NCBI GenBank assembly: GCA_963761585.1
Contig: CAVXHW010000012.1
Span: forward strand, 18,716 to 82,715
Origin: an uncultured Verrucomicrobiae bacterium
GTDB lineage: Bacteria; Verrucomicrobiota; Verrucomicrobiia; Chthoniobacterales; UBA10450
Reading direction: 5' to 3'
Length of the DNA stretch: 64,000 bases
In this document: one piece after another, positions 1 to 64,000 of the stretch
Layout: each line of letters starts with the position of its first letter
How positions within the stretch are numbered: the first letter of the stretch is position 1
Position numbers and translations under genes: made by a program
Notes under the pieces: generated by a model
The model's database searches: none
Told to the model about the DNA's origin: nothing
The model's input: only the letters and a program-made list of their open reading frames with translations

Positions 1-178
1 ATTGTGGGTGAGGCGCAAACACTACGTCATGCAAGCATAACGCGTTCGGATGACGAATGCCCTTAACGTCTATGGCATAGCCGATGCCGACCGGCATGGC
101 AATGTACGGCACTGGTTCACTGCCTCTGGCTGTGAAAGCGATCATTGTGACCGCGATCATACTTGTCAGAGTTTTCAC
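1..178 (-). CDS. hypothetical secreted protein, N-terminal fragment (gene runs off window start)
   Basis: Manual minus-strand translation from GTG at 178 gives VKTLTSMIAVTMIAFTARGSEPVPYIAMPVGIGYAIDVKG..., a signal-peptide-like start that stays open to the window edge. No family recognised. Confidence 0.25.
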   Translation of the reverse strand, partial: MKTLTSMIAVTMIAFTARGSEPVPYIAMPVGIGYAIDVKGIRHPNALCLHDVVFAPHPQ

Positions 179-213
179 TTGGATTTCTTTCTTCGTCGGA
201 GACCTAACGAGGA

Positions 214-735
214 TTAGACCGCATTTTGCAGTCTATTTCGAGACGTCGCCTTGAATAAAAGCGCGAGCAACGCAGTGAGAATTGCAACATTCGTCGCGAG
301 ATGGCTGGGGAAACTCCAGTGTTGGCTGGCGTGACCGAAACAGCCACATGTGATGTCGAGTCCGCGAGCTTTTGCTGCAATGGTGGCGAGCGTGAAGACC
401 ACGATCGACGCACTCAAAATCGACAGCGCACCACGATATAAAAACCGAAACACAAGCCCGAGTGCACAGAAAATTTCCAGCCACGGAAGATAAAACGCGA
501 TCGCGACGCTAACGGGCCATGGCAGAAGTTTGTAATTGTCGATGTCGCTGGCGAACTGAACTGGATCAATTGCTTTGAGCGCTCCGGCGTAGATGAAAAT
601 GCCGGCGACGACGAAATCGAGAATTCGCCAGAGAAAACGCCGAACGTCCAACGCTGAACGCTCAACGCCCAATGTTGAATGTTCCAACCGTTCGACGTTG
701 GGCGTTGGGCGTTGGGTGTTCGGCGTTTGGTTCAT
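214..735 (-). CDS. MauE/DoxX-family redox-associated membrane protein
   Basis: Polytopic hydrophobic ORF with the 'DITCGCFG' motif typical of MauE-like proteins. The start is uncertain: the first ~30 codees (MNQTPNTQRPTPNVERLEHSTLGVERSALDV) are encoded by a palindromic repeat at 636-727. Confidence 0.65.
   Translation of the reverse strand: MNQTPNTQRPTPNVERLEHSTLGVERSALDVRRFLWRILDFVVAGIFIYAGALKAIDPVQFASDIDNYKLLPWPVSVAIAFYLPWLEIFCALGLVFRFLYRGALSILSASIVVFTLATIAAKARGLDITCGCFGHASQHWSFPSHLATNVAILTALLALLFKATSRNRLQNAV
636..727. repeat. imperfect ~90-nt palindrome rich in CAACGC/GCGTTG units
   Basis: The left arm is aacgccgaacgtccaacgctgaacgctcaacgcccaa and the right arm is ttgggcgttgggcgttgggtgttcggcgtt. 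It is related to the segment at 49672-49708. Confidence 0.7.
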
Positions 736-1160
736 CTGTTCTTCTTCACCCACGCTTCCCAACCGCCTTCGAGCACAAAGACGTCGGAGAGCTGCGCTTC
801 CTTGCGCAGGCGGCGGGCAACTTCCCTGCTGGCGTTACAGCTCAGGCTGCTGCAATAGACGACGACTTTTTTGCCGGGCGCCCAAACCGCCAGAAATTGC
901 GGCAGCAATTCATTCCACCGGTCTTCATTCAACGAAATCGCTTCGGGAACGTGATCTTTCGCGAAGTCATCGTCCGGCCGCGCATCGACCCAAATCGCAG
1001 TGCTTCCCCATTCACGCGCCTTCTCGACGGTCACCATTTCCGACGGCGCAATCGCCGAGCGCCACGAAATCTTGTCGCGGAAATAAATCGCCTCGCCGGC
1101 TGCAGGCAGAAGCGCCAAGGCTGCCAGAATAACAGCCTGCCCGACCAGCGAGGATTTCAC
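732..1160 (-). CDS. rhodanese-like domain protein (secreted or membrane-anchored)
   Basis: N-terminal hydrophobic segment plus the rhodanese-type core 'VVVYCSSLSCNASREVARRL'. It sits between DUF1573 and MauE genes. Confidence 0.65.
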   Translation of the reverse strand: MKSSLVGQAVILAALALLPAAGEAIYFRDKISWRSAIAPSEMVTVEKAREWGSTAIWVDARPDDDFAKDHVPEAISLNEDRWNELLPQFLAVWAPGKKVVVYCSSLSCNASREVARRLRKEAQLSDVFVLEGGWEAWVKKNR

Positions 1161-1164
1161 TTAC

Positions 1165-1824
1165 TTATTGAACCTGTGGTGCGTTCGTGACCCGCGCAGT
1201 GGCGTAAAAGACTTTTTGTGAATCCTCAGGCTGAATCGTCAACATCGACGCGACCACTTTGCTCGTGTCCTGTGGTTTGACGTCGATTTTGAACTCGCCT
1301 TTGCCAGCTTCCTCTACCTTGGCTTCAAAATCCGGGGTGGAAGATGTGACCTTTAGATGTTTGACAGTAAAATCTTTCCCGACTTTTACATTGATCGTCT
1401 TTGTGTCGGGTTTGTCGCCCTGTTTCCAAAACACGAAATTCGGGGTGATCTCAAGTTGCTGCGGGATTTCCGCCTTGAGCGTGAGCACCGTTTTCTGATT
1501 TGTGGCCTCGTCCGTCTCCACCGTTACGGTTTTGACCTGAGTGCCGGTACGATCGCCGATATTGAATGTGGCAGTGATCTCGCCTTTTTCTCCGGGCGGC
1601 ACTTCTTCCTTCTGGCTTTGCGCAGTGGTGCAACCGCAGGAAGCGTGAACAGACTTAAAGTGCACCGGCGTCTTGCCGGTGTTCTCGTACTTGAAATGGC
1701 CGACCGCCTGTTTGTCGGTGGCGGCGGGATGCAGCTCGACCGAGGTCTGCTCCCATTTTAGCTGGGCGCGCGCGCTTAGGCACATGATCATTGACAGCGT
1801 GAAAGCGAAGATTGGTGTTTTCAT
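1165..1824 (-). CDS. DUF1573 domain-containing secreted protein
   Basis: Signal peptide plus the 'FKSVHASCGCTTA' motif (SCGCT is the DUF1573 hallmark). Confidence 0.7.
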   Translation of the reverse strand: MKTPIFAFTLSMIMCLSARAQLKWEQTSVELHPAATDKQAVGHFKYENTGKTPVHFKSVHASCGCTTAQSQKEEVPPGEKGEITATFNIGDRTGTQVKTVTVETDEATNQKTVLTLKAEIPQQLEITPNFVFWKQGDKPDTKTINVKVGKDFTVKHLKVTSSTPDFEAKVEEAGKGEFKIDVKPQDTSKVVASMLTIQPEDSQKVFYATARVTNAPQVQ

Positions 1825-2694
1825 TTTTTGGAGTAGAAGCGCGTAATATAATCAGCAACTGCCTCTCGCCAAGCGCGAGATGACGTGCCCGTCAATTCCG
1901 TATATTTGCCGGTGGATAGCACTGAATAAACAGGACGGCGCGCAACCCAGTTTGTCATCTCACTCAGCTTAAGCGCGCCGACGGTTTCCCCCTTCAGGGA
2001 AACACCGGCATCACGGCAGCAATCCAGCGCCCATTGCGCATATTCCTGCCAGGTGCATTTGCCGGCATTTGCGAAATGCAAAATGCCGCCTGGGACGCTG
2101 TGATCGAAAAATTGCGGCAACATGTTGGCAATATCATGCGTGTACGTCGGCGTGGAAAATTTGTCGGATATGGCATCAATCTTTTCGTCTTGTTGCGCGC
2201 GCTTGATCATGGCGTCGACGAAACTCGGCCGGTCAGGACCAAACACCCAGGACACCCGCACAACAAGATGCCCATCCCCGACTGCAAGCACGTTCTTTTC
2301 TCCCGCAAGCTTCGATTCGCCGTAAGCACTGATCGGATTCGCTTGATCCTCTTCTGTGTAGGGCGCGCGTTTCTCGCCGTCGAAAACATAATCGGTACTG
2401 AAATGAATCATCTTTGCATCTTTTTCGTTGCAGATTTCAGCAAGAATACCCGGCGCTTCCGCATTAATCCGAAACGCGCGATCGCGCTCGGTCTCACACG
2501 CATCGACGTTCGTGAATGCTGCCGCATTAATCAGCACATCGAAAGTTGTGGTGCGCACTTTCTCGCGCAGACCCTTCAAATTCGAAAGATCAAGCTGCGC
2601 ATGATTGAAACCCATGACGTCGTATTTCGGCCGGAATTCACGCGATCAACGCCGCACCGAGTCGCCCGCCCGCGCCGAGAATCACAATTTTCAT
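1821..2694 (-). CDS. rfbD: dTDP-4-dehydrorhamnose reductase, apparent 1-nt frameshift near 2641-2650
   Basis: The 264-aa ORF matches RfbD but lacks the Rossmann N-terminus. That N-terminus (MKIVILGAGGRLGAALI) is encoded at 2694-2641 in another frame, and the main frame reads back as REFRPKYDVMGFNH. Either an assembly indel or a true pseudogene. Confidence 0.8.
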
Positions 2695-2724
2695 CTATTC
2701 AGGGCGCTGATGTTCGATCGGTGA

Positions 2725-3714
2725 CTAATATCTCCCGGCCCGCTCGAGAAGCGGTTGCCACCAGGATGAATTATCCATGTACCACTGGACGGTCTCGTCG
2801 AGCCCTTCTGTAAAGCTACGCAGCGGCTTCCAATCCAATTCGCGTTGCGCAAATGCTGAGTCAATCGCGTAGCGGCGGTCATGGCCAAGTCGATCCGGCA
2901 CGAATGAAATGAGACTGTGGGGTTTTCCAAGCCGGTCGAGGATCATTCTGACAAGGTCGAGATTCACCATCTCGCTGTTGCCGCCGAAATTATACACGGT
3001 GCCGGCTTTGCCTTCGAAAAGCGCGGCGACAATGCCGGCGCAATGATCATCCACGTGGATCCAGTCGCGCACATTTTTGCCGTCGCCATAAACCGGAAGC
3101 GGTTCGTCGCGGAGGGCCTTAATGATCATGAGCGGAATTAATTTTTCCGGAAATTGATACGGACCGTAATTATTCGAGCATCGGGTTACCAGGACGTCCT
3201 GGCCGTACGTCTTGTGAGACGCGAGCGCCAGAAGGTCCGCGCTGGCTTTGCTTGCTGAATACGGCGAACTGGGATCGAGCGGCGATTGTTCGGTGAACTT
3301 GCCGGCAGCGCCGAGCGACCCATATACCTCGTCCGTCGAGATTTGGACAAATCGCTGAACGCCGTGCCGGCGCGCACATTCCAATAGCACGCTGGTGCCA
3401 ATGACGTTTGTGTGAATGAAGTTGAGCGGATCGTTGATGCTGCGGTCGACATGCGATTCTGCCGCGAAATTGACCACCGAATAGAACTGGTGCTCGGTCA
3501 TCAATGCGTCCATCAAATCCGCGTTGGCAATATCGGCTTTGAAAAATTCGTAACGTTCGCCATGTTCTTCGACCACCCCTTCAAGATTGGCGATGTTACC
3601 AGCATAAGTGAGCACATCGACATTAGTGACGTATGCGGGCTTGTAATGTTGCAAAATATATCGAATAAAGTTGCTCCCAATGAATCCGCAGCCACCGGTG
3701 ACAAGAATGCGCAT
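2725..3714 (-). CDS. rfbB: dTDP-glucose 4,6-dehydratase
   Basis: 'MRILVTGGCGFIGSNF', 'STDEVYG' and 'YSASKA' motifs. The start is taken at the ATG that gives MRILVTGG. Confidence 0.9.
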   Translation of the reverse strand: MRILVTGGCGFIGSNFIRYILQHYKPAYVTNVDVLTYAGNIANLEGVVEEHGERYEFFKADIANADLMDALMTEHQFYSVVNFAAESHVDRSINDPLNFIHTNVIGTSVLLECARRHGVQRFVQISTDEVYGSLGAAGKFTEQSPLDPSSPYSASKASADLLALASHKTYGQDVLVTRCSNNYGPYQFPEKLIPLMIIKALRDEPLPVYGDGKNVRDWIHVDDHCAGIVAALFEGKAGTVYNFGGNSEMVNLDLVRMILDRLGKPHSLISFVPDRLGHDRRYAIDSAFAQRELDWKPLRSFTEGLDETVQWYMDNSSWWQPLLERAGRY

Positions 3715-5389
3715 GGCAGCGCGTACTAGCAGTGCCGAGCGCAACGCGCTAGCAGAATCTGCTCCCGCTCCAGCGCGAGCGAACGATTACCTGCAGCGGC
3801 TGAAGGTTCGTTTCGAAGGAACGGACTGGGTGCCGTGGTTGATCCTCGCGCTGGCCGCGTTCCTCCGCTTCTTCCTCCTCGGTATAAAGCCACCGCACTT
3901 CGATGAGGGCATCAACGGGTGGTTCGTCGATCAGGTGATGAAGAACGGTTTCTACCGTTACGATCCGACCAATTATCATGGTCCGCTTCACTTTTACGTT
4001 CTCGTGCTATTTCAGAGTTTGTTTGGCCGGAATCTGTGGGCGATACGGTTGCCGGTCGTACTTGTGAGCATCGCTTGTGTGTGGCTGGCGTTGAAGTTCG
4101 AGCCGCTAGTCGGACGAAACGTGACCCGAATCGCTGCGCTGGCCATGGCAATCTCGCCCGGGTTTGTTTTCTACGGGCGTTACGCCATTCACGAAGTGTG
4201 GCTGCAATTCTTCTCGATGATTTTCATTTTGGGACTCCTCGGTTTGTGGAGGCGCGGCACACTCACCTACTTGCGGTACGCCGGCGTGGGATTAATCGGC
4301 ATGATCCTCACGAAGGAAACTTACGCCATTCACGTCGCGTGCGCCCTCCTTGCGATTCCAACTCTGGCAGTCTCGTACGCGCTAAGTCGCGTTCCGGACG
4401 CCAAGCCTGCGAAGCAAACCTGGAGCTGGATCGATCTCGCCATGATCGTGATCGCAGGCGGATTTGCGATCGTCTTCTTCTATTCGGGAACATTCTTTAA
4501 TTGGGACGGTGTCAAAGGTCTGTATCTGGCGTTTAAGGCATGGACCGAGACTGGCGCTGCGGGCCACGGCCATGAAAAGGCCTGGGATTACTTTCTAGGG
4601 TTGATGATGCCCCACTTCGATATCAAACGGGCCGACTTTTTCGGTTACGAGTTGCCCATGCTCGTCGGGTTCATTCTCTGCGTATTTTGCCAAAAACTGA
4701 AAAACCTTAACCTACGTTATCTGGCGATCTACGGTGTGGGCAGCCTGGTTGCCTACAGCATAGTCAAATATAAGACGCCCTGGTGCATCATCAGTTTTGG
4801 ATGGCCGTTCCTGTTTATCTTTGGCGCGGCGATATTGCTAGTACGCCCGAAAAATCTCCGCAAAGTTTACGTCACGCTCGGCGTCGTTCTGTTCATATCG
4901 CTCGGCTCATCGGTTTGGCTCAACTACTTCCGGTGTAGTTCGCCAGAGGAACCGTATGTGTACGTCCAGACGTACAACGATATGTTCAAGTTGACGAAAC
5001 CGCTTCTAACGCTGGCGAAGCGAGATCCTTCCAACTATCATCTTACGGGACATCTGATTCGATCCAGTATTTACCCGCTTCCATGGGTCCTGGGCGATTT
5101 CGATCGCGTCGGCTACTACGAAGGAGGGAACATGCCGGCAGATCTCGAAGGCGATTTTCTCCTTGTGCAACAGGATAAAATCAAAGACATCGAGTCGAAA
5201 TTGAAAGGCAAGTATTACACAGAGATGATGACGCTTCGTAACTACCAGGACCCGTCCAAAATCTTTTTCAGCGCCAAAGTGTTTAAAGACCTGTTCCCAG
5301 GCAAAGCGCCAGACTTTGATGGCAGCGCACCGAAACCCGCGCCTTCGCCTTCACCCGCGCCTTCTTCTTCCCCCGCCAAGGTTCCATGA
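3713..5389 (+). CDS. GT-C-fold membrane glycosyltransferase-like protein (TIGR03663/Agl23-like, recalled from memory)
   Basis: Polytopic membrane protein. Its first loop is 'PPHFDEGINGWFVDQVMKNGFYRYDPTNYHGPLHFY' and it has a Pro/Ser-rich C-terminal tail. The start is uncertain because the candidate ATGs overlap the divergent rfbB start. Confidence 0.55.
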   Translation: MAARTSSAERNALAESAPAPARANDYLQRLKVRFEGTDWVPWLILALAAFLRFFLLGIKPPHFDEGINGWFVDQVMKNGFYRYDPTNYHGPLHFYVLVLFQSLFGRNLWAIRLPVVLVSIACVWLALKFEPLVGRNVTRIAALAMAISPGFVFYGRYAIHEVWLQFFSMIFILGLLGLWRRGTLTYLRYAGVGLIGMILTKETYAIHVACALLAIPTLAVSYALSRVPDAKPAKQTWSWIDLAMIVIAGGFAIVFFYSGTFFNWDGVKGLYLAFKAWTETGAAGHGHEKAWDYFLGLMMPHFDIKRADFFGYELPMLVGFILCVFCQKLKNLNLRYLAIYGVGSLVAYSIVKYKTPWCIISFGWPFLFIFGAAILLVRPKNLRKVYVTLGVVLFISLGSSVWLNYFRCSSPEEPYVYVQTYNDMFKLTKPLLTLAKRDPSNYHLTGHLIRSSIYPLPWVLGDFDRVGYYEGGNMPADLEGDFLLVQQDKIKDIESKLKGKYYTEMMTLRNYQDPSKIFFSAKVFKDLFPGKAPDFDGSAPKPAPSPSPAPSSSPAKVP

Positions 5390-7521
5390 AGTGGGTCACG
5401 GCTGGCGTTACGTTCGTCAATTTGTCCGTCGTCTGCGGAGTTCTCCTCGGGCTTGTCGGAAGAGGGTTAAATGCGGTTAGCGCAGCTTTGGCATTGCTGT
5501 GTGGCGCCGCATTCGCAATCGCCGCTTTGCTTGGGACTCAAGACAGCTGGTTTGTGCAGAAGTCCCCTGCTGATCCGACAACAGAACGAAGGCCACGAAA
5601 ACTGCCTGGAGTCGCAGACGCGAAGAACGCGATTCCAGCGGCTCTGATGCGTTATCGAAGCGTCTGGTTCTGGGCGGTCGCAGTGTGTTTCGCCGTCTTT
5701 GCTGTGCGATCGTTTGTGTGGCTGCTATACATCGATGGCAGCGAACTCAAGATTCAGTCCCCAAATAATCTCGGCGACCTTTCACTGCACCTGACGCTCA
5801 TCAAAAATTTTGCCAACGGCGTCGCTCTTTGGCCGGACAATCCCATCTTCGTCTTCAGCAAATTAAGATATCCGGCGGGCATCGACCTGTTCAACGCACT
5901 GCTTTCGCTGGTTCACATCGATCTGTTGATCGGGTTGGTCTGGGTCGGATTGCTCTCTTCACTCGCGATTTTTTACGGGTTCTACCGGTGGGGCGGCACG
6001 TTCGCTGTTGCAGGTTTTTTGTTCAACGGCGGTATAGCCGGATTTCAATTTTTAAAGACGTTCAAATTTTTGGATTATCAGGGCGCGGCAGCAGACATCG
6101 CGCACAAGCCGATCGCCTGGAAAAGCATTGCATTATCGATGCTCGTTACGCAGCGCGGCTGGCTTTACGCGATCCCGGCAGGCCTGGTGCTACTCTGGCA
6201 TTGGCGCGAAAAATTTTTCACCCAATCTCCCGTAGCTGAGATCGGCGACCTCGGCCAATCCGATGACGGCGTTAAGAGTGAACCCGTCGCGGTCACCGCT
6301 CCCAGTTACCGGAAGGGTCCCCTTCCTTGGTGGGTCGAACTTTCAATTTACGCTTCGCTGCCGCTGTTTCACCTGCATACCTTCATCGCGCTGACCATCG
6401 TGCTGGTTGTCGGATTGTTTTTTGAACGCGCGACCGAAATCAAATTTATCGTTAATCTGGTTCGCAATGAAGGCATGGCCGGCATCGGTCGTTTGATTTC
6501 GCATCCGAAGATGTGGCCCGACATTTTCCGCGGCGCGCCGATTCGCAGACACGCTGCCGCCTTGTTGATCGCGGCTTTCATTCCAGCGACTTTTTTTGTC
6601 TGGCTGACTACCGATCAGTTCCGCGCAGCATCGGTGCTGAAGTGGCACCCCGGATGGGCTCAGGATTCGACCGAATTCGCCGCGCCTTTCTTCCGGCTCG
6701 GTCCGAAGGATTGGGGATCTTCTACGGGGCCTGGTCTGCTGTTGCAAAAAACATGGAACGGCGTCATCGCTCCATTTCTCCAATTTTGGCTGCCCAACTT
6801 CGGTTTATGGGTGCCACTGGCGTTGGTCCTTGTTGGAATTTGCGTTTGGCGTATTTGGAAGGGCAAGTGGCGTTGGGGCGACAGGCCGCCAGCGGATATC
6901 GCTTTCGTGCTGACGGCAGTCGTGATTTTCGCTTTCGGCTATTTCGTTCAAACCGCCCCGTGGGAATGGGACAATCTCAAGCTCATGATTTGGGGCTATT
7001 TTATTATCCTGCCTTTTCTGTGGAGCGACATCATTGGGCGCTGGGTCTTTCCGGAACGCGCCGTAATGTGTCTACTGCTCTTTGGTTCGGGATTTGTCAC
7101 GCTGCTTGGCGGCCTGTCTGCCGGACACCCGGGCTTTGGATTGATTGAGCGAGCCAGGCTCGATCACATCGGTACGGCACTTCGGCCGTTGCCGATGGAT
7201 GCCCGATTCGCGACTTTTCCTACCTTCAATCAACCGATTTTGCTGCAAGGCCGCAAAGCTGTGCTCGGCTACCCTGGTCACCTGTGGACCGAAGGATTCG
7301 ATTACGGCAAGACAAATGATCAGTTAACAGCTTTGATGAACGGCGCGGCGAACTGGCGTGACGCCGCGAAAGCATTAAACGTGCACTATATCTTTTGGGG
7401 CCAGGACGAAAAAACAAACTACCAGTCAAGTACCCACCCATGGGAAGCGACAGCATTCCTCGTCGCTTCCGGTGATTGGGGCGCAATTTACGATCTGACC
7501 AAGCCTGCTCCTCAGCACTGA
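5386..7521 (+). CDS. large polytopic membrane protein, function unknown
   Basis: 711-aa ORF with many hydrophobic helices. An ATGA start/stop overlap with the upstream GT-C-like gene implies co-translation. No family motif recognised. Confidence 0.55.
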   Translation: MKWVTAGVTFVNLSVVCGVLLGLVGRGLNAVSAALALLCGAAFAIAALLGTQDSWFVQKSPADPTTERRPRKLPGVADAKNAIPAALMRYRSVWFWAVAVCFAVFAVRSFVWLLYIDGSELKIQSPNNLGDLSLHLTLIKNFANGVALWPDNPIFVFSKLRYPAGIDLFNALLSLVHIDLLIGLVWVGLLSSLAIFYGFYRWGGTFAVAGFLFNGGIAGFQFLKTFKFLDYQGAAADIAHKPIAWKSIALSMLVTQRGWLYAIPAGLVLLWHWREKFFTQSPVAEIGDLGQSDDGVKSEPVAVTAPSYRKGPLPWWVELSIYASLPLFHLHTFIALTIVLVVGLFFERATEIKFIVNLVRNEGMAGIGRLISHPKMWPDIFRGAPIRRHAAALLIAAFIPATFFVWLTTDQFRAASVLKWHPGWAQDSTEFAAPFFRLGPKDWGSSTGPGLLLQKTWNGVIAPFLQFWLPNFGLWVPLALVLVGICVWRIWKGKWRWGDRPPADIAFVLTAVVIFAFGYFVQTAPWEWDNLKLMIWGYFIILPFLWSDIIGRWVFPERAVMCLLLFGSGFVTLLGGLSAGHPGFGLIERARLDHIGTALRPLPMDARFATFPTFNQPILLQGRKAVLGYPGHLWTEGFDYGKTNDQLTALMNGAANWRDAAKALNVHYIFWGQDEKTNYQSSTHPWEATAFLVASGDWGAIYDLTKPAPQH

Positions 7522-8285
7522 GGCGGGAGCGTTCCTGTTCGGCTGGCGGCTCTTGGAGTTGCCATCTTTCGTCGCACACGAAAGGGGTGCGCGAGGAAAA
7601 CGAAATAGATCGCGTTCACGAAATCTCTCAGGCTCGAAGCAGGACTTGTTAGGCGCAGCGGACCGGTGCGTAACCCGGCAAGAACGTTCTCGATTGTGAG
7701 CGTTCGCGGCATTGGCATACTCGTGTAGTGCCGGCCAAAGGCGTGCAGCCGATGCGCATCGGAAGTGGCGATCATTGGCTTGCTAAATCGGGTTGCGACT
7801 CGTTTTGCCCGGCGATTCGGATTGAACGGACCGAAATGAAAATGACAAAACTCAATCGCGTCAAAGCAATCGATCTCGGTGAACAGCCGCGATCCGATTG
7901 AGCCGCCGACAACGTAGAACGGGTGCGGCGCAATAGTGAAAATAGAATTCCCCCGGCGCGCCCGGAGTCGCCGCAAATCATCGAAATTTTTCACGTGCGC
8001 GATCTCTTCCGCGGTGACATTCAACACAATCACGTCTGCGCCAAGCAAACGCACCTCGGCCGCGGGAATCAGCAGAATGCCCATTGCCTCCGCGTCGGCG
8101 AACACTTCCTTTCGATTAAAGACAGCATCGTGAAGCGTGATCGCGAGGACTCGAAATCCAAACGAGCGCGCCCGTTCCAATAATTGGTGCGCCGAAAAAT
8201 CCACGGCGTCTTTAGGATCGTCGAGGGTGTGAATGTGCAGATCGATTTTGATCCATTCTTCTTCCTCGCTCGTGCTCGCGCTCAT
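7512..8285 (-). CDS. PHP-domain metal-dependent phosphoesterase
   Basis: 'IDLHIHT' N-terminal His motif and overall PHP-like pattern (later HD/H residues). Confidence 0.6.
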   Translation of the reverse strand: MSASTSEEEEWIKIDLHIHTLDDPKDAVDFSAHQLLERARSFGFRVLAITLHDAVFNRKEVFADAEAMGILLIPAAEVRLLGADVIVLNVTAEEIAHVKNFDDLRRLRARRGNSIFTIAPHPFYVVGGSIGSRLFTEIDCFDAIEFCHFHFGPFNPNRRAKRVATRFSKPMIATSDAHRLHAFGRHYTSMPMPRTLTIENVLAGLRTGPLRLTSPASSLRDFVNAIYFVFLAHPFRVRRKMATPRAASRTGTLPPQC

Positions 8286-8443
8286 GCTCCTGCTCGAAGC
8301 TTAATCGCGAATCGCTGATACTTCATTCTGCAAAGAATTCTGGTTGTCTGGAGTCCTCGAGTACGACCATGAGCAGGAGTAAGAAGGATACAGTCCACAC
8401 TTGCCAGCGCTTGTCGTCTGCGGAAAGTTTGCTCCCTCTCGAA

Positions 8444-8524
8444 GCTCGGGTGGTGAAATGGCAGACACGTACGTTTGAGGGGCGTATGCCGAAAGGCATG
8501 GGGGTTCAAGTCCCCCCCCGAGCA
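8444..8524 (+). tRNA. tRNA-Leu (anticodon GAG)
   Basis: Hand-folded. The acceptor pairs GCTCGGG with CCCGAGC. The anticodon stem pairs TACGT with GCGTA around loop TTGAGGG. There is a long variable arm, and the T arm is GGGGG-TTCAAGT-CCCCC. No CCA is encoded. Confidence 0.9.
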
Positions 8525-8605
8525 CAATCTTTCACACGGCCGTTTCGATGCGCGGTCAATTAGAACTTTTCGTATCATATCTCGTCCGATAGGATTTCGA
8601 GCAAC

Positions 8606-9622
8606 ATGGAATCGCTTTATCTCATCGGGGTCGCGGTACTGGCGTTATTCGCATTTGTACTGGCGATTGTTCTTTTCAATTTCTTCGGTCTCTGGCTGCG
8701 CGCACGGATCGCGAATGCGCCGGTGAGCCTCGGCAAAATGGTCGGCATGCGGCTGCGCAAAGTGCCGGTCGGGATGATCGTCGATAACCGGATCACCGCG
8801 GTAAAAGCCGGCATCGAGATTCCCAGTGACCCGCTCGAGGCACATTACCTGGCCGGCGGCGACGTTAATCAGGTCATCCTCGCTTTAATCGCAGCGGACA
8901 AGGCCGGCATTTCACTCGATTTCAACCGTGCCTGCGCCATCGATCTTGCTACCAAGGGGACGGGCAAGACGGTATTGGAAGCCGTCCGCACCAGCATTAA
9001 TCCGAAGGTCATCGACGTGCCCAACCCAGCGATGGGCCGCGTGACCATCGACGGTGTCGCGAAGGACGGGATCGGCGCAAAAGTAAAAGCGCGGGTGACG
9101 GTGCGCTCGCACCTGGACCGTTTCGTCGGTGGCGCCACCGAAGAAACGATTATCGCGCGCGTCGGCGAAGGGATCGTGAGCGCGATCGGATCGGCCGATT
9201 CTTATAAGGACGTGCTAGAAAATCCCGATCGCATTTCAAAAGCCGTCCTAGCCAAGGGACTCGACAGTAACACGGCGTTCGAGATTCTTTCCATCGATAT
9301 CGCTGACGTGGATGTGGGCGACAACATCGGCGCAAAGTTGCAAAGCGAACAGGCGAACGCGGACAAAAACATCGCCCAGGCGAAAGCGGAGGTGCGCCGC
9401 GCCGCGGCGGTGGCGGTCGAGCAGGAGATGCGCGCCAAGACGCAGGAGATGCGCGCTAAAGTCGTCGAAGCCGAATCGCTCGTGCCTCAAGCCATGGCGG
9501 ATGCATTTCGCTCCGGAAACCTCGGCATTATGGATTACGTGCGAATGAAAAACGTCCAGGCCGATACATCGATGCGCGAATCCATCGCAGGTGGAGACAA
9601 ACCACGGACGGGTGGGACTTGA
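8606..9622 (+). CDS. floA: flotillin-like protein FloA (UPF0365/YqfA family)
   Basis: N-terminal TM segment followed by '[27 protein letters not shown]' and an SPFH-like body characteristic of FloA. Confidence 0.8.
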
Positions 9623-9625
9623 TTA

Positions 9626-9777
9626 GTTGAAGGGTTAAAGCGTTTTTGTCATTCTGAGCGAAGCGAAGAATCTCTAATCAGTTACAGAACGACTGCCGCC
9701 CATAAGAACTGAGATGTTTCGCTTCGCTCAACATGACAACGACAGTCTTGCCCAGTTCAACGATTTAACGCTTCAAC
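9626..9777. repeat. composite palindromic element (family A core 9648-9737 nested in GTTGAAGGGTTAAAG / TTTAACGCTTCAAC outer arms)
   Basis: The core arms are GTCATTCTGAGCGAAGCGAAGAATCTC and its imperfect complement gagatgtttcgcttcgctcaacatgac. The outer inverted arms lie at 9626-9642 and 9760-9777. Confidence 0.85.
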
Positions 9778-9790
9778 GAGGTGATAGCCA

Positions 9791-10450
9791 ATGATTGCCT
9801 TTAGTCTGGACAACCTACTTTTCTTTCTGCTCATTGCTGTCGCAGCTTTGTTTCAGCTGTTGTCGAAAACGATAAGCAAAACAAAAAAGAGCGATTCGAA
9901 CGAAACGGCGAGCTCACCACGGCCACAAACACCTCGACCAATTCAACGCGCGTCACGGGAATCCGATGCAGATCGAATTCGTAAATTCCTCGAAGCGCTG
10001 GGTCAGCCGCCAAGTTCAACTCCCCCTTCGCCTGTTCTCCCGCGTACTAATATTCCGGCTCGACCACTGGCACCCGTACAACCCCCTCCAGCGCTCCCGC
10101 CTGTGTGGCGATTACCTCGCCAACGCGCAGAGAAACCGGACGTCAGCCAAAGAGAAAGTACTCCCATTAAACAATCGGGCGGATTGCAGCAAATCCTTCC
10201 ACCAGTTGTTCCGGCTTCGGCTGCACCAACCTTCGAAGTTCAAGCGGCGTTCCCTGTCGGGCCTCAGCAGCCGTCGGTCAAAACGGCTGTGGAATCTGAC
10301 GCGGCGGGGAGTGAGATAGTTGCCAAACGCTCAGGGTCCAAAACAGATATCGCCACCTTGCTCGCATCGACATCGAGTCTGCGCCAGGCAATCCTCATTC
10401 GCGAAATTTTAGGACCACCTCGCGGTTTGCAGACACTGGATCCTGTGTAG
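9791..10450 (+). CDS. hypothetical proline-rich membrane-anchored protein
   Basis: N-terminal TM helix, a long Pro-rich low-complexity body and a C-terminal 'LRQAILIREILGPPRGL'. No family recognised. Confidence 0.45.
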   Translation: MIAFSLDNLLFFLLIAVAALFQLLSKTISKTKKSDSNETASSPRPQTPRPIQRASRESDADRIRKFLEALGQPPSSTPPSPVLPRTNIPARPLAPVQPPPALPPVWRLPRQRAEKPDVSQRESTPIKQSGGLQQILPPVVPASAAPTFEVQAAFPVGPQQPSVKTAVESDAAGSEIVAKRSGSKTDIATLLASTSSLRQAILIREILGPPRGLQTLDPV

Positions 10451-10452
10451 TG

Positions 10453-10481
10453 TCCGCTGTCCTCAGCGGATTTGTTCGTTT
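10453..10481 (+). terminator. candidate rho-independent terminator
   Basis: Stem TCCGCTG/CAGCGGA with loop TCCT, followed by TTTGTTCGTTT, immediately after the stop at 10450. Confidence 0.5.
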
Positions 10482-10531
10482 CCCTCTTGCAGGAATGCGC
10501 TTAAGACGGCGCACCGGATAGCGCGGCAACG

Positions 10532-10559
10532 TTGAGCTTACTCTGGAGTCTCGTATCAT
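10532..10559 (+). promoter_or_regulatory. candidate sigma-70 promoter in front of the tRNA-Leu 5'-half copy
   Basis: TTGAGC, a 16-nt spacer and TATCAT, ending 13 nt before the tRNA-like sequence. The intact tRNA-Leu(CAA) has the same geometry and the same GTTGAGCTT -35 context. Confidence 0.4.
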
Positions 10560-10572
10560 TTTGACTTCCGAC

Positions 10573-10615
10573 GCCGGCGTGGCGGAATTGGCAGACGCGC
10601 TGGACTCAAAATCCA
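10573..10615 (+). repeat. 43-nt exact copy of the 5' half of tRNA-Leu(CAA), acceptor through anticodon loop (att-like direct repeat)
   Basis: gccggcgtggcggaattggcagacgcgctggactcaaaatcca is identical to 16967-17009. Identity stops just after the anticodon loop, and no 3' half follows. Confidence 0.9.
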
Positions 10616-10795
10616 AAAAATCCCCTAGCTAACAAGTTGTTGCCTAGGACATGAGCGACCAGCATGACTCCATAATAGACAGTCATCCCGTCAATTCGAT
10701 GTCAACGGATTGAGCAATCCCTTTCCTGCACGTTTTGCGGCGAACGGCGCTTTGTCATTGAATGTCCAGCGCCGTCAACGACAATTTTAATTGCT

Positions 10796-10978
10796 ATGAA
10801 AAACTCGATCATCTTCATTTCGGCCCTCTCTTTAGTGGCGATGATGCTGGCTTCGTGCAGTAGCGCTTTTGCACCCGACGACACGCAAACAACAGGCGTA
10901 ACGCGTCAGACTAACGAGCCGCCTCCTGAGCGCAGCGCCGAAGATTCAGCCAATTCAATCAGTGGTGGACATTACTAA
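10796..10978 (+). CDS. small putative lipoprotein
   Basis: MKNSIIFISALSLVAMMLASC has a lipobox-like LASC. It is only 60 aa, so coding status is uncertain. Confidence 0.35.
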   Translation: MKNSIIFISALSLVAMMLASCSSAFAPDDTQTTGVTRQTNEPPPERSAEDSANSISGGHY

Positions 10979-10986
10979 CAGGACTA

Positions 10987-11769
10987 ATGCCACCAACTGC
11001 ATTTTCTGAGGCGAAAACAAAGACTGGGAAACAGGTTTTTGTTTCTGAACTCTTCGAGGATTGGATAACGCGTAGATTGGGTCTTTCCCAGTCGCCATTG
11101 CGCAGCTTGGAGAATGACGACGATTGGACCTTCGTGATAAAAATACACGCTATCGCTGAAGCCGGTTTGAATCACCTGCTAAAGGTGCGGTTGAACGATC
11201 CAAAACTCATCAAGATTGTCATTAAGTTGCCGACGAATGATGAGAGAAGAGGCAAGTTGGCACTCATAAAAACATACGACCTCCTGAGAGAAGACTGCCG
11301 TCTGTTTGTGCGGCTATTTTCAGATATCAGAAATAGCGCCGTCCACGATGCCAAAAGCTTCAATTTAGACCTCATGAAGTATGTTGCGGCGCTCGAAGAC
11401 AAGGATAAACCGAAATGGAAAAGAGCATTTTCTTCCTGGTGGGTTCCGGGGTTTCCCGATCCGCAACACCCAGCCGCAGCGCAACACGAAGCGGCTGGTA
11501 GGTACCACCTTGAGACCGCGCTAGACGATCCGCGACTCAGTATTTTTAGGTCGTGCACGCACATTTTAGCTCAAGCTCAGGCTCAGGAAATGAACGCGGA
11601 AAGCCGCCGAAGAGAACCGATACAAGCTAAACTAGCCGCCGCAGGCTTGGCGGATCGTGTAAAGATTACGTTCACGGATGACGCAGACGGCTTCCAGTCG
11701 AAGGCTACCTTTTCTGGCTCAGAGGAGGACGTGGCGAAAGCGATAGAGGTATTTTTTAGGAGAGACTAG
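10987..11769 (+). CDS. hypothetical protein with HEPN-like Rx4H motif
   Basis: 260-aa ORF that looks helical by eye, containing 'FSDIRNSAVHDAK' (R-x4-H). No other family features recognised. Confidence 0.4.
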   Translation: MPPTAFSEAKTKTGKQVFVSELFEDWITRRLGLSQSPLRSLENDDDWTFVIKIHAIAEAGLNHLLKVRLNDPKLIKIVIKLPTNDERRGKLALIKTYDLLREDCRLFVRLFSDIRNSAVHDAKSFNLDLMKYVAALEDKDKPKWKRAFSSWWVPGFPDPQHPAAAQHEAAGRYHLETALDDPRLSIFRSCTHILAQAQAQEMNAESRRREPIQAKLAAAGLADRVKITFTDDADGFQSKATFSGSEEDVAKAIEVFFRRD

Positions 11770-11788
11770 ATTTCAGCTTGGCGAACCC

Positions 11789-12031
11789 TTGGGACAATCG
11801 AGCATCCACGTCTACGAAATCCGACCGCGCAAAGACAAACGCGGCGTCGATCTAATCAGCGACGCGCTTCCGTTCGGCCGGCTGTGGTATGATGGACCGA
11901 ACGCTGCCAGCAACGCAATCGGCTACGCCAGCCAGTACAGCCGCTCCCATGATGCTGTGATTCGCGTTTACGATGACGCGGGCAACGTCATAGAAACGCA
12001 CGAGCACGCAGGCGATTTCAAAGAACCGTGA
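11789..12031 (+). CDS. small conserved hypothetical protein (80 aa)
   Basis: TTG-initiated ORF IHVYEIRPRKDKRGVDLISDALPFGRLWY...HDAVIRVYDDAGNVIETHEHAGDFKEP. A degraded second copy lies at 13440-13669. Confidence 0.5.
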   Translation: MGQSSIHVYEIRPRKDKRGVDLISDALPFGRLWYDGPNAASNAIGYASQYSRSHDAVIRVYDDAGNVIETHEHAGDFKEP

Positions 12032-12154
12032 GGGCTGTCTCAGTCCCTCACATTACCTGTCACGCGGACTTTCTGCGGCTTGTGTCCCGTCGCGTTATAG
12101 CTCAAAGATTCTTCAGACCGTCTTCCCTGTTCTCAAGCAGCAATCCTCGAGAAA

Positions 12155-13375
12155 CTATTTCACGATGTTGTCCGTGTCGTAATAAAAGCTCGTGCCAATT
12201 CGGTTATCGTAGGCTTGCCTAACAGAATCGAATATATTATCGGTTACACGGATGGTGGAACTACCGGTGTAGGCAACAATACAGCTGCCGGCTTGCGTTG
12301 GCTTCAACGCTCGAAATATGTTGCCAGACACTCGCGCGTCGTTCGTTGAGGTGAGGAATACGCCATTCTCATTCGTTATCCTGTTGGTTTGGCTAGTAAA
12401 AGTGTTATCTGAGATAATGGCAGCAATACAGTTGGTAAGTGCTAGATGCGTGCCATCGACGGCAACCGGGTTCGCGTGTTCAAAGTCCACGTGCGAGACT
12501 TTGATAGCGCTTAAGTTCGTCATTCTCACGCCGTCCCCAATCATATCCACATGACCGTTTAACAGTGTGAAGACCGGACTAGGTGAAGATGATTGAGAGG
12601 ATGCAAGGCTCAACGCCGGCTGACCGCCCGTCCCGCAGGAGACAACTTCAAAGCCGGACATATAGAAGCCTTCTACCCATCCCGATGTAACAATAGCTGC
12701 GTTACAGAACTTTATCTCAACATGTGTGAGCTGTATGCCGGTTGTACCTACAGTTGTGGGAGAAGTCCATTGGATACCTGTGGAGGTGACACCGATGTTC
12801 CCTGAGATATCCACCTTGTCTATCACGGCGTTGTGCGCTCTGAATAAATAGATTCCCGTGGTCCAGTATCCTCCAGTATTACCCGTTTCGGCGTTACCAC
12901 GAATTTCGACGTTTTGGATGGTTGCGGTATGGTATTTGGCATTGCCATTCCCGAACGCGGCATAGATTGCTCTCCCAGTCGCACCTGTCAGAGCTTCGAG
13001 GGTAAGCCCGTCAACATTGAGCGTATTCGCTCCCACAGTCGGAGCATAGATGCCAGCCGAAGGGCCGGTAAAGAGGATCGTGGAGACCCCAGGTCCATCG
13101 CCATAAAAGCGGTATGACTTGTTGGCGGGGACAGTTATTTGACCAGTATAGTTATAGCTGCCGGGAGGAAAATAAATGCTTGTCCCAGCAGCAACTGCGC
13201 TATTGATAGCTGCGGTATCGTCCGTTCCGTCATTCGGCGTCGCGCCATAATCAGTAATATTGATTCGATCAACAGCAGCTGCACCGAAACCGCAAGCCAA
13301 GTTGAAGAGCATAGAGAGAATTATGAGAGCTTTGTTCACGCGGCGAAGAGTATGTGTCCTCGATACGGCAGGCAA
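12155..13375 (-). CDS. right-handed beta-helix / pectate-lyase-3-like (tailspike-like) secreted protein
   Basis: 'INITDYGATPNDGTDDTAAINSAVAAGTSIYFPPGSYNY' is the classic N-terminal motif of Pectate_lyase_3 and tailspike depolymerase domains. A signal-anchor-like N-terminus is present. Confidence 0.6.
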   Translation of the reverse strand: MPAVSRTHTLRRVNKALIILSMLFNLACGFGAAAVDRINITDYGATPNDGTDDTAAINSAVAAGTSIYFPPGSYNYTGQITVPANKSYRFYGDGPGVSTILFTGPSAGIYAPTVGANTLNVDGLTLEALTGATGRAIYAAFGNGNAKYHTATIQNVEIRGNAETGNTGGYWTTGIYLFRAHNAVIDKVDISGNIGVTSTGIQWTSPTTVGTTGIQLTHVEIKFCNAAIVTSGWVEGFYMSGFEVVSCGTGGQPALSLASSQSSSPSPVFTLLNGHVDMIGDGVRMTNLSAIKVSHVDFEHANPVAVDGTHLALTNCIAAIISDNTFTSQTNRITNENGVFLTSTNDARVSGNIFRALKPTQAGSCIVAYTGSSTIRVTDNIFDSVRQAYDNRIGTSFYYDTDNIVK

Positions 13376-13439
13376 GAATTTCTGAATTCGAAGCCGTTTA
13401 TTGCGTGTCGCCGTCTCTCTAATGAAAGCGATGCAACCA

Positions 13440-13669
13440 GCGCACTCTTACGAAGTCCATCCCCGCAATGATCATCACGGCGTCAATCTGATTTCCGATG
13501 CGCTGCTATTCGGACGGCTGTGCTACGGCGATCCTCGCGCAATCACGAGCGCAATCGACTACGCGAAGTTTCGCAACCGTTAACACGATGCCGTCGTACG
13601 CGTTTACGATGAAGCTGGTAACGTGATCGAGACGCACGAGCACGCAGGCGATTTCCCAAAGAACCGTAA
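13440..13669 (+). pseudogene. degraded copy of the 80-aa protein gene (in-frame TAA plus 2-nt insertion)
   Basis: SYEVHPRNDHHGVNLISDALLFGRLCYGDP...KFRNR*HDAVVRVYDEAGNVIETHEHAGDF. The TAA is at 13581-13583. An extra 'cc' before the terminal AAAGAACCGTAA distinguishes it from the copy at 11789-12031. Confidence 0.7.
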
Positions 13670-13675
13670 CGCGTG

Positions 13676-13710
13676 AAACAAAAAGCCGCCACGTGGTGAG
13701 CGTGACGGCT
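13676..13710 (-). terminator. candidate rho-independent terminator of the tail-fibre-like gene
   Basis: On the minus strand the stem AGCCGTCACG/CGTGGCGGCT has one mismatch and is followed by TTTTGTTT. It lies 20 nt after the stop at 13731. Confidence 0.55.
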
Positions 13711-13730
13711 GATTGTGAAATGCTGCTGCT

Positions 13731-15311
13731 TTAGGGATTGTTAACCATTTGCGGCGCAGGCTTGCTCGCTTCAACCTGAGCGCTCACCTTCTGGATTTGT
13801 GATGCCTGCTCGCCCAGGCGCTCAGTAAGCTGCGCAATTGTTGCCCCGAAATCTTTCTTTAACTGCGTGATCGTGGCCTGTTGTTCTTCCACCTTGCGAT
13901 GCTCCTTGAGGAACTCATTGAGCAACATCGCGTTCACCGCTTCGTAGCGCACCGTGTACACTTTCCCCTCGGCATCGCAAGCCACTAAGTCTGGATTCAC
14001 CCTTGCGACGTCCTCTGCTACGAGGCCAAATTGCGGTCTACGGTCAGGGTCAATCTCCTTCTTATAGCGAAAGCTCACAGGTTTAAGCGCGAGAATTGCT
14101 TCGCTGGTCTTATCCATCGGTCTGATTTCGTCCTTGAACCGACGCGAGGAGGCGGCCGTACCAAGCTGTCCGGACGAATTTACCTGAACAGCGCTTCCGG
14201 CGACGGGGACTCCGGTAATGCCAACGATAAATGTCCGTGTCTGCGCCCCTGCCGTGCCAATCCGGATCCTGCCCGACTCCCCAGCGATACCAACGTTGTC
14301 GATGTCGATATTGTTGTCACCCGTCGTTAGAGCATGACCCGCATCTTGGCCCAAAGCGATGTTGTTGCTTCCGGTTGTGTTGAAAAAGAGGGCAGTGGAA
14401 CCGAGCGCTGTGTTACCCTCGCCGGTTGTGTTATGTTGGACAGCACCAACACCAACTGCTGCGTTGAACTGCCCAGTTGTGTTGCTCATGAGCGAATTAA
14501 CGCCGATTGCCGTATTGTCAATGCCGGTGGTGTTGTTCCCGAGCGCACTGAAACCTGTGGCCGTATTTTCGTTGCCGGTAGTGTTACTCCGAAGCGCTGT
14601 GGAACCGGTAGCGGTGTTATCAGCGCCGGTGGTGTTGCTAAAAAGCGCTGTGGAACCGATAGCGGTGTTATCAGCGCCGGTCGTGCTCCTCTCAAGCGCT
14701 TGGGAACCGATGGCGGTGTTAAAGTTGCCGATGGTGTTGTTAAGGAGCGCCTTAAACCCGTTGGCGGTGTTAGCTCGGCTGATAGTGCTACTAAAAAGCG
14801 CTTCAAATCCGGTGGCCGTGTTATCGAAGCCGGTGGTGTTGCTAAAAAGCGCTTCAAATCCGGTGGCCGTGTTTTGCTGGCCCGTGGTGTTGCTAAAAAG
14901 CACTGCCGTGCCAGTGGCCGTATTTGCGTTACCGATGGTGTTGTGAAAGAGCGTATTCACGCCGACCGCCGTATTTGCACTCCCAGTGCTATTGTTGGGG
15001 AGCGCGTTAACGCCATTGGCAGTGTTTTGAGCGCCGGTGGTGTTGTTAAAGAGTGCGTGGAACCCCTCGCCGGTGTTGAAATTGCCGGTAGTGTCTTGAA
15101 AGAGCGCTTGAAAACCCACAGCGGTGTTGTCGATGCCACTCGTCAGGCTCTGGAGTGCTTGATCTCCTTCGGCCGTGTTGCTCCCCGGATAACCGCCGTC
15201 AGGTGGTGGAACGACTGCTTGCGTGCTCGGCAAAAGGCCGAAGCAGAGGAGTGTTAGTGTGAGTGTAATGAGAAGTGGTGGAGTTGTTTTGAGCTGAATC
15301 AGTAGATTCAT
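13731..15311 (-). CDS. tail-fibre-like secreted repeat protein with C-terminal intramolecular chaperone (peptidase S74-like) domain
   Basis: Signal peptide, then about 18 copies of a 17-aa repeat (NTAxGxxALxxNTTGxx). The C-terminus reads 'GTAASSRRFKDEIRPMDKTSEAILALKPVSFRYKKE...FGLVAEDV...YEAVNAMLLNEFLK', typical of the endosialidase-chaperone domain. Confidence 0.7.
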   Translation of the reverse strand: MNLLIQLKTTPPLLITLTLTLLCFGLLPSTQAVVPPPDGGYPGSNTAEGDQALQSLTSGIDNTAVGFQALFQDTTGNFNTGEGFHALFNNTTGAQNTANGVNALPNNSTGSANTAVGVNTLFHNTIGNANTATGTAVLFSNTTGQQNTATGFEALFSNTTGFDNTATGFEALFSSTISRANTANGFKALLNNTIGNFNTAIGSQALERSTTGADNTAIGSTALFSNTTGADNTATGSTALRSNTTGNENTATGFSALGNNTTGIDNTAIGVNSLMSNTTGQFNAAVGVGAVQHNTTGEGNTALGSTALFFNTTGSNNIALGQDAGHALTTGDNNIDIDNVGIAGESGRIRIGTAGAQTRTFIVGITGVPVAGSAVQVNSSGQLGTAASSRRFKDEIRPMDKTSEAILALKPVSFRYKKEIDPDRRPQFGLVAEDVARVNPDLVACDAEGKVYTVRYEAVNAMLLNEFLKEHRKVEEQQATITQLKKDFGATIAQLTERLGEQASQIQKVSAQVEASKPAPQMVNNP

Positions 15312-15531
15312 GATTCTTTCCTTTCTTTTTCCGCATTAAGTTGATTCTGAATTGCCGGGTTCCCGAAAGAGGCGAAGAACCTGAGCGGGGAAAAGCCCTC
15401 CGCCTGATTCAGATACGTCTAACGCCGTCGAGTTTGGGAAAAAGCTCGTCAACCCGTCAAGACAATTCGCCGCAAGCGCAGATCGTAGATTCGCGTTCCA
15501 GGAACGCCGTCAGCTTTTCATCTTGGCAAAA

Positions 15532-16011
15532 CTAGAGGGAATCCCAAAGAGGTCGCAAATCCTCATCCTCCAGAGCCGCCATTCGCCAATCCAAATCAAT
15601 TTCAAAAGCTTTTTTAAGATAGCCTTTGGCGTTTTCCATTTCTCCAAGTTGGCAATAATAACACGCAAGATTATATGGAATTGCAGCCTCTCTTGGGAAC
15701 TTCGCCTCTGCGTTAAGGAGAATTTCCATCGCTCCGTCGATGGAATATGCTCGCCGAGTCGCATATGCCAGCGAGATTGTCCATTGGACATTATCCGGCT
15801 CAAACTGCTTCAGACGTTTGGCGATTTCCTGCATCAGCTCCCATTTTTACAATCCACGATAAATCTCGATCCTTACGGCGAGAACTTCGGGGAGCAGCAC
15901 GACAAAACGGGTCAATTTTTCTAACTCCGAATCGGCCTCTGCAAACATTCCAAGTTCGACGTATCCAATTGCAGCTTGCCGATATTGTTGGTCTGGCGGT
16001 TCAAGTGGCAT
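15532..16011 (-). pseudogene. TPR-like protein gene interrupted by an in-frame TAA (15847-15849)
   Basis: Manual translation gives MPLEPPDQQYRQAAIGYVELGMFAEADSELEKL...IEIYRGL*KWELMQEIAKRL...YNLACYYCQLGEMENAKGYLKKAFEIDLDWRMAALEDEDLRPLWDSL. A single frame is broken only by the one stop. Confidence 0.6.
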
Positions 16012-16160
16012 GATTGCGTTCCTATCGCACTAATGAGTTGAAAGCGACCCAGCCCAACCTCCATCGAGCTTTCCTAAGGTTGTTAGCGATTGATTTGCCA
16101 GTTCTTCATTCGATGCCTCGGCGGCATCACCGGGTACACCTACGGCTGACGTCGCTTGAT

Positions 16161-16814
16161 TTATCTGACCAAATTTGCAAACGGAGCGTAATCAAGTTGC
16201 CCGTATCGCGGCGGAACGATCTTATTTGAATCTAAACCGCGCCGCGCTGCCGCTTGCTTTGCACCCTCGTATGTTTTCATGTCTCGCGCGTATTGCGATG
16301 CCTTTTCTTGCGGCGACATCGCTTCTTCCCGAGCTGCCTTCTCTAACTGAAGCTCCTTCTCGGACATTTCGACTTCCAACCCGTTGACGCCACCCACGCC
16401 CACGACATGCCGCCCGGTTGCCGTCTTATGTCCCGGCTCGATTGTCGTGTTTTGTGCCTTGGCAGCTTCTTCCGTTGCTCGCCGTGACGATTCCAGTGCC
16501 ACTTGTTTTTCTTTTTCCCGCTGCTTATTAGCTTCTTCAATCTGTTGATTTGTCCGCTGAGCGGTGGTGGCTTGGGCGCCGGCGAAATCAGCAGCCTGTT
16601 GCGGATTATAGTTAAACCGCTGCTGAACCTCTTTCGGCAGTTCTTGAAAATAAATTTTAGAGATTCCCGATTTCGACTTAACCACAATCCCATCGGGGTC
16701 GACGTGAGTGACAGTGGCGTTTTTGTATTCCTTTCCGGCAACGGTTTTGAAGTCGTCAGCCAGTGCGAGTGATGTAGACAGTGCCGCCAAAATTACTAGG
16801 GGGAAGGAATTCAT
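16161..16814 (-). CDS. secreted protein with a conserved N-terminal domain and a charged, apparently coiled-coil tail (paralogue of 32593-33177)
   Basis: Signal peptide plus 'DDFKTVAGKEYKNATVTHVDPDGIVVKSKSGISKIYFQELPKEVQQRFNY'. This closely matches 'EDFKTVNGKEYKDATVTRVEPDGIVVKTNSGITKVYFTELPKEVQEHFHY' in the other copy. Confidence 0.55.
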   Translation of the reverse strand: MNSFPLVILAALSTSLALADDFKTVAGKEYKNATVTHVDPDGIVVKSKSGISKIYFQELPKEVQQRFNYNPQQAADFAGAQATTAQRTNQQIEEANKQREKEKQVALESSRRATEEAAKAQNTTIEPGHKTATGRHVVGVGGVNGLEVEMSEKELQLEKAAREEAMSPQEKASQYARDMKTYEGAKQAAARRGLDSNKIVPPRYGQLDYAPFANLVR

Positions 16815-16925
16815 GCTGCGGATTCTGCCTCTTTCTGCTCTGCCACTGCAATGACAAAGTTAGAGTCAGTCACGCTCAATCGCTCTGCGCTTCGTTTAGA
16901 GAAGCGGCTACAGTTTGTTGCGAAG

Positions 16926-16953
16926 TTGAGCTTCGCGCACGTGCTTGTAGGTT
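16926..16953 (+). promoter_or_regulatory. candidate sigma-70 promoter of tRNA-Leu(CAA)
   Basis: TTGAGC, a 16-nt spacer and TAGGTT, ending 13 nt before the tRNA 5' end. Confidence 0.4.
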
Positions 16954-16966
16954 CAGGATTCCAATT

Positions 16967-17050
16967 GCCGGCGTGGCGGAATTGGCAGACGCGCTGGACT
17001 CAAAATCCAGTGGCCGCAAGGTCGTGTGGGTTCGAGCCCCTCCGCCGGCA
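16967..17050 (+). tRNA. tRNA-Leu (anticodon CAA)
   Basis: Hand-folded. The acceptor pairs GCCGGCG with CGCCGGC. The anticodon stem pairs CTGGA with TCCAG around loop CTCAAAA. There is a long variable arm and a T loop TTCGAGC, with one T-T mismatch in the T stem. Confidence 0.85.
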
Positions 17051-17103
17051 ATGAATTCTCAATTCAATGGTCGATGTCGGACCTTCAGCGCGACGCGATC
17101 CAT

Positions 17104-20100
17104 CTATCGTTTCGTCTCATCTGGAAAAAAACGCTTCCAAACCAATTCGTAGGGATCGCCAGCTTTGCTTTCGGGATACTTTTTCCGCACATCTTCCAGT
17201 GTCATCAAAGAGCCATCTTGACTGGGATCGGACGCACTCACTGCGCTGGCAATGTCTGCCAACCATGGAGGCGCAGGTTTTGCTTCGAGTTTTTTAGATG
17301 CATCGTCTTGCGTCCGATACAGTGGACTGACGTCAACGAGGCGCACGCTGTCGAACACGTTGAACATTGCGCCTGATAAAATCAGCAATCGTTGGCCATC
17401 CAAACTGAACTGTGGAAATCCGAGTGAGCCGCGGAATACCACGGGCTCGGCCGGCTTTTCCCTGTGCGCACCCTTTGCAACGTCAACTCGACCGTACAGC
17501 GAAGTGGCGACGAGACGTGTGGCATAGTCGCCTGGTCCGACGATCAGTCGCATGAACTGGTCGCGGAAAGTCGGCGGCGGGATCGGGGTCACTTTTCCGT
17601 CGCGGAGATTAAGAGTTCGCACGCTGTTCCAACTCGTTAGGGTAATTTCGTCATTGCCGGGACCGAAAGCGATGCCGTTTGGCAGGAAACCTTCGGACAA
17701 TCGAATCGAATCTTTTCCGTCTATGGGGAATACCTGGAGATAGTCGTCGCTGAATGAAAATAAAGCTACCTTGCGCAGTGCTGGCGCGTCGGGATCCACA
17801 GATACTGCGGCCATGCCGCTATGGTACGTGGCGAAAGCAAGCGCCACGATTTTCATGTCCGTGAGTCGCTTGGATCTATCGACGAGTTCCCGGAACGTTC
17901 CCTCGACCTGGAAAAAGGCGCATTCCGCCTCGTTCGTGCCGCGCGCATTAACAATGACAAGCCGATCTGACTCGTTAGACCACGCAAAATTGATGCGGGA
18001 GCCTCGAAGCCGCTGAATTTCCAAGTCCTCGCCCGTGGCGTCGTACGTTCGATTCTGCATCGACCATCGCCAGACCTGAATTTTGCATAGCTCGTGGCCA
18101 GCACCGGCGGGTGCGGGCGGTGCTCCCTGTGCAGGCGCGCCTTGCACGGCGCTCTCTCCATCGGCACCCGAAGCAAGCGTTGGTGGAATGATCAACAACC
18201 AGCGTCCGTCGGGGCTGAAGGATGCAAAACCGGGTTGCACGATCTGCTGAGGGTTAGCCGGTTGCGGCTTCTCAAATAACGATTTGGCGGTGGGCGACAT
18301 CGAGCGTCCTCCATTCCAGAACAAGAGCTGACCATCACCGCCCACAACGAAGATTTCGTTGTTGCTTCCTCCCGGAAGGAAGGTTGCTGCGAGTAATGCA
18401 TCTTTCTGATAAAGCACAGCCGGCGCGGCCGGGGGACACCAAACATGTTGAAGCAATAGATTGCTAGCCAGCATTGCTGCTTCGGTATCCAGAGGATTAC
18501 AATTCAGAGCAAGCGCGAGGTTCCGAAGCGCAGTGATATCCTTTATCGGATTATCCGTTCCGTCATGTAAAACTAACTTTGCGTTTTCTCTGAGACTTTG
18601 GCCCCTCTCGACCAGTGCCTGATGCTGTGTCTCCAGCTCCTCGGCCTTTTGCTTCGAAAGCCGCGACGCCCGTAGCGACACTAACCAGAGCGCTGCGAAG
18701 GCAATCAACATGATTATCCCAAGAAAGAAGACCGTGATGCCGAAGACTCGTTCCCGCTTGCGCTTCTCCAGCAGGAGGTTTACGCGTTCGCTCTCGGCTT
18801 TGCGTAGTTTCTCCTGTTCTTCAGCGCGCTGACGTGCTTCCTCCAACTCCTCGGCCTGGCGTCTTTTTGTCTCCTCGATTTGCTTTCTGCTGCGCGTAAC
18901 AAGCAGCCGCGCCTCCGGAGTTGCGCCGAGAATCTTCGCTTCTGGCGAATTCAAATACGCCTCTGCTTCACGAAGCTCCACTTCATCCAGAAGGTCATCC
19001 GATCCGCGTTTAACGTATTCTTCCAACTCCGCGCGAATTCGCTCCGCATCCTGGTATCCGGCAAGCCACTTATGATTGGACTTCTGTATTGGTTCGATAA
19101 AGCGATCGTGAGTTAACTCGTGAGTTATTGTGCCTGAGCGATCCTCCCGACGAATAACGTGAGCTTCCTCCAGCTCTTTTAGTGCGAGCCCCGGGATTCT
19201 CCAGGTCGCTCCAGGCGCGCCGCGAAAAGCAAGTCCGCGTGTTCCGGTAGGAGTTATCAGAGCCGTTCCAAACCAACGCCGCAATTCACCTTCGCCGATT
19301 CTGCCTTCAGTAGCGGCAGCAGCTCTCTCCACTGAGCGATCGTAGTAGCGCGCTAAAGCATTATCCACGTCGCCGAAGCGTTCGATATATTCGGCCGTGA
19401 TCAGACGCGATCCGTCGCTGCTGACGTTCGGTCCACCTTTCCATTCCAACGGCAGGTTTTCCCAGAGCGATTGGCACACGACTTGAAGCTGAACCGGTTC
19501 CACGAATTCGCCGCAGGTTTCACGGAACTTGTCGCCTTCCGCTACCCGAATCTCCGAAAGCTCCCCCATCAATTCGTCGGCTGCGTTCGGGTCGAAGGAA
19601 AGGCCCCAATTCTCGAAAGGTTTGACCACCGCGGAGCGGGCCGCATTTCCGCGGAGTCGCTCCAAGTGCATGCGTGGCCGTAATTTCTCCGGAAGCAAAT
19701 CGGCGAACGGCTCCAGTTGCGCGATGTACTCCTCACGCATGACGAAAACAACCTTCATCGTTGGCAAGTCGTTCAGGGCCTGCGCCAGCTGATCGAAAAA
19801 CGGGCGCCGTTCCTGCCAGCGATACTGATTGGTCGTGAAGAATTCTTCGAATTGATCCAGGATTACGATTAACGGAGGCGGGCTATCCTCGTCTGCTGCT
19901 GGAGCAGCAACGAGAGGTTTGAGAAATTCAGACAACGTTGTCTTCGCATGATCTTTGATGAATTGGCCGTTCGGCAATGTTGTCGCCCAGTATTGAAGCG
20001 CGTGGTAAACAAAAATGTTTTGCACGCTCTCGGGCGGAACATCATTTGGCAGCAAACCATGGACGCGTGCGGATCGCAGAACCTGGTACTGCTGATCCTC

Positions 20101-20286
20101 CAGGCGCGGGATGACACCTGCCCGCAATAACGAGCTTTTGCCTGCTCCCGATTGCGCATAAACAAGGACAGCCCGGTGCGCGATGATCAATGAAAGAAGC
20201 TCCTCCGTCTCGCGCGTGCGACCGAAAAACCGATCGCTGTCCTCCTTTTCAAAAGGCCGCGGTCCGACGAAGGGCGAATCGCTCAT
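17104..20286 (-). CDS. STAND-type P-loop NTPase with central hydrophobic helix and C-terminal beta-propeller-like domain (~1060 aa)
   Basis: 'FVGPRPFEKEDSDRFFGRTRETEELL', Walker A 'AQSGAGKSSL' and Walker B-like 'LIVILDQFEEFF'. A charged, probably coiled-coil segment follows, then the TM-like 'VFGITVFFLGIIMLIAFAALWLVSL', then a C-terminal region with 'FSPDGRWLLI' and 'FSLDGQRLLIL' blade-like motifs. The start is taken at the ATG in an ATGA overlap with the upstream stop. Confidence 0.75.
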   Translation of the reverse strand: MSDSPFVGPRPFEKEDSDRFFGRTRETEELLSLIIAHRAVLVYAQSGAGKSSLLRAGVIPRLEDQQYQVLRSARVHGLLPNDVPPESVQNIFVYHALQYWATTLPNGQFIKDHAKTTLSEFLKPLVAAPAADEDSPPPLIVILDQFEEFFTTNQYRWQERRPFFDQLAQALNDLPTMKVVFVMREEYIAQLEPFADLLPEKLRPRMHLERLRGNAARSAVVKPFENWGLSFDPNAADELMGELSEIRVAEGDKFRETCGEFVEPVQLQVVCQSLWENLPLEWKGGPNVSSDGSRLITAEYIERFGDVDNALARYYDRSVERAAAATEGRIGEGELRRWFGTALITPTGTRGLAFRGAPGATWRIPGLALKELEEAHVIRREDRSGTITHELTHDRFIEPIQKSNHKWLAGYQDAERIRAELEEYVKRGSDDLLDEVELREAEAYLNSPEAKILGATPEARLLVTRSRKQIEETKRRQAEELEEARQRAEEQEKLRKAESERVNLLLEKRKRERVFGITVFFLGIIMLIAFAALWLVSLRASRLSKQKAEELETQHQALVERGQSLRENAKLVLHDGTDNPIKDITALRNLALALNCNPLDTEAAMLASNLLLQHVWCPPAAPAVLYQKDALLAATFLPGGSNNEIFVVGGDGQLLFWNGGRSMSPTAKSLFEKPQPANPQQIVQPGFASFSPDGRWLLIIPPTLASGADGESAVQGAPAQGAPPAPAGAGHELCKIQVWRWSMQNRTYDATGEDLEIQRLRGSRINFAWSNESDRLVIVNARGTNEAECAFFQVEGTFRELVDRSKRLTDMKIVALAFATYHSGMAAVSVDPDAPALRKVALFSFSDDYLQVFPIDGKDSIRLSEGFLPNGIAFGPGNDEITLTSWNSVRTLNLRDGKVTPIPPPTFRDQFMRLIVGPGDYATRLVATSLYGRVDVAKGAHREKPAEPVVFRGSLGFPQFSLDGQRLLILSGAMFNVFDSVRLVDVSPLYRTQDDASKKLEAKPAPPWLADIASAVSASDPSQDGSLMTLEDVRKKYPESKAGDPYELVWKRFFPDETKR

Positions 20287-21264
20287 CCCCGGCTGAAAGC
20301 TTCCCACCGCACTCGCAGCTCCTCGCAAAACTGCTGACACGTGCCCCAATAAATTTTTACCTGCGCGCTGCCGAAATACGAATCGAGGTACTTCACGGCC
20401 TTGGCCGCTTTCTCTGCCTGCTCGCCTGGCGCGTCAGAAGGCTCTAGTTGCACCGCGATGTGCGTGTTACCACTGTCGCGCAGCTTGTTTGCGAAGAGTC
20501 GGAAGAGCACCAGAAAATCCCAGTCCGACAGGGTGTAGCCCAAAAAGAGCAGCGCGCCTCCCAGCGCTCGATCGACTCGATGCGCGAGTGATTTGTAGTC
20601 CCGCGAAATGTTGATTAGGAATTCAAAATAATCGTCCTCGGTCACTACCGCCGATTCCGCCCACGGCGTGCAACCGTGAAAATGATAGACAAGTGGATTC
20701 GCTACTGAATAGGCGAAGTCCCCGATCAAAACTTGGCGCTTTCTCAGGGATATGCCGGTTCCAACGACAGATCGCAAGACGCGCATCTCGTTTCTTGTAT
20801 TCGGTCAGCGCGCGAAACATCCAATCGTCGAAGTTACTCGTGAGATAAACTGGAAAAGGAAGATCGGCCAAAACCCGGTGCGGCTCGTTAGGCCAAGCCG
20901 AAAAGTTCGGTGACGGCAGACTACCGAAATGTTCGGCGAACGCCTCTTTCGGAGCCATGATGTCATCGGTCGCTGCCACGTATTTCGCCACTCGTTCCAG
21001 CTTGGTTTGATCGTCGAGCGGATAGGCGTAATCAGCCGCGAACTGGAGCGCGATCTGTTCCTTTGACGGATAATTCAATTTTGCCCATTCTGCCGGATCA
21101 GCACCCACGGGAGGGGCTGTGCACGCACCCGAGCCAAGCACGGGCGTGCACTTGTCGTCTCTGATGCGTTTCAATAGCCGCTCCCAAGTCTTGTCGTCCA
21201 ACTCACGGCCGCTCTTCGACGGCAGAACGTCCTTTGATTCGGCGGCAACGGGGTCAGCGCTCAT
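20283..21264 (-). CDS. SIR2-like (SIR2_2-type) protein B, apparent 1-nt frameshift at a G4 run (~20720-20723)
   Basis: Two overlapping ORFs (20623-21291 and 20283-20786) together align along the whole of SIR2-like protein A: 'KCTPVLGSGAC', 'YLTSNFDDWM', 'NPLVYHFHG', 'VVTEDDY', 'FLGYTLSDWDF'. Removing one G from GGGG restores PSFDRDFAYSVANPLVYHFHG. Confidence 0.7.
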
Positions 21265-22154
21265 TTTTTCGTTTGCTCGAAGGTGGTCCAACGCTCGTCC
21301 AACTGCGATGAAAATTCTCGGGCTGTCCCCCAGAAAACCTTCATGTCCATGGCGCCGTAAAATTTTTCGAAATATGCCCGATGCGCAGCGCGATTTGGAT
21401 CGGTTTCATCTGGAGGTTTTAGCACGACTATGCTGCTGAATTGTTGCCGCGCGCGTAAAGTCTGAAAGAGAACGCGGAAATTCCAGTCGCCCAAACGATA
21501 GCCGATGAACAAAAAACTCGTGGCGGCAAACGCCTGTTGCACAACCTCGGGCAGAAGATCCGGTTTGGCGGCCATGTTCGCGAGGAACGTTAAATAATCG
21601 TCTTCGGTCAAGACGAGCGACTCGGAAACGTCGAGCGCGCCATGCAAATGGAACACGAGCGGATTGGCGGGCGTTGGTTTGTAGCCAGGCTCTTTTTCGA
21701 AAATCGATTCCACGTGCTGCAGAATGTCCTGCCAACGGCAGATCTCACGGCGCGCATCTTTCAATTTCCATTTGAGAGCGCGAACCATGAAGTCGTCGTA
21801 ATTCGTCGTGATCACAATTGGCAGCGGAAGACCCGCGAGAACGCTGTGCGGTTCACCGGAGTTCCCAAACTGTGGCGGCTGGGTGTACTTTGGCGGACCG
21901 GCTGCGCGCAGAATGTCTACGACGTCTTCTTTTGGTGCGTTCGGGTCGGATTGTACGGCCGCATACTGCGCAACGCGCACGAGATCTCGGTCCGGGAACG
22001 GATAGGCGTAGCGCTGTGCGAGCTCTTCCGCCACATCGGCTCCAAGAGGGAGCGCGCCATAACAGGCGCCCGCTCCCAAAAAAGGAGTGCACTTCCCCGA
22101 CTGAATCCTACGCAGGAGCCGATTCCAGTCCGCTTCTTGAAGTTCACTCGTCAC
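21261..22154 (-). CDS. SIR2-like (SIR2_2-type) protein A
   Basis: 'WNRLLRRIQSGKCTPFLGAGAC', 'VITTNYDDFM', 'NPLVFHLHG', 'VLTEDDY', 'FIGYRLGDWNF'. This is the conserved Gly loop, Asn and His pattern of SIR2-family NAD-utilising domains. Confidence 0.7.
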   Translation of the reverse strand: MTSELQEADWNRLLRRIQSGKCTPFLGAGACYGALPLGADVAEELAQRYAYPFPDRDLVRVAQYAAVQSDPNAPKEDVVDILRAAGPPKYTQPPQFGNSGEPHSVLAGLPLPIVITTNYDDFMVRALKWKLKDARREICRWQDILQHVESIFEKEPGYKPTPANPLVFHLHGALDVSESLVLTEDDYLTFLANMAAKPDLLPEVVQQAFAATSFLFIGYRLGDWNFRVLFQTLRARQQFSSIVVLKPPDETDPNRAAHRAYFEKFYGAMDMKVFWGTAREFSSQLDERWTTFEQTKK

Positions 22155-22337
22155 ATCAAACAGACTAACGAACGGGTATGATGGTTAAGGATTTCTGCGT
22201 ATGATGTCAACACCGCTATTTACAGATCAAATTCCATAGCGGATCGATTGAGCAGCTCTCGTTAGGCAATGAGCCCGCACAGCAGCTGAAAACCTGGCGA
22301 TTCCATTCACGCTGTCCACCTGACGCCTGTTCGGATC

Positions 22338-23165
22338 GTGCCGATAACACTTTATGCTTGTGTGCGTGAGCGAGAACCACAATGTTCATTTGTGAACGGG
22401 AAGAACGGCCACGAGAGCGCAGGCGTAGCGCGTGAGTTTGTAACTACCCGCTGGAGTCTGATCCTTTCGGCGGCCAACTTGGGGAGTGACGAGCAAAAAG
22501 TTCACAATGCGCTCGCCGAACTTTGCCGCGTTTATTGGCGGCCCATTTTCTTGTTTATACGGGCACGCGGCTATTCGATTGAGGACGCACAGGATCTCAC
22601 GCAGGATTTTCTTGTGACCATTCTGAAGAAGAACTGGCTGCAGCACGCAGATCGTAATCGCGGGCGGTTCCGCTCGCTCTTGCTCAAGTCGCTCCAAAAT
22701 TTTCTTGTTAATGCCGCGGAGAAAGCTCATGCCCACAAACGGGGCGGCGGTGTGGAATTTATTTCCTGGGACGATTGGATGGCGGAAGCGCCGTCAGACT
22801 TGTCCCTGCCCGCTGCGACATTGGAGTCGTTACCGCCCGAGCGGCTCTTCGACTTCACATGGGCAGCCACCGTAGTTGAACGCGCGCTTCAAAGGCTGCG
22901 TGAAGAATGTGAAAGCAAAGGCAAACTCTGGCTTTTCCAGACGCTAAGTTCCCATCTTACAGACGAGCGCGATGAAGTTTCATATGCGAGACTCTCCGCG
23001 GAACTGGGAATCGCTGAGACCACCGTGAAAAAACAGCTGCACAACATGCGTCAGCGTTACCGCAGCCTGCTGCGCGAAGAAGTCTCGCAAACGGTCGAAG
23101 ACCCTGCCGACGTGGACGACGAGATCCGTTACCTGTGTGCGTTACTCGCAACAGGAACCGAGTAA
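22338..23165 (+). CDS. ECF-type sigma-70 family factor (Ser/Thr-kinase-associated type)
   Basis: 'TTRWSLIL', 'YWRPIFLFIRARGYSIEDAQDLTQDF' (region 2-like) and C-terminal 'SYARLSAELGIAETTVKKQLHNMRQRY' (region 4 HTH). A kinase gene follows immediately. The start (GTG) is uncertain. Confidence 0.65.
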   Translation: MPITLYACVREREPQCSFVNGKNGHESAGVAREFVTTRWSLILSAANLGSDEQKVHNALAELCRVYWRPIFLFIRARGYSIEDAQDLTQDFLVTILKKNWLQHADRNRGRFRSLLLKSLQNFLVNAAEKAHAHKRGGGVEFISWDDWMAEAPSDLSLPAATLESLPPERLFDFTWAATVVERALQRLREECESKGKLWLFQTLSSHLTDERDEVSYARLSAELGIAETTVKKQLHNMRQRYRSLLREEVSQTVEDPADVDDEIRYLCALLATGTE

Positions 23166-23170
23166 TTACA

Positions 23171-25718
23171 ATGACAGATTCAGATCCCCCCTCCGATCAG
23201 CTTCAGAGCGCTACCGAAGAGCACGCAAAATGCGAGAAGTGTGGGGCAATTATGCGACTCGACACCGGGGTTTGCGTGAGCTGCCTCTTGCGCAAGGGAT
23301 TGGAAGGCGGTGACGAAATATCTCAGGCGTCTTTTCAAACCGTCCTCGCCGAAGTGGACGCGCCAAACAAGTCTTGGTTCCTGGGAAATTACGAAATCCT
23401 CGAACAGATTGGTTGTGGCGGGATGGGCGTGATCTATCGCGCCAGGCAACGACATTCCCGGCGCATCGTGGCGGTGAAGCGCGTCCTTAGTTATCGCGCC
23501 GATTCACATGGAGCACTGCAACGTTTCCGACGAGAAGCCCAGGCGGTGGCCAGTCTGGATCATCCAAACATCCTTCCGATTTATGAAGTGAGCGAAAGCG
23601 AGGACGGCCTGCCGTTTTTCAGCATGAAGTTCGCGGAGAAGGGAAGCTTGCAAGAGAACGCGGCTTCTCTCCGCGATCAACCGCGGAAGTGCGTGCAACT
23701 CATGGCAAAAGTCGCGCACGCCGTTGAATACGCCCACAGCCGTGGAGTTCTCCATCGCGACCTAAAACCGGGAAACATTCTGCTCAACGATCGAGGCGAG
23801 CCACTGGTCAGCGATTTCGGTTTGGCGAAGCTGCTGGACGGCAACAACGATCTTACAAGGTCGCTGACCACCTTCGGAACCGCAGGTTTTATCGCGCCCG
23901 AACAGGCCGGTGATGCAGCCGTCGATCTTGCCCCAGTTGCCGATGTCTACAGTCTCGGCGCAGTTCTGTTCAACGTGCTTACCGGACGTCCACCATTCCT
24001 GGGTTCGAATCCGGTTTCCGTGATTCGCCAAGCGTCCGAAACGCAGGCGCCCAAACTACGCTCGTTGGCTACCATCGCTTGATCGCGATTTGGAGACGAT
24101 TTGCGCGCGCTGTCTCGAACGCGATCCAAAAGCGCGCTACCAGTCCGCCGGCGACCTCGCAGCCGATCTTGAACGTTGGCTCGGCGGCCGTCCAATCGTC
24201 GCGCGCCCGGTTTCACCGCCAGCGCGGATCTGGCGCTGGTCGCAGCGTAACCCCAAACTGGTCGGAGCAGCGACTGCCGGTCTGCTTTTAGGCGCGGCTG
24301 CGGTTTGGTCATTTCGCGCTGATCTTTTCCGAGCGTCGCAGTTTAATCCCCCAGACAGGAGTATTGCGGTTCTACCGTTTACAGATTCTAGCGCGACGAA
24401 AGATCAGGAATATTTGGGTGACGGCATCAGCGAGGAGATTCTCCATACGTTGGCGCAAGTTGACGGTTTGCGCGTGGCCGGCCGAGCTTCGTCATTCTCA
24501 TTGAAAGGAAAGAACACGAAGGAGGTGGGAGAAAAACTCAACGTTGGAAATGTGCTTGAAGGGAGTTTGAAGCGCCACGGTAACCGTATTCGTGTGACAG
24601 CCGAACTGATTGACGCGCGAAACGGTTTTCGCGTTTGGACGGAAACGTATGACCGCGAGCTGGACGGCGCGTTTGCACTCCAGGACCAAATCGCCGGGTC
24701 TATCGCCGATGCACTCAAGATCAAGTTCGCCGTTCAGCTTTCCGCGCACGAACAACCCGGCAATGGCGTATACGACCGTTATCTACAGGGACTTTTCACG
24801 GATGTAATCCATCCGACAGGAGTTAGCCGTATCGACGCTAGCGTGTCCGTACAGAATCCATCTGATCCATTCACCGTTCCGGATTACACATCTGCGGAAG
24901 ATTTCGACTCGCGCCGCCCGGACGCTCAGGTGACCAGTGTGCCTCCAGCGACGGGATTCACTGCTAGTGTGCGTGATGGCGCACTGGAAGGTCCTCGAAC
25001 GAATAAAATTACAGCGAACGCAATCGCTGCACCTCCAGAGGTGGCATTCAACCCCAGTGAGCGTGATCGCGCATTACAAACCAGTTTCCGAACGAACAAA
25101 ATCACAGCGGACGTGACCGCTGCGCCTCCAAAGACGCCACTCAACACCAGTGTGCGTGATCGCGCATTGCAGGCCGGTTTTCGAACGAACAAAATTACAG
25201 CGGACGTGGCCAGTACGCCTCCAGAGACGGCATTCAACACCAGTGTGCGTGATCGTTCATCGCAAGCCGATCTCCGAACGAACAAAATTACAACGGACGG
25301 GCCAGCGTCCCTTCAAGGGTTTGTCAAAGATGCAAAAGGCGAACCGATTAAAGGCGCAGACGTTCGGGTCGAATCCCGAGATGGCAAACAGGTGTTCAGC
25401 ACAGTAAAGACCGATACACAGGGTCGCTATATTTCACAGGGACTGCAACCGGGTGTCTATCGGGTGACATTGCTTGCGAGTGGGAAGGTCAAGGCGTCGA
25501 TCATGAACACGCGGACCAAAGCGAATCAATCGACTCAGCTGAATTTCGATTTCAAGCCAACATCCCAAGCAGGTAATAGTGCAAAGAGTGGAAAGCATAT
25601 TGTATGGATGCCAGGTCGCACCGGGACCCATCTCGGCGGTAATTGGGTCGAAGTCGACGACAAGGGAAATGAGAATTCCGGTTCCAAGACTCAGACATAC
25701 ACCGCTCAAAGGTGGTAA
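23171..25718 (+). CDS. Ser/Thr protein kinase with TM, extracytoplasmic domains and C-terminal CarboxypepD_reg-like module; apparent 1-nt frameshift near 24068-24072
   Basis: Zn-ribbon-like 'CEKCGAIMRLDTGVCVSC', then 'GCGGMGVIYRA', 'VAVKRV', 'HRDLKPGNILL' and 'DFGLAKL'. The second ORF continues subdomain XI in another frame (LPSLDRDLETICARCLERDPKARYQSAGDLAADLERWL). A TM helix, four in-frame repeats and 'GFVKDAKGEPIKGADVRVESRDGKQVFSTVKTDTQGRY' follow. Confidence 0.8.
24942..25297 (+). repeat. in-frame tandem repeat, ~3.9 copies of 90-93 bp (30-31 aa), inside the kinase gene
   Basis: Units start at 24942, 25032, 25125 and 25218 (CCTCCA...). The peptide unit is PPxTxFNTSVRDRALQxxFRTNKITADVxxx. 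Confidence 0.85.
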
Positions 25719-25963
25719 TCTGAAAACGGCTGCAAAGAAGCGACGACCAACATCAAGGGTCGTACTTGGAACGTCGCGCCAAGAAAACGCTTCTAATCTG
25801 TAGCCATCGCTCTGTGGGTCGTGTGCCCACGCCTTACGGAAGCCCGACGGTAGCGACAGTCTACTCGCGGAAACTTCGCTTTTTCCCTCATTCTATAAAT
25901 CATTTTGGAACTTCGCCTCTGCTCTCCTGTAGGAACTAGTGAATCATCACATCTTATTCGCTT

Positions 25964-26527
25964 ATGTTTATTAAATCATTGCAGATCGGGTTAATCGGGT
26001 TCCTCCTTTGTGCTGTGAACGCTTGGGCGGGACCAGCAAGCATTCAGGGAATCGTCAGAGACGCTCACGGAAAGCCAATTAAAGGCGCAGATGTTCGCGT
26101 TGAGTCGCGAGATGGCAAGCAACTCTTCAATACGGTAAAAACCGATACACAGGGTCGCTACATTTCACAGGTACAACCCGGCGTTTATCGGGTTTCGCTG
26201 GTAGTCAATGGTGCAGTGAAAGCCGCTATCGGCAATACGAAAACCAAGGCGGATCAACCGACACAACTGAACTTTGATCTGAAACCCGTGGCGGCAGGCC
26301 AAGCAAGCACCGAGCAAAAGAAAGGGAAGCATATGGTGTGGGTCCCCGCGAGCACCGGGAGTCACATAGGCGGTAGCTGGGTCGCGGTTGATGGGAGTGG
26401 TAACGCGGGTGCCGGCGCTTTGAACGTCAAGAGGGGCAGCGCCGAAGCGGTGCGACAGCAACAACTTAGTAACACCTCGTTTGGACTGCCGCCGACGTCG
26501 TCGGGGGCGACGTCAATAGGGCCTTGA
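25964..26527 (+). CDS. secreted CarboxypepD_reg-like module protein, paralogue 1
   Basis: Signal peptide MFIKSLQIGLIGFLLCAVNAWA, then 'IQGIVRDAHGKPIKGADVRVESRDGKQLFNTVKTDTQGRYISQ'. Homologous to the kinase C-terminus and to 26662-27195. Confidence 0.7.
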   Translation: MFIKSLQIGLIGFLLCAVNAWAGPASIQGIVRDAHGKPIKGADVRVESRDGKQLFNTVKTDTQGRYISQVQPGVYRVSLVVNGAVKAAIGNTKTKADQPTQLNFDLKPVAAGQASTEQKKGKHMVWVPASTGSHIGGSWVAVDGSGNAGAGALNVKRGSAEAVRQQQLSNTSFGLPPTSSGATSIGP

Positions 26528-26661
26528 GCGATTTCGCAGCCAGACGGTAGCAACAGTCCGCTCGCGGAAACTTCGCTTTTTCCCTCATTCCACAAATGAT
26601 TTTGGAACTTCGCGTCTTTTTTCCTGTAGGAATTAGTGAATCATCATGTCTTATATTATCT

Positions 26662-27195
26662 ATGTTTATTAAATCATTGCAGATCGGGTTAATGGGGTTC
26701 CTCCTTTGTGCTGCGAGCGCTTGGGCCGGACCAGCAAGCATTCAGGGGATCGTTAAGGACGCCCAGGGAAAGCCGATTAAAGGCGCGGATATTCGGGTTG
26801 CGTCGCAAAATGGCAAGCAGCTCTTCAATACGGTAAAGACCGATACACAGGGTCGCTACATTTCACAGGGTTTACAGCCCGGCACTTATCGGGTTTCGCT
26901 CGTAGTCAATGGTGCAGTGAAGGCTGCCATTGGCAATACGAAAACCAGGTCAGATCAGGCAACGCAACTGAACTTTGATCTGAAACCCGTGGCGGCAGGG
27001 CAAGCAAGCGTCGAGCAGAAGAAAGGAAAGCACATGGTCTGGATGCCGCCGGCTACAGGCAGTCATACGGGTGGTCGCTGGGTCGAAGTTTCCGACGGGG
27101 CCACAGAGGCCGGTACTTTGAACGTGAAAAGAGCTAGCGGGGAACAATTGCAGCGTGAAATGCACAGCATGGGCAACCCTAACACGGGTAATTAA
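26662..27195 (+). CDS. secreted CarboxypepD_reg-like module protein, paralogue 2
   Basis: Start taken at MFIKSLQIGLMGFLLCAASAWA by homology with paralogue 1, followed by 'IQGIVKDAQGKPIKGADIRVASQNGKQLFNTVKTDTQGRYISQGLQPGTYRV'. Confidence 0.7.
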   Translation: MFIKSLQIGLMGFLLCAASAWAGPASIQGIVKDAQGKPIKGADIRVASQNGKQLFNTVKTDTQGRYISQGLQPGTYRVSLVVNGAVKAAIGNTKTRSDQATQLNFDLKPVAAGQASVEQKKGKHMVWMPPATGSHTGGRWVEVSDGATEAGTLNVKRASGEQLQREMHSMGNPNTGN

Positions 27196-27328
27196 CTTCG
27201 CCGACGCACGTCAGTAGTAACGCAACACAGACTCAACCTGTCGTTCGCGCTGCCTCATATAACGAGTTTTCAAAATCAAGCGTCGGCTCCTGTTACGCTG
27301 TAGCCTTCTGCGGGTTGGCGGTTAGATG

Positions 27329-28801
27329 TCAACTTGTCGTGATATAGCCTTCTTCGCCATGTTCATTGATATCGAGGCCTTGCCGCTCGATCTCAGGCGG
27401 AATCCGCAGGCCGATTGCTGCTTTCACAAGCGCGCCAATGAGAGCGCTTCCCACGATGGCCAGCGTGATCGTTATCACGATTGCTTTTAGCTGCTCGATC
27501 CAGAGCGTGTGACCAACAATTCGTGCCAGGCCGTTTTGCGTCGCTGGATTGAGCAAGCCGGCGGTGCTTAGCGAAAGATTAGGATTCACGCTTGCCGTCG
27601 CAAAGATGCCGGTGAGAAAGGCGCCGAGCGTTCCGCCCACCGCGTGAATACCGAACGTATCAAGCGCATCGTCATAGCCGAACCAGGATTTGAGTTTCGT
27701 GCACGCAAAAAACGGAACGATTCCCGCAGCAATCCCGATAGTTACCGCGCCGCTCGGCCCCACATATCCGCAAGCCGGTGTTATGACGACCAGCCCGGCC
27801 ACCGCACCAGAGCAAAACCCGAGCACGCTCGGTTTACCCCGCAACGCATACTCGAGCATGGCCCATGTGAACGAGGCGATCGCCGTCGTAAGTGTGGTAC
27901 TCGCGAACGCGTTTGCCGCGATTCCATCTGGCGCTAGTGCGCTACCCGCGTTAAAGCCATACCACCCTACCCAAAGCAAACCAGTTCCCACCATGCAAAG
28001 CACCATGCTGTGCGGCGCCATGATTTCCTTTCTGAATCCGAGCCGGTGTCCGAGGAGAATGCACAGCACCAGCGCTGACCAGCCTGAGCTCATGTGAACG
28101 ACGGTTCCGCCGGCGAAATCGATCGCGGTAATTTTTGCGTTGGGGTTCCACACACCGTTCATCCAGCCGTCAATTCCCCACACCATGTGTGCGATGGGGA
28201 AATAGACGACGAACATCCAGATACTTACAAAGACAAGCACCGCAGCGAACTTCATTCGCTCTGCTACGGCACCCACGATTAAAGCCGGCGTAATGATCGC
28301 GAACATCAGTTGATACATCGCGAAAACATTCTGCGAAACCCAGTAGGAATAGTCAGCGTTCGGTCGCGCATCGACGCCGTGCAGAAACCGAAACTCTAAT
28401 CCGCCAAGAAATGGACACCCGCGCGAAAAAACGAGCGAGTACCCCACTGACCACCAAAGTATGGTGACCAGTCCGGCGATGCCGAGACATTGCGCCAGCA
28501 CCGACAGCACGTTTTTTGCCCGGACCAGCCCGCCATAGAAGAGCGCCAAGCCAGGTAACGTCATAAAAAGCACCAGCGCGGCGCACGTCATCATCCATGC
28601 GTTGTAACTTGGACCAGGCGCAGCGATCTTCGAGCTGCTCGCCGAACCGATATCCACCCCGCGCGGCGAATTGGTTACGTAAGCTTCAAGATCAGCTACG
28701 CGTTGCTCGAGCGATGGCGTAACCGTAGGCGACGACGTTTGAGCAAACAGCGGAGATACGAACGCAATGATTCCGGTGAGCAACAAGACCCGCACCATCA
28801 C
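27329..28801 (-). CDS. amtB: ammonium transporter (Amt family) with N-terminal signal-like extension
   Basis: 'VGAVAERMKF', 'IDFAGGTVVHMSSG', 'DTFGIHAVGGTLGAFLTG' and about 11 hydrophobic helices. Confidence 0.9.
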   Translation of the reverse strand: MMVRVLLLTGIIAFVSPLFAQTSSPTVTPSLEQRVADLEAYVTNSPRGVDIGSASSSKIAAPGPSYNAWMMTCAALVLFMTLPGLALFYGGLVRAKNVLSVLAQCLGIAGLVTILWWSVGYSLVFSRGCPFLGGLEFRFLHGVDARPNADYSYWVSQNVFAMYQLMFAIITPALIVGAVAERMKFAAVLVFVSIWMFVVYFPIAHMVWGIDGWMNGVWNPNAKITAIDFAGGTVVHMSSGWSALVLCILLGHRLGFRKEIMAPHSMVLCMVGTGLLWVGWYGFNAGSALAPDGIAANAFASTTLTTAIASFTWAMLEYALRGKPSVLGFCSGAVAGLVVITPACGYVGPSGAVTIGIAAGIVPFFACTKLKSWFGYDDALDTFGIHAVGGTLGAFLTGIFATASVNPNLSLSTAGLLNPATQNGLARIVGHTLWIEQLKAIVITITLAIVGSALIGALVKAAIGLRIPPEIERQGLDINEHGEEGYITTS

Positions 28802-28929
28802 GCATGTCGGTTATAAGCACGCGAGTTGCTAGCGACAAGAAAATACCATTACAATTCTTGGCGCAGCTGCGCTGCAGCATGCGAGTTCTCAACATGTTTG
28901 TTTGTAGGCGTCTCTGTCTGGCGCCGACG

Positions 28930-30021
28930 TCAAAATGAGACTGTATGTGGAATCATTTCGCGGGGAGACGATTGAAACGAAACGTGCTGAGATACGTCAC
29001 CAGTGTCCTCGTCGTCATCATCATCCTGATCATCTGCATCGTCCGTATCGGCTTCGTCGGCGTTCTCTGTGTCGGATCGTGGCCTGACGGTGGGCATATC
29101 ATTTTGTTGTAGTCGGTTGTAACGTTCACGCACGTCGGCCGGCATTTTGTCGAGGTCTTCCTTGCTTTCGACTGGACCACTGAAAAGCAATTTGCCTTGC
29201 GGATCCTTCGCCGTGAGCAGTTTTTTCCCGTCGACATTCGCCAATTTGAGCTCGCCTTTGTCGTCCGAGAAAACAATCTGCGCTTTGCCTAGGTCGATCT
29301 TGCTTGTCTTGACCGCTCCGTCGTCTTCAAAAAAGATCCGAAGCTGGTCGGCTGCACGACGCGCATCGTCACGCGCACGTCTGGCAGCTTCGTGAGCTTG
29401 AGTCACCGCGTCGCGGATAATGCCACGTTGATCGCCCAATTGCTCTTTGAGTTGTTCCTTGAGGTCCCGCATTTGCCCGTCGAGATCGCCCATTGCATCG
29501 AAATCCCAATTCCAGTCATGATTACCCCCGGGGAAGGCACCGCGTCGCTGCGACACTTCTTTCCTGACGAGTTTAGCCGTAAGCTTTTGCTCCTGTCCCT
29601 TGCGCAAGACAGTGAGCGTTACTTCCGTACCTTCGGGGAAAGTTTGCAGCAGCTTTCGCAATTGACTCGGCTCGATCAGAATTTGGTCGTTTAACAATTT
29701 GAGGATGTCGTTCTGTTGAACGCCAGCAGTAGCAGCGGGGCTGTTCGGCTCTACATAATCGACAACCAAGCCAAAGCCTTTCGCCAAACCAAGTTGGTCG
29801 CTCACAACAGTTGGCACCTGCGATGTGTCCACACCGAGATAGGTAACAGGAACCTTAGGCCCTTTTTCATGATGACCCGGCATCCCCGGTTCGTGATGTC
29901 CTGGCATTCCTGGTGGGTGCGGTGGTTGCGGCGGCTGTGGCGGCGCAGGTGGTGTTTGTGCGAATGTTGCGATCGGCAACAACGCGATGATTGTGATCGT
30001 GAATACGGATTTCATTTTCAT
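28930..30021 (-). CDS. secreted PDZ-domain protein with Pro/His-rich N-region and poly-acidic C-tail
   Basis: Start taken at MKMKSVFTITIIALLPIATFAQ (signal peptide), 17 nt after the upstream stop. PDZ-like 'LGLAKGFGLVVDYVEPNSPAATAGVQQNDILKLLNDQIL'. The tail is DTENADEADTDDADDQDDDDDEDTGD. Confidence 0.6.
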   Translation of the reverse strand: MKMKSVFTITIIALLPIATFAQTPPAPPQPPQPPHPPGMPGHHEPGMPGHHEKGPKVPVTYLGVDTSQVPTVVSDQLGLAKGFGLVVDYVEPNSPAATAGVQQNDILKLLNDQILIEPSQLRKLLQTFPEGTEVTLTVLRKGQEQKLTAKLVRKEVSQRRGAFPGGNHDWNWDFDAMGDLDGQMRDLKEQLKEQLGDQRGIIRDAVTQAHEAARRARDDARRAADQLRIFFEDDGAVKTSKIDLGKAQIVFSDDKGELKLANVDGKKLLTAKDPQGKLLFSGPVESKEDLDKMPADVRERYNRLQQNDMPTVRPRSDTENADEADTDDADDQDDDDDEDTGDVSQHVSFQSSPREMIPHTVSF

Positions 30022-30037
30022 AGTTTGTTTTGTTAAA

Positions 30038-30571
30038 TCATTGACCTGAAACTGGGATGAGCACCACTTCCTCGCTGGGATACGAGACACGGAGCGATGC
30101 ACCCGTTTCCGGATTGCGCCACCGCCAGGTCTGTTGCGTGCGATAGCGAACACGTCGCACCGGTCGTTCTGAGCCGTCAGCAAAATGTAAACCTTCATCC
30201 CGGGCGTTATAAACAACGTTCATCCCACCGGCAGGAATGAACTTGCTGGCAGGTATCGATCGTTCCGTCCCGAGCGGAGCTGGTCGGGTTTCGGGCGCAG
30301 GCGAATTTTTCGCGACGGTTTGTTGCTGGTCGTGCCGACGTTCCATCGTAACGGCTGCGAACAAAATCAAAATCGCGGCAGCAGCGAGGCCAAAGCCTAA
30401 CGACCACCAATTGTACGGCGTTTCTGTGAAACGCCATCGCGTCCGTTTGGCGTCTGACACAGACGCCCTACAATTTTTGAGTCCTTCCCCTACCCGCTCG
30501 AAAAGCACCGGCGACGGCTGTGTCGGTCGCAGCTTTTTTAGTTCCTTTTCAAGCTCGGAAAAATCGTTCAT
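30038..30571 (-). CDS. putative anti-sigma factor (single-pass membrane protein)
   Basis: It overlaps the ECF sigma stop by 4 nt, has one central TM helix (WWSLGFGLAAAAILILFAAV) and sits in the sigma / anti-sigma / PDZ gene order. Confidence 0.5.
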   Translation of the reverse strand: MNDFSELEKELKKLRPTQPSPVLFERVGEGLKNCRASVSDAKRTRWRFTETPYNWWSLGFGLAAAAILILFAAVTMERRHDQQQTVAKNSPAPETRPAPLGTERSIPASKFIPAGGMNVVYNARDEGLHFADGSERPVRRVRYRTQQTWRWRNPETGASLRVSYPSEEVVLIPVSGQ

Positions 30572-31125
30572 TGCGGTTGCAAAGTTTTCTTCAAATTGAT
30601 CAAGGCATAGCGGTACCGCGATGCCGCTGTATTTTGTGAAATTCCCAGCGCGCCAGCGATCTCACTAAATGTAAGGTCGTTCCAGATCTTCAAAACCAGT
30701 ACCTCTCGCTGATCACGCGGCAAAGATTCCACTGCAGCGGCGAGCGCCGACTGCGTGTCATCTTCCAATTCAAAATGCGGCTCAATAGCCGGCTCGGCTT
30801 CAGCCAAAACCGTCGCCTCACGTCGTGCGCGTCGCGCGTCACGACGGATAAAATCGAGCGCGAGAGAACGAACCGCCGAGTAGAGCAACCCGCGGTTAGC
30901 AATGTCGTGGTTGCGACGCCAGAACTTGACGAAAGCGTCTTGAACAATGTCTTCCGCGTCGGCTGCGGATTGCACCCATTGACGGGCGAACAGAAGCAGT
31001 CCGGGCGCAACTTCAGAAAAGCAATTCCTCCAATTCTCATGGCTGGCGATAGGCTCCATGACCTTTTCACGGTCTTTACTTTCAAGACGCCGCCAAGTGG
31101 AGATTTTGTCTATAAGCACAAACAA
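30568..31125 (-). CDS. ECF-type RNA polymerase sigma factor
   Basis: 'DAEDIVQDAFVKFW' (region 2) and 'LPRDQREVLVLKIWNDLTFSEIAGALGISQNTAASRYRYAL' (region 4). The true start may be the internal MEPIASHENW (31059). Confidence 0.8.
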   Translation of the reverse strand: MFVLIDKISTWRRLESKDREKVMEPIASHENWRNCFSEVAPGLLLFARQWVQSAADAEDIVQDAFVKFWRRNHDIANRGLLYSAVRSLALDFIRRDARRARREATVLAEAEPAIEPHFELEDDTQSALAAAVESLPRDQREVLVLKIWNDLTFSEIAGALGISQNTAASRYRYALINLKKTLQPQ

Positions 31126-31184
31126 AATGTTAGGGCGGCCTCGCCGAGCCCGCCACGGCGCGCCCAGCAGTCGCGCGCTACCCT

Positions 31185-32366
31185 CTACGTTTTTGGAATT
31201 GCACGCAGAATTAGATCTCCGAGCCAGTCTGGATGAGCGATTCCCGAGCGATACGCGCGGAGCGATTCCACAGAAGAATTCACGCGGAGATTACTATAGG
31301 AGCCATCTGCATTTTGCCAGCGCTCGTGCCAATAGAGTGCTGCTTTAATCCGCGGATAACGGGTGCGAAACAGCTCCAGACCTTGCTTGAGCCAGGCCGG
31401 TTTATGCATAGCGCTGGGCGGGGCTGTGGTAAGCGGAAATTCGCCGGTCGCCCATTCCGCAATCATGATGGGCTTGTGCGGATCGAGACGGCTCATTTCC
31501 TGATATGGCCAATCGACCAATGAAGGAATGTCCGGATTCGGTTCGTCCTTGTATTGCTGCCCATAAACGCTAAGACCAAGCCAATCGACGTAATCAGATC
31601 CGGGATAATACGCCGCGGCACTGTTCCATGTTTCGTACGGATAGGGATAATTGTTGGTGTGAAACATCCATTTGATGTTTGACGCGCCGCGCGCACGGAC
31701 GCGATCCACAACGTATCGGTACGCTCGCCGAAACGTTTCCGGGCCTTTCCAGTTGTTGTATTCCGGAATCCATTGCGCACCCCCGTAGTAAGCGCCCGAC
31801 CAGGGAAACCACGTGCCGTTCATCTCGACACCAAACACGACAATCATTGGGTGGCCAAAATCCCGGGCCGCGTCAGCCCATTTATCGATGTATGCATCCC
31901 ACTTTCCCACAAGAATTTCAGTCAAACCGAACTTGTCCGGGCCGTGATCTTCCTCATACGGCTTGTCCCAAGGCGACCAAAATACCAGAGGCAACGACCC
32001 GTGACGCCAAATGACGTTGAGATTGCCGGTAGGAAAATTTTGTTCTCCCCAGTAACTCGATGAAACAATGATGGCCTGATGTTTGCCCACCATTTCCTCG
32101 AAATCCTCGATCGTTTCGAGCGTCACGTCGTCCTCCGCATCGCCAAAATCCATGAACGCGCCCGTGTAAACGCCGTGATCCGGAATCACGACTTCGACCG
32201 GTCCGTTTGGATCGACTCGCGTAACGGCGGCATGTTCACGGCATGCGCTAAGCGCGAAACTCAATCCGACGAGTACGATGGCTACTTTGAGCGCTGCGCC
32301 GGCGCGCACTCGAACCTGGACGTTCGCTGGAAGCCGACCGTTGTCCAAAACTGCACTAGAAGCCAT
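31185..32366 (-). CDS. glycoside hydrolase, GH26-like (beta-mannanase-type fold)
   Basis: 'MIVVFGVEMNGTWFPWSG' resembles the GH26 acid/base region, and 'KPIMIAEWATGEF' is a candidate nucleophile region. Signal-anchor N-terminus. Confidence 0.5.
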   Translation of the reverse strand: MASSAVLDNGRLPANVQVRVRAGAALKVAIVLVGLSFALSACREHAAVTRVDPNGPVEVVIPDHGVYTGAFMDFGDAEDDVTLETIEDFEEMVGKHQAIIVSSSYWGEQNFPTGNLNVIWRHGSLPLVFWSPWDKPYEEDHGPDKFGLTEILVGKWDAYIDKWADAARDFGHPMIVVFGVEMNGTWFPWSGAYYGGAQWIPEYNNWKGPETFRRAYRYVVDRVRARGASNIKWMFHTNNYPYPYETWNSAAAYYPGSDYVDWLGLSVYGQQYKDEPNPDIPSLVDWPYQEMSRLDPHKPIMIAEWATGEFPLTTAPPSAMHKPAWLKQGLELFRTRYPRIKAALYWHERWQNADGSYSNLRVNSSVESLRAYRSGIAHPDWLGDLILRAIPKT

Positions 32367-32374
32367 ATCTCGGT

Positions 32375-32463
32375 GTCATTCTGAGCGAAGTCGAAGAATC
32401 TTGGATCAATTCTGGAGTCACCCAGCGGATTAGACCAGAGATGTTTCGCTTCGCTCAATTCGC
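32375..32463. repeat. family A palindromic element
   Basis: GTCATTCTGAGCGAAGTCGAAGAATCT ... gagatgtttcgcttcgctcaattcgcc, immediately upstream of the GH26-like start codon. Confidence 0.85.
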
Positions 32464-32592
32464 CATCGGACGAATCCACCGTGGCGGACATGACAGGGGT
32501 AGTATGTGAGTTAAGTCTTCCGCCACCCAGCAATTCGCCTTGACTGGAATACTGATATTTGAGAACAGATCTGCACTGGATCGAGGCGGCTA

Positions 32593-33177
32593 GTGCAGAC
32601 AAAACTTTTTACAATTTTACTCTTATCTTTCACGGCTGTCGCGCTCTCCGAGGACTTCAAAACGGTTAACGGTAAAGAATATAAGGATGCCACGGTCACG
32701 CGCGTCGAACCCGATGGCATCGTCGTGAAAACAAACTCTGGGATCACGAAGGTTTACTTCACCGAACTGCCAAAAGAAGTTCAGGAACACTTTCATTACG
32801 ATTCCGAAAAGGCCGCGTCATATTCTGCCGAGCAGGCCGCCAATTACACCGCATATCAAAAGCAACAGGAGGAAACCCGACGTCAACAACAGGACGGCGA
32901 CGCAAAGAACAACGCAGCATTAGCGGAACAACAAGCCGCCACCAATCGCACGCAAGCCTTGCAAACCCGCTACGGCGAGCTTGAGAAACAGGAAGATGAC
33001 TTGCTTCGCCAGATCGGTCAGGCGAAGCAACCCGGGCCTGAGTACCGGCAGGGCAAGTCTGTGCGCCATCAGCCGAATCCGCAAAAGTCCGAGTTACCGC
33101 TTCTTCAGAGTCATCTGAGCGATGTGCGCCGCGAAAAAACTGCGGTTAAGAAGCAATTAGAAAAAGCGCAGCGATAG
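32593..33177 (+). CDS. secreted protein with a charged, apparently coiled-coil tail, paralogue of 16161-16814
   Basis: Signal peptide MQTKLFTILLLSFTAVALS plus the shared ~50-aa N-terminal domain, then a Q/E/R-rich C-terminal part. Confidence 0.55.
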   Translation: MQTKLFTILLLSFTAVALSEDFKTVNGKEYKDATVTRVEPDGIVVKTNSGITKVYFTELPKEVQEHFHYDSEKAASYSAEQAANYTAYQKQQEETRRQQQDGDAKNNAALAEQQAATNRTQALQTRYGELEKQEDDLLRQIGQAKQPGPEYRQGKSVRHQPNPQKSELPLLQSHLSDVRREKTAVKKQLEKAQR

Positions 33178-33180
33178 AAG

Positions 33181-33230
33181 GTAGGGACGCCGCGCTGCGG
33201 CGTCCGGACGGCGCAGCGCGCCGTCCCTAC
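33181..33230. repeat. double-hairpin palindromic element (GTAGGG ... CCCTAC family), possible terminator
   Basis: The outer stem GTAGGG/CCCTAC encloses hairpins GACGCCGC-GCT-GCGGCGTC and GGACGGCGC-AGC-GCGCCGTCC. It starts 4 nt after the stop at 33177. Confidence 0.8.
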
Positions 33231-33271
33231 CATGCTTTCATTCTTATCCATCTACGGTTAGATACCCCGCC

Positions 33272-35466
33272 GTGAATAAATCGCGGTCAGGCGCGTTTCT
33301 CGAAAAAAACTGGCTGCGCAATGCCACGATCATCTCGGCCGCAATCCAACTAACCCTCGCTCCACCAACATTTGGAGTCGAAAAGCCGTCCGTAATTTCC
33401 GCGGTTGTGTCTGCCGACCATCCCGTAAATCGGTTGGTCCCGACAGAAGCGTTGGGCGGCGGGGTCGACGGTCACGAGAAAGGCGAGTGTGCCCAAATGT
33501 TCACGGACAAGAATATCACAGAAATGTTATCGGCCGGGCTCGGGCCACTCACATATCGATTGCGCACCGAGCTGGGCAGCGAAGCATGGCATTGGAATCC
33601 GCGCGGCACGTGGAGCGATCCGGTTCACAATTGCGGATACTGGACTTCCGACAACTCTCTCGGCGAACCGATCAACGTTTCGTATGGCTATCGGTTACCA
33701 CGCCGCGGAAATACAATCGATCAGGCAAACGATGACGGTTACTCTCGTATCGCGGACGGCGATCCGAATTCATTTTGGAAAAGTAATCCGTATCTGGATT
33801 CACATTTCACCGGCGAATCTGACGATGCTCATCCCCAGTGGGTGGTGATCGATTTCGGCGCACCAAAATTGGTGAATGCGATCCGAATTCATTGGGGAAC
33901 GCCGTACGCTACGCAATATCGTGTCGAGTACTGGCCCGGCGACGATCCGATGCATCTGCAGTCTGATGATGACGACGACTGGCAGCCGTTCGCAAATGGC
34001 GCAATCGCTCATGCTCATGGTGGTAGTGAATTAGTTCGACTGGCAGAGCGTCCGCGCGCCGTTCAGTTTGTGCGAATCCTAATGAGCCGGAGTTCGCATA
34101 CTGCGGCGGAAAGTTCCGGCGATATTCGCGATTCGTTAGGCTTCGCGATTCGCGAGATCGATTTTGGAAAAATGGGTAAGGATGGACGATTTCATGATCA
34201 CGTTCGTCACGCATCCGATCGGCATCGCCAGACAATTATTTACACGTCGTCTACCGATCCCTGGCATCGCGCCGAAGATCTTGATCCAAGCACAGAGCAG
34301 CCCGGATTGGATTTTATTTTGCGCAGCAAGCTTACCAACAACTGGCCAGTGCTTGTTGCGGTCGGCGCCTTGTACCGACACACCTGAGAATGCTGCCGCC
34401 GAAATCCAGTACCTGCTGCGTCGGAATTATAGCCTGGAAGGAATCGAGTTGGGCGAAGAACCCGATGGACAATGGGTTTCGCCAGAGGATTACGCCGCAC
34501 TGTACGCTGGAGTTGCCCGGCGTTTGGCGGAACTCAAGTCGCCACTAAAAGTCGGAGGCCCGAGCCTGCAAAATTTCGAAGACCAACTGCTCACATGGGC
34601 GGACGCAGCCGGGAATCGTTCGTGGATGAATCGATTTCTCGAATACATTCGAGGCGCAAAAGTCCCTTTTGATTTTTTGTCATTCGAGTTCTATCCATTC
34701 GACAACGTCTGCGCAGATCCTGCGAAGCATCTATTGGAAATCCCAGAGCGCCTCGGCGAGATGATGGCCAGCTTGCGCAGAGACGGAGTGGCCGCAGACA
34801 TTCCGTGGCTCATGACCGAGTACCGGCTATTCTGTTTTTGGCGGACGCCCGGAGGTTGATATCGAAGGTGCACTCTTCGACGCGGATACGGTTGGAGTGT
34901 TTCTGTCGTTAGGCGGCGCGAAGCCGTACCTGTACGGCTACGAGCCAAACTATCTCCAGGATGAGCTCAAATGTTCCTGGGGCAATCTCATGATGATTCA
35001 GTTACGTCCCAAGAGCGATCAACTGAACCGTCTCTCCGCTTACTACGCTACTCAGCTCCTCACGAAAGAATGGATGCAACCGGTAAGTGAGCAGCACGAA
35101 ATATTTCCGGTCACGGTAAACGAACTGAAAAACGGCGCGCAGAGAGTGACGCGCACTACCGTAACTGCGTATGCAGTGCGACGACCGGACAAGCAGTGGG
35201 CCCTACTCGCAATCAACAAAAACCCCAAACGCTCCGCTCAACTCAATGTGGAATTTACTCTGCCTGGCGAAAAGCAGCCGCGGAGTTTTGCTGGCCAAGT
35301 TGAAGTAATTCAATTCTCCCGACAGCAATATGCCTGGCGTGACGACGGCCCAAACGGCCACCCAGTCCGCAGCCTGCCGCCAGCGCAATTCACGCGCGAA
35401 GGTTCAGCAAGCTATGAACTCCCGCCGTATTCACTCACTGTTCTTCGCGGGAAAGTTGCGGACTAA
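33272..35466 (+). CDS. discoidin (F5/8 type C) domain-containing putative glycoside hydrolase; two apparent 1-nt frameshifts (~34374, ~34823)
   Basis: Three consecutive ORFs join seamlessly if one C is removed at each CC site: ...VAVGALY|[14 protein letters not shown]... and ...LMTEY|[31 protein letters not shown].... The discoidin-like core is '[35 protein letters not shown]'. Confidence 0.65.
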
Positions 35467-35488
35467 TGCGTGCCGACGAGGCCGGTGT

Positions 35489-36607
35489 TTATTTGCGGAA
35501 CATTCCGGTAAACCATCCTTTTCGCTGGGACTTCAAAGCTTTCTGGAACTCCTCCTTCACAAAATTTGGGTCCCTCGCGTGAGCCATAGCGTCCATGAGA
35601 TTGATGCGGTCAGCCAGAAGCAGCTCGATAAGACTATCGTCCACAGTATGCATGCCGTCTTTAGCGCCGATTTGAATCAATCCCGGTATCTGCGAAAGCC
35701 GACCGGACCGGATACACGCCTCAATTCCCGAGTTTACCGTCAATAATTCCGTCGCCAAAACAAGACCTGCTTGGCCGCTTCGCGGCAGGAGATACTGGCA
35801 CACCACTCCTAACAACGACCACGCAAGTTGGGCACTGACGAACTGCTGACCTTCTTTGGGAACGGCATCAATAATTCGCCCAATGGCCGTTGGCGCGTCG
35901 TTGGTGTGCATGGTTCCAATCACAAGGTGCCCCGTTTCCGCCGCTGTAATCGCAGTTTGGATCGTGTCCAAGTCCCGCAACTCTCCAACAAGAATGACAT
36001 CCGCATCCTGTCTCAACGCGTTCTTGAGCGCTGCAGCGAAGCTATGCACGTCGGAACCAACCTCGCGCTGGTTCACCAGGCTCCGTCCCTGCGAATGAAC
36101 AAATTCGATCGGATCTTCAATACTGACCATGTTGACCGAACGCCGTCCCGCTATCGTTTGAGCCATGCTCGCCAGTGTTGTGCTTTTGCCTTCGCCGCTT
36201 GCGCCAGTCACCAGCACCAAGCCCGCCCTCGCGTCACACCAACGATCTACCACGGGAGAATGTCCCAATGACTTTAGATCTGGAATTTCGTCAGCGATAC
36301 GTCGGAAGTTTGCCTCAATCGCACCTGACACGTAGCAGGCATTGCCGCGATACCTGCCGAGATCATGAATCTGCAATGCGAAGTCAAGCTGCCATTCGTT
36401 TTCCAGCTTCGCGCGTTGTCCCTCCTTCAAAGCATCGATAACCAATCGCCTTGTATCTTCTGCAGACAGCACCACCGCGTCTTCGCTCAGGGGCTTAATG
36501 ACACTAGCGACGCGTATCATCGGTACGGCGCCTGGTGTCAAATGAAGATCAGAAGCGCCCTGCTGTGCGGCAATAACCAGAAAATCGATCAAATCCTCTT
36601 TCTTCAT
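35489..36607 (-). CDS. pilT: PilT-family type IV pilus retraction ATPase
   Basis: 'DLHLTPGAVPMIRV', Walker A 'VTGASGEGKSTT', 'ILVGELRD' and 'TGHLVIGTMHTN'. Confidence 0.8.
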   Translation of the reverse strand: MKKEDLIDFLVIAAQQGASDLHLTPGAVPMIRVASVIKPLSEDAVVLSAEDTRRLVIDALKEGQRAKLENEWQLDFALQIHDLGRYRGNACYVSGAIEANFRRIADEIPDLKSLGHSPVVDRWCDARAGLVLVTGASGEGKSTTLASMAQTIAGRRSVNMVSIEDPIEFVHSQGRSLVNQREVGSDVHSFAAALKNALRQDADVILVGELRDLDTIQTAITAAETGHLVIGTMHTNDAPTAIGRIIDAVPKEGQQFVSAQLAWSLLGVVCQYLLPRSGQAGLVLATELLTVNSGIEACIRSGRLSQIPGLIQIGAKDGMHTVDDSLIELLLADRINLMDAMAHARDPNFVKEEFQKALKSQRKGWFTGMFRK

Positions 36608-36627
36608 AAGTATTCAAATGGCGCCGT

Positions 36628-37686
36628 CTAGCCGATTCCCCTCATCGCACGACGCAGCTCCGCTTCATTGCTGACTGAAGCCACCGCGGTCTCTTCGGTA
36701 ATCACCTTCCCTTTGAGAGCGTTGAGCGTCGATTGCAAAAATGAAACGGCGGCAGGATCCGATCCCCGGGCGATATACTGATCGATGTTCTGCAACTCTC
36801 GTCGAGCGATCCAGTCGCGCATGGCACCCGCGTTTTCGACATGTTCCACCAGCAAATGCAGGCCTCCGTCAGCAGATGGAACCAGCTTTTGGCAAAGGAC
36901 GCCAGAGAGCTGGTTTGCCAGAAGATTCACACCGTGCTTCTCGTCGTCCGCTGGAAAAAGATTCAAATAGCGCTCCATCGTGTCGGCAACCTTCTCCGAA
37001 TGCAGAGTCGAAACAACGAGATGTCCGGTCTCAGAAGCTTGAAGTGCAGTCAACGCCGTTTCGTAATCCCGGATCTCACCAACGAAAATGACATCCGGTG
37101 CCTGGCGAAGCGCGCTCCGCAACCCGCTCGCAAAAGTGCCGGTGTCACGTCCCACCTGCCGCTGGGTGAAATGACAGCGCTTGCTGGTGAATTGATACTC
37201 AACGGGATCCTCGATTGTCACTATGTGTCGCACCAGGTTCTCGTTCATCCATTGAAGTAGGGAGGCGATGGTGGTGGATTTTCCGGAGCCGGTTGGCCCC
37301 GTTATTAGAATCAAGCCGTGCTCGCGAGCGCCCCATTGGGTGAGAAGCCACTCTGGCACTCCCAGCCCTTTCAAGCTAGGCACTTTGGTCTTGATGCGGC
37401 GCATGACCGCACCGAGGCGGCCCATGGTGCGGTGCAGGCTCACGCGGTACCGCGTATGTGTGCGCGAGACGAAGCCGCTGTCACGATCCATGTCGCCGTC
37501 GCCTTGCGCGTTCGCGCCGCAGGCCTGCCAGAAGGCGGTGATGTCGGCGAGCGACAGAGGTTCTGTACCGAGCACAATGATTTGTTCATTGATCTTGAGA
37601 CGCGGGACCTCGTTCTCCTGAAGAAAGACGTCGCTCGCTTCCTGCTGCTCGGCGGCGTCAAGGATGTTGTCGATGTTTTGCTGCAT
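36628..37686 (-). CDS. PilT/PilU-family ATPase (second paralogue)
   Basis: Walker A 'ITGPTGSGKSTT', 'IFVGEIRD' and 'TGHLVVSTLHS'. Confidence 0.75.
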   Translation of the reverse strand: MQQNIDNILDAAEQQEASDVFLQENEVPRLKINEQIIVLGTEPLSLADITAFWQACGANAQGDGDMDRDSGFVSRTHTRYRVSLHRTMGRLGAVMRRIKTKVPSLKGLGVPEWLLTQWGAREHGLILITGPTGSGKSTTIASLLQWMNENLVRHIVTIEDPVEYQFTSKRCHFTQRQVGRDTGTFASGLRSALRQAPDVIFVGEIRDYETALTALQASETGHLVVSTLHSEKVADTMERYLNLFPADDEKHGVNLLANQLSGVLCQKLVPSADGGLHLLVEHVENAGAMRDWIARRELQNIDQYIARGSDPAAVSFLQSTLNALKGKVITEETAVASVSNEAELRRAMRGIG

Positions 37687-37795
37687 GGCTCGTAAGTTCG
37701 TTAGGCCTCACGTGATGTTATGAGAACGTCATGCTTAGCGATAACAGGTGTCCAGTATGCTTGTCATTATTTTGTTCTTGTGGTTCATCAGACCG

Positions 37796-40700
37796 CTACG
37801 CCCGCACTGGTACACTGGCGGTACGCTCGAGTTTGCCCCAGCTGACCCACGCACCTTTGATCGCGCGCAGCATCGCTTTCCAGATGCAGTAGCTGAGCAT
37901 CGGGCGATAGATCAGTCGCATCGGTAAGATGCGCCAGGCGCGCAGGATTGGTTCGCGTTCCAAAATACAGGCGAGTGTGGCAAGTAGCACGTCCATCGCA
38001 AGGAATGTGATAACGAACGGCAGCACCGCGTTCCACGCGCCGAATGGCAGAGTGGCCAGCAGGAATAAATCCACCATCGGCGTAATGGCGATCAGGATGA
38101 TCTGAAAGAACCAGATGCTGGGTAAGCTGAACCAGCCGAGCGCGCGATAGTTCCAGTTGAACACCATGTCGCGATGTTTCCACAGACATTGCAGCGTACC
38201 GTACGCCCATCGCGAACGTTGTCGCGCGAGCGTGGCCACCGTCTCGGGCGCTTCGGTCCACGCGATCGCGTCCGGCACATACACGATGCGCTGACGGCGT
38301 CTGTGTAACGAGAGCGTGAGGTCGGTGTCTTCAGCGAGCGTTTGCAGACTCAAACCGCCGGCTTCATCGATCGCATCCTTCCGAATGGCGCTAATCGCGC
38401 CAGGGACGACAGTGATACAGTTCCAACGATTGTAAGCGCGCCGATCCAGATTAAACCCGCAGGTATATTCCAGCGCCTGACAACGCGCAATGAACGTGCG
38501 CAAATTCCCAACCTTCGCATGACCTGACACTGCGCCGATGCGCTCATCCGCAAATGGCTCGAGCAAATGCGGTAGCGTGTCGCGTTGACATTGCGTGTCG
38601 GCATCAAGGAAAACAATGATCCTATTGTGCGCAGCGGTGAGGCCGCGTTGGAGAGCGCGCGCTTTGCCACGATTCTCTTGTTGGAACAATCGAATGCGCG
38701 ATTCCTTCTGCGCAATGCGCTCAATTTCTGAAGCAGTTTGATCAGTCGACCCATCATCAATGACGACCACTTCTATTTCGCCCTTGTAATCTGTAGCGAA
38801 AAGCGTGCGCAGAGTTTCCGCGATTAATTTCTCTTCATTGTAAGCGGCAATCACGATGCTGATCGGTTCCGCGAAGTTTGTTCGGGGTAGGCGCCGAAAA
38901 CGAGCCGCGAGCCAGATGACGATCAACGTGCGAACGACGACAAGCGCCGTCGCGACGATCATAAAGGCCCAGAGAAATTCTTCGATGCTGTGGTAAACGC
39001 GGAACCCCGTGCTGCTGACAATACGCGTGAGCGACTGACCATTGCCCTGCACGAGCGGCATCACTGCATCGCGCGTCGTTCCGAGCAATGTGCTCAACGG
39101 CACGATGGTATCGCCGCGGGTATGCAGCCAATCCAAAATCCGTGGAAGCGCTTCCACTGTTTGCGAGCGATCGCCGCCCGCGTCGTGGAGCAGAATGACG
39201 TTACCATCATGCCTTTGTTGTTTAATCCGCCGGAGGATGATGTCTGCGCCGGGCTTCGCCCAGTCTTGCGGGTCAATATTCTCAAGGACAACGAGATAAT
39301 TAAGATCTTCCGCGATTTTCAGTGGAGCGAGTTCACTAAGGTCCGTCGGGCCAGTGTCGGAGGCATACGGCGGGCGAAACAACGTCGTTGCACGGCCAGT
39401 AATGGTTTCGATCAGCAGTTGCGTGGCGTTCAGCTCCAGGCGGATATGCTCCGGCCAGCAGAGCGCCAGGTTGGGATGGTAATAGGTATGGTTCCCGATC
39501 TCGTGGCCTTCATCGACGACGCGACGAACAAGCGCCGGGTATCGCTCCGCGTTCACCCCGACAACGAAAAACGTGGCCTTTACATTTGCTGCCTTAAGAA
39601 TGTCCAGAACTTTCGGCGTCCAGCGCGGATCGGGGCCGTCATCAAAAGTGATTGCGACCTGATGCTCGCCGCCGGCGCCCTGGTGATACAGCGTCGGAAA
39701 TTCCGCAAACTTCACATATTTCGCTGTGAGATAGCCGTCTGCGTCCACAGTCAGGTTGCGCAATCCGTCAGTGCGATCCTCGTCCACCGTCACGATTTCA
39801 CCGTCGCCAACGTCCGTTATCGTGTCCGTCGATTTGATCAGTTCCAGCGCTTGCCGCGTTTGATTATCGAACTTGAAATCGCGTGGCACGTTTAGCGCGT
39901 CCCAAAGTGCCGGGTCTTCGCTGCCGAGCCGATAAAGTGCGAAGCCCCCCGCCTTCTCAACGCGCACCTCGCGTAATTGGTTAAGAAAAGTGACGGCGTC
40001 GAGGAACCAGACGCCGTGTTCCGTGTCTTCATCCTGGAAATAAAAATATGGACTGTAACTTGGCCCCTGAACTTGGACGCTTCCGATTTCCGCGTCCTTG
40101 GCGCGACTCATCGCTTCGGAAAAACTGATCAGCTCACCCTTTTTGCCGCCGATGGGCCAATCATATCCGTAGCTACCAATTGCAATGATCCATTGCTTTG
40201 TGTCGGAACCATCCAACAGGACATGCAGCCAACCTTCAAACCATGAACGGGACGCAAGCGGTCCCGGTGGATCCGCCTCCGACGTTTCATCGAACAACAT
40301 CGCGACGAAACGATCGACGTTGTCACTGAGCCCATCGATGTCGATGTAATCCAGCTCCTGCCCCGGTTGAACGCACAACCAGAGTTGTTTGTTATCGTCG
40401 TGCAACGCGTCCGCAAACTTGTCGATGAATCCCGTTAAATCGTTCTTGTAAGCAGGATCAATTTGTTGCCAATCGACAACGACGCCGGCAGCCTTGGCGT
40501 TGCGCAACTCAGTAAGCACATCCTGAATAAAGTCGTCCTGTCGTTTCGCCGGTCCGTGCGCGAGATTCTCAATCGCTTCGGGCTGCCAGGTATCGCCAAC
40601 GAGATTCGTCAGCAGCGGCATCAGCGCAATCCCCTTATTTGCCGCCAGCTTTGACACGCGAGCATCGGAGTCGATTTGCAAATTGCCCATCCCATCGACA

Positions 40701-41152
40701 ACTGTCATCCATTCCGGGCATATATGTGTAATCTGTGTCGCGTGTTGCTGAAGCGACGCGTAGCTGTCCGAATCGCCATTTACGTAGAATGCAAGTCGCA
40801 CTTCGTTATCAGGCGCTTTCTTTCGCGGGCGCGGTGAAGGAGTTGGCGCTGTACCAGCGAGTTTTTTCGCTGCGAGGCGGGTCGCGCTAAATTTCTGCCA
40901 CAGCAATGAAGCTGGAGAAACCTGGCCCGCAGGATTTTCCCGTTGCAACGCTCGTAATTGGCCTTTCAACTGCCGCAACGAAAATGGCACGTTCATCTTT
41001 GGTATAACGAAAAGCGTCTGAACGAAAAGCACCAGAGCGACAAAGACCAACACACCGCCGATTAGCAGAGTGAGGCGTAGCCGAGGCCAGCGTTTACCGC
41101 TGGGATCGGAGAACACGAATGGCGTGACTTGCTCGGGAGGAAATTCAGGCAT
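37796..41152 (-). CDS. tri-domain exopolysaccharide enzyme: GH18-like domain, NodB polysaccharide deacetylase and processive GT2 synthase (PgaC-like)
   Basis: N-terminal TM helix. GH18-like 'AGVVVDWQQI' (Q where the catalytic E is expected). NodB 'VAITFDDGPDPRWTPKVLDIL...HEIGNHTYYHP'. GT2 'IVIAAYNEE', 'VVIDDGSTDQT', 'FLDADT' and 'QRSRWAYG', plus C-terminal TM helices. Confidence 0.75.
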   Translation of the reverse strand: MPEFPPEQVTPFVFSDPSGKRWPRLRLTLLIGGVLVFVALVLFVQTLFVIPKMNVPFSLRQLKGQLRALQRENPAGQVSPASLLWQKFSATRLAAKKLAGTAPTPSPRPRKKAPDNEVRLAFYVNGDSDSYASLQQHATQITHICPEWMTVVDGMGNLQIDSDARVSKLAANKGIALMPLLTNLVGDTWQPEAIENLAHGPAKRQDDFIQDVLTELRNAKAAGVVVDWQQIDPAYKNDLTGFIDKFADALHDDNKQLWLCVQPGQELDYIDIDGLSDNVDRFVAMLFDETSEADPPGPLASRSWFEGWLHVLLDGSDTKQWIIAIGSYGYDWPIGGKKGELISFSEAMSRAKDAEIGSVQVQGPSYSPYFYFQDEDTEHGVWFLDAVTFLNQLREVRVEKAGGFALYRLGSEDPALWDALNVPRDFKFDNQTRQALELIKSTDTITDVGDGEIVTVDEDRTDGLRNLTVDADGYLTAKYVKFAEFPTLYHQGAGGEHQVAITFDDGPDPRWTPKVLDILKAANVKATFFVVGVNAERYPALVRRVVDEGHEIGNHTYYHPNLALCWPEHIRLELNATQLLIETITGRATTLFRPPYASDTGPTDLSELAPLKIAEDLNYLVVLENIDPQDWAKPGADIILRRIKQQRHDGNVILLHDAGGDRSQTVEALPRILDWLHTRGDTIVPLSTLLGTTRDAVMPLVQGNGQSLTRIVSSTGFRVYHSIEEFLWAFMIVATALVVVRTLIVIWLAARFRRLPRTNFAEPISIVIAAYNEEKLIAETLRTLFATDYKGEIEVVVIDDGSTDQTASEIERIAQKESRIRLFQQENRGKARALQRGLTAAHNRIIVFLDADTQCQRDTLPHLLEPFADERIGAVSGHAKVGNLRTFIARCQALEYTCGFNLDRRAYNRWNCITVVPGAISAIRKDAIDEAGGLSLQTLAEDTDLTLSLHRRRQRIVYVPDAIAWTEAPETVATLARQRSRWAYGTLQCLWKHRDMVFNWNYRALGWFSLPSIWFFQIILIAITPMVDLFLLATLPFGAWNAVLPFVITFLAMDVLLATLACILEREPILRAWRILPMRLIYRPMLSYCIWKAMLRAIKGAWVSWGKLERTASVPVRA

Positions 41153-41250
41153 TCGGGCGCTTATAATGCTCTAACCATTCCATTAATGAAATCCAATTCT
41201 CTCATTTCTGACTTGGACGAAGTCTCTCAATATAGGACGTTCAAAGCTCG

Positions 41251-41799
41251 ATGCATATTGAGTTAGATACACTGCCGAGTGGACATGCGGGCATTGCTGC
41301 GCGTTTAAAGAAAGGTCCCACAATCCATTCAAGCGCGTGGGTCGTCCCGGGCTCAACCGTGCTCGGGGATGTCATTTTGGAAGAGGAATCGAGCGTCTGG
41401 TATGGCGCAGTCCTACGCGGCGATATCAACCGCATCATCATAGGCCCACGCTCGAACGTTCAGGACAATGCTGCCGTCCACGTTGACACCGGTTACCCGA
41501 CAATTGTAGGCGAACTGGTCACCATCGGCCATACCGCGATTGTTCACGCGTGCAAAATCGACAATGAAGTGCTAGTCGGGATGGGATCCATCATTCTTGA
41601 CGACGTCGAAGTTGGCGCGCGTTCCATCGTCGGCGCAAACGCCCTCGTGACGATGGGAATGAAAATCCCGCCGGGCTCACTCGTGCTCGGCTCTCCCGCG
41701 AAAATTCGCAGGCAACTGACGCTGGAAGAGCAAAATGACATCGCCCGCTGGGCATGGAGCTATGTCGAAACAGCGAAGCATTACCGCGAATTTTATTGA
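41251..41799 (+). CDS. gamma-carbonic-anhydrase-family (left-handed beta-helix) protein
   Basis: 'VWYGAVLRGDINRIIIGPRSNVQDNAAVH' and hexapeptide repeats. Confidence 0.8.
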   Translation: MHIELDTLPSGHAGIAARLKKGPTIHSSAWVVPGSTVLGDVILEEESSVWYGAVLRGDINRIIIGPRSNVQDNAAVHVDTGYPTIVGELVTIGHTAIVHACKIDNEVLVGMGSIILDDVEVGARSIVGANALVTMGMKIPPGSLVLGSPAKIRRQLTLEEQNDIARWAWSYVETAKHYREFY

Positions 41800-41838
41800 A
41801 CGACATGCCTCCATACAATCGGGAACAATAATCAATCC

Positions 41839-42327
41839 ATGAAAACTATTCTTGCCTCCGTGATAGTTTCTCTCGTCGCCATTTTCTTCGATCATGCAGG
41901 GCTATCTGCCGAAGACACGAAATCCCCAGACATGCGTCTGTACCCTGCTGAAACCATTGAATGGAAACCGGGACCAGCCGCCTTACCTCCGGGCGCAAAG
42001 ATGGCTGTGCTCGAAGGCGACCCAACAAGGGAAGGTCCGTTCGTAGTACGCTTCCAATTCCCTGCTGGCTATTATGTCGCGCCGCATACCCATCCAAAAA
42101 CTGAGCGCGTCACAGTGATTTCAGGTACTCTTTATCTCGCGACCGGAGAAGCGCTTGATCGCAATAGCGCGAAAAAACTTCCGGCAGGCTCCTTCGGTTA
42201 CTGGCCCGCCGGAATGAAACATGCGGGGTGGTCTGAAGGCGATACCGTAATTCAACTTCACGGCGTCGGCCCCTGGCAGATTAATTATGTGAATCCCGTG
42301 GACGATCCGAGAAACGCAAAGAAATGA
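41839..42327 (+). CDS. secreted cupin-domain protein
   Basis: Signal peptide plus 'FQFPAGYYVAPHTHPKTERVTVISG' and 'GMKHAGW', a cupin motif pattern. Confidence 0.6.
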   Translation: MKTILASVIVSLVAIFFDHAGLSAEDTKSPDMRLYPAETIEWKPGPAALPPGAKMAVLEGDPTREGPFVVRFQFPAGYYVAPHTHPKTERVTVISGTLYLATGEALDRNSAKKLPAGSFGYWPAGMKHAGWSEGDTVIQLHGVGPWQINYVNPVDDPRNAKK

Positions 42328-42362
42328 CGCATTGAGGCGGAGCTTCACAGCAACGGTCGCCG

Positions 42363-43484
42363 TTACAGTCCAACGCCAAATGTGTCTGCCAGCTCGCGAG
42401 CGTTCTCGCGCAAAAGTTCGGCTGCCCGTGTCATGTTTTCTTGCTGGCTCATTCCCGGGCGTGCGTTTTGGTAAATGCCGTCAAAAATTTCGCGAAGTTC
42501 TCGATCTTCAGATGCGCGGCCAACAATTGCGAACACTGGCTTTCCGAGCTTTCGTGCGAGCCGCGCCACGCCAACGGGCGTTTTACCTTCGAGCGTCTGC
42601 CGGTCCAGACTTCCCTCGCCTGTAATCACCAAGTCCGCATCTTTCATTTTCGCCTCAAGCCCGACTGCTTCTGCGACAACTTCGAATCCTGGCTGGATTG
42701 TCGCGCCGCAAAAACTTAGCAGACCGAAGCCGAGGCCTCCTGCAGCGCCCGCACCGGCTTGATCGCGATAGTCGATTTTGAATTCCGTGGCCACGACGTC
42801 CGCAAGTTTGGTTAGTGCGCGGTCTAAATTGTCGAGGTCGGTGATACTCGCCCCTTTCTGCGGACCAAACACACGTGTCGCGCCATTTTCTCCGAGCAGC
42901 GGATTCTTCACGTCGACCGCCGCAATGATCGTAGGCATGACCAAATTAATCGGCCGCCTGATTCCTTTAAGCTCGACCAAATCAGTGACGCGCATCCGCG
43001 CCCGGTCGTGTTCCTGCTCGAATTCAAACCGAAATCCTAACGCGCGTGCCATGCCAAAACCGCCATCGTTTGTCGCGCTGCCACCCAGACCAATAATGAT
43101 TTCGTTCGCACCGCGCTTGGTTGCATCCAAAATCATTTCGCCTACGCCGAACGTGGTCGCACGAAATGGATCACGTTCAGTTTCGGAAAGTCGCCGCAGG
43201 CCAGCGGCTTCGCTCATCTCCATGACCGCAAGCTTTTCCTGGTCGATCCATCCGTAGCGCGCATCGATCTCGCGCCCGATCGGATCGTGCGCCTTGCATT
43301 CGAGCCACGAACCGCCGCGCGCATCACACACTGCTTCCGCTGTCCCCTCCCCGCCGTCTGCCATTGGCACGATTTCGATCTGTGCGTCCGGCAGCACATC
43401 GAGCAAGCCTTTCGCGATATTTTGCGCGACGTCCCGCGCGTTCAGCGCGCCTTTGAATTTATCGGGGGCGATAAGGATTCGCAC
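42363..43484 (-). CDS. glycerate kinase
   Basis: 'MRILIAPDKFKGAL', 'VPMADGGEGT' and 'LVITGEGSLDRQTLEGK'. Confidence 0.85.
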   Translation of the reverse strand: MRILIAPDKFKGALNARDVAQNIAKGLLDVLPDAQIEIVPMADGGEGTAEAVCDARGGSWLECKAHDPIGREIDARYGWIDQEKLAVMEMSEAAGLRRLSETERDPFRATTFGVGEMILDATKRGANEIIIGLGGSATNDGGFGMARALGFRFEFEQEHDRARMRVTDLVELKGIRRPINLVMPTIIAAVDVKNPLLGENGATRVFGPQKGASITDLDNLDRALTKLADVVATEFKIDYRDQAGAGAAGGLGFGLLSFCGATIQPGFEVVAEAVGLEAKMKDADLVITGEGSLDRQTLEGKTPVGVARLARKLGKPVFAIVGRASEDRELREIFDGIYQNARPGMSQQENMTRAAELLRENARELADTFGVGL

Positions 43485-43493
43485 ACCACTATT

Positions 43494-43546
43494 GTAGGGC
43501 GTCTGTGTCAGACGCCAACAAGAGGCGTTTCACAGAAACGCCCTAC
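43494..43546. repeat. double-hairpin palindromic element (GTAGGGCG family)
   Basis: The outer stem GTAGGGCG/CGCCCTAC encloses GGCGTCTG-TGT-CAGACGCC and GGCGTTTC-ACA-GAAACGCC. Confidence 0.8.
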
Positions 43547-43549
43547 AAC

Positions 43550-43642
43550 TGTCATCCTGAGCGAAGCGGCAGCGAAGTCGAAGGATCCCGTCGCGTTACC
43601 CAACGGTTACATCGCGGGAATCCTCGACTTCGCTCGGAATGA
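43550..43642. repeat. family A palindromic element
   Basis: GTCATCCTGAGCGAAGCGGCAGCGAAGTCGAAGGATCC ... gggaatcctcgacttcgctcggaatgac. Confidence 0.85.
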
Positions 43643-43652
43643 CACACTGCAG

Positions 43653-45107
43653 CTACTCTTTCAATTTCCGTTTCAAAATTTCTCCAACAAGCTGCGGATT
43701 CGCTTTGCCTTTGGACAATTTGATCACCTGTCCCTTAAGAAAATTCAGCGATGCAACATTGCCTGCTCGAAAATCCGCTACCGTTTTCGGGTTCGCCGAG
43801 ATCACTTCATCACACAAATGTTCAATCGCGCTTACGTCGCTCAGTTGCTCCACGCCTTTTTCTTTCACAATCGCGGTTGCGGTTTTTCCGGTCGCAAACA
43901 TTTCAGCGAAAACCTCCTTGCCCTGTTTGCCGCTGATTTTTCCGCTATCGATCAAGTTCACTAATTCATCGAGCGCGTCTGGCGCAATTGGGCACGCGTT
44001 TATCCCTTTGCCAGCGGTGCTGAGCGCATTCTGCAAATCGTTCAAGATCCAATTAGCTACGTTCTTCGGTTTTTTGGCGCCCTTGGCGGCCGCCTCGAAA
44101 TATCTCGCTAATTCGAGATCGTTCGCCAGCACTGCTGCATCGTAAGGGCTCACTTGGTATTGCGCGACGAATCGTGCGCGCTTCGCCTTCGGCAACTCCG
44201 GCACGCGCTCTCGCACCTCGGCTACCAGCACATCGCTTTTCATCGGGACGAGATCCGGATCAGGAAAATAACGGTAATCGTGCGCAAATTCCTTGGTCCG
44301 CATTAGAAATGTTTCACCCGCGGTATCATCCCACCCGCGCGTCTCCTGCTCCATCTGTTCACCACGCTCCAGGATGCTCGGCCTGACGGCGAATCTCGTA
44401 AGCGAGCGCGCGCCGGACACCGCTGATCGAGTTCAAATTCTTGAGCTCGATTTTTGCTCCGAGTTCGGTTTGATGTTCAGGGCGCACCGAAACGTTGCAA
44501 TCGCAACGGAGTTGTCCCTTCTCCATATCAGCATCGCTAACCCTCCGTAGATCAGGATTTGCTTCAACGCACTTAAGAACGCGAACGCTTCCTCGGGTGA
44601 ATTGATTTCCGGCTGCGTGACGATCTCCATCAATGGCGTGCCGGCGCGATTGAAATCGATGCCGGTGCTGTTCTCGAAATGGAAACTCTTTGCTACGTCT
44701 TCCTCAAGATGGATCCGTACTAAGTGCACTTCCTTGTCATGCGTGACGATATTTTTCTGTGCGTCTTTTGGATAAGCGAGATCATGCAATGGCACGCTGC
44801 CATTCGTGCACAACGGCATGTCGTACTGTGAAATCTGATAATTTTTCGGCATATCCGGATAGAAGTAATTTTTGCGATCGAACTTACTGACCGGTGCAAT
44901 ATCGCAGCCGAGCATCAATCCCGTCAGCACGGTCATCCGCAACGCTTCCTGATTCATCACCGGCAACGCGCCGGGCAGTCCAAGGCAAACTGGACAAGTG
45001 TGTGTGTTCGGTTCGGCGCCAAATTCAACCGGCGAAGCGCAAAACATTTTGGATCGCGTCTTCAGTTGCACGTGTACTTCCAACCCGATCGTGGCGATGT
45101 GATTCAT
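43653..45107 (-). CDS. gatB: Asp-tRNA(Asn)/Glu-tRNA(Gln) amidotransferase subunit B; two apparent 1-nt frameshifts (~44541-44543 and ~44382)
   Basis: The N-terminal ORF reads MNHIATIGLEVHVQLKTRSKMFC...ALKQILIYGG. Manual translation of a third frame supplies the middle segment VSDADMEKGQLRCDCNVSVRPEHQTELGAKIELKNLNSISGVRRALAYEIRRQ. The C-terminal ORF continues SILERGEQMEQETRGWD...HDYRYFPDPDL. Confidence 0.9.
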
Positions 45108-45121
45108 GCGCGATTCAATAT

Positions 45122-45296
45122 TCGTTGAAGCGTTGAAGGGTTAAAGAGTTAAAACGGCGGTCATTCTGAGCGAAGCGAAACGGAGTCGAAGAATCTCTCA
45201 GTGGTTACCTCTGGTTACGCCACGGGATTCCTCGATTTCGGTCGGAATGATGGCCATTCCAACGCTTCAACGCTTCAACGCTTCAACGCTTCAACG
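45122..45296. repeat. composite palindromic element: family A core (45159-45250) nested in GTTGAAGCGTTGAAGGGTTAAAG arms, with CAACGCTT x4 tandem 8-mers
   Basis: The left outer arm is 45122-45154. The right side, 45258-45296, is ccaacgcttcaacgcttcaacgcttcaacgcttcaacgg. That right arm supplies the last ~7 codons and the stop of aroC. Confidence 0.85.
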
Positions 45297-46378
45297 GACC
45301 AAGTAATCGCCCGTTGCCGCAACGCGTGATCGCAAAGAACGAGCGCAGCCATGGCTTCGACAATCGGGACGGCCCGTGGAAGAACGCACGGGTCATGCCG
45401 GCCGCGGGCTGCAAGCGCAGTCTCCTCGTTTGAAGTGGTGACGGTTTTCTGTTTGAGCGCGATCGTTGCAGGCGGCTTAAACGCAACGCGAAAGTAAATA
45501 TCTTCACCGTTGCTAATGCCACCTTGCACGCCGCCGGAGTTGTTCGTGACTGTGCGAATTCTTCCGGCGCGGATTTCGAATGCATCGTTGTGTTGCGAGC
45601 CTTGCATCTGCGTCGCCGCGAATCCGGAACCGATCTCGAACGCTTTTGCAGCTGGAATGCTTAGCATCGCTTTCGCCAGGTCTGCTTCGAGCTTGTCGAA
45701 CACGGGCTCGCCATGTCCAGGTGGGATGCCGCGCACCACACACTCGATTACGCCGCCGACGGAGTCGCCTGCAGCACGAATCTGCTCGACGAGCGAGATC
45801 ATCTTTTTCGCAGCGGCACCGTCCGGGCACCGGACAACATTTTTCTCAACCTCGTTCATCTTCACAGTGGAACGGTCGATCTTTGCCGTGACTTCATGAA
45901 TTTGCGTCACATACGCGACGACTTCGAAGTCCGCGCACAAAGCCGACAATGTTTTTTTTGCAATCGCCCCGGCTGCAACGCGACCAATCGTTTCGCGCGC
46001 GGACGCGCGGCCACCGCCCTGCCAATTTCGAATTCCGTATTTAGCTTCGTAAGTGTAATCGGCATGCGACGGTCGAAATTTGCGCGCGATTTCACTGTAA
46101 TCTTCGGGTCGAGCGTCTTTGTTCCGAACAAGAATTGCGATCGGTGTCCCGAGTGTTCTGCCTTCAAGAACGCCGGACAAAAGTTCGCATCGATCCTTTT
46201 CTTTGCGCTGGGTCGTCAGTTTGCTTTGACCGGGGCGACGACGATCCAGTTCTCGTTGAATTTCGGCTTCGGAAATTTCGATGCGTGGCGGACAACCATC
46301 GATCACCACGCCGATGCCGCCACCATGGGACTCGCCAAATGTGGTGACGCGGAATAATTGGCCAAACGTATTGCCCAT
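45275..46378 (-). CDS. aroC: chorismate synthase
   Basis: '[31 protein letters not shown]', 'RPSHADYTY' and 'GRHDPCV'. Confidence 0.95.
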
Positions 46379-46413
46379 TGGAATCGCAAGCTTAAACGAG
46401 CCGCGCCAAATTT

Positions 46414-46458
46414 GTAGGGCGTTTGTGTCAAACGCCGGCGGCTGGCACAGCCGCCCTA
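46414..46458. repeat. double-hairpin palindromic element (GTAGGGCG family)
   Basis: GTAGGGC, then hairpins GGCGTTTG-TGT-CAAACGCC and GGCGGCTG-GCA-CAGCCGCC, then CCTAT. Confidence 0.75.
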
Positions 46459-46459
46459 T

Positions 46460-47620
46460 TCAAATCGCTTCCAGCGCGCTCTTTAAATCATCGATTAAAT
46501 CGCGGACGTCCTCGACGCCGACAGACAGCCGGACGAGCGAATTGGTGATGCCGAGTTTTTGCCGCTGTTCTTCCGGCACGGAGGCATGCGTCATGAGCGC
46601 AGGATGATTGATCAGACTTTCTACGCCACCCAAACTCTCGGCCAACGAGAACAAGTGAGTGTTCTCAAGAAAACGCCGCGTTCCGGCGAGGTCAGTTTTT
46701 AAAACGATTGTGACCATACCGCCGAATCCGCGCATCTGTTGCCGGGCCAAATCGTGTTGTGGATGCGATTTCAGTCCGGGATAATGAACCGATTTGATCT
46801 CGCGCTGTTCCTCGAGCCAGCGCGCAATCTCCAGCGCATTCGAGCAATGCCGCTCCAGGCGAAGCGCCAGCGTTTTCAAGCTGCGCAGAACAAGAAAGCT
46901 ATCGAACGCGCCGGCAATGGCGCCCACCGAATTTTGCAAAAACGCAATTTGATCAGCGAGCTCCTTATTTTTCCCAACAACGGCAACACCGCCCACCAGA
47001 TCGGAATGCCCGTTCAAATATTTCGTTGCGGAATGCACAACGATATCGAACCCCGATTCAATCGGGCGCTGGATCCATGGAGTAGCAAATGTGTTGTCGC
47101 TAACCGAAATCAATTTTCGTTTGCGCGCGATCTTCGCAATCGCGTCAAGATCGATCAGTTTGAGTAGCGGATTACTCGGGGTCTCAATCCAAACCATGCG
47201 CGTGTTTGGTTTGATTGCGCGTTCGAGATCTTTCGCATCCGTCAAATCGACATAGGTAAAATCAAGATTCGCGGAGCGCCTGCGCACCCGATCGAATAAC
47301 CTGAAAGTCCCGCCGTATAAGTCGTCGCTCGCGACAATATGGGAGCCGCTATCGAGCACTTCCAACACGGTCGCCATCGCCGACAGACCGGATGCAAAGG
47401 CGAACCCGCGCGATCCGCTTTCCAAATCGGCGATACATTTTTCGTACGCGAGACGGGTGGGATTGATTGAGCGCGCGTAATCGTAGCCCTTGTGTGTCCC
47501 GGGGCTTTCCTGCACATACGTCGACGTGGCGTAAATCGGGGTCATCACCGCGCCGGTCGTGGGATCCGGCTGCTGTCCGGCGTGAATGGCGCGCGTCGCG
47601 AAGCCCTGTTCCTTTTTCAT
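46460..47620 (-). CDS. Cys/Met-metabolism PLP enzyme (cystathionine gamma-lyase/gamma-synthase family)
   Basis: 'HSATKYLNGHSD' (PLP lysine motif) and full-length similarity to MetB/MetC/CGL-type enzymes. Substrate specificity cannot be resolved by eye. Confidence 0.85.
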   Translation of the reverse strand: MKKEQGFATRAIHAGQQPDPTTGAVMTPIYATSTYVQESPGTHKGYDYARSINPTRLAYEKCIADLESGSRGFAFASGLSAMATVLEVLDSGSHIVASDDLYGGTFRLFDRVRRRSANLDFTYVDLTDAKDLERAIKPNTRMVWIETPSNPLLKLIDLDAIAKIARKRKLISVSDNTFATPWIQRPIESGFDIVVHSATKYLNGHSDLVGGVAVVGKNKELADQIAFLQNSVGAIAGAFDSFLVLRSLKTLALRLERHCSNALEIARWLEEQREIKSVHYPGLKSHPQHDLARQQMRGFGGMVTIVLKTDLAGTRRFLENTHLFSLAESLGGVESLINHPALMTHASVPEEQRQKLGITNSLVRLSVGVEDVRDLIDDLKSALEAI

Positions 47621-47688
47621 GCAAGATGGTAGCGCATGCCTCTGGCTTGCGCTCCAGAATTAGTCGCAAGCGGGAGGCATGCGCCAGG

Positions 47689-49131
47689 TCAGACAAACTC
47701 GCGTTCGGACGGCGTGGACGATTTGGGCATGTTAAGCCGGAGATACGAAAGCCAATCAGTGCGTGTAATCAGCCCAAGAAATTTGTTGTCGTCCATCACG
47801 ATAGCGACTCGGCCGCGATCGAATACGCCAAGCAAGTCTGTGATCTTCGCGTCCGGCGGCAACGTTTCCAACTGGTCCGTCATCGCCTTGCTCACGGCGT
47901 CGTTGAAACGCGACGGCTCGCCGTGCACTTTTACCAGAAGATCGGATTCGTCGATGAGCCCGATCGCGCGGCCGCTCTTGTCGACCACGGGAAGCTGCGA
48001 CACATCTGAGTCACGCATCCGCTTGAACGCTGTGAGCAATGAGTCCTCTGGCCCTACCGTGATCACTTCGCCAGCTTCGTATCGATGCGAGATCAAATCG
48101 CTCAGATCGCCGTGGGGCTGCCGATGAATGAATCCCTGCTCGGCCATCCAAAAATTGTTATACATTTTGGAGAGATACTTGTTGCCGGTATCAGGAACGA
48201 GTGTGACGACGCGTTTCGGTCTTGTTTGCTGCCGGCAGTAACGCAGCGCGCCTGCGAGAAGCGTCCCAGTGGACGACCCGCCAAAGATTCCTTCCTTACG
48301 CAAAAGCTCGCGCGCTGCGGCAAAACTTTCTTCGTCATCGATCTCAAATGCTTCTGTGACTAACGACATGTCGGCGATTTCCGGGATGAAATCTTCACCG
48401 ATGCCTTCCACTGCCCAGCTGCCCGATTCAACGAGCTGACCAGTCTTGACATACTCGTACAAAATCGATCCGGTCGGGTCGGCCAGAACCATTTCGATGC
48501 CGCGCCGCGGTTTCACGCGATTAAAAAATCTGCCGAGCCCTGTCAGCGTTCCACCAGACCCGACGCCAACGACAACCGCATCAACGTCGTGCCGCATTTG
48601 CTCCCAAATCTCCGGACCGGTCGTGCGTTCGTGCGCGTGAGGGTTCGCCGGATTACCAAATTGGTTCACGTAAAAGCTTCCCGGAATTTGTTCGGCGAGC
48701 CGCGCCGCGACGTCCTGGTAATACTCGGGATGCCCGCGTGTCACATCAGACCGCGCGATCCGCACTTCGGCGCCGAGCGCTCTCACGTGCGATATCTTTT
48801 CTTGCGACATCTTGTCGGGAATTACCAGCAAGACGCGATAGCCCTTCGCGCCCGCGACCAACGCGAGACCCAGACCAGTATTGCCTGCTGTCGCCTCAAT
48901 GACCGTGCCGCCAGGCTCCAATTTTCCCTCGGCTTCCGCGGCTTCGATCATCGACAGCGCGATCCGGTCCTTGATCGAACCACCCGGATTTTGATTTTCG
49001 AGTTTGAGAAAGAGTCGGCACTGCCCGGTATCGAGCTGCGTTGCTTCCACTAGCGGCGTGTCGCCGATAAGCGAAAGAATCTCGGGCGGTTTGTTGTGTG
49101 CAATGGCGGGGGCTGCGGAACTCTGACTCAT
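47689..49131 (-). CDS. cystathionine beta-synthase-like (PLP fold type II plus C-terminal CBS pair)
   Basis: 'KLENQNPGGSIKDR' and 'ATAGNTG', plus a C-terminal Bateman-like region (VITVGPEDSLLTAFKRMRDSDVSQLPVVD...). Confidence 0.8.
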   Translation of the reverse strand: MSQSSAAPAIAHNKPPEILSLIGDTPLVEATQLDTGQCRLFLKLENQNPGGSIKDRIALSMIEAAEAEGKLEPGGTVIEATAGNTGLGLALVAGAKGYRVLLVIPDKMSQEKISHVRALGAEVRIARSDVTRGHPEYYQDVAARLAEQIPGSFYVNQFGNPANPHAHERTTGPEIWEQMRHDVDAVVVGVGSGGTLTGLGRFFNRVKPRRGIEMVLADPTGSILYEYVKTGQLVESGSWAVEGIGEDFIPEIADMSLVTEAFEIDDEESFAAARELLRKEGIFGGSSTGTLLAGALRYCRQQTRPKRVVTLVPDTGNKYLSKMYNNFWMAEQGFIHRQPHGDLSDLISHRYEAGEVITVGPEDSLLTAFKRMRDSDVSQLPVVDKSGRAIGLIDESDLLVKVHGEPSRFNDAVSKAMTDQLETLPPDAKITDLLGVFDRGRVAIVMDDNKFLGLITRTDWLSYLRLNMPKSSTPSEREFV

Positions 49132-49136
49132 AAAGC

Positions 49137-49647
49137 TTACTCGATCGATGGTTCGCCTTTATGCGACCATTCCGACTGGCTGTCTGTCAGAAATTGTTGG
49201 AGCACAGGAAAGCGAACCTCACCGTAATTCAATGCGTAGCGGAGATCGCCGCCTTTGTAAATCCAAGTCGTCGGAATCCAACTCAGCGGCAGACCAGCGA
49301 GCTGTTTGATCTTGTTTTCGCCACGACGCGGACCGGGATCAGCGAGAATTGTTACGTTCGGCTGCGCAGCGATCCCGAATTTGTTCAGCATCGCGCGCCC
49401 ATCCTGCCCATCATTCCAGATCGAGACGAAGTAAAACTTCACCTCTGGATTTTCATTGATCATTTTGGTCCACCCGCCGGTTTTGAGCTCGGCCTGGCAA
49501 TTGGAACACCACGGCGCCCAGAGGTGAACGACGGTGGTTTGTGGCGATTTGATTGCTGTGAGAAGAGCTTGTTCTGCCGGGGATTCAGCACGCAGTGAAG
49601 CGAGCTGAGAGGAGAACAATCAATACGAGTAATCGGACAATCGACAT
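49137..49647 (-). CDS. TlpA-like thioredoxin-fold protein; possible frameshift in the signal peptide (~49618-49625)
   Basis: 'WAPWCSNCQAE' CxxC motif. A signal-like MSIVRLLVLIVLLS is encoded from the ATG at 49647 in a different frame from the main ORF, which otherwise starts at a TTG (49619). Confidence 0.6.
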
Positions 49648-49671
49648 CTTCTGCTCTAGGATAGAGGCGAA

Positions 49672-49770
49672 ACATCCAACGCTCAACGTTGAACGCCTAA
49701 TGTTCAATGCAGTCATTCCGAGCGACGGCGGGATCGCTTCGACTCCGTTTCGGCTGGCGCTCAGAATGAC
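49672..49770. repeat. CAACGC-type segment (49672-49708) followed by a short family A palindrome (49712-49770)
   Basis: tccaacgctcaacgttgaacgcctaatgttcaatgc resembles 647-683. It is followed by GTCATTCCGAGCG ... cgctcagaatgac. Confidence 0.75.
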
Positions 49771-49920
49771 ACGCGCGGGTAGCGCCGCGCATGTCAGTTG
49801 ACCAGATGCACAAAAACGCCTAATATTCCGTCCCCATTCCGCTTCCGGCAGCAGTCGGATGCGCGGACATCGGCGATCGATTAGAGCGCCGCTGTACTGA
49901 AGAGGAGGCCTACTTACTTT

Positions 49921-51660
49921 ATGATTCAAATGCAGGACGTGATGTCGAAGCCGATGCCGGACTTCCGCGAAGGAAGCATCATCAAGGGACAAATTTTGGA
50001 AGTTCGTTCACGCGAAGTGCTCGTTGATGTCGGATACAAGTCCGAGGGTGTCATTCCATTGAACGAATTTGAGGATCCGGAGTCGCTGCAAGTTGGTGAC
50101 GAGGTGGACGTTCTTTTAGAGCGACTAGAGAACGAAGAAGGCATGGTAGTGCTCTCGAAGGAGAAAGCAGCTTACCGCCAAAATTGGAACAAGATCGTTC
50201 ACGTTTTCCAGGGTGACGGCCTGATCAAAGGCAAGGTCAGATCGGTGGTCAAAGGCGGACTGATGGTGAACATCGGCGTGGAAGCATTTTTGCCTGCGTC
50301 GCAAATCGACGTCGTTCCGCCAAAGGATTTACAGCAGTTCGTCGGCAACACCTACGACTTCAAAATCGTTAAGCTCAATGACGACCGAAAGAACGTTGTG
50401 CTCAGTCGACGCGAGGTGATCGAAAAGGAGCGCAGCGAAAAGCGCCAAAAATTCCTCGAAAACGTGAACCTCGGCGACCGCGTAATCGGCACCGTGAAAA
50501 ACATCACGGACTTCGGCGCGTTTATTGATCTCGACGGCATGGATGGTTTGCTGCACGTGACTGACATCACGTGGGGTCGACTGGGACATCCCGGCGAGCT
50601 GTTGAAAGTCGGGCAGCAGTTGGAAGTCGTTGTGCTCGACATCAACAAGGAAAAAGAGCGCGTCTCGCTCGGACTGAAGCAAACGCAGAAGAACCCGTGG
50701 GATCAGATCGAGGAGCGTTTCCCCGCCGGACAGCGCATTAAAGGCAAAATCACGAATCTTGTTCCCTACGGCGCCTTTGTTGAAATCGAAGAAGGCGTAG
50801 AAGGTCTGATTCACGTGTCAGAACTTTCGTGGACGAAACGCATCATGCGTCCTTCCGATATCCTCAGCGTTGGCCAGGAAGTCGAAGCTGTTGTTCTGGG
50901 TGTGAACAAAGAGGAACAAAAGATTTCGCTCGGCCTGCGCCAGCTCGAGACAAATCCGTGGGATGAGATCGAGAAGAAGTTCACCATCGGCAGGCAGGTC
51001 AAAGGCACGATTCGGAACATGACCGCTTACGGCGCGTTCGTGGAACTGGAGGAAGGCATCGACGGAATGATCCATGTCTCGGATTTAAGCTGGACCCGCA
51101 AAATCAATCACCCCAGTGAGATGTTTAAGAAAGGCGATGAAGTGGAAGCTGTCGTGATCGACATCGACAAAGTCAATCAACGCATCAGTCTTGGGATTAA
51201 ACAGCTGGCCGATGATCCATGGAAAATGATCGATGAGAAATACAAGATCGGAGACCTCGTCAACGGTAAAGTGACCAAGCTCGCCAGCTTTGGCGCCTTT
51301 GTGCAATTGCAGGACGACATTGATGGACTCGTTCACATTTCCCAATTAAGCGAGGATCACGTCGCCAAAGTTAAAGACGTCCTTAAAGTTGGGCAGGAAG
51401 TCGAAGCGCGCGTGATTAAGGTGGACAAAGTCGAGCGCCGAATCGGGCTCTCGATCAAGGCGGCGAATTATTCCGAAGAACAACTGCGCAAGGAAGTCGA
51501 GTCCTTTGATACGCTTCGCCCTGGCGAAGATATGGTTGGGTTGGAAAAAGCGTTCGCCGCAGCCGAACAGGAAGAATATCGCCCCGGAGAATCCAAGCGT
51601 GCCCCAAAGGAGTCGACCGACTCGAACGGCGAATCGAAGAACGAACCGGGCGATAAATAG
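49921..51660 (+). CDS. rpsA: 30S ribosomal protein S1
   Basis: Six S1-domain repeats (e.g. 'GTVKNITDFGAFIDLDGMDGLLHVTD' and 'GKITNLVPYGAFVEIEEGVEGLIHVSE'). A GAGGAGG Shine-Dalgarno sequence lies upstream. Confidence 0.95.
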   Translation: MIQMQDVMSKPMPDFREGSIIKGQILEVRSREVLVDVGYKSEGVIPLNEFEDPESLQVGDEVDVLLERLENEEGMVVLSKEKAAYRQNWNKIVHVFQGDGLIKGKVRSVVKGGLMVNIGVEAFLPASQIDVVPPKDLQQFVGNTYDFKIVKLNDDRKNVVLSRREVIEKERSEKRQKFLENVNLGDRVIGTVKNITDFGAFIDLDGMDGLLHVTDITWGRLGHPGELLKVGQQLEVVVLDINKEKERVSLGLKQTQKNPWDQIEERFPAGQRIKGKITNLVPYGAFVEIEEGVEGLIHVSELSWTKRIMRPSDILSVGQEVEAVVLGVNKEEQKISLGLRQLETNPWDEIEKKFTIGRQVKGTIRNMTAYGAFVELEEGIDGMIHVSDLSWTRKINHPSEMFKKGDEVEAVVIDIDKVNQRISLGIKQLADDPWKMIDEKYKIGDLVNGKVTKLASFGAFVQLQDDIDGLVHISQLSEDHVAKVKDVLKVGQEVEARVIKVDKVERRIGLSIKAANYSEEQLRKEVESFDTLRPGEDMVGLEKAFAAAEQEEYRPGESKRAPKESTDSNGESKNEPGDK

Positions 51661-51702
51661 TTCTGTCCTTTTCGTAGCTGTTCAGCGGTAGTCGGGCAAC
51701 AA

Positions 51703-53724
51703 ATGCGTGCCCTATGCGGCCTCGGAGTTTGGGCCGCTCCGTTTGTCTATTTAATCGCGTTGCTTGGGACCTGGTTGTTAGCAAACGAGAGCGCCCGGCC
51801 TTGGGCTTTTTTGCTACTCGTTGCCTCCGCTGTGCTGGCGGTGGTGCTGTGGGGCCGACAAAATTGGCCAGACGCGTTTCCATCCGATTCTACTGCTCCG
51901 ACGCACATAAACCGCAGCCGCTTGTTCTACTTGTTAGGTGTTGGCATGGCGATGCTGCTTGTGCTTGCAGCGGACCTTCGCTACGCGGCCGCACCAAATG
52001 AGACATTCGGGCTCGCAGGTATTTTATGGATCGCAGGCATAGCCTTGCTGCTTTGCTCTGTTTTCTTCGGCTCACATTCGTTATGGGGTGGTTCCAGTGC
52101 ACCATGCCTTCCGCGGTGGCCAACGTGGGAAATCGCGCTCCTGGCCCTGGTGTTCCTTTTGGCGTTGCTCAGTCGAGTTTGGAACCTGACGAATTTTCCA
52201 GCCAACATTTATCCGGACGAAATCATGACCGGCACCGTTGCCGCCCAGAGTTATATAAATCCAACAACTCCGCCGCCGTCGGTCTTCAGCACGTTGTGGA
52301 GCGGGATTGATCTGCCCGCTCTTTGGTTCTGGTTCGTGGCCGTATTTCTGAAACTGGGCGGGACCTCGCTTGCAATGTTAAGGTTGCCAGCCGCTTTGTT
52401 CGGGGCGGCTACGGTTGTTCCGCTTTACGCATTGTTGCGCGGAACATGGGGTAAATACGCGGCGATAGCTGGAAGCACCATCATGGCTTTCAGCGTTTCG
52501 AATGTTCATTACAGCCGCCTGGCGCTTAACAACATCGTGACGCAGTTCTTCTGGGCCACTTGTTTCTTTTTCTTGTTGCGCGCGTTGCGGTCACGTCGCC
52601 CATCTGATTGGGTTCTGGCAGGTTTGTCGGCTGGGTTAAGCGAGTACTTTTATTATGGAACACGGCTTCTGCCTTTCATCCTGGCAATGTTTATGGTGTT
52701 CCTCCTTGCTATCCATTGGAAACAAGCTCGCCAGTACGCGGGCGGTTTCCTCCTGCTGGCGGGAAGTTATCTCGTAGGATTTGGTCCGCTGTTAGTTCAC
52801 TTCATTCGGAATCCGAACCTCTACCTGGGACGAGGAGCAAGCCTCCTGATTTGGTCGCCGCATATTCCGATCAGTTTCGCCGATTTCCACCAGGCCTGGA
52901 AAACAATTTGGCCAGTGTTGTCCGAGAACTTGCTTGGAATCAGCACTCACAGTTCACAAGACATCATATTTTATGGGCCCCTGTTGTTTCCTGCCGAAAG
53001 CGCGCTCCTGGTCCTGGGCGTTGCGCTGCTTTTGTGGCACTGGCGTCATCCGGCCGCGTTTCTCATACTCGCCTCCGGGTTGGGCGTCTTGTTCGTGGGC
53101 GGAACGCTCGTGGCATATCCGAACAGCGTGCCACCTCTGATCAATCATTGGACTCCTGCCTTCCCGGCCTTCTATGTTGCGTTGGCACTGCCTGTAGGCG
53201 CGTGGGCAACGGCTGGTAAATCGGAATTAGAACCCCAGTTGCGCTGGATCTTGCCGGCAACGATCGGAATTGCGTTACTCGTGCTTGGCTGGTGCAATCT
53301 GAATTTTTATTTCCATCGTTATTACGCCGACCCTGAGAGCCTCAAGAGCAAAGCGTACAGGTCGGCCCAACGGAATTACGAAGTGCAAACCGCTCAGAGC
53401 CGCTACTCGGCATCACTCGGCCGCAACTATGAAGTTTTCACAGTAGGCCAGAGCCCGTGGCCGTATGATCCTGTAACTACGCGATACCTCGTGAGAGATC
53501 AGAAGTGGACGCTGCTGACCAATCCTGCGACGGAACTGGCGTCCATAACTCGGGACAACAAAGGAGTGGCATTTCTCTTTTTCGCAGGAAACGAGCAATA
53601 TGAACAGACGACACATGAGCTTTTTCCCGGCGGCAAGCACGGCGAAGTAACAAGCCGGCGCGGCAAGCACTTGTTCTACACATACGTGCTCCCGCCACCT
53701 GAAGCACAGGCGACCCAGAAATAA
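51703..53724 (+). CDS. GT39/ArnT-like membrane glycosyltransferase
   Basis: Polytopic protein. The first loop, 'WNLTNFPANIYPDEIMTG', has a DE motif, and the layout is typical of PMT_2/ArnT-type proteins. Confidence 0.55.
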   Translation: MRALCGLGVWAAPFVYLIALLGTWLLANESARPWAFLLLVASAVLAVVLWGRQNWPDAFPSDSTAPTHINRSRLFYLLGVGMAMLLVLAADLRYAAAPNETFGLAGILWIAGIALLLCSVFFGSHSLWGGSSAPCLPRWPTWEIALLALVFLLALLSRVWNLTNFPANIYPDEIMTGTVAAQSYINPTTPPPSVFSTLWSGIDLPALWFWFVAVFLKLGGTSLAMLRLPAALFGAATVVPLYALLRGTWGKYAAIAGSTIMAFSVSNVHYSRLALNNIVTQFFWATCFFFLLRALRSRRPSDWVLAGLSAGLSEYFYYGTRLLPFILAMFMVFLLAIHWKQARQYAGGFLLLAGSYLVGFGPLLVHFIRNPNLYLGRGASLLIWSPHIPISFADFHQAWKTIWPVLSENLLGISTHSSQDIIFYGPLLFPAESALLVLGVALLLWHWRHPAAFLILASGLGVLFVGGTLVAYPNSVPPLINHWTPAFPAFYVALALPVGAWATAGKSELEPQLRWILPATIGIALLVLGWCNLNFYFHRYYADPESLKSKAYRSAQRNYEVQTAQSRYSASLGRNYEVFTVGQSPWPYDPVTTRYLVRDQKWTLLTNPATELASITRDNKGVAFLFFAGNEQYEQTTHELFPGGKHGEVTSRRGKHLFYTYVLPPPEAQATQK

Positions 53725-53773
53725 CATTTCGCTTTGGCTCGACCTGACAATCGCGCGCGATATAACTGAGCTG

Positions 53774-54100
53774 ATGCGACTTGGTTTTCCGCGACGCGTG
53801 CGTTTGCTATTGGTGCCCGCTTCGGCAGTTCTGCTTTTTGTTATGGCCGGCTGCGGCAATTCCAGCATCGTCGGCAAATGGCGGATGTCGGGAACTGAAA
53901 ATCAAACAGTTTGGGAATTCTCGGGTAACGGCTCCGTGCTCGTCGGAGAAGTTCGCGGCAGATATAAATTCGGCGATCAGGACCGACTCAAAATCGAGAC
54001 ACCGTTCGCGACAACAGTTTACGTGGTGAATCTTTCGAACGACCAGCTCGTGCTCCAGGACCTGGGCGGTTCCAAGCTCGAGTTCACGAGGGTGCAATAA
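53774..54100 (+). CDS. small lipoprotein
   Basis: Lipobox 'LFVMAGC' after a basic N-terminus. Sheet-like body by eye, no family recognised. Confidence 0.5.
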   Translation: MRLGFPRRVRLLLVPASAVLLFVMAGCGNSSIVGKWRMSGTENQTVWEFSGNGSVLVGEVRGRYKFGDQDRLKIETPFATTVYVVNLSNDQLVLQDLGGSKLEFTRVQ

Positions 54101-54102
54101 TG

Positions 54103-54152
54103 GTAGGGTCGGTGCGCTGCGCCGACCGGACGCCGCAGCGCGGCGTCCCTAC
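54103..54152. repeat. double-hairpin palindromic element (GTAGGG ... CCCTAC), between convergent genes (possible bidirectional terminator)
   Basis: gtagggtcggtgcgctgcgccgaccggacgccgcagcgcggcgtccctac has the same architecture as 33181-33230 and visibly similar sequence. Confidence 0.8.
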
Positions 54153-55547
54153 CTAAAATTCGGCGCTGCCGGGAGTGCGCGCGAAGGGAATCACGTCGCG
54201 AATGTTCGAAATGCCTGTGATGAACATCAGCATGCGTTCGAAACCCAAGCCGAAGCCGGAGTGTGGCACAGTTCCATAGCGACGCAGATCGAGGTACCAT
54301 TTGTAATCGGCAGGATCCATGTTGTGACGCCGCATGTTGTCCTCCAGCAGTTCCAGTCGTTCTTCACGCTGGCTGCCGCCGACGATCTCGCCGATGCCTG
54401 GCACCAGCAAATCTATGGCTGCCACGGTTCTGCCATCATCGTTCGAACGCATGTAAAACGGTTTAATTTCCTTTGGGAAATTAAAAACCGTGACCGGACA
54501 TTTGAAATGTTTCTCGGTGAGCCAGCGCTCATGCTCCGATTGCAGGTTTGAGCCGTAATCGATCGGGAACTCGAATTTTTCGCCGCTCTTTTTCAAAAGC
54601 TCGACTGCCTCAGTGTAGGTGATCCGCTGAAACGGCCTTTCAATCACGAAATCGAGTCGGGCAAGCAACTCCTTGTCCACGAATTTCGCGAACAATTCCA
54701 ATTCTTCGGCGCACTGCTTTCTCGCGTCGGCGATCAAATACTTCACCAACTCTTCGGCGAGATCCATGTTGCCGGTCAGATCGCAAAACGCCATTTCCGG
54801 CTCGATCATCCAGAACTCGCTGGCATGCCGTGACGTGTTTGAATTCTCGGCGCGAAATGTCGGGCCGAAGGTGTAAACCTTGCTAAGCGCGCAGGCGAAC
54901 GCCTCCGCTTCCAGCTGTCCACTGACGGTGAGATAAGTTTGGCGTGCGAAAAAATCCTGCGCGTAATCGATGTCGCCGTTTTTCTGCGGCGGATTCTTGA
55001 TGTCGATGGTTGAAACCCGAAACAACTCGCCGGCGCCTTCGCAATCGCTTCCGGTGATGATGGGTGTGTGAACGTAAACGAAACCGCGATCCTGAAAAAA
55101 CTGGTGAACGGCGAACGCGAGCCGGCTACGCACACGGAACACGCAACCGAAAAGATTCGATCGTGGACGCAGATGCGCGATCTCGCGCAAAAATTCCGGC
55201 GTGTGCCCCTTTTTTTGGAGCGGATAACTTTCGTCGGCGCCCCCGACAATTTCGATATCTCGCGCGACGAGCTCCCATTTCTGTCCTTTGCCCTGCGACG
55301 GGACCAGCGCGCCCTCAACAACAATTGAAGCACCGGTGTTGAGCCGTTGGATGTCTGCGTAGTTCGGCAGCGCATCCTTCTTCGCGATGATCTGAAGATT
55401 GCGCAAAGATGAGCCGTCGTTCAGCTCGATAAACGAAAAGTCTTTCGAATCGCGCCGCGTGCGCACCCATCCCTGCACACGAATCGGCTCAATCGGCACA
55501 GCGCTCTGCAATGCATTCTTAATGGGAGTTGGAGAAAGTTGCGTCAT
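54153..55547 (-). CDS. asnS: asparagine--tRNA ligase
   Basis: '[24 protein letters not shown]' (OB fold) and class II motif 3 '[15 protein letters not shown]'. Confidence 0.9.
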
Positions 55548-55556
55548 TTACATCGA

Positions 55557-55584
55557 GAGATTCCTCGACTTCGCTCGGAATGAC
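55557..55584. repeat. half-copy (right arm only) of the family A element
   Basis: gagattcctcgacttcgctcggaatgac matches the right arms at 43615-43642 and 45223-45250. Confidence 0.7.
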
Positions 55585-55631
55585 AAGTGAGCACACGTTG
55601 CGGAAGCAGGTGCGCGCGACAAGACCGAGGG

Positions 55632-56941
55632 CTACTCCAAGGCGTAGACAAATCCGTCCGCGCTGCCGAAGTAAACGACTCCATTCACGACGAGCGGCGA
55701 AGAGTAAATTCCGCCGATCCGAATTTGCTGATCGGTTGCCACGAGCGGCGCTTCACGCCAGTTGGAATGATAGAGAAAGGGCACATTGAACCTTCGATCA
55801 CCGGTAAGCACCCAAGCGTTGTTTTGCTTGGACTTCTCGACCTGAAAATCCCAGAGCAGATCGCCAGTTTTCGCGTCGCGCGCTTCCAACGTCCCGTTCA
55901 GCACACCGAGAAAAACGACATCGCCAGCGACTGCCGGCGACGAAAACACGAACGCTTTTCCCTGCTGACGCACGATGGGCTTGCCGCTGTTTGCGTCAAC
56001 AACGTGGTACAAACTGGAGTCCGATGTGGCAAAGAACACTTTCCCGTCAGCAACCGCTGGCGATGTAATTACCCAGCTCAGGTCATTAAAGAATCGCCAT
56101 TTCTCTTTGCCGGTTGCCGCATCGAGCGCGTACAGATTCGAATCACGACAGCCGGTGTAAACCGTTCCGTTCACCACCGCAGGTGAAGATTGGAACCCGA
56201 CCTGATTGTGCATCATCGGGTCTTCGCCTCCGTGGAAACGCCATTTCTCTTTTCCTGTCGCAGCGTCCACGGCGTAGAAATAACTGTCCCAGCTTCCGAA
56301 AAACAAAACGCCGTCTGCGAGCGCGGGCGAGGCGTGCACAACATCGCCGGTTTTGAATTTCCAACGCAGATCGCCCGTGGCCGAATCGAGCGCGTAAAGG
56401 TTTCCGTCTCCGCTGCCGAAATAAACCACGCCATTCGCCGCAACTGGACTTGAGAGAAAAATATCAAACGGGTCGGCAATCGTCTGGTTCTTCGGTTGCA
56501 TTCCGTGCAAGCCTTTTGCTTCGAACCGGCGCTCACCGTCGGTGCAAACTTCCATTTCAACGCGCCGGTCTGCGCGTTGAACGCGTAAAATTTTCCGTCG
56601 TAACTGCCGACGTAAACCGTGCCGTCGGCGATCGCCGGCGTAGCGGGCACCGGTCCGTTCGTCGCTCGTTTCCAAATTTGACGACCGGTCGCGGCGTCGA
56701 CCGCGTACACATTTCCGTCGTCTCCGCCGAAGTAGATCACGTTATCTTTGAAGACCGGCGACGAAATCACGCGATCGCCGGTTGGAAATTTCCATTTAAC
56801 GCGATGGAATTGCCTCGGCGCCGGTCCCGCATACGTACCGGAGTGCATCGCATCACCGCGAAACATTGATTGCGCGTCGATCGCCGTCGCTGCGCAAAAC
56901 GTGGCCAGCAAAACGACAATTCCTGAAATCTTCTTTGTCAT
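55632..56941 (-). CDS. PQQ-like beta-propeller repeat protein (secreted); apparent 1-nt frameshift near 56553
   Basis: Start at MTKKISGIVVLLATFCAATAIDAQS. Repeats include 'SSPVFKDNVIYFGGDDGNVYAVDAATGRQIWK', 'GSYDGKFYAFNAQTGALKWKF' and 'GSGDGNLYALDSATGDLRWKF'. One extra T in a TTT run would join the frames (KF|CTDGERRFEAKG). Confidence 0.75.
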
Positions 56942-57640
56942 TTTGCGCGTACCAAAACCAGTGGGGTTTCGATCGCGGCCTGCCGAATTGCGCCTGTAAG
57001 CTTTCCATTCTCGAAGTCGCCCTTCGAAGCTGAATCCCATTTCGTGCGAATCGACCGTCACCAGATCGCCTTCCTGCGTGACGAGATCTACCGGCAGAAC
57101 GTTGTGCTTCCGCCCGACAATCACAAACTCCGCCGTCGCGCCATCCGGATGATTCGCAAACTTGATCGACACATGACGAGTGTAACCGAGCATTTCGTAG
57201 TCGCCTTTCCATTCGCCTTCGAGCTCCTTCGCCACTGGCGTGTTCCGCGGCGGATATTCAACCTGCGGCGGTCCCGTTTTTTGCAGCGACGCCGGTGCGC
57301 GATTTCCCGCTTGCTCAAAATTGCCGGTCAATTTGTTGTTCGCATCGAGTCGCAACTTCAATTGAATCCCGAGTGCGCCTTTCACTGCGAAATTTACATC
57401 GGGCGGTTGCACCTTGATGTCCGTGAGCGGCACGCCTTTTAATCCCAGGCCCGGGATGATGATCGACCCAACCCACGCGCCGTTTTCCTGCGCAAGATCG
57501 ACAACCACGGTTAATTCGTTGCCAGGAATCTGCGCAGTGCCCTCCCACCGGCCGCTGACTACGTCTTCTCCTCGACACGGCAACGCCGCAGCGACGATCA
57601 GGATCATCATCAACCGCACGAGCGCGCCGGCCGCTGTCAT
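56938..57640 (-). CDS. hypothetical secreted protein; apparent 1-nt frameshift near 57005
   Basis: An ATGA overlap with the speA stop gives MTAAGALVRLMMILIVAAALPC. The last ~25 codons read better in another frame (GKLTGAIRQAAIETPLVLVRAK*), which ends in a TGA overlapping the next ATG. Confidence 0.5.
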
Positions 57641-59595
57641 GAACTGAGCGGCAGCCAACTGCCCGGTTGCGCCGGCGCCTTTACGCCATTGAAACTCAGG
57701 TAGGTGTATTCCTGAAGGAAACGCTCGTAGTCATCGAGCAGTCGCATCGCATCGTTAGGCTTGAGGCGATCGGTCTTAATCGCCTCATCTACTTGCGCTT
57801 TGAGCCGGCGCATCAGCTCGAGTTTATCCCACTGCGTCATTGCGAGCACTTCCCCGATTGTGCTGCCCTCGATCACTTCCTCAATGTACCAGCCCGATTC
57901 TTCATCTGGATCGAGGAAAACGTGTACTTCCGTGACGCGGCCAAACAGATTATGCAGATCACCCATGATGTCCTGGTAAGCGCCCACCATGAACAGGCCG
58001 AGGTAATAAATTTCTCCGGGATGAATCCGATGCAGCGGCAGCGTTTCTTTCACGTCCTGCAAATCGACAAACTTGCAGACTCTTCCGTCTGAATCGCAGG
58101 TGATATCCACGATGGTGCCGTTGCGATCAGGCGGCGTGGTGAGCCGATGGATCGGCATGATCGGGAACAATTGGCCAAGCGCCCAATGATCGAGCAGCGA
58201 TTGGAACACGGAAAAATTGCAGATGTACTGATCGCCGAGCGTTGTTTCCAGGTGCTTCACTTCGTCCGGCACATAACGCAAGCCGCGATGCATGTTCACG
58301 ATTTGATGGGCGGCCTGCCAGTAAACCGTGTCGATCTTCGCTTTCGATTCGAGATCGAGCAGACCGAGATCGAATGTTTGCTGCGATTCCTCCTTGATTT
58401 GCTGGATGTCGTGCAGACTCTCAAGACGATTTCCGCGTTTCAACCGCTGTTTCACGTCAAGGATATCCGCTACCAGTTTGTGGTCCTTTTCGCTCGCTTC
58501 GACCTTGAGCTTCGGCGCAGTTTTTTCGATCGAACTAAACGCTTCGACCACCAGCACAGAATGATGCGCGACAGTGGCGCGCCCGCTCTCGCTCACAATC
58601 GCCGGATGCGCGACGCCTTCGGAGTCGCAAACGTCGATGATGTTCCAGACGACGTCGTTCGCGTATTCCTGGAGCGAATAATTGGTCGAGCTGTCAAAGT
58701 CGCTGCGCGATCCATCGTAATCGACACCGAGTCCGCCGCCGACGTCGAGATAACCAAGTTCGTGTCCAAGTTTCGCGAGCTTTGCGTAATATCGCGCGCC
58801 TTCGCGCACTGCGCGTTTGATCGTCGAAATGTCCGGCACCTGCGATCCGACGTGGAAATGGACAAGTTTCAGGCAATGCGCCAGCCCGGCGTCCTTTAAC
58901 ATCTGACTCGCAGCGACCAGATTCGTCGTGTCGAGGCCGAACTTGGCGTTCTCGCCGCCGCTCGGCGACCATTTACCGGAGCCTTTGCTGTATAAACGAG
59001 CACGAATTCCAATCCAAGGCTCGACGCCAACCTCCTTCGACGCGCGGATGATTTGCTCAACCTCTTCGAGCTTTTCGGCAACGATGACGACAGGTTTGCC
59101 TAGTTTGCGACCGAGCAACGCAAGGCGAATGAAAGCAGGATCCTTGTAGCCATTGCAGATGATCAAAGTCTCGGCGCCTTTTTGCATCGCAAGCGCGGCG
59201 ACCAGCTCTGGCTTGCTGCCCGCCTCGAGTCCAAAATTAAATTGTTCGCCTGCATCGACGATCTCTTCGACGACTTCGCGCAGCTGGTTGACCTTGATCG
59301 GAAAAACGCCGCGATAATGATTTTTATAGCCGAACTCAGCGATTGCGCTTTGAAATGCGCGATTAATTGCTTCGACCCGGTGACGGAGCAAATCCTGGAA
59401 CCGAATCAACAACGGAAAACCGAGGTTTCTGGCACGCGCTTCGTTGACGACTTCCAGCAAATCGATGGAACCGCCATCGTTCTTCAACGGCCGCGCTTCG
59501 ACGTTGCCGGAGCTGTTGACCGTAAAATAGCCCTCGCCCCATCCCTCCACGTTGTATGTGGCGATGGCTGATTCGATATCCCACTCTGATTTCAT
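57637..59595 (-). CDS. speA: biosynthetic arginine decarboxylase
   Basis: 'WDIESAIATYNVEGWGEGYFTVNSSGNV', 'GVFPIKVN' and 'HFHVGSQ'. The start is taken at MKSEWDI. Confidence 0.9.
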   Translation of the reverse strand: MKSEWDIESAIATYNVEGWGEGYFTVNSSGNVEARPLKNDGGSIDLLEVVNEARARNLGFPLLIRFQDLLRHRVEAINRAFQSAIAEFGYKNHYRGVFPIKVNQLREVVEEIVDAGEQFNFGLEAGSKPELVAALAMQKGAETLIICNGYKDPAFIRLALLGRKLGKPVVIVAEKLEEVEQIIRASKEVGVEPWIGIRARLYSKGSGKWSPSGGENAKFGLDTTNLVAASQMLKDAGLAHCLKLVHFHVGSQVPDISTIKRAVREGARYYAKLAKLGHELGYLDVGGGLGVDYDGSRSDFDSSTNYSLQEYANDVVWNIIDVCDSEGVAHPAIVSESGRATVAHHSVLVVEAFSSIEKTAPKLKVEASEKDHKLVADILDVKQRLKRGNRLESLHDIQQIKEESQQTFDLGLLDLESKAKIDTVYWQAAHQIVNMHRGLRYVPDEVKHLETTLGDQYICNFSVFQSLLDHWALGQLFPIMPIHRLTTPPDRNGTIVDITCDSDGRVCKFVDLQDVKETLPLHRIHPGEIYYLGLFMVGAYQDIMGDLHNLFGRVTEVHVFLDPDEESGWYIEEVIEGSTIGEVLAMTQWDKLELMRRLKAQVDEAIKTDRLKPNDAMRLLDDYERFLQEYTYLSFNGVKAPAQPGSWLPLSS

Positions 59596-59763
59596 TGTCG
59601 TTGCGCAGCGCGGTATCAACCGCAATGCGCATATTAATCAGCGTGCAGAACATTCAAGCCCGTACCGCGAAAATCTTCGTCTGACGCGTATGACATATAT
59701 GATGAGTGAGCGGCGTCCGGTGCACAGCTTGTTTTTCCTCTTCGTCCACGTACTGTTTCCGCG

Positions 59764-60234
59764 ATGAACAAGACGGTGATCGAGGTGCAGGTGCGGGCAG
59801 TTTTACCGACGAGCGGCGGGTGCGCGGTTTTCCTTGGCAACAATGAGAAGGTTTTCATCATCTACGTCGATCAAACCGTCGGCAGCGCCATCACAATGTT
59901 CATGCGTCACATCACCAAAGAGCGTCCTCTCACTCATGATTTGATGGCGCATTTGCTCGCGGCGCTCGGCGCAAAAGTCGAGCGCGTGATCATTAACGAT
60001 CTGAAGAACGCCACTTATTACGCGCGCGTCATCATTCAGGTCGAAAACGAGTTGCAGCAAAAAAAGATCATCGAGTTGGATGGACGACCGAGCGATTGCA
60101 TCGCCATGGCTACGCAGCAGAAGGCGCCCATTTACGTGAGCCAGGATGTGTGGGACGAAGTGGACGATATGAGCGATGTCCTGCGCAAGATGGAGGAAGA
60201 GGGACTAAAGACTGATCCTGAAGGGGAAGAGTAG
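59764..60234 (+). CDS. bifunctional nuclease (BFN/DUF151) family protein
   Basis: 'VQVRAVLPTSGGCAVFLGNNEKVFIIYVDQTVGSAI' and 'RPLTHDLMAHLL'. Confidence 0.75.
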   Translation: MNKTVIEVQVRAVLPTSGGCAVFLGNNEKVFIIYVDQTVGSAITMFMRHITKERPLTHDLMAHLLAALGAKVERVIINDLKNATYYARVIIQVENELQQKKIIELDGRPSDCIAMATQQKAPIYVSQDVWDEVDDMSDVLRKMEEEGLKTDPEGEE

Positions 60235-60266
60235 CGCTACGCGCAGTGTCTTCATTCTGCTCGAGC

Positions 60267-62028
60267 TTAGCCGAGCAGATCGCCATACCGACTGTCTGCC
60301 AGTTGCAGGCAACGCTCTAGAATTTCCGATGCAGTGTTGAGCTTCAATGTCTGCTCGACCAGTTCGCGGCATTCAGGAATGGTCAGGCTTTGCACGGCAC
60401 GCTTGACTCGCGGCACCAGGGTCGCTGATGCGCTGAGTTCATCCACTCCGAGGCCTAACAAAAGCGGCACCAGCGCGACATCACCCGCCATCTCACCGCA
60501 AACGCCCACCCAGATGTGGTTCGCGTGCGCCGCGTCGGCAACCATCTTGAGCAAACGAAGTATTGCCGGATGCGTCGGCTCGTACAGATACGCGACCTTT
60601 TCATTTACCCGGTCTACTGCAAGCGCGTACTGAATGAGGTCGTTTGTTCCGATACTGAAAAAATCGACCTCGCGTGCAAGCGCGTTTGCACAGATGGCAG
60701 CGCTTGGGATCTCGACCATCGCGCCAACTTCGACTTTTTCAGCCATCTCGATTTTTGAGCTGCGCAACTGTTGTTTACATTCCTCGAGCACGGCGATCGC
60801 GCGGCGCAATTCATCCAAGCCAGAGATCATGGGAAACATGACCTTTACATTGCCCACGGTGCTGGCGCGGAGAATGGCGCGCAGCTGCGTTTTAAAAATG
60901 TCCTGATTCTCAAGACAAAACCGGATCGCGCGCCATCCAAGGAAAGGGTTCAACTCATCGCCGATGTCCGCTGCACCAGTAGCCAGTTTATCGCCGCCCA
61001 AATCAAAAGTTCGAATGATTAGCGGATTCGGACGTACGCGCTCGGCAACCTTTCGGTAGGTTTCGTATTGCTCGTCCTCGCTTGGCAGGGTTTCGCGGTT
61101 CAAATAAAGAAACTCGGTGCGATAAAGTCCGATGCCCTCCGCGCCGTTGGCTGCAACCGCATCGACGTCTTCCGGAAGCTCGATATTTGCCGAAAGAACA
61201 ATGTGACGTCCATCGCGCGTGATGGAGGTCGTCTCGCGCAGTTGCTTCAGTTGCGCCGTGACTTTGGCCCTTCGTGATTCAATTTGCTTGTAGTGCTCCA
61301 GCGTTTCCGGCGTCGGATTGACGATCAACCAGCCATCGCTCCCATCGACAAGAACGTGCTGACCGGTTTCGAGCTTTGCAGTGATATCGTGCAAGCCTAG
61401 CACCGCCGGAATATTGAGAGAACGCGCCAGAATCGCGGCGTGCGAAGTGCGGCTGCCGAGGTCGGTGGCGATCCCGAGCACGTTGTCGCGGTTCATGCTT
61501 GCCGTGTCCGAAGGAGTAAGGTTATGCGCAACCAGAATGTGTGGCTGGGTCAGCGAAAGAAATGCCTTGGGAGCTTTCCCCTGCAGATTGCGAATTACTC
61601 GCTTCGTAACATCCTGAATGTCGAGTGCGCGTTCGCGCAGATACGGATCATCGATTTTGCTTAACGTCTCGGCATAGCGCGTGGCCACTTCCTGGAACGC
61701 CCACTCTACGTTGCAAAGATCGGTCTTGAGCTTTCGTCAGAACTTCATCGATCAACGTGCGGTCCTCGACCACCAGCAGGTGCGCATCGAAAATCGCTGC
61801 GTCTTTCGCGCCGATCGATTCGGCAATCCGCTGCTGCATCTCAAGGATCTGCATCCGCGTTTGGATGAGCCCGGCCTCGAACCGCCCGATTTCATCTGTA
61901 ACCTGCGATGGCGCAATCTGGTAACGCACCACTTCATCCATGTCCTCGCGGACGACATGAATTCTGCCGAAGGCGACTCCGGGCGAAACGCCAATTCCTT
62001 CAAACGGGATTTCCGGGTTGTCGCTCAT
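60267..62028 (-). CDS. ptsI: phosphoenolpyruvate-protein phosphotransferase (Enzyme I); apparent 1-nt frameshift near 61732
   Basis: The N-terminal ORF has 'GIGVSPGVAFGRIHV'. The C-terminal ORF has 'GSRTSHAAILARSLNIPAV' and 'FFSIGTNDLIQY'. Dropping one A from AAA joins them as ...EVLTK|LKTDLCNVEWAFQEVATRYAE. Confidence 0.9.
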
Positions 62029-62109
62029 CCGCTTCCGAGAGTAAGGCCAATGTCAAACTCACGAAAGTCCTTCGCGGTGCCAGTTGTGTGACATCGCGCG
62101 TCAGGCGAA

Positions 62110-62421
62110 TCACTCTTCGTTGAATCCCGCTTTGATAAGTTCCTCCAGCTCCTCCATCGCCTTATCGGCGTCTGGTCCGTCGCAGCGGATACGGAGCTTC
62201 GAGCCCTGCCCGGCAGCAAGCATCATCAGGCCCATGATGCTTTTGCCGTTTATCTCTTCGCCTTCCTTCGACACCCAAATTTCCGCGCGATGCCGACTGG
62301 CAATGCGCACAAACATCGCAGCCGGGCGCGCATGCAGCCCAAGCCGGTTCACGATTGTCACCTCTTTTTCGATCTTCTGCGCCGGTGCAGCGCGGCTGCC
62401 TTTTCGATACAACAATCCCAT
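62110..62421 (-). CDS. ptsH: phosphocarrier protein HPr
   Basis: 'GLHARPAAMF' (His15 region) and 'GKSIMGLMML' (Ser46 region). The start overlaps the hprK stop by 1 nt (TAATG). Confidence 0.85.
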   Translation of the reverse strand: MGLLYRKGSRAAPAQKIEKEVTIVNRLGLHARPAAMFVRIASRHRAEIWVSKEGEEINGKSIMGLMMLAAGQGSKLRIRCDGPDADKAMEELEELIKAGFNEE

Positions 62422-63419
62422 TACGTCGCCCTCTTCTGCTCCATCAACCGAAGCAACCTTGCATTGAAGTCAACGGCTGCGTTCTGTCCCATGCCTTTCA
62501 ATTTTTCGTCCATCGCAGCGACCTCGATCAACCGCGCCATGTCGCGCCCGGGTCGCACCGGAATGGTCACGTGCGGTACTTTGAGTCCGAGAATTTCATA
62601 AAATTCCCGGTCAAGCCCGATTCGGTCGACCTCTTCCACGTCCCCCCACTCCTTTAACGTGACAACGAGGTCGAGGCGTTTTTCTACTCGAATGCTTCCG
62701 ATGCCGAAAACCTTTGCCACATCAATGATGCCAATCCCACGCACCTCCATGTGATTGCGCGTCATTTCGGGCGCCGTGGCCATGAGTTCACGCCCCTCCT
62801 GCATCGTGATGCGCGTCACGTCGTCAGCTACAAGGCTGTAGCCGCGCTCAATCAACCCCAGCACACATTCGCTTTTCCCGATGCCGCTTGCGCCGCGGAT
62901 CAACACGCCAATACCCAAAATATCCACCATGCTTCCGAATTCCGTCACCGTTGGCGAGAAATCCATCTCAAGAGCGATCGTTGCAGCGTTGATGAACTTC
63001 ATTGTAATCATTGGAGTTCGGAACACCGCGATTTTTGCCTCGCCGGTGACACTCAGCAACTCCGGCGCGAGATGAAACCCGCGCGACATCACAAGACACG
63101 GAATTTTGTGTTTACATAAGTTACAAAACCGCTCGATGCGCATTCCGGCAGGTAAACTTTTCAGATAAGAATGTTCTGCCGCGCCCAGCACCTGCACACG
63201 TTTCTCGGCGAAATAGGTGTCGAACCCCGACAGCGCGAGTCCAGGTCTATTGATAGTCGGCTCTCGAATTTTTCGATGAAACCCCACGCGCGGACCCTCG
63301 AGCTTCATGTGCAGCTTTTCGGCGTGCGAATTGTAGAAGCTCTCGACGGTGACAATTGGAACGCTCTTCTGCTGATCGCTTGAGGATGTAATCGTTTGCG
63401 TCCCGGATTCTTCCGCCAT
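62421..63419 (-). CDS. hprK: HPr kinase/phosphorylase
   Basis: Walker A 'GASGIGKSE', 'GYSLVADD' and 'EVRGIGIIDV'. Confidence 0.9.
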   Translation of the reverse strand: MAEESGTQTITSSSDQQKSVPIVTVESFYNSHAEKLHMKLEGPRVGFHRKIREPTINRPGLALSGFDTYFAEKRVQVLGAAEHSYLKSLPAGMRIERFCNLCKHKIPCLVMSRGFHLAPELLSVTGEAKIAVFRTPMITMKFINAATIALEMDFSPTVTEFGSMVDILGIGVLIRGASGIGKSECVLGLIERGYSLVADDVTRITMQEGRELMATAPEMTRNHMEVRGIGIIDVAKVFGIGSIRVEKRLDLVVTLKEWGDVEEVDRIGLDREFYEILGLKVPHVTIPVRPGRDMARLIEVAAMDEKLKGMGQNAAVDFNARLLRLMEQKRAT

Positions 63420-63526
63420 CAGACGTAACTTCTAGCTTGAATACCCGCAATTTCCAATCTGCATCATGTCTTATCGCTGCCGTTTGCAGCAGGCGACAGC
63501 TGAGCGCGAGATTGCGGCTCGATTGA

Positions 63527-63868
63527 TTACCTTTTTTCCTGGTCCTGGTAGCGAATCACCTTGGCTCTTTCGAGGGTGACCAAACCGCCGCCCATGATTT
63601 CATCAAGCACAGGCAGGAATGCGTTCACTTTCTCTTCGGAGTCCACGATCTCGATCACGATTGGAAGGTCCATGGACAGGCGAAGAATTTTTGCCGTGTG
63701 CAAATGGCTTGATTTTCCAAATCCCATCGGGCCGCGCAACACCGTTGCGCCGGCCATCTGCATCTCGCGCGCCTTCAAAACGATCGCCTCGTACAATGGC
63801 TGATGGCGATGGCGATCGCTTTCGCCGATAAAAATCCGCAGCAGGACGGCGTCTTGGGGAATTTGCAT
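63527..63868 (-). CDS. DUF190 (PII-like fold) protein
   Basis: 'LLRIFIGESDRHRHQPLYEAIVLKAREMQMAGATVLRGPMGFG'. This family is commonly adjacent to crcB. Confidence 0.7.
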   Translation of the reverse strand: MQIPQDAVLLRIFIGESDRHRHQPLYEAIVLKAREMQMAGATVLRGPMGFGKSSHLHTAKILRLSMDLPIVIEIVDSEEKVNAFLPVLDEIMGGGLVTLERAKVIRYQDQEKR

Positions 63869-63878
63869 ATGTTGTTTC

Positions 63879-64000
63879 TATTTTGGCAGGAGCATGAGAG
63901 CGAGAACGCGCCCGAGCCATACGGCTGCGAGGCAACAACCGAACGACAGCACCGTGTTCAGCAGCGCCTTCAACCAATCTCCATCACGAGCGAAATCGAG
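63879..64000 (-). CDS. crcB: fluoride channel CrcB, C-terminal fragment (gene starts beyond the window end)
   Basis: Manual translation gives ...LDFARDGDWLKALLNTVLSFGCCLAAVWLGRVLALMLLPK*, a CrcB-like C-terminus, with DUF190 as the neighbouring gene. Confidence 0.5.

Follow-up and report, generated by a model that had tools for sequence, protein, structure and literature searches.

Probable remnant of an integrative element that supplied the promoter and 5′ half of tRNA-Leu(CAA) in Candidatus Udaeobacter

Integrative elements at tRNA genes

P4-like and PICI-like integrative satellites carry int, an AlpA/excisionase-type HTH gene and a primase gene, and elements of the P4 type regenerate the 3′ part of tRNA-Leu. 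In the Islander collection, 159 of 3919 islands are accompanied by a 5′ tDNA fragment and 3760 by a 3′ fragment (PMC4383910), while both the 5′-fragment configuration and anticodon-centred ('A') sites are recognised Islander classes (Hudson, Lau & Williams 2015, PMC4383910). CIMEs (cis-mobilizable elements) are what remains of ICEs or IMEs once the genes for integration and transfer are lost while the flanking att sites persist (Guedon et al. 2017, PMC5704250); those described stem from Firmicutes elements, conjugative or mobilizable, for which insertion is described at the 3′ end of the target gene (PMC5704250).

The 64-kb stretch of DNA analysed here, referred to as the window, belongs to Candidatus Udaeobacter (Verrucomicrobiota) and contains an islet (10616–16966) enclosed by a displaced 5′ fragment of tRNA-Leu(CAA) and the intact gene. 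This islet resembles Islander islands in pairing an intact tRNA gene with a directly oriented cognate end fragment, here the 5′ one and upstream, and in its breakpoint in the anticodon stem-loop, its length within 2–200 kb and a split gene that is restored. Unlike those islands, it has no integrase inside or overlapping it and would be rejected by the Islander integrase filter; it also lies in an uncultured verrucomicrobium and comes with a recognisable copy of the promoter. As in CIMEs, recombination genes are missing from the islet, and tandem fragment arrays at the same site in two relatives (L012 and L059) resemble accretion; its two ends (the repeat and a conserved arm) are candidate att sites. 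It differs in targeting the 5′ half, and its relatives, the fuller ones included, showed no genes for conjugation or mobilisation. The fuller relatives are similar to P4-like and PICI-like satellites, as they pair an excisionase-type HTH gene with a primase-like gene and related modules adjoin a tyrosine integrase (L184, L190), whereas genes for a capsid, for packaging or for interference with a helper were not identified and the islet of the window has none of the module. Its polarity, which the first-pass annotation regarded as atypical, is indeed uncommon but already documented by the 159 Islander islands, and belongs to a known minority; for the biology of tRNA islands, the present loci add examples to this class and leave the general picture unchanged.

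To our knowledge, next to nothing has been described of the mobile elements of Candidatus Udaeobacter, an uncultured soil lineage that is abundant worldwide and has small genomes. The locus provides a concrete, recurrent gene-acquisition hot spot in this lineage, together with handles for finding similar elements (the 43-nt block, an arm of ~105 nt and an element-borne promoter of native geometry), and carrying along a promoter look-alike would be a way for an element to use the 5′ end of a tRNA gene.

The split tRNA gene, its promoters and the enclosed genes

The intact tRNA-Leu(CAA) (16967–17050, plus strand) is called by ARAGORN at 16966–17051 and matches Rfam RF00005 at 16967–17050 with 55 bits. 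As the first-pass annotation had observed and both a repeat search of the window and a reading of the sequence bear out, its first 43 nt (16967–17009; the putative attR copy of the identity block) recur with 100% identity at 10573–10615 as a 5′ fragment (nt 1–43; the putative attL copy), a repeat whose chance expectation in 64 kb is ~1e-17 by our own arithmetic. The identity stops after A43, while the anticodon stem TCCAG (nt 40–44) runs one base further in the stem/loop/stem CTGGA/CTCAAAA/TCCAG, and this end at the anticodon stem-loop (A43; nt 34–46 in relatives) corresponds to the Islander class A attachment sites. Both copies lie on one replicon in the same orientation (plus strand), with the fragment 6.35 kb upstream; the distance of 6351 nt between them is inside the Islander range of 2–200 kb, and a fragment that comprises one end of the gene (nt 1–43) and, being the 5′ one, precedes the tDNA agrees with the Islander side rule. 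A fragment of the 3′ half, the sign of a classical island on the other side, is absent throughout the window. The tRNA is the sole Rfam match of the islet region, with nothing at the 5′ fragment or at the arm, and thus the arm is not a known RNA.

The duplicated promoter geometry is present before both copies. The promoter region native to the original tRNA gene (10531–10572, plus strand) comprises GTTGAGCTT (10531–10539), 16 nt, TATCAT (10554–10559) and 13 nt before the fragment, and was picked up by a consensus promoter scan at 10532–10559. The intact copy is preceded by GTTGAGCTT (16925–16933), 16 nt, TAGGTT (16948–16953) and 13 nt, and scores under the threshold of the sigma-70 scan. The two promoters are alike in the -35 motif and the spacing only, whereas the 43 nt that follow are identical. 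Among relatives, tRNA-Leu(CAA) is most often preceded by TTGAGC(TT) and then TAGNTT, and the promoter before the intact copy, which lies in the right arm (16815–16966, plus strand), is predicted to be active; the native one would now drive the dead fragment alone.

The islet begins with a left arm (10616–10720), which is followed by two cargo ORFs, namely a small lipoprotein-like one of 60 aa (10796–10978, plus strand) kept at the same place after the arm in four relatives (L091, L121, L155 and L088), and a 260-aa ORF (10987–11769, plus strand) with a homologue behind the same arm in L090 and none in L001. The latter ORF, thought at first to be HEPN-like, has no significant Pfam, PHROGs or PADLOC family, and its RNSAVH motif was seen by eye only. 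The 80-aa gene p80 (11789–12031, plus strand) belongs to a very large and highly conserved family (more than 7900 homologues, with a Pfam domain in 0 of the 120 matches listed), which recurs in many islets at the tRNA-Leu(CAA) site and in other flexible regions, and a dead copy of it with an in-frame stop lies at 13431–13676 (plus strand). A TPR pseudogene (15532–16011, minus strand; weak TPR matches) also contains an in-frame stop; both stops, reported in the first reading, are seen in the translations. The last gene, p217 (16161–16814, minus strand), encodes a secreted protein of 217 aa with a 91% ortholog in L001; islets of this family often have it as their final gene next to the right arm, and its homologues lie near the right end in L091/L121, in L110 and in L066 and more internally in L126/L171.

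The genes described as tailspike-like and tail-fibre-like proved to be a pectate-lyase-like beta-helix ORF (12155–13375, minus strand; PF12708, 8e-10) with an N-terminal hydrophobic leader and a repeat-protein ORF (13731–15311, minus strand) with a signal-peptide-like N terminus, 17-aa (51-nt) repeats and a C-terminal Peptidase_S74 chaperone domain (PF13884, 1.6e-11). The tail-spike PHROG match of the former is weak and spans ~50 residues only, while the latter has virion-structural and tail-spike PHROG matches down to 2e-57 and paralogues that recur in related elements. As their leaders are signal-peptide-like by eye and such proteins recur as cargo in these elements, the two ORFs are no evidence of a prophage, and their products appear to be secreted proteins rather than prophage parts. 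These are the two ORFs of the islet that match PHROGs, through the beta-helix and S74 repeat domains only, and no phage structural, packaging, lysis or replication genes were otherwise found in it; a scan of viral contigs for the junction gave 0 matches.

The islet is distinct in composition. Its GC content is 0.517 vs 0.547 in the rest of the window, and 0.496 at the left end, which agrees with the greater AT-richness noted there by eye; 0 of 91 equal-sized windows elsewhere have a value as low, and the 4-mer distance is 0.223 vs 0.126 ± 0.011.

Empty sites, the shared arm and related elements

Relatives carry an intact tRNA gene where the window carries the fragment. The latter lies at the native position of the tRNA, 122 nt beyond the host gene p219, and five loci with a single tRNA-Leu(CAA) (L014, L016, L025, L032 and L011) show the order p219, ~120–150 nt and tRNA. 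Homology to two of these empty sites (L014 and L016) spans p219 through the promoter, with 10531–10572 matching the promoter of their intact tRNA, and ends at nt 43. The empty site sought in relatives is further documented by a pair of loci, in which L091 differs from L003 (single tRNA) by a clean insertion of 1673 nt flanked by the 43-nt repeat (L091 126–670 equals L003 12141–12685, and L091 2344–10688 equals L003 12643–21002). With the arms and p217 of the window islet, the insert shares ~88% identity. As the homology of L003 and L091 restarts exactly at tRNA nt 1, the right-hand promoter is part of the insert. L091/L121 have a right arm nearly identical to that of the window, yet their left promoter is of the L003 type; besides the window, this right arm is common only to L001 and L091/L121.

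A blastn search of the window and 80 relatives with the whole tRNA gave at least 15 partial matches, all starting at or near the 5′ end of the tRNA and ending at nt 34–46, and one 3′ fragment only. It is this search alone that is unbiased as to the breakpoint, as the metagenome junction set was picked by a pattern fixing it at nt 43. Behind the fragment, alignment of the window with ~16 other junctions reveals a conserved left arm of ~105 nt (10616–10720, plus strand; CCTAGCTAACAAGT ... CCTAGG ... CCATAAtAGACAGTCAT ... GTCAAT-N6-GTCAAC), which occurs in at least 6 unrelated upstream contexts and may be a putative integrase/Xis binding arm. In L187/L185, the arm sits behind the 5′ half of a tRNA with the anticodon CAT.

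An excisionase-type HTH gene follows the arm in L095, L118, L187 and L191, and in three of these (L095, L187 and L191) it is accompanied by a primase-like gene whose homologues carry a CHC2 zinc finger. Relatives of this HTH/primase-like module adjoin Phage_integrase genes in L184, L190 and a JGI contig of 36.8 kb from sample 3300047160, where excisionase-like, primase-like, p80 and S74 genes are followed by the integrase. In other organisms, L122 and L103 represent a complete 10-kb island composed of the 5′ fragment, a tyrosine integrase and an intact tRNA-Leu(CAA). The arm of L191 sits in the same FloA–p219 locus as the islet of the window; this contig (104 kb), scanned for the right end of the element, reaches metH and other core genes without a tRNA or an integrase, and its copy of the element is rearranged or decayed.

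The 64-kb window yielded no integrase, excisionase or transposase, in agreement with the first reading, which saw no integrase or transposase in the islet. Pfam searches of the islet ORFs and six-frame phmmer/hmmsearch searches of the window that used five integrase queries plus a profile of three sequences detected no integrase, and the islet accordingly lacks the tyrosine integrase, inside or overlapping, by which Islander islands are selected; no recombinase or transfer gene was found in it. None of these genes was found in 14 complete fragment-bounded islets at the tRNA-Leu(CAA) site either, and no integrase up to 12 kb from the arm in L191 and L185. Pfam sweeps of relatives' ORF sets and metagenome islets were negative for recombinases, one sweep of relatives' islet ORFs being judged on the best 25 of 71 families, as were phmmer, hmmsearch and tblastn searches of relatives' islets with the integrases found elsewhere. 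No Udaeobacter element was recovered that is intact, encodes an integrase and shows this arm and polarity.

Proposed integration and alternative explanations

The repeat, the empty site, the arm shared with other contexts and the fuller relatives together point to a decayed integrative element, as do the distinct composition, the tandem fragment arrays of L012 and L059 and the complete island of other organisms, and the islet is quite probably the remnant of one that integrated site-specifically into tRNA-Leu(CAA) and supplied the 5′ half and promoter. The attachment site of such an element would comprise a promoter of native geometry, tRNA nt 1–43 and the arm of ~105 nt. Insertion would have occurred at the anticodon stem-loop, where a tyrosine integrase may have acted in the 7-nt anticodon loop between the stem arms CTGGA and TCCAG, both the enzyme type and the crossover position being inferred. 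The proposed attL (10531–10720) would have left the native promoter with the dead 5′ fragment, and at attR (16815–17050) the promoter and 5′ half of the element would have been joined to the native 3′ half, giving a working tRNA. The integrase, excisionase and primase-like genes would later have been lost and the cargo kept, namely the apparently secreted beta-helix and S74 proteins, p80, p217 and two pseudogenes. Judged from sequence, the islet is now a putatively att-flanked, integrase-less (CIME-like) island at a hot spot where integration recurs in Candidatus Udaeobacter. Of the two readings offered by the first-pass annotation, unusual integration polarity gains support from the native position, the L003/L091 junctions, the arm and the endpoints at nt 34–46, and of its two options for the promoter and 5′ half, duplication or import, the evidence favours import, by integration.

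The other reading, a tRNA duplication plus deletion, supposes a local tandem duplication of promoter and tRNA, insertion of unrelated DNA between the copies and deletion of the upstream 3′ half. Full-length degenerate upstream tRNA copies do occur at the locus in L049/L021 and L119/L128/L179, and L094 and L104 each have two mutually similar promoters at one locus, but in the window the 43 nt agree at every base and the promoters in the -35 motif and spacing alone, independent truncations are not expected all at nt 43 ± 3 across genomes, L003 and L091 differ by a single clean insertion, and the arm is also found at other tRNA sites; this explanation is largely refuted and very improbable. It had been proposed that the same fragment with different cargo in relatives would argue for local duplication, a test that is invalid, as varied cargo behind one breakpoint and arm is the picture that an integration hot spot gives. 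A foreign chromosomal allele (cargo, promoter and tRNA) may instead have come from another Udaeobacter lineage by homologous or homology-facilitated recombination anchored on the tRNA, without a site-specific recombinase, the islets then passing between strains by recombination in conserved flanks. The element-borne promoter looks like the native promoters of other Udaeobacter lineages, e.g. L025 and L011, the right end of L026 holds a 3′ remnant of p219 and a promoter that appears to have been captured together with this upstream host gene end, and a recombinase is present in 0 of the 14 complete islets, all of which favour such an origin. It nevertheless seems unlikely, as it explains neither the constant breakpoint at the 3′ edge of the anticodon stem, nor one arm of ~105 nt behind the 5′ halves of two different tRNAs and ahead of excisionase-type and primase-like genes, and 43 nt is a poor substrate for RecA-type recombination.

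Beside decay of an integrative element, there is a small chance that the Udaeobacter islets form a population of integrase-less, promoter-carrying cassettes, which an integrase from elsewhere in the genome or from a helper element captures, stacks and exchanges at tRNA-Leu(CAA) and other tRNAs; if so, the tRNA 5′ half would serve one of the most abundant soil bacteria much as an integron does, for the acquisition of genes for secreted proteins and defence. The downstream copy is a complete gene, which excludes a group I intron or a split tRNA, and the lack of a transposase, together with a repeat that equals a functional gene half, makes a transposon with long target duplication unlikely. The exact fragment and retained consensus-like promoter of the window would suit a functional gene, in which the promoter and 5′ tRNA half are kept for a tRNA-half-like small RNA. 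This function is most improbable, as the fragment has no Rfam match, fragments elsewhere in relatives have up to 5 mismatches, and the orthologous fragment of L001 carries 3 substitutions in 43 nt, which matches the neutral divergence of its flanks (~6.5%) and fits neutral decay of the fragment.

Duplicated tRNA half and islet content

ARAGORN identifies two tRNA genes in the window, tRNA-Leu(GAG) (8444–8525) and tRNA-Leu(CAA) (16966–17051; 55 bits in Rfam). The direct repeat reported by the first-pass annotation is exact in both the sequence and a repeat search, as positions 10573–10615 equal 16967–17009 and cover nt 1–43 of tRNA-Leu(CAA), one base short of the anticodon stem end (CTGGA / CTCAAAA / TCCAG); no 3' half fragment of this gene occurs in the 64-kb window. 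The promoter geometry described for both copies is likewise present, with GTTGAGCTT, a 16-nt spacer, a hexamer (TATCAT or TAGGTT) and 13 nt before the tRNA start, the two upstream regions being unrelated apart from GTTGAGCTT, the spacing and the hexamer. Further upstream, a 29-nt inverted repeat (TTGTCATTCTGAGCGAAGCGAAGAATCTC and its complement, 86% complementary, 36-nt spacer; 9646–9739) lies between the genes for the flotillin-like protein FloA and the native neighbour p219.

The islet enclosed by the repeat (10616–16966) is compositionally distinct, the first-pass annotation having noted an AT-rich look at its left end: its GC content is 51.7% against 54.7% elsewhere, a value as low being found in none of 91 equal-sized windows elsewhere, and its tetranucleotide distance is 0.223 against 0.126 ± 0.011, somewhat inflated by 51-nt repeats in the Peptidase_S74 protein. 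This repeat (17 aa, NTAxGxxALxxNTTGxx) is present in at least 11 copies (14355–15095, minus strand, within 13731–15311). The gene list proposed earlier is largely right, as the islet contains a pectate-lyase-like ORF, a Peptidase_S74 ORF, an 80-aa gene (p80; 11789–12031, plus strand) with a dead copy (13431–13676) and a TPR gene with an in-frame stop, but the label "HEPN-like" is supported by no library. Homologues of p80 number more than 7900 at E ≤ 0.001 (a lower bound); among the matches listed, identity is 79–95%, none has a Pfam domain and every name is "hypothetical". On contigs of soil bacteria it occurs in multiple copies within flexible regions, frequently close to Peptidase_S74 proteins and in one case close to IS110-type transposases. 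Judging by its sequence, the islet is not a prophage remnant, since its two phage-like ORFs match via beta-helix and S74 repeat domains; their N-termini resemble signal peptides by eye, both recur as cargo, and no tRNA 5'-half junction was found in the viral collection.

Empty and occupied sites in relatives

With FloA (8606–9622), 80 related loci (designated L plus a number, as are the metagenome contigs) were retrieved from genome collections, almost all from Candidatus Udaeobacter or Chthoniobacterales MAGs, with identities up to 99%. The usual order, exemplified by L011, L014, L025, L032 and L036, is PHP (minus strand), tRNA-Leu(GAG), FloA, p219 (a 219-aa low-complexity protein), approximately 120–150 nt, tRNA-Leu(CAA), a sigma-like gene, a kinase gene and p542. 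Relatives thus provide the empty site, carrying an intact tRNA where the window has its fragment, 122 nt past p219, and homology of the window to the empty sites of L014 and L016 extends from p219 through the promoter and ends at window position 10615.

The clearest pair consists of L003, a close relative (FloA 97%) with one tRNA-Leu(CAA), and the metagenome contig L091, which aligns with L003 apart from a 1673-nt insertion with the 43-nt repeat at both sides. On the left, 126–670 of L091 matches 12141–12685 of L003 up to tRNA nt 43, and on the right 2344–10688 matches 12643–21002, resuming at tRNA nt 1. The promoter beside the L091 fragment is of the L003 type, whereas the one beside its intact tRNA is of another type and almost identical to the right-hand promoter of the window, so the insert brings a promoter and a 5' half. 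It shares about 88% identity with the left arm (10616–10720), the p217 cargo gene and the right arm (16815–16966) of the window islet. L001, whose DNA is about 93.5% identical to that of the window, shares the islet ends but lacks the counterpart of 10984–15793; the insertion is therefore older than the split of these lineages, with internal loss or gain of cargo since then. Three substitutions in the L001 fragment are as expected for a neutral relic.

Several relatives (L001, L026, L030, L057) carry the 5' fragment at the same position with the intact gene 1.5–8.3 kb onward, while four (L002, L013, L040, L045) have a fragment with no intact gene in range and two (L012, L059) have tandem fragments. 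When the whole tRNA-Leu(CAA) was compared by unbiased blastn with the window plus the 80 loci, 50 full-length and 23 partial matches were obtained, in which all fragments that begin at the tRNA 5' end or close to it terminate at nt 34–46. The only 3' fragment (nt 49–82) is in L068 (20820–20853), where the intact gene lies about 6.4 kb upstream of it; in this clade, tRNA-Leu(CAA) is therefore a target of classical-polarity islands as well. A degenerate full-length tRNA-Leu copy is found in L049 (1889–1972), separated from the intact gene downstream by about 0.95 kb that contains one ORF, and similar upstream copies occur in L021, L119, L128 and L179; such copies represent a different kind of event at this locus, either tandem duplication or an older insertion.

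Shared arm, linked modules and integrases

In metagenomes, 101 contigs were recovered with a pattern that requires the tRNA 5' half and then a non-tRNA base; as the pattern fixes the breakpoint, this set is uninformative on breakpoint constancy. Past the junction, the sequences can be grouped into a few families. That of the window has about 105 nt in common (CCTAGCTAACRAGT, CCTAGG, GCGAAC, CCATAA-AGACNNTCAT and two GTCAAY repeats) and occurs at approximately 16 junctions, whose upstream sequences are of at least six unrelated kinds. In L187 (approximately 6765–6900) and L185 (1–110), this arm comes after a CAT-anticodon tRNA 5' half (GGGCCTGTAGATCAGCGGTTAGAGCAGGGGACTCATAATCC), and the element family is therefore not confined to the 5' half of a single tRNA. 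In L095, L118, L187 and L191, the last being the PHP, tRNA(GAG), FloA, p219 locus of another Udaeobacter genome, an excisionase-type HTH gene comes after the arm and then, in all of these except L118, a 149–158-aa ORF and a primase-like gene, whose homologues often contain the CHC2 zinc finger PF01807. Related modules adjoin Phage_integrase genes in L184 (an island of the classical type, with a tRNA-Gly 3' fragment), in L190 (where the module adjoins tRNA-Thr) and in a JGI contig (with about 9 kb between the integrase and primase-like genes). A second, larger left-end family (metagenome loci L084–L177) is preceded by the same tRNA 5' half, combined with many different native promoters, and contains gctaYgCTAGG, about 10 nt and GTTGCC-N5-GTTGCC, often then AATGGCAAC and frequently a p80-like gene next; the spaced GTTGCC repeats look like putative protein-binding sites.

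The earlier statement that the islet has no integrase extends to the entire 64-kb window, and none was found in 14 distinct complete fragment-bounded islets of 1.5–8.4 kb or within 12 kb of the arm in L191 and L185. The complete architecture of 5' fragment, tyrosine integrase and intact tRNA does exist, as shown by islands of about 10 kb bounded by the same 5' half on low-GC contigs (39–42%) of other organisms (L122, 538–10722; L103, 295–10497). Their integrase genes end about 12 nt before tRNA-Leu(CAA), and the tRNA promoter is therefore inside the integrase gene, or both are co-transcribed. In L015, a tyrosine-integrase-like ORF (1635–2801, minus strand) lies just upstream of FloA, at the position of tRNA-Leu(GAG) in relatives, a gene that ARAGORN did not find in this locus; tRNA-Leu(GAG) may be a second integration site.

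Origin of the islet and the block beyond the tRNA

The best reading of the islet is a decayed integrative element at an anticodon-centred site, with the 5' part of the gene regenerated by the element together with a promoter of the element's own. The comparisons show a duplication, an empty site, a shared arm, a link to excisionase-type and primase-like genes and a loss of recombination genes. Of the two origins suggested in the first-pass annotation, the first, an unusual integration polarity, is borne out. Insertion would have been carried out by a tyrosine integrase, with strand exchange probably in the anticodon loop, and the element-borne promoter is presumably active. The right end of L026, which holds a 3' remnant of p219 plus a promoter, suggests that capture of upstream flanking DNA from a former host may be how such elements gain their promoters. 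Homologous import of a foreign chromosomal allele would account for the native-looking promoter and for the lack of an integrase but leaves unexplained the fixed breakpoint, the arm common to two tRNAs and the linked excisionase-type genes. Local tandem duplication followed by deletion does not fit the window, although tandem duplication may have taken place at the locus (L049, L021), and the neutral decay of the fragments contradicts the idea that they encode a functional tRNA-half RNA.

As an integrative element, the islet belongs to an already known minority class. Islander counts a 5' tDNA fragment in 159 islands against a 3' fragment in 3760, with anticodon-centred sites in 2083 (PMC4383910); the polarity called atypical in the first-pass annotation is therefore uncommon, but not new. 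The configuration is exactly one that Islander accepts (PMC4383910), but the islet fails its integrase filter because it contains no integrase. In having no recombinase or transfer gene, it resembles a cis-mobilizable element (CIME; PMC5704250), for which a conjugative or mobilizable ancestor and mobilisation in cis would here be hypothetical. The islet brings to light a hot spot, together with a family of elements, in a soil bacterium that is abundant and uncultured.

Directly 3' of tRNA-Leu(CAA), the window encodes an nSTAND1 NTPase (1081 aa) and then SIR2/ThsA-like ORFs (17104–22154, minus strand), among which 21261–22154 matches ThsA in PADLOC (3e-14). By predicted gene content this is a second variable, defence-like block, which L001, L003 and L091 share with the window; it is missing from L014, L025 and L032, where the sigma-like gene directly follows the tRNA, and no tRNA 3' fragment marks it in the window. 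Two overlapping ORFs in different frames (20623–21291 and 20283–20786, minus strand) jointly match the SIR2-like protein next to them from end to end (39% in L003, where it is a single frame). In the window, 20283–21291 has the appearance of a paralogue with a frameshift, or of a sequencing error.

Follow-up and report, generated by a model that had tools for sequence, protein, structure and literature searches.

A SIR2–nSTAND1 gene unit of Candidatus Udaeobacter with a predicted membrane-spanning NTPase, a putative NLR-like conflict module

The nSTAND1-centred counter-invader systems described by Kaur, Iyer, Burroughs and Aravind in 2021 are computational predictions (PMC8195603), and their source data list the architecture "nSTAND1+TM+BetaPropeller" 278 times (eLife, PMC8195603). 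Some effectors on this chassis are fused N-terminally (CASPASE+, Trypsin+, Pkinase+ and EAD10+nSTAND1+TM+BetaPropeller), and others come from a separate gene upstream, as in the NAD-targeting "TIR+DrHyd-> nSTAND1+TM+BetaPropeller" (PMC8195603). The locus studied here shares the NTPase family (PF20703) and the chassis with these systems. However, its effector is SIR2_2, present singly or as paired old paralogues, and no EAD or Death-like adaptor domain explaining recruitment was detected by profile search. SIR2 is not in the main-text effector list given with these NTPases, and the seven mentions of SIR2 in the PMC8195603 source file are all unrelated to nSTAND1 operons. An earlier note on this DNA had not recognised the architecture as a catalogued one and had proposed a search with PADLOC. 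None of the PADLOC system models matched the locus; the chassis itself was already in the 2021 catalogue, and what is new relative to it is SIR2 as the effector, in one copy or two.

Avs5 (AVAST type 5) likewise combines a SIR2 NADase effector with a STAND NTPase whose sensor is C-terminal, and the fold neighbours of SIR2-A, the first protein of the locus, include it. In Avs5, oligomerisation or filament formation activates SIR2 (PMC11897194). Avs5 is one cytosolic polypeptide, whereas SIR2 here is a separate protein, often two; moreover, the NTPase here belongs to the nSTAND1 clade, matches no PADLOC Avs model, is predicted to span the membrane and has a WD40 propeller as its sensor. Among solved sequences and structures, SIR2-A is closest to ThsA of Thoeris, DSR2 and KomC of Kongming, with which it shares the conserved Asn/His NADase site, but these proteins have no STAND NTPase as a partner. 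ThsA has a SLOG domain and requires the TIR protein ThsB; DSR2, at ~1000 aa, includes a sensor of its own; and KomC acts together with KomA and KomB. The partners ThsB, KomA and KomB are all absent here.

Two further comparisons concern the partnership of the proteins. FAM118A and FAM118B are vertebrate SIR2_2 paralogues, each weak alone, which process NAD on interaction (PMC12700824). The two SIR2_2 proteins here may be partners in a similar way, being stand-alone paralogues too, but FAM118A and FAM118B have no NTPase partner and the comparison is an analogy only. In the Apaf-1-type apoptosome, a ligand makes an NTPase with WD40 propeller sensors oligomerise, and the NTPase then recruits an effector encoded by another gene. 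The locus resembles this assembly (treated in PMC7159879) in its STAND NTPase with a WD40 sensor and its separately encoded effector; however, Apaf-1 belongs to a different STAND clade (AP-ATPase), is cytosolic and recruits caspases through CARD adaptors.

The gene unit and SIR2-A

The window, which is the whole 64,000-nucleotide stretch of DNA analysed, comes from a soil bacterium, Candidatus Udaeobacter. Three ORFs lie on its minus strand: SIR2-A (21261-22154; 297 aa, GTG start), SIR2-B (20283-21264) and the nSTAND1 NTPase (17104-20286; 1060 aa, counted from the ATG at 20286). An ATGA overlap joins the SIR2-A stop to the SIR2-B start at 21261-21264, and another joins the SIR2-B stop to the NTPase start at 20283-20286. 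Both were read from the sequence exactly where the earlier note had placed them, and both zero-gap junctions are kept in most close Udaeobacter loci. Every motif that the note had quoted for the three genes was found in the translations. The profile searches, hydropathy scan and fold comparisons reported below supported its identification of two SIR2 paralogues and of a STAND NTPase that has a membrane segment and ends in a beta-propeller.

The trio is one conserved unit, as had been proposed. One or two SIR2 genes are followed by the nSTAND1 NTPase gene on the same strand in 79/79 of the species genome loci with sufficient DNA downstream; two SIR2 copies are present in 47 of these and one in 32, so that a two-gene form with a single SIR2 also belongs to the family. 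This order was found in Verrucomicrobiota, Planctomycetota, Acidobacteriota, Chloroflexota, Rhodothermales, anammox bacteria and Geomonas, and also on three metagenome contigs (L001, L002 and L004).

SIR2-A is a stand-alone SIR2_2 protein (PF13289, 4.9e-26) with the motifs FLGAGAC (Gly loop, 22062-22082), TTNYDD, which contains the catalytic Asn118 (within 21792-21809), and FHLHG, which contains the catalytic His171 (within 21639-21653). Asn118, His171 and the GAG loop were invariant in the SIR2 homologues encoded by 49 first genes and 31 single genes, with all three features retained in 80/80 sequences. In a sequence search against solved chains, the closest were KomC-type (1e-9) and ThsA (4e-8), and human SIRT2 gave only non-significant E-values. 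The AF2 model, which is of low confidence around the His loop (pLDDT 67.6), had ThsA, KomC, DSR2 and Avs5 as its fold neighbours in Foldseek, with a probability of 1.0 for ThsA, DSR2 and KomC; canonical sirtuins were not among them. By sequence and fold, SIR2-A groups with antiphage NADases and not with deacetylase sirtuins. Homology thus predicts NADase activity for SIR2-A, although a SIR2_2 protein could instead act by ADP-ribosylation or deacylation of a target.

Genomic setting and proposed function

We propose, with a probability of about 0.55, that the three genes form an NLR-like conflict module of the nSTAND1 class, in which the NTPase is a single-pass membrane protein and SIR2-A depletes NAD+. 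The propeller would bind a foreign or danger-associated ligand at the cell envelope, for which a phage component at adsorption or ejection and an attack by a competitor are candidates. The signal would pass across the membrane and lead to NTP-dependent oligomerisation of the NTPase modules, and the oligomer would assemble and activate the cytosolic SIR2 proteins. SIR2-A would be the enzyme cleaving NAD+; SIR2-B, whose catalysis appears dispensable in most lineages, would probably join SIR2-A in a heteromer, as its scaffold or regulator. The predicted NAD+ depletion would end in arrest or death of the cell.

Sensor identity is 46-65% where that of the NTPase module is 86-94%, and the sensor dN is 4-7x that of the SIR2 genes and the NTPase module. 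The fast divergence of the sensor and the swapping of sensors and effectors on the same NTPase chassis together form a pattern typical of conflict systems. The sensor dN/dS of 0.195 is elevated, yet below 1, compared with 0.043 for SIR2-A and 0.065 for the NTPase module.

An unlikely alternative is that the locus has no immune or conflict role but encodes a housekeeping signalling receptor. Its membrane NTPase would read an envelope or environmental cue, and the SIR2 proteins would tune NAD+, acylation or ADP-ribosylation in dormancy or stress. Such a role would fit purifying selection on all parts and a genomic position that is kept across species: the trio is syntenic with the ECF-sigma/kinase side in at least 10 Udaeobacter species. 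It would also fit the metabolic and housekeeping neighbours in other phyla. In other lineages, 11 loci had mostly housekeeping genes within 5 kb, and no mobile-element genes and no recurrent defence, mobility or other gene family were found in that range. Furthermore, the family was not found in 50,697 phage genomes or in IMG/VR, and in the plasmid collection it matched only two very large replicons. The housekeeping neighbours, the Udaeobacter synteny, the absence from phage genomes and IMG/VR, the restriction to two very large replicons in the plasmid collection and the sensor dN/dS below 1 were all counted against the conflict-module reading. On the other hand, a housekeeping receptor is difficult to reconcile with the grouping of SIR2-A with antiphage NADases, with a sensor that diverges several times faster while sensor and effector types are exchanged on the NTPase chassis, and with the very patchy distribution of the family (443 matches among 185,579 species genomes).

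The earlier note had placed the trio in a defence island, and this argument fails: the trio has housekeeping genes beside it, and synteny at the locus is kept across at least 10 Udaeobacter species. The convergent tRNA-Leu(CAA) gene (16966-17051, plus strand; ARAGORN), 53 nt from the NTPase stop, is context outside the system. Udaeobacter relatives retain this tRNA gene beside the trio, and the DNA beyond it varies, such that the variable islet is located across the tRNA from the trio. The neighbour once described as phage-tail-like (13731-15311) is a repeat-containing protein that carries a Peptidase_S74 chaperone domain. The trio is not flanked by tRNA-derived repeats.

Topology of the NTPase and its sensor

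The N-terminal part of the NTPase is an nSTAND1 P-loop module (aa 5-326; 19309-20274, minus strand, as are all NTPase features below), which matched PF20703 at 2.1e-40 with 140 bits against a cut-off of 27.1. It contains the motif FFGRTRE (aa 20-26), Walker A AQSGAGKSS (aa 44-52; 20131-20157) and Walker B LIVILDQFEE (aa 139-148; 19843-19872). A charged helical linker leads toward the membrane (aa 430-513; 18748-18999); its composition is 50% D/E/K/R, and it may form a coiled coil. The hydropathy scan predicted a single TM helix, VFGITVFFLGIIMLIAFAALWLVSL, at aa 514-538 (18673-18747), which separates the NTPase module from the C-terminal sensor. In the AF2 model (pLDDT 76.5, pTM 0.76), the region after the membrane (17107-18666) contains a WD40-type beta-propeller at aa 624-985 (17332-18417), and the best Foldseek matches were seven-bladed WD40 propellers (probability 1.0, TM 0.64-0.69). 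A canonical Pfam WD40 lies at the same position in 25 of 44 family members.

The membrane segment is a feature of the family. A hydrophobic segment follows the NTPase module in 60 of 61 family NTPases, with exactly one in 59; these stretches are 22-30 residues long, lie at the same place and have a mean hydropathy of 2.0-3.4 over 19 residues. K+R counts within 15 aa of the helix averaged 5.0 on its N-terminal side and 3.3 on its C-terminal side; 44 proteins have more of these residues on the N side, and 6 have more on the C side. When one span follows a cytosolic module that binds ATP, the C-terminus lies outside, and bacterial Ser/Thr kinases with external sensor domains have the same topology. 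Hydropathy and charge bias only, as the basis of the topology, suggest that the NTPase module and the charged linker are cytosolic and that the propeller, the proposed extracytoplasmic sensor, faces the periplasm or the exterior.

The same evidence makes it quite unlikely that the protein is a classical cytosolic Avs-like sensor, in which the segment would be an inner-face tether or no helix at all and the propeller would bind an intracellular phage protein. A single hydrophobic stretch at one place in nearly all of the 61 proteins, a charge bias that is positive on the N side and the external C-terminus expected after a single span all argue against such an arrangement. Nevertheless, most proteins known to have canonical WD40 repeats are cytosolic, and one or two of the 61 members lack a clear helix of this kind, among them a Scalindua member with TPR as its sensor in place of the propeller. 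The characterised bacterial STAND defence proteins, moreover, sense phage proteins in the cytosol (PMC12803255).

SIR2-B and the frame break

SIR2-B (~326 aa) is an older SIR2_2 paralogue, with 38% identity to SIR2-A, the motifs VLGSGAC, TSNFDD and YHFHG, and a PF13289 match in its C-terminal half (6.2e-15). All second-gene SIR2 sequences cluster separately from SIR2-A and the single-copy SIR2 sequences; on this clustering, the duplication is an old split that is not peculiar to the window genome. The single-SIR2 version is nearly as common. The Asn is gone in 13 of 50 SIR2-B sequences and the His in 14 of 50, through at least six different substitutions, and the dN/dS is nonetheless 0.066. 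Because the catalytic residues were lost repeatedly in other lineages, SIR2-B is probably a non-catalytic partner acting as an adaptor, scaffold or regulator. The expectation that both SIR2 proteins consume NAD is thus doubtful for the family as a whole: SIR2-A has intact sites, SIR2-B often does not, and the frame of the window copy of SIR2-B is broken as well.

This frame break, reported near 20720, is real in the window sequence, where SIR2-B is read in two frames (20623-21264 and 20283-20786, minus strand). Alignment with five close relatives identified a one-base insertion at 20718-20727, where the window has GATCGGGGAC and the relatives have GATGGGGAC or GATCCGGAC; SIR2-B is intact (~326 aa) in all five (L005, L006, L007, L009 and L011). 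The insertion is private to the window sequence, relatives with 97-99% identity being intact; the neighbouring kinase gene, 3 kb away, carries a second private frameshift, and other long-contig (MFD) MAGs have frameshifts at different sites of the same locus. These observations therefore suggest indel errors in assembly and, with no further damage seen in the three genes, make it highly improbable that the insertion splitting SIR2-B marks a decaying pseudogene with no current function. The single-base break looks like an assembly error, and the window copy may be intact in the living organism.

Organization and recurrence of the SIR2-nSTAND1 trio

The candidate defense trio occupies positions 17104-22154 of the window and consists of three tandem open reading frames, all on the minus strand. 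SIR2-A (21261-22154, 297 aa in the ORF scan) is followed by SIR2-B (20283-21264), which is split between two frames in the window, and by an nSTAND1 NTPase of 1060 aa that runs from an ATG at 20286 to a stop at 17104. At both junctions, the sequence ATGA (21264-21261 and 20286-20283) overlaps each stop codon with the following start codon. In the Pfam search, SIR2-A matched SIR2_2 (PF13289) with an E value of 4.9e-26 (91.9 bits; cut-off, 24.5), the C-terminal half of SIR2-B matched the same profile at 6.2e-15 (56 bits), and the third protein matched nSTAND1 (PF20703) at 2.1e-40 (140 bits; cut-off, 27.1) while falling below the cut-offs of both the NACHT and AAA_16 profiles. The NTPase carries a Walker A motif (GAGKS) at aa 47-51 and a Walker B motif (ILDQFEE) ending at aa 148, and both SIR2 genes of the window carry the Gly-rich NAD loop, the catalytic Asn, and the catalytic His. 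The motifs quoted in an earlier note, which was made from the sequence alone, were all found at computed coordinates, and the profile searches confirmed its placement of the first two genes in the SIR2 superfamily and of the third among the STAND NTPases. The structural description of the trio is considered nearly certain. The promoter scan showed no sigma-70-like promoter at 16800-22500, and the terminator-like matches in the same interval were close to the shuffled expectation.

The frame break in SIR2-B was examined by alignment. Positions 20718-20727 read GATCGGGGAC in the window and are one base shorter in five close relatives, in which SIR2-B is uninterrupted. The Ser/Thr kinase gene adjoining the trio (23135-25718, plus strand) is also divided into two frames (23135-24082 and 24090-25718), and these parts share one frame in eight Udaeobacter relatives. 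Two such private frameshifts within 3.5 kb suggest that the assembly contains indel errors. Because the kinase frameshift is private and MFD long-contig MAGs of the same genus carry frameshifts elsewhere in the trio locus, the break in SIR2-B is probably an assembly error rather than decay.

Relatives of SIR2-A were sought in one genome per species across 185,579 species, which yielded 443 loci. Top relatives, with 91-99% identity, belonged to Candidatus Udaeobacter and related Chthoniobacterales MAGs, which places the window in that genus. Among the best 80 of the 443 loci, which were retrieved, an nSTAND1 NTPase gene came next on the same strand in all 79 that had sufficient downstream DNA, and the gap between the SIR2 and NTPase genes was mostly 0-90 nt. 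Two SIR2 genes preceded the NTPase in 47 of the 79 loci and one in 32, a count that takes in at least one contig-truncated trio. An identical gene order was found on three metagenome contigs, and the lineages represented include Verrucomicrobiota, Planctomycetota, Acidobacteriota, Chloroflexota, Rhodothermales, anammox Planctomycetes, and Geomonas. This strict linkage bears out the view of the trio as a conserved unit. No further recurrent gene family adjoined the SIR2/NTPase unit in the related loci; therefore, the system consists of two or three genes. The trio appears to be fixed across much of Candidatus Udaeobacter.

Conservation of the two SIR2 proteins

When 130 SIR2 sequences from SIR2+nSTAND1 loci were aligned, the catalytic residues proved to be conserved asymmetrically between the two SIR2 genes. 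The Gly-Ala-Gly loop, Asn118, and His171 were invariant in 49 first-gene and 31 single-gene proteins. Among 50 second-gene proteins, the Asn was lost in 13, and the His and the third loop glycine in 14 each. The His was replaced by Leu, Tyr, or Phe and the Asn by Asp, Ala, Gly, Thr, or His; because the replacements vary by lineage, the losses were independent. In a neighbor-joining tree, all second-gene proteins fell outside the clade of first-gene and single-gene proteins, which fits a single old duplication, with long-branch effects possible. A recent duplication was ruled out by the 38% identity between SIR2-A and SIR2-B, together with the separate grouping of the second-gene copies. The SIR2-B proteins of Udaeobacter keep the loop, the Asn, and the His. 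The proposal that both proteins plausibly consume NAD agrees with the motifs kept by both window genes but is doubtful for the family, in which second-gene orthologues often lose the Asn or His. In our reading, SIR2-A is the predicted enzyme, and SIR2-B may have a catalysis-free role as a scaffold, adaptor, or regulator.

The solved structures nearest to SIR2-A in sequence were the KomC-type SIR2, ThsA, and DSR2. In the fold search, which identified PDB entry 9V0G as the Kongming KomBC complex, the nearest folds to the SIR2-A model, a modest one (pLDDT 67.6) that is good for family placement alone, were ThsA, KomC, DSR2, and Avs5, and human SIRT2 appeared at nonsignificant E values only. The vertebrate SIR2_2 paralogues FAM118A and FAM118B, which are weak singly and active jointly, may by analogy provide a functional precedent for the pairing of SIR2-A with SIR2-B (PMC12700824). 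A fully conserved SIR2 protein with a repeatedly "dead" paralogue parallels this vertebrate pair and offers a simple model for the off/on control of SIR2 NADases.

Predicted membrane helix, propeller fold, and proposed switch

The hydropathy of 61 family NTPases was scanned at a threshold of 1.6. A hydrophobic segment past the NTPase module was found in 60 of the 61 proteins, with a marginal case in one locus (L050), and 59 had exactly one such segment. In the window protein, it lies at aa 514-538; the hydrophobic helix that the earlier note had seen there is accordingly a family-wide feature. The 15 flanking residues contained on average 5.0 Lys and Arg on the N side versus 3.3 on the C side, and 44 proteins had more of these residues on the N side, whereas 6 had more on the C side. 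Because the P-loop module must be cytoplasmic and there is a single span, the C-terminal region of the NTPase is predicted to lie outside the cytoplasm. A member from Candidatus Scalindua (locus L080, 10903-13653) has a single SIR2 gene and an nSTAND1 NTPase with TPR and without a propeller or hydrophobic segment, and this pair resembles a form of the SIR2+nSTAND1 system with a cytosolic sensor.

Pfam showed no domain in the 520 residues past the membrane segment of the window NTPase, and canonical WD40 repeats were detected in this region in 25 of 44 diverse family members. AlphaFold2 modeled the window region with a pLDDT of 76.5 and a pTM of 0.76 as three helices, an all-beta domain, and a short helical tail. 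The Foldseek neighbors of the model were seven-bladed WD40 propellers, including RACK1, bacterial PkwA, and DCAF1 (probability, 1.0; target TM score, 0.64-0.69). These results establish the propeller fold, which had been suggested from the sequence. Median dN/dS values were calculated from 13 closely related trio loci, mostly of Udaeobacter species. They were 0.043 for SIR2-A, 0.066 for SIR2-B, which is thus under purifying selection, 0.065 for the NTPase module, 0.156 for the charged linker, and 0.195 for the post-membrane region. Identity to the window protein fell to 46-65% in the sensor and was 86-94% in the NTPase module. A receptor domain that tracks a changing ligand would be expected to diverge in this way; the sensor dN/dS is below 1, so positive selection is not proven.

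Of the models considered, an outside-in, NLR-like switch has the best support. A ligand would bind the external propeller, the cytosolic NTPase modules would oligomerize in an NTP-dependent manner, and the oligomer would assemble SIR2-A with SIR2-B; the resulting cleavage of NAD+ would lead to growth arrest or death. We assign a probability of roughly 0.55 to an NAD+-depletion switch, and a specifically antiphage role is rated lower. The full proposal, a membrane-spanning NLR-like receptor for extracytoplasmic danger (phage at the envelope or microbial attack) whose enzyme-pseudoenzyme SIR2 pair collapses NAD+, is put forward tentatively and is somewhat doubtful as a whole. Characterized bacterial STAND or NLR-like defenses, such as Avs and bNACHT, sense phage proteins in the cytosol, and no discussion of an external sensor in bacterial STAND defense was found in the open-access and bioRxiv literature. 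If true, the proposal would describe an "outside-in" form of STAND immunity that is common in soil phyla whose defenses have received little study (Verrucomicrobiota, Acidobacteriota, Planctomycetota, and Chloroflexota). A far-side sensor would mean that bacterial NLR-like switches can report envelope events and would provide a tractable case of transmembrane signaling by a STAND NTPase. Candidatus Udaeobacter is among the most abundant soil bacteria; because the trio seems fixed in much of this group, its trigger likely matters ecologically. Two features make the trio worth experimental study: the predicted external sensor and the pairing of a putative SIR2 enzyme with a pseudoenzyme.

Relation to known systems and genomic setting

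The three trio proteins showed only weak SIR2-domain matches, to ThsA, Dsr, LmuA, and PDC-S25, in PADLOC and NCBIfam, and the NTPase showed no match to either. The trio is therefore absent from these system libraries, as the earlier note had supposed. The closest arrangement came from a catalogue of predicted counter-invader systems, in which Kaur, Iyer, Burroughs, and Aravind defined nSTAND1 as a STAND clade in 2021 (PMC8195603). The source data of its Figure 2 list "nSTAND1+TM+BetaPropeller" 278 times, with N-terminal caspase, trypsin, protein kinase, or EAD10 fusions in many entries and with separate upstream effector genes in others (for instance, "TIR+DrHyd-> nSTAND1+TM+BetaPropeller" and "TIR+TIR-> nSTAND1+BetaPropeller"). 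Thus, the chassis with an NAD-targeting effector in trans is already catalogued, and the window NTPase likewise has a TM helix followed by a beta-propeller according to hydropathy, AlphaFold2/Foldseek, and Pfam. The catalogued chassis goes with an effector (caspase, trypsin, kinase, TIR, or DrHyd) or with an EAD adaptor, whereas the effector here is SIR2_2; Pfam detected no EAD or Death-like domain in the trio. The source data contain no operon of SIR2 with nSTAND1, since their seven mentions of SIR2 are TPR-GreAB-C-PIN proteins and one distant neighbor, and SIR2 is absent from the main-text list of effectors beside these NTPases (PMC8195603). The chassis is modular in both effector and sensor. 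The architecture, which had been described as unrecognized, is less novel than supposed, although its chassis is known as a prediction only and its SIR2 effector is unlisted in that catalogue. In the open-access and bioRxiv literature, no named or tested system of a SIR2 protein or SIR2 pair with nSTAND1 was found; searches for a multigene system of SIR2 with STAND yielded only the fused Avs5 and general nSTAND1 papers. A 2026 survey of defense-associated STANDs mentions WD40 sensors and not the SIR2+nSTAND1 arrangement (PMC12803255).

Other SIR2 systems were less similar. Avs5 (AVAST type 5) has SIR2, STAND, and sensor in one polypeptide, whereas these are separate genes here, and the PADLOC Avs models did not match the window NTPase at E ≤ 0.1. 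Thoeris combines ThsA (SIR2 plus SLOG) with the TIR protein ThsB; SIR2-A matched the ThsA models weakly and in the SIR2 region only (3e-14), with no SLOG in SIR2-A and no TIR gene among the window neighbors. Unlike the trio, DSR1 and DSR2 are single proteins of >1000 aa with SIR2 and their own sensor, and the Dsr2 equivalog model gave 17.6 bits (cut-off, 1400). SIR2-HerA was dismissed, with no HerA among the window neighbors or in the related loci.

The trio had also been placed in a defense island, and this setting was not upheld. Its upstream neighbors (an ECF sigma factor, the Ser/Thr kinase, and CarboxypepD_reg proteins) and the downstream tRNA-Leu(CAA) are kept in at least 10 Udaeobacter species. 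No tRNA-derived direct repeat or att-like boundary was found around the trio, where the long repeats reflect SIR2-A/SIR2-B paralogy only; an island integrated at tRNA-Leu was rejected on this ground. The base composition is flat. In 11 loci of other lineages, the ORFs within 5 kb (98 of 192 scanned) were mainly metabolic or housekeeping, with only a few generic PADLOC matches and no family occurring more than twice in raw counts. SIR2-A had no match in the phage collection, and in IMG/VR its family was absent, with distant SIR2 relatives only (21-29% identity). In the plasmid collection, two very large replicons matched SIR2-A; a SIR2+NTPase pair is present on the one that was inspected. The Udaeobacter synteny, the housekeeping neighbors, the lack of a tRNA repeat, and the near-absence from mobile collections weaken the defense reading, yet it is kept because of the patchy distribution and because known defense genes are poorly charted in the trio-bearing phyla.

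Variable DNA was found separately from the trio, in an islet of about 6.5 kb 5' of tRNA-Leu(CAA) (about 10450-16900) that is absent or replaced in several Udaeobacter species with both flanks. It contains hypothetical genes and encodes a pectate-lyase-like protein (12155-13375), a small protein with TPR, and a repeat protein of 526 aa (13731-15311) that carries a Peptidase_S74 chaperone domain. Beyond it, a second tRNA-Leu (GAG; 8444-8525) adjoins a flotillin-like FloA gene (8606-9622) in a region conserved in relatives. On the other side of the trio, positions 24900-27200 contain several internal repeats and paralogous CarboxypepD_reg genes (the C terminus of 24090-25718, 25964-26527, and 26596-27195), which cross-match at 70-85% identity both inside single Udaeobacter loci and from one such locus to another. 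In a Pyrinomonadaceae MAG (L084), a second nSTAND1 protein (5143-8526) ends about 1.5 kb upstream of a SIR2+nSTAND1 pair. This second protein begins with an adenylate/guanylate cyclase domain and also contains HEAT repeats and several predicted membrane helices; the MAG therefore carries two neighboring nSTAND1 systems that differ in their effectors. On a metagenome contig (L002), a protein of 667 aa (14443-16446) that combines HTH_GRAD with GreA/GreB domains adjoins the trio and may be a member of the TPR-GreAB-C-PIN conflict systems of Kaur et al. (2021).
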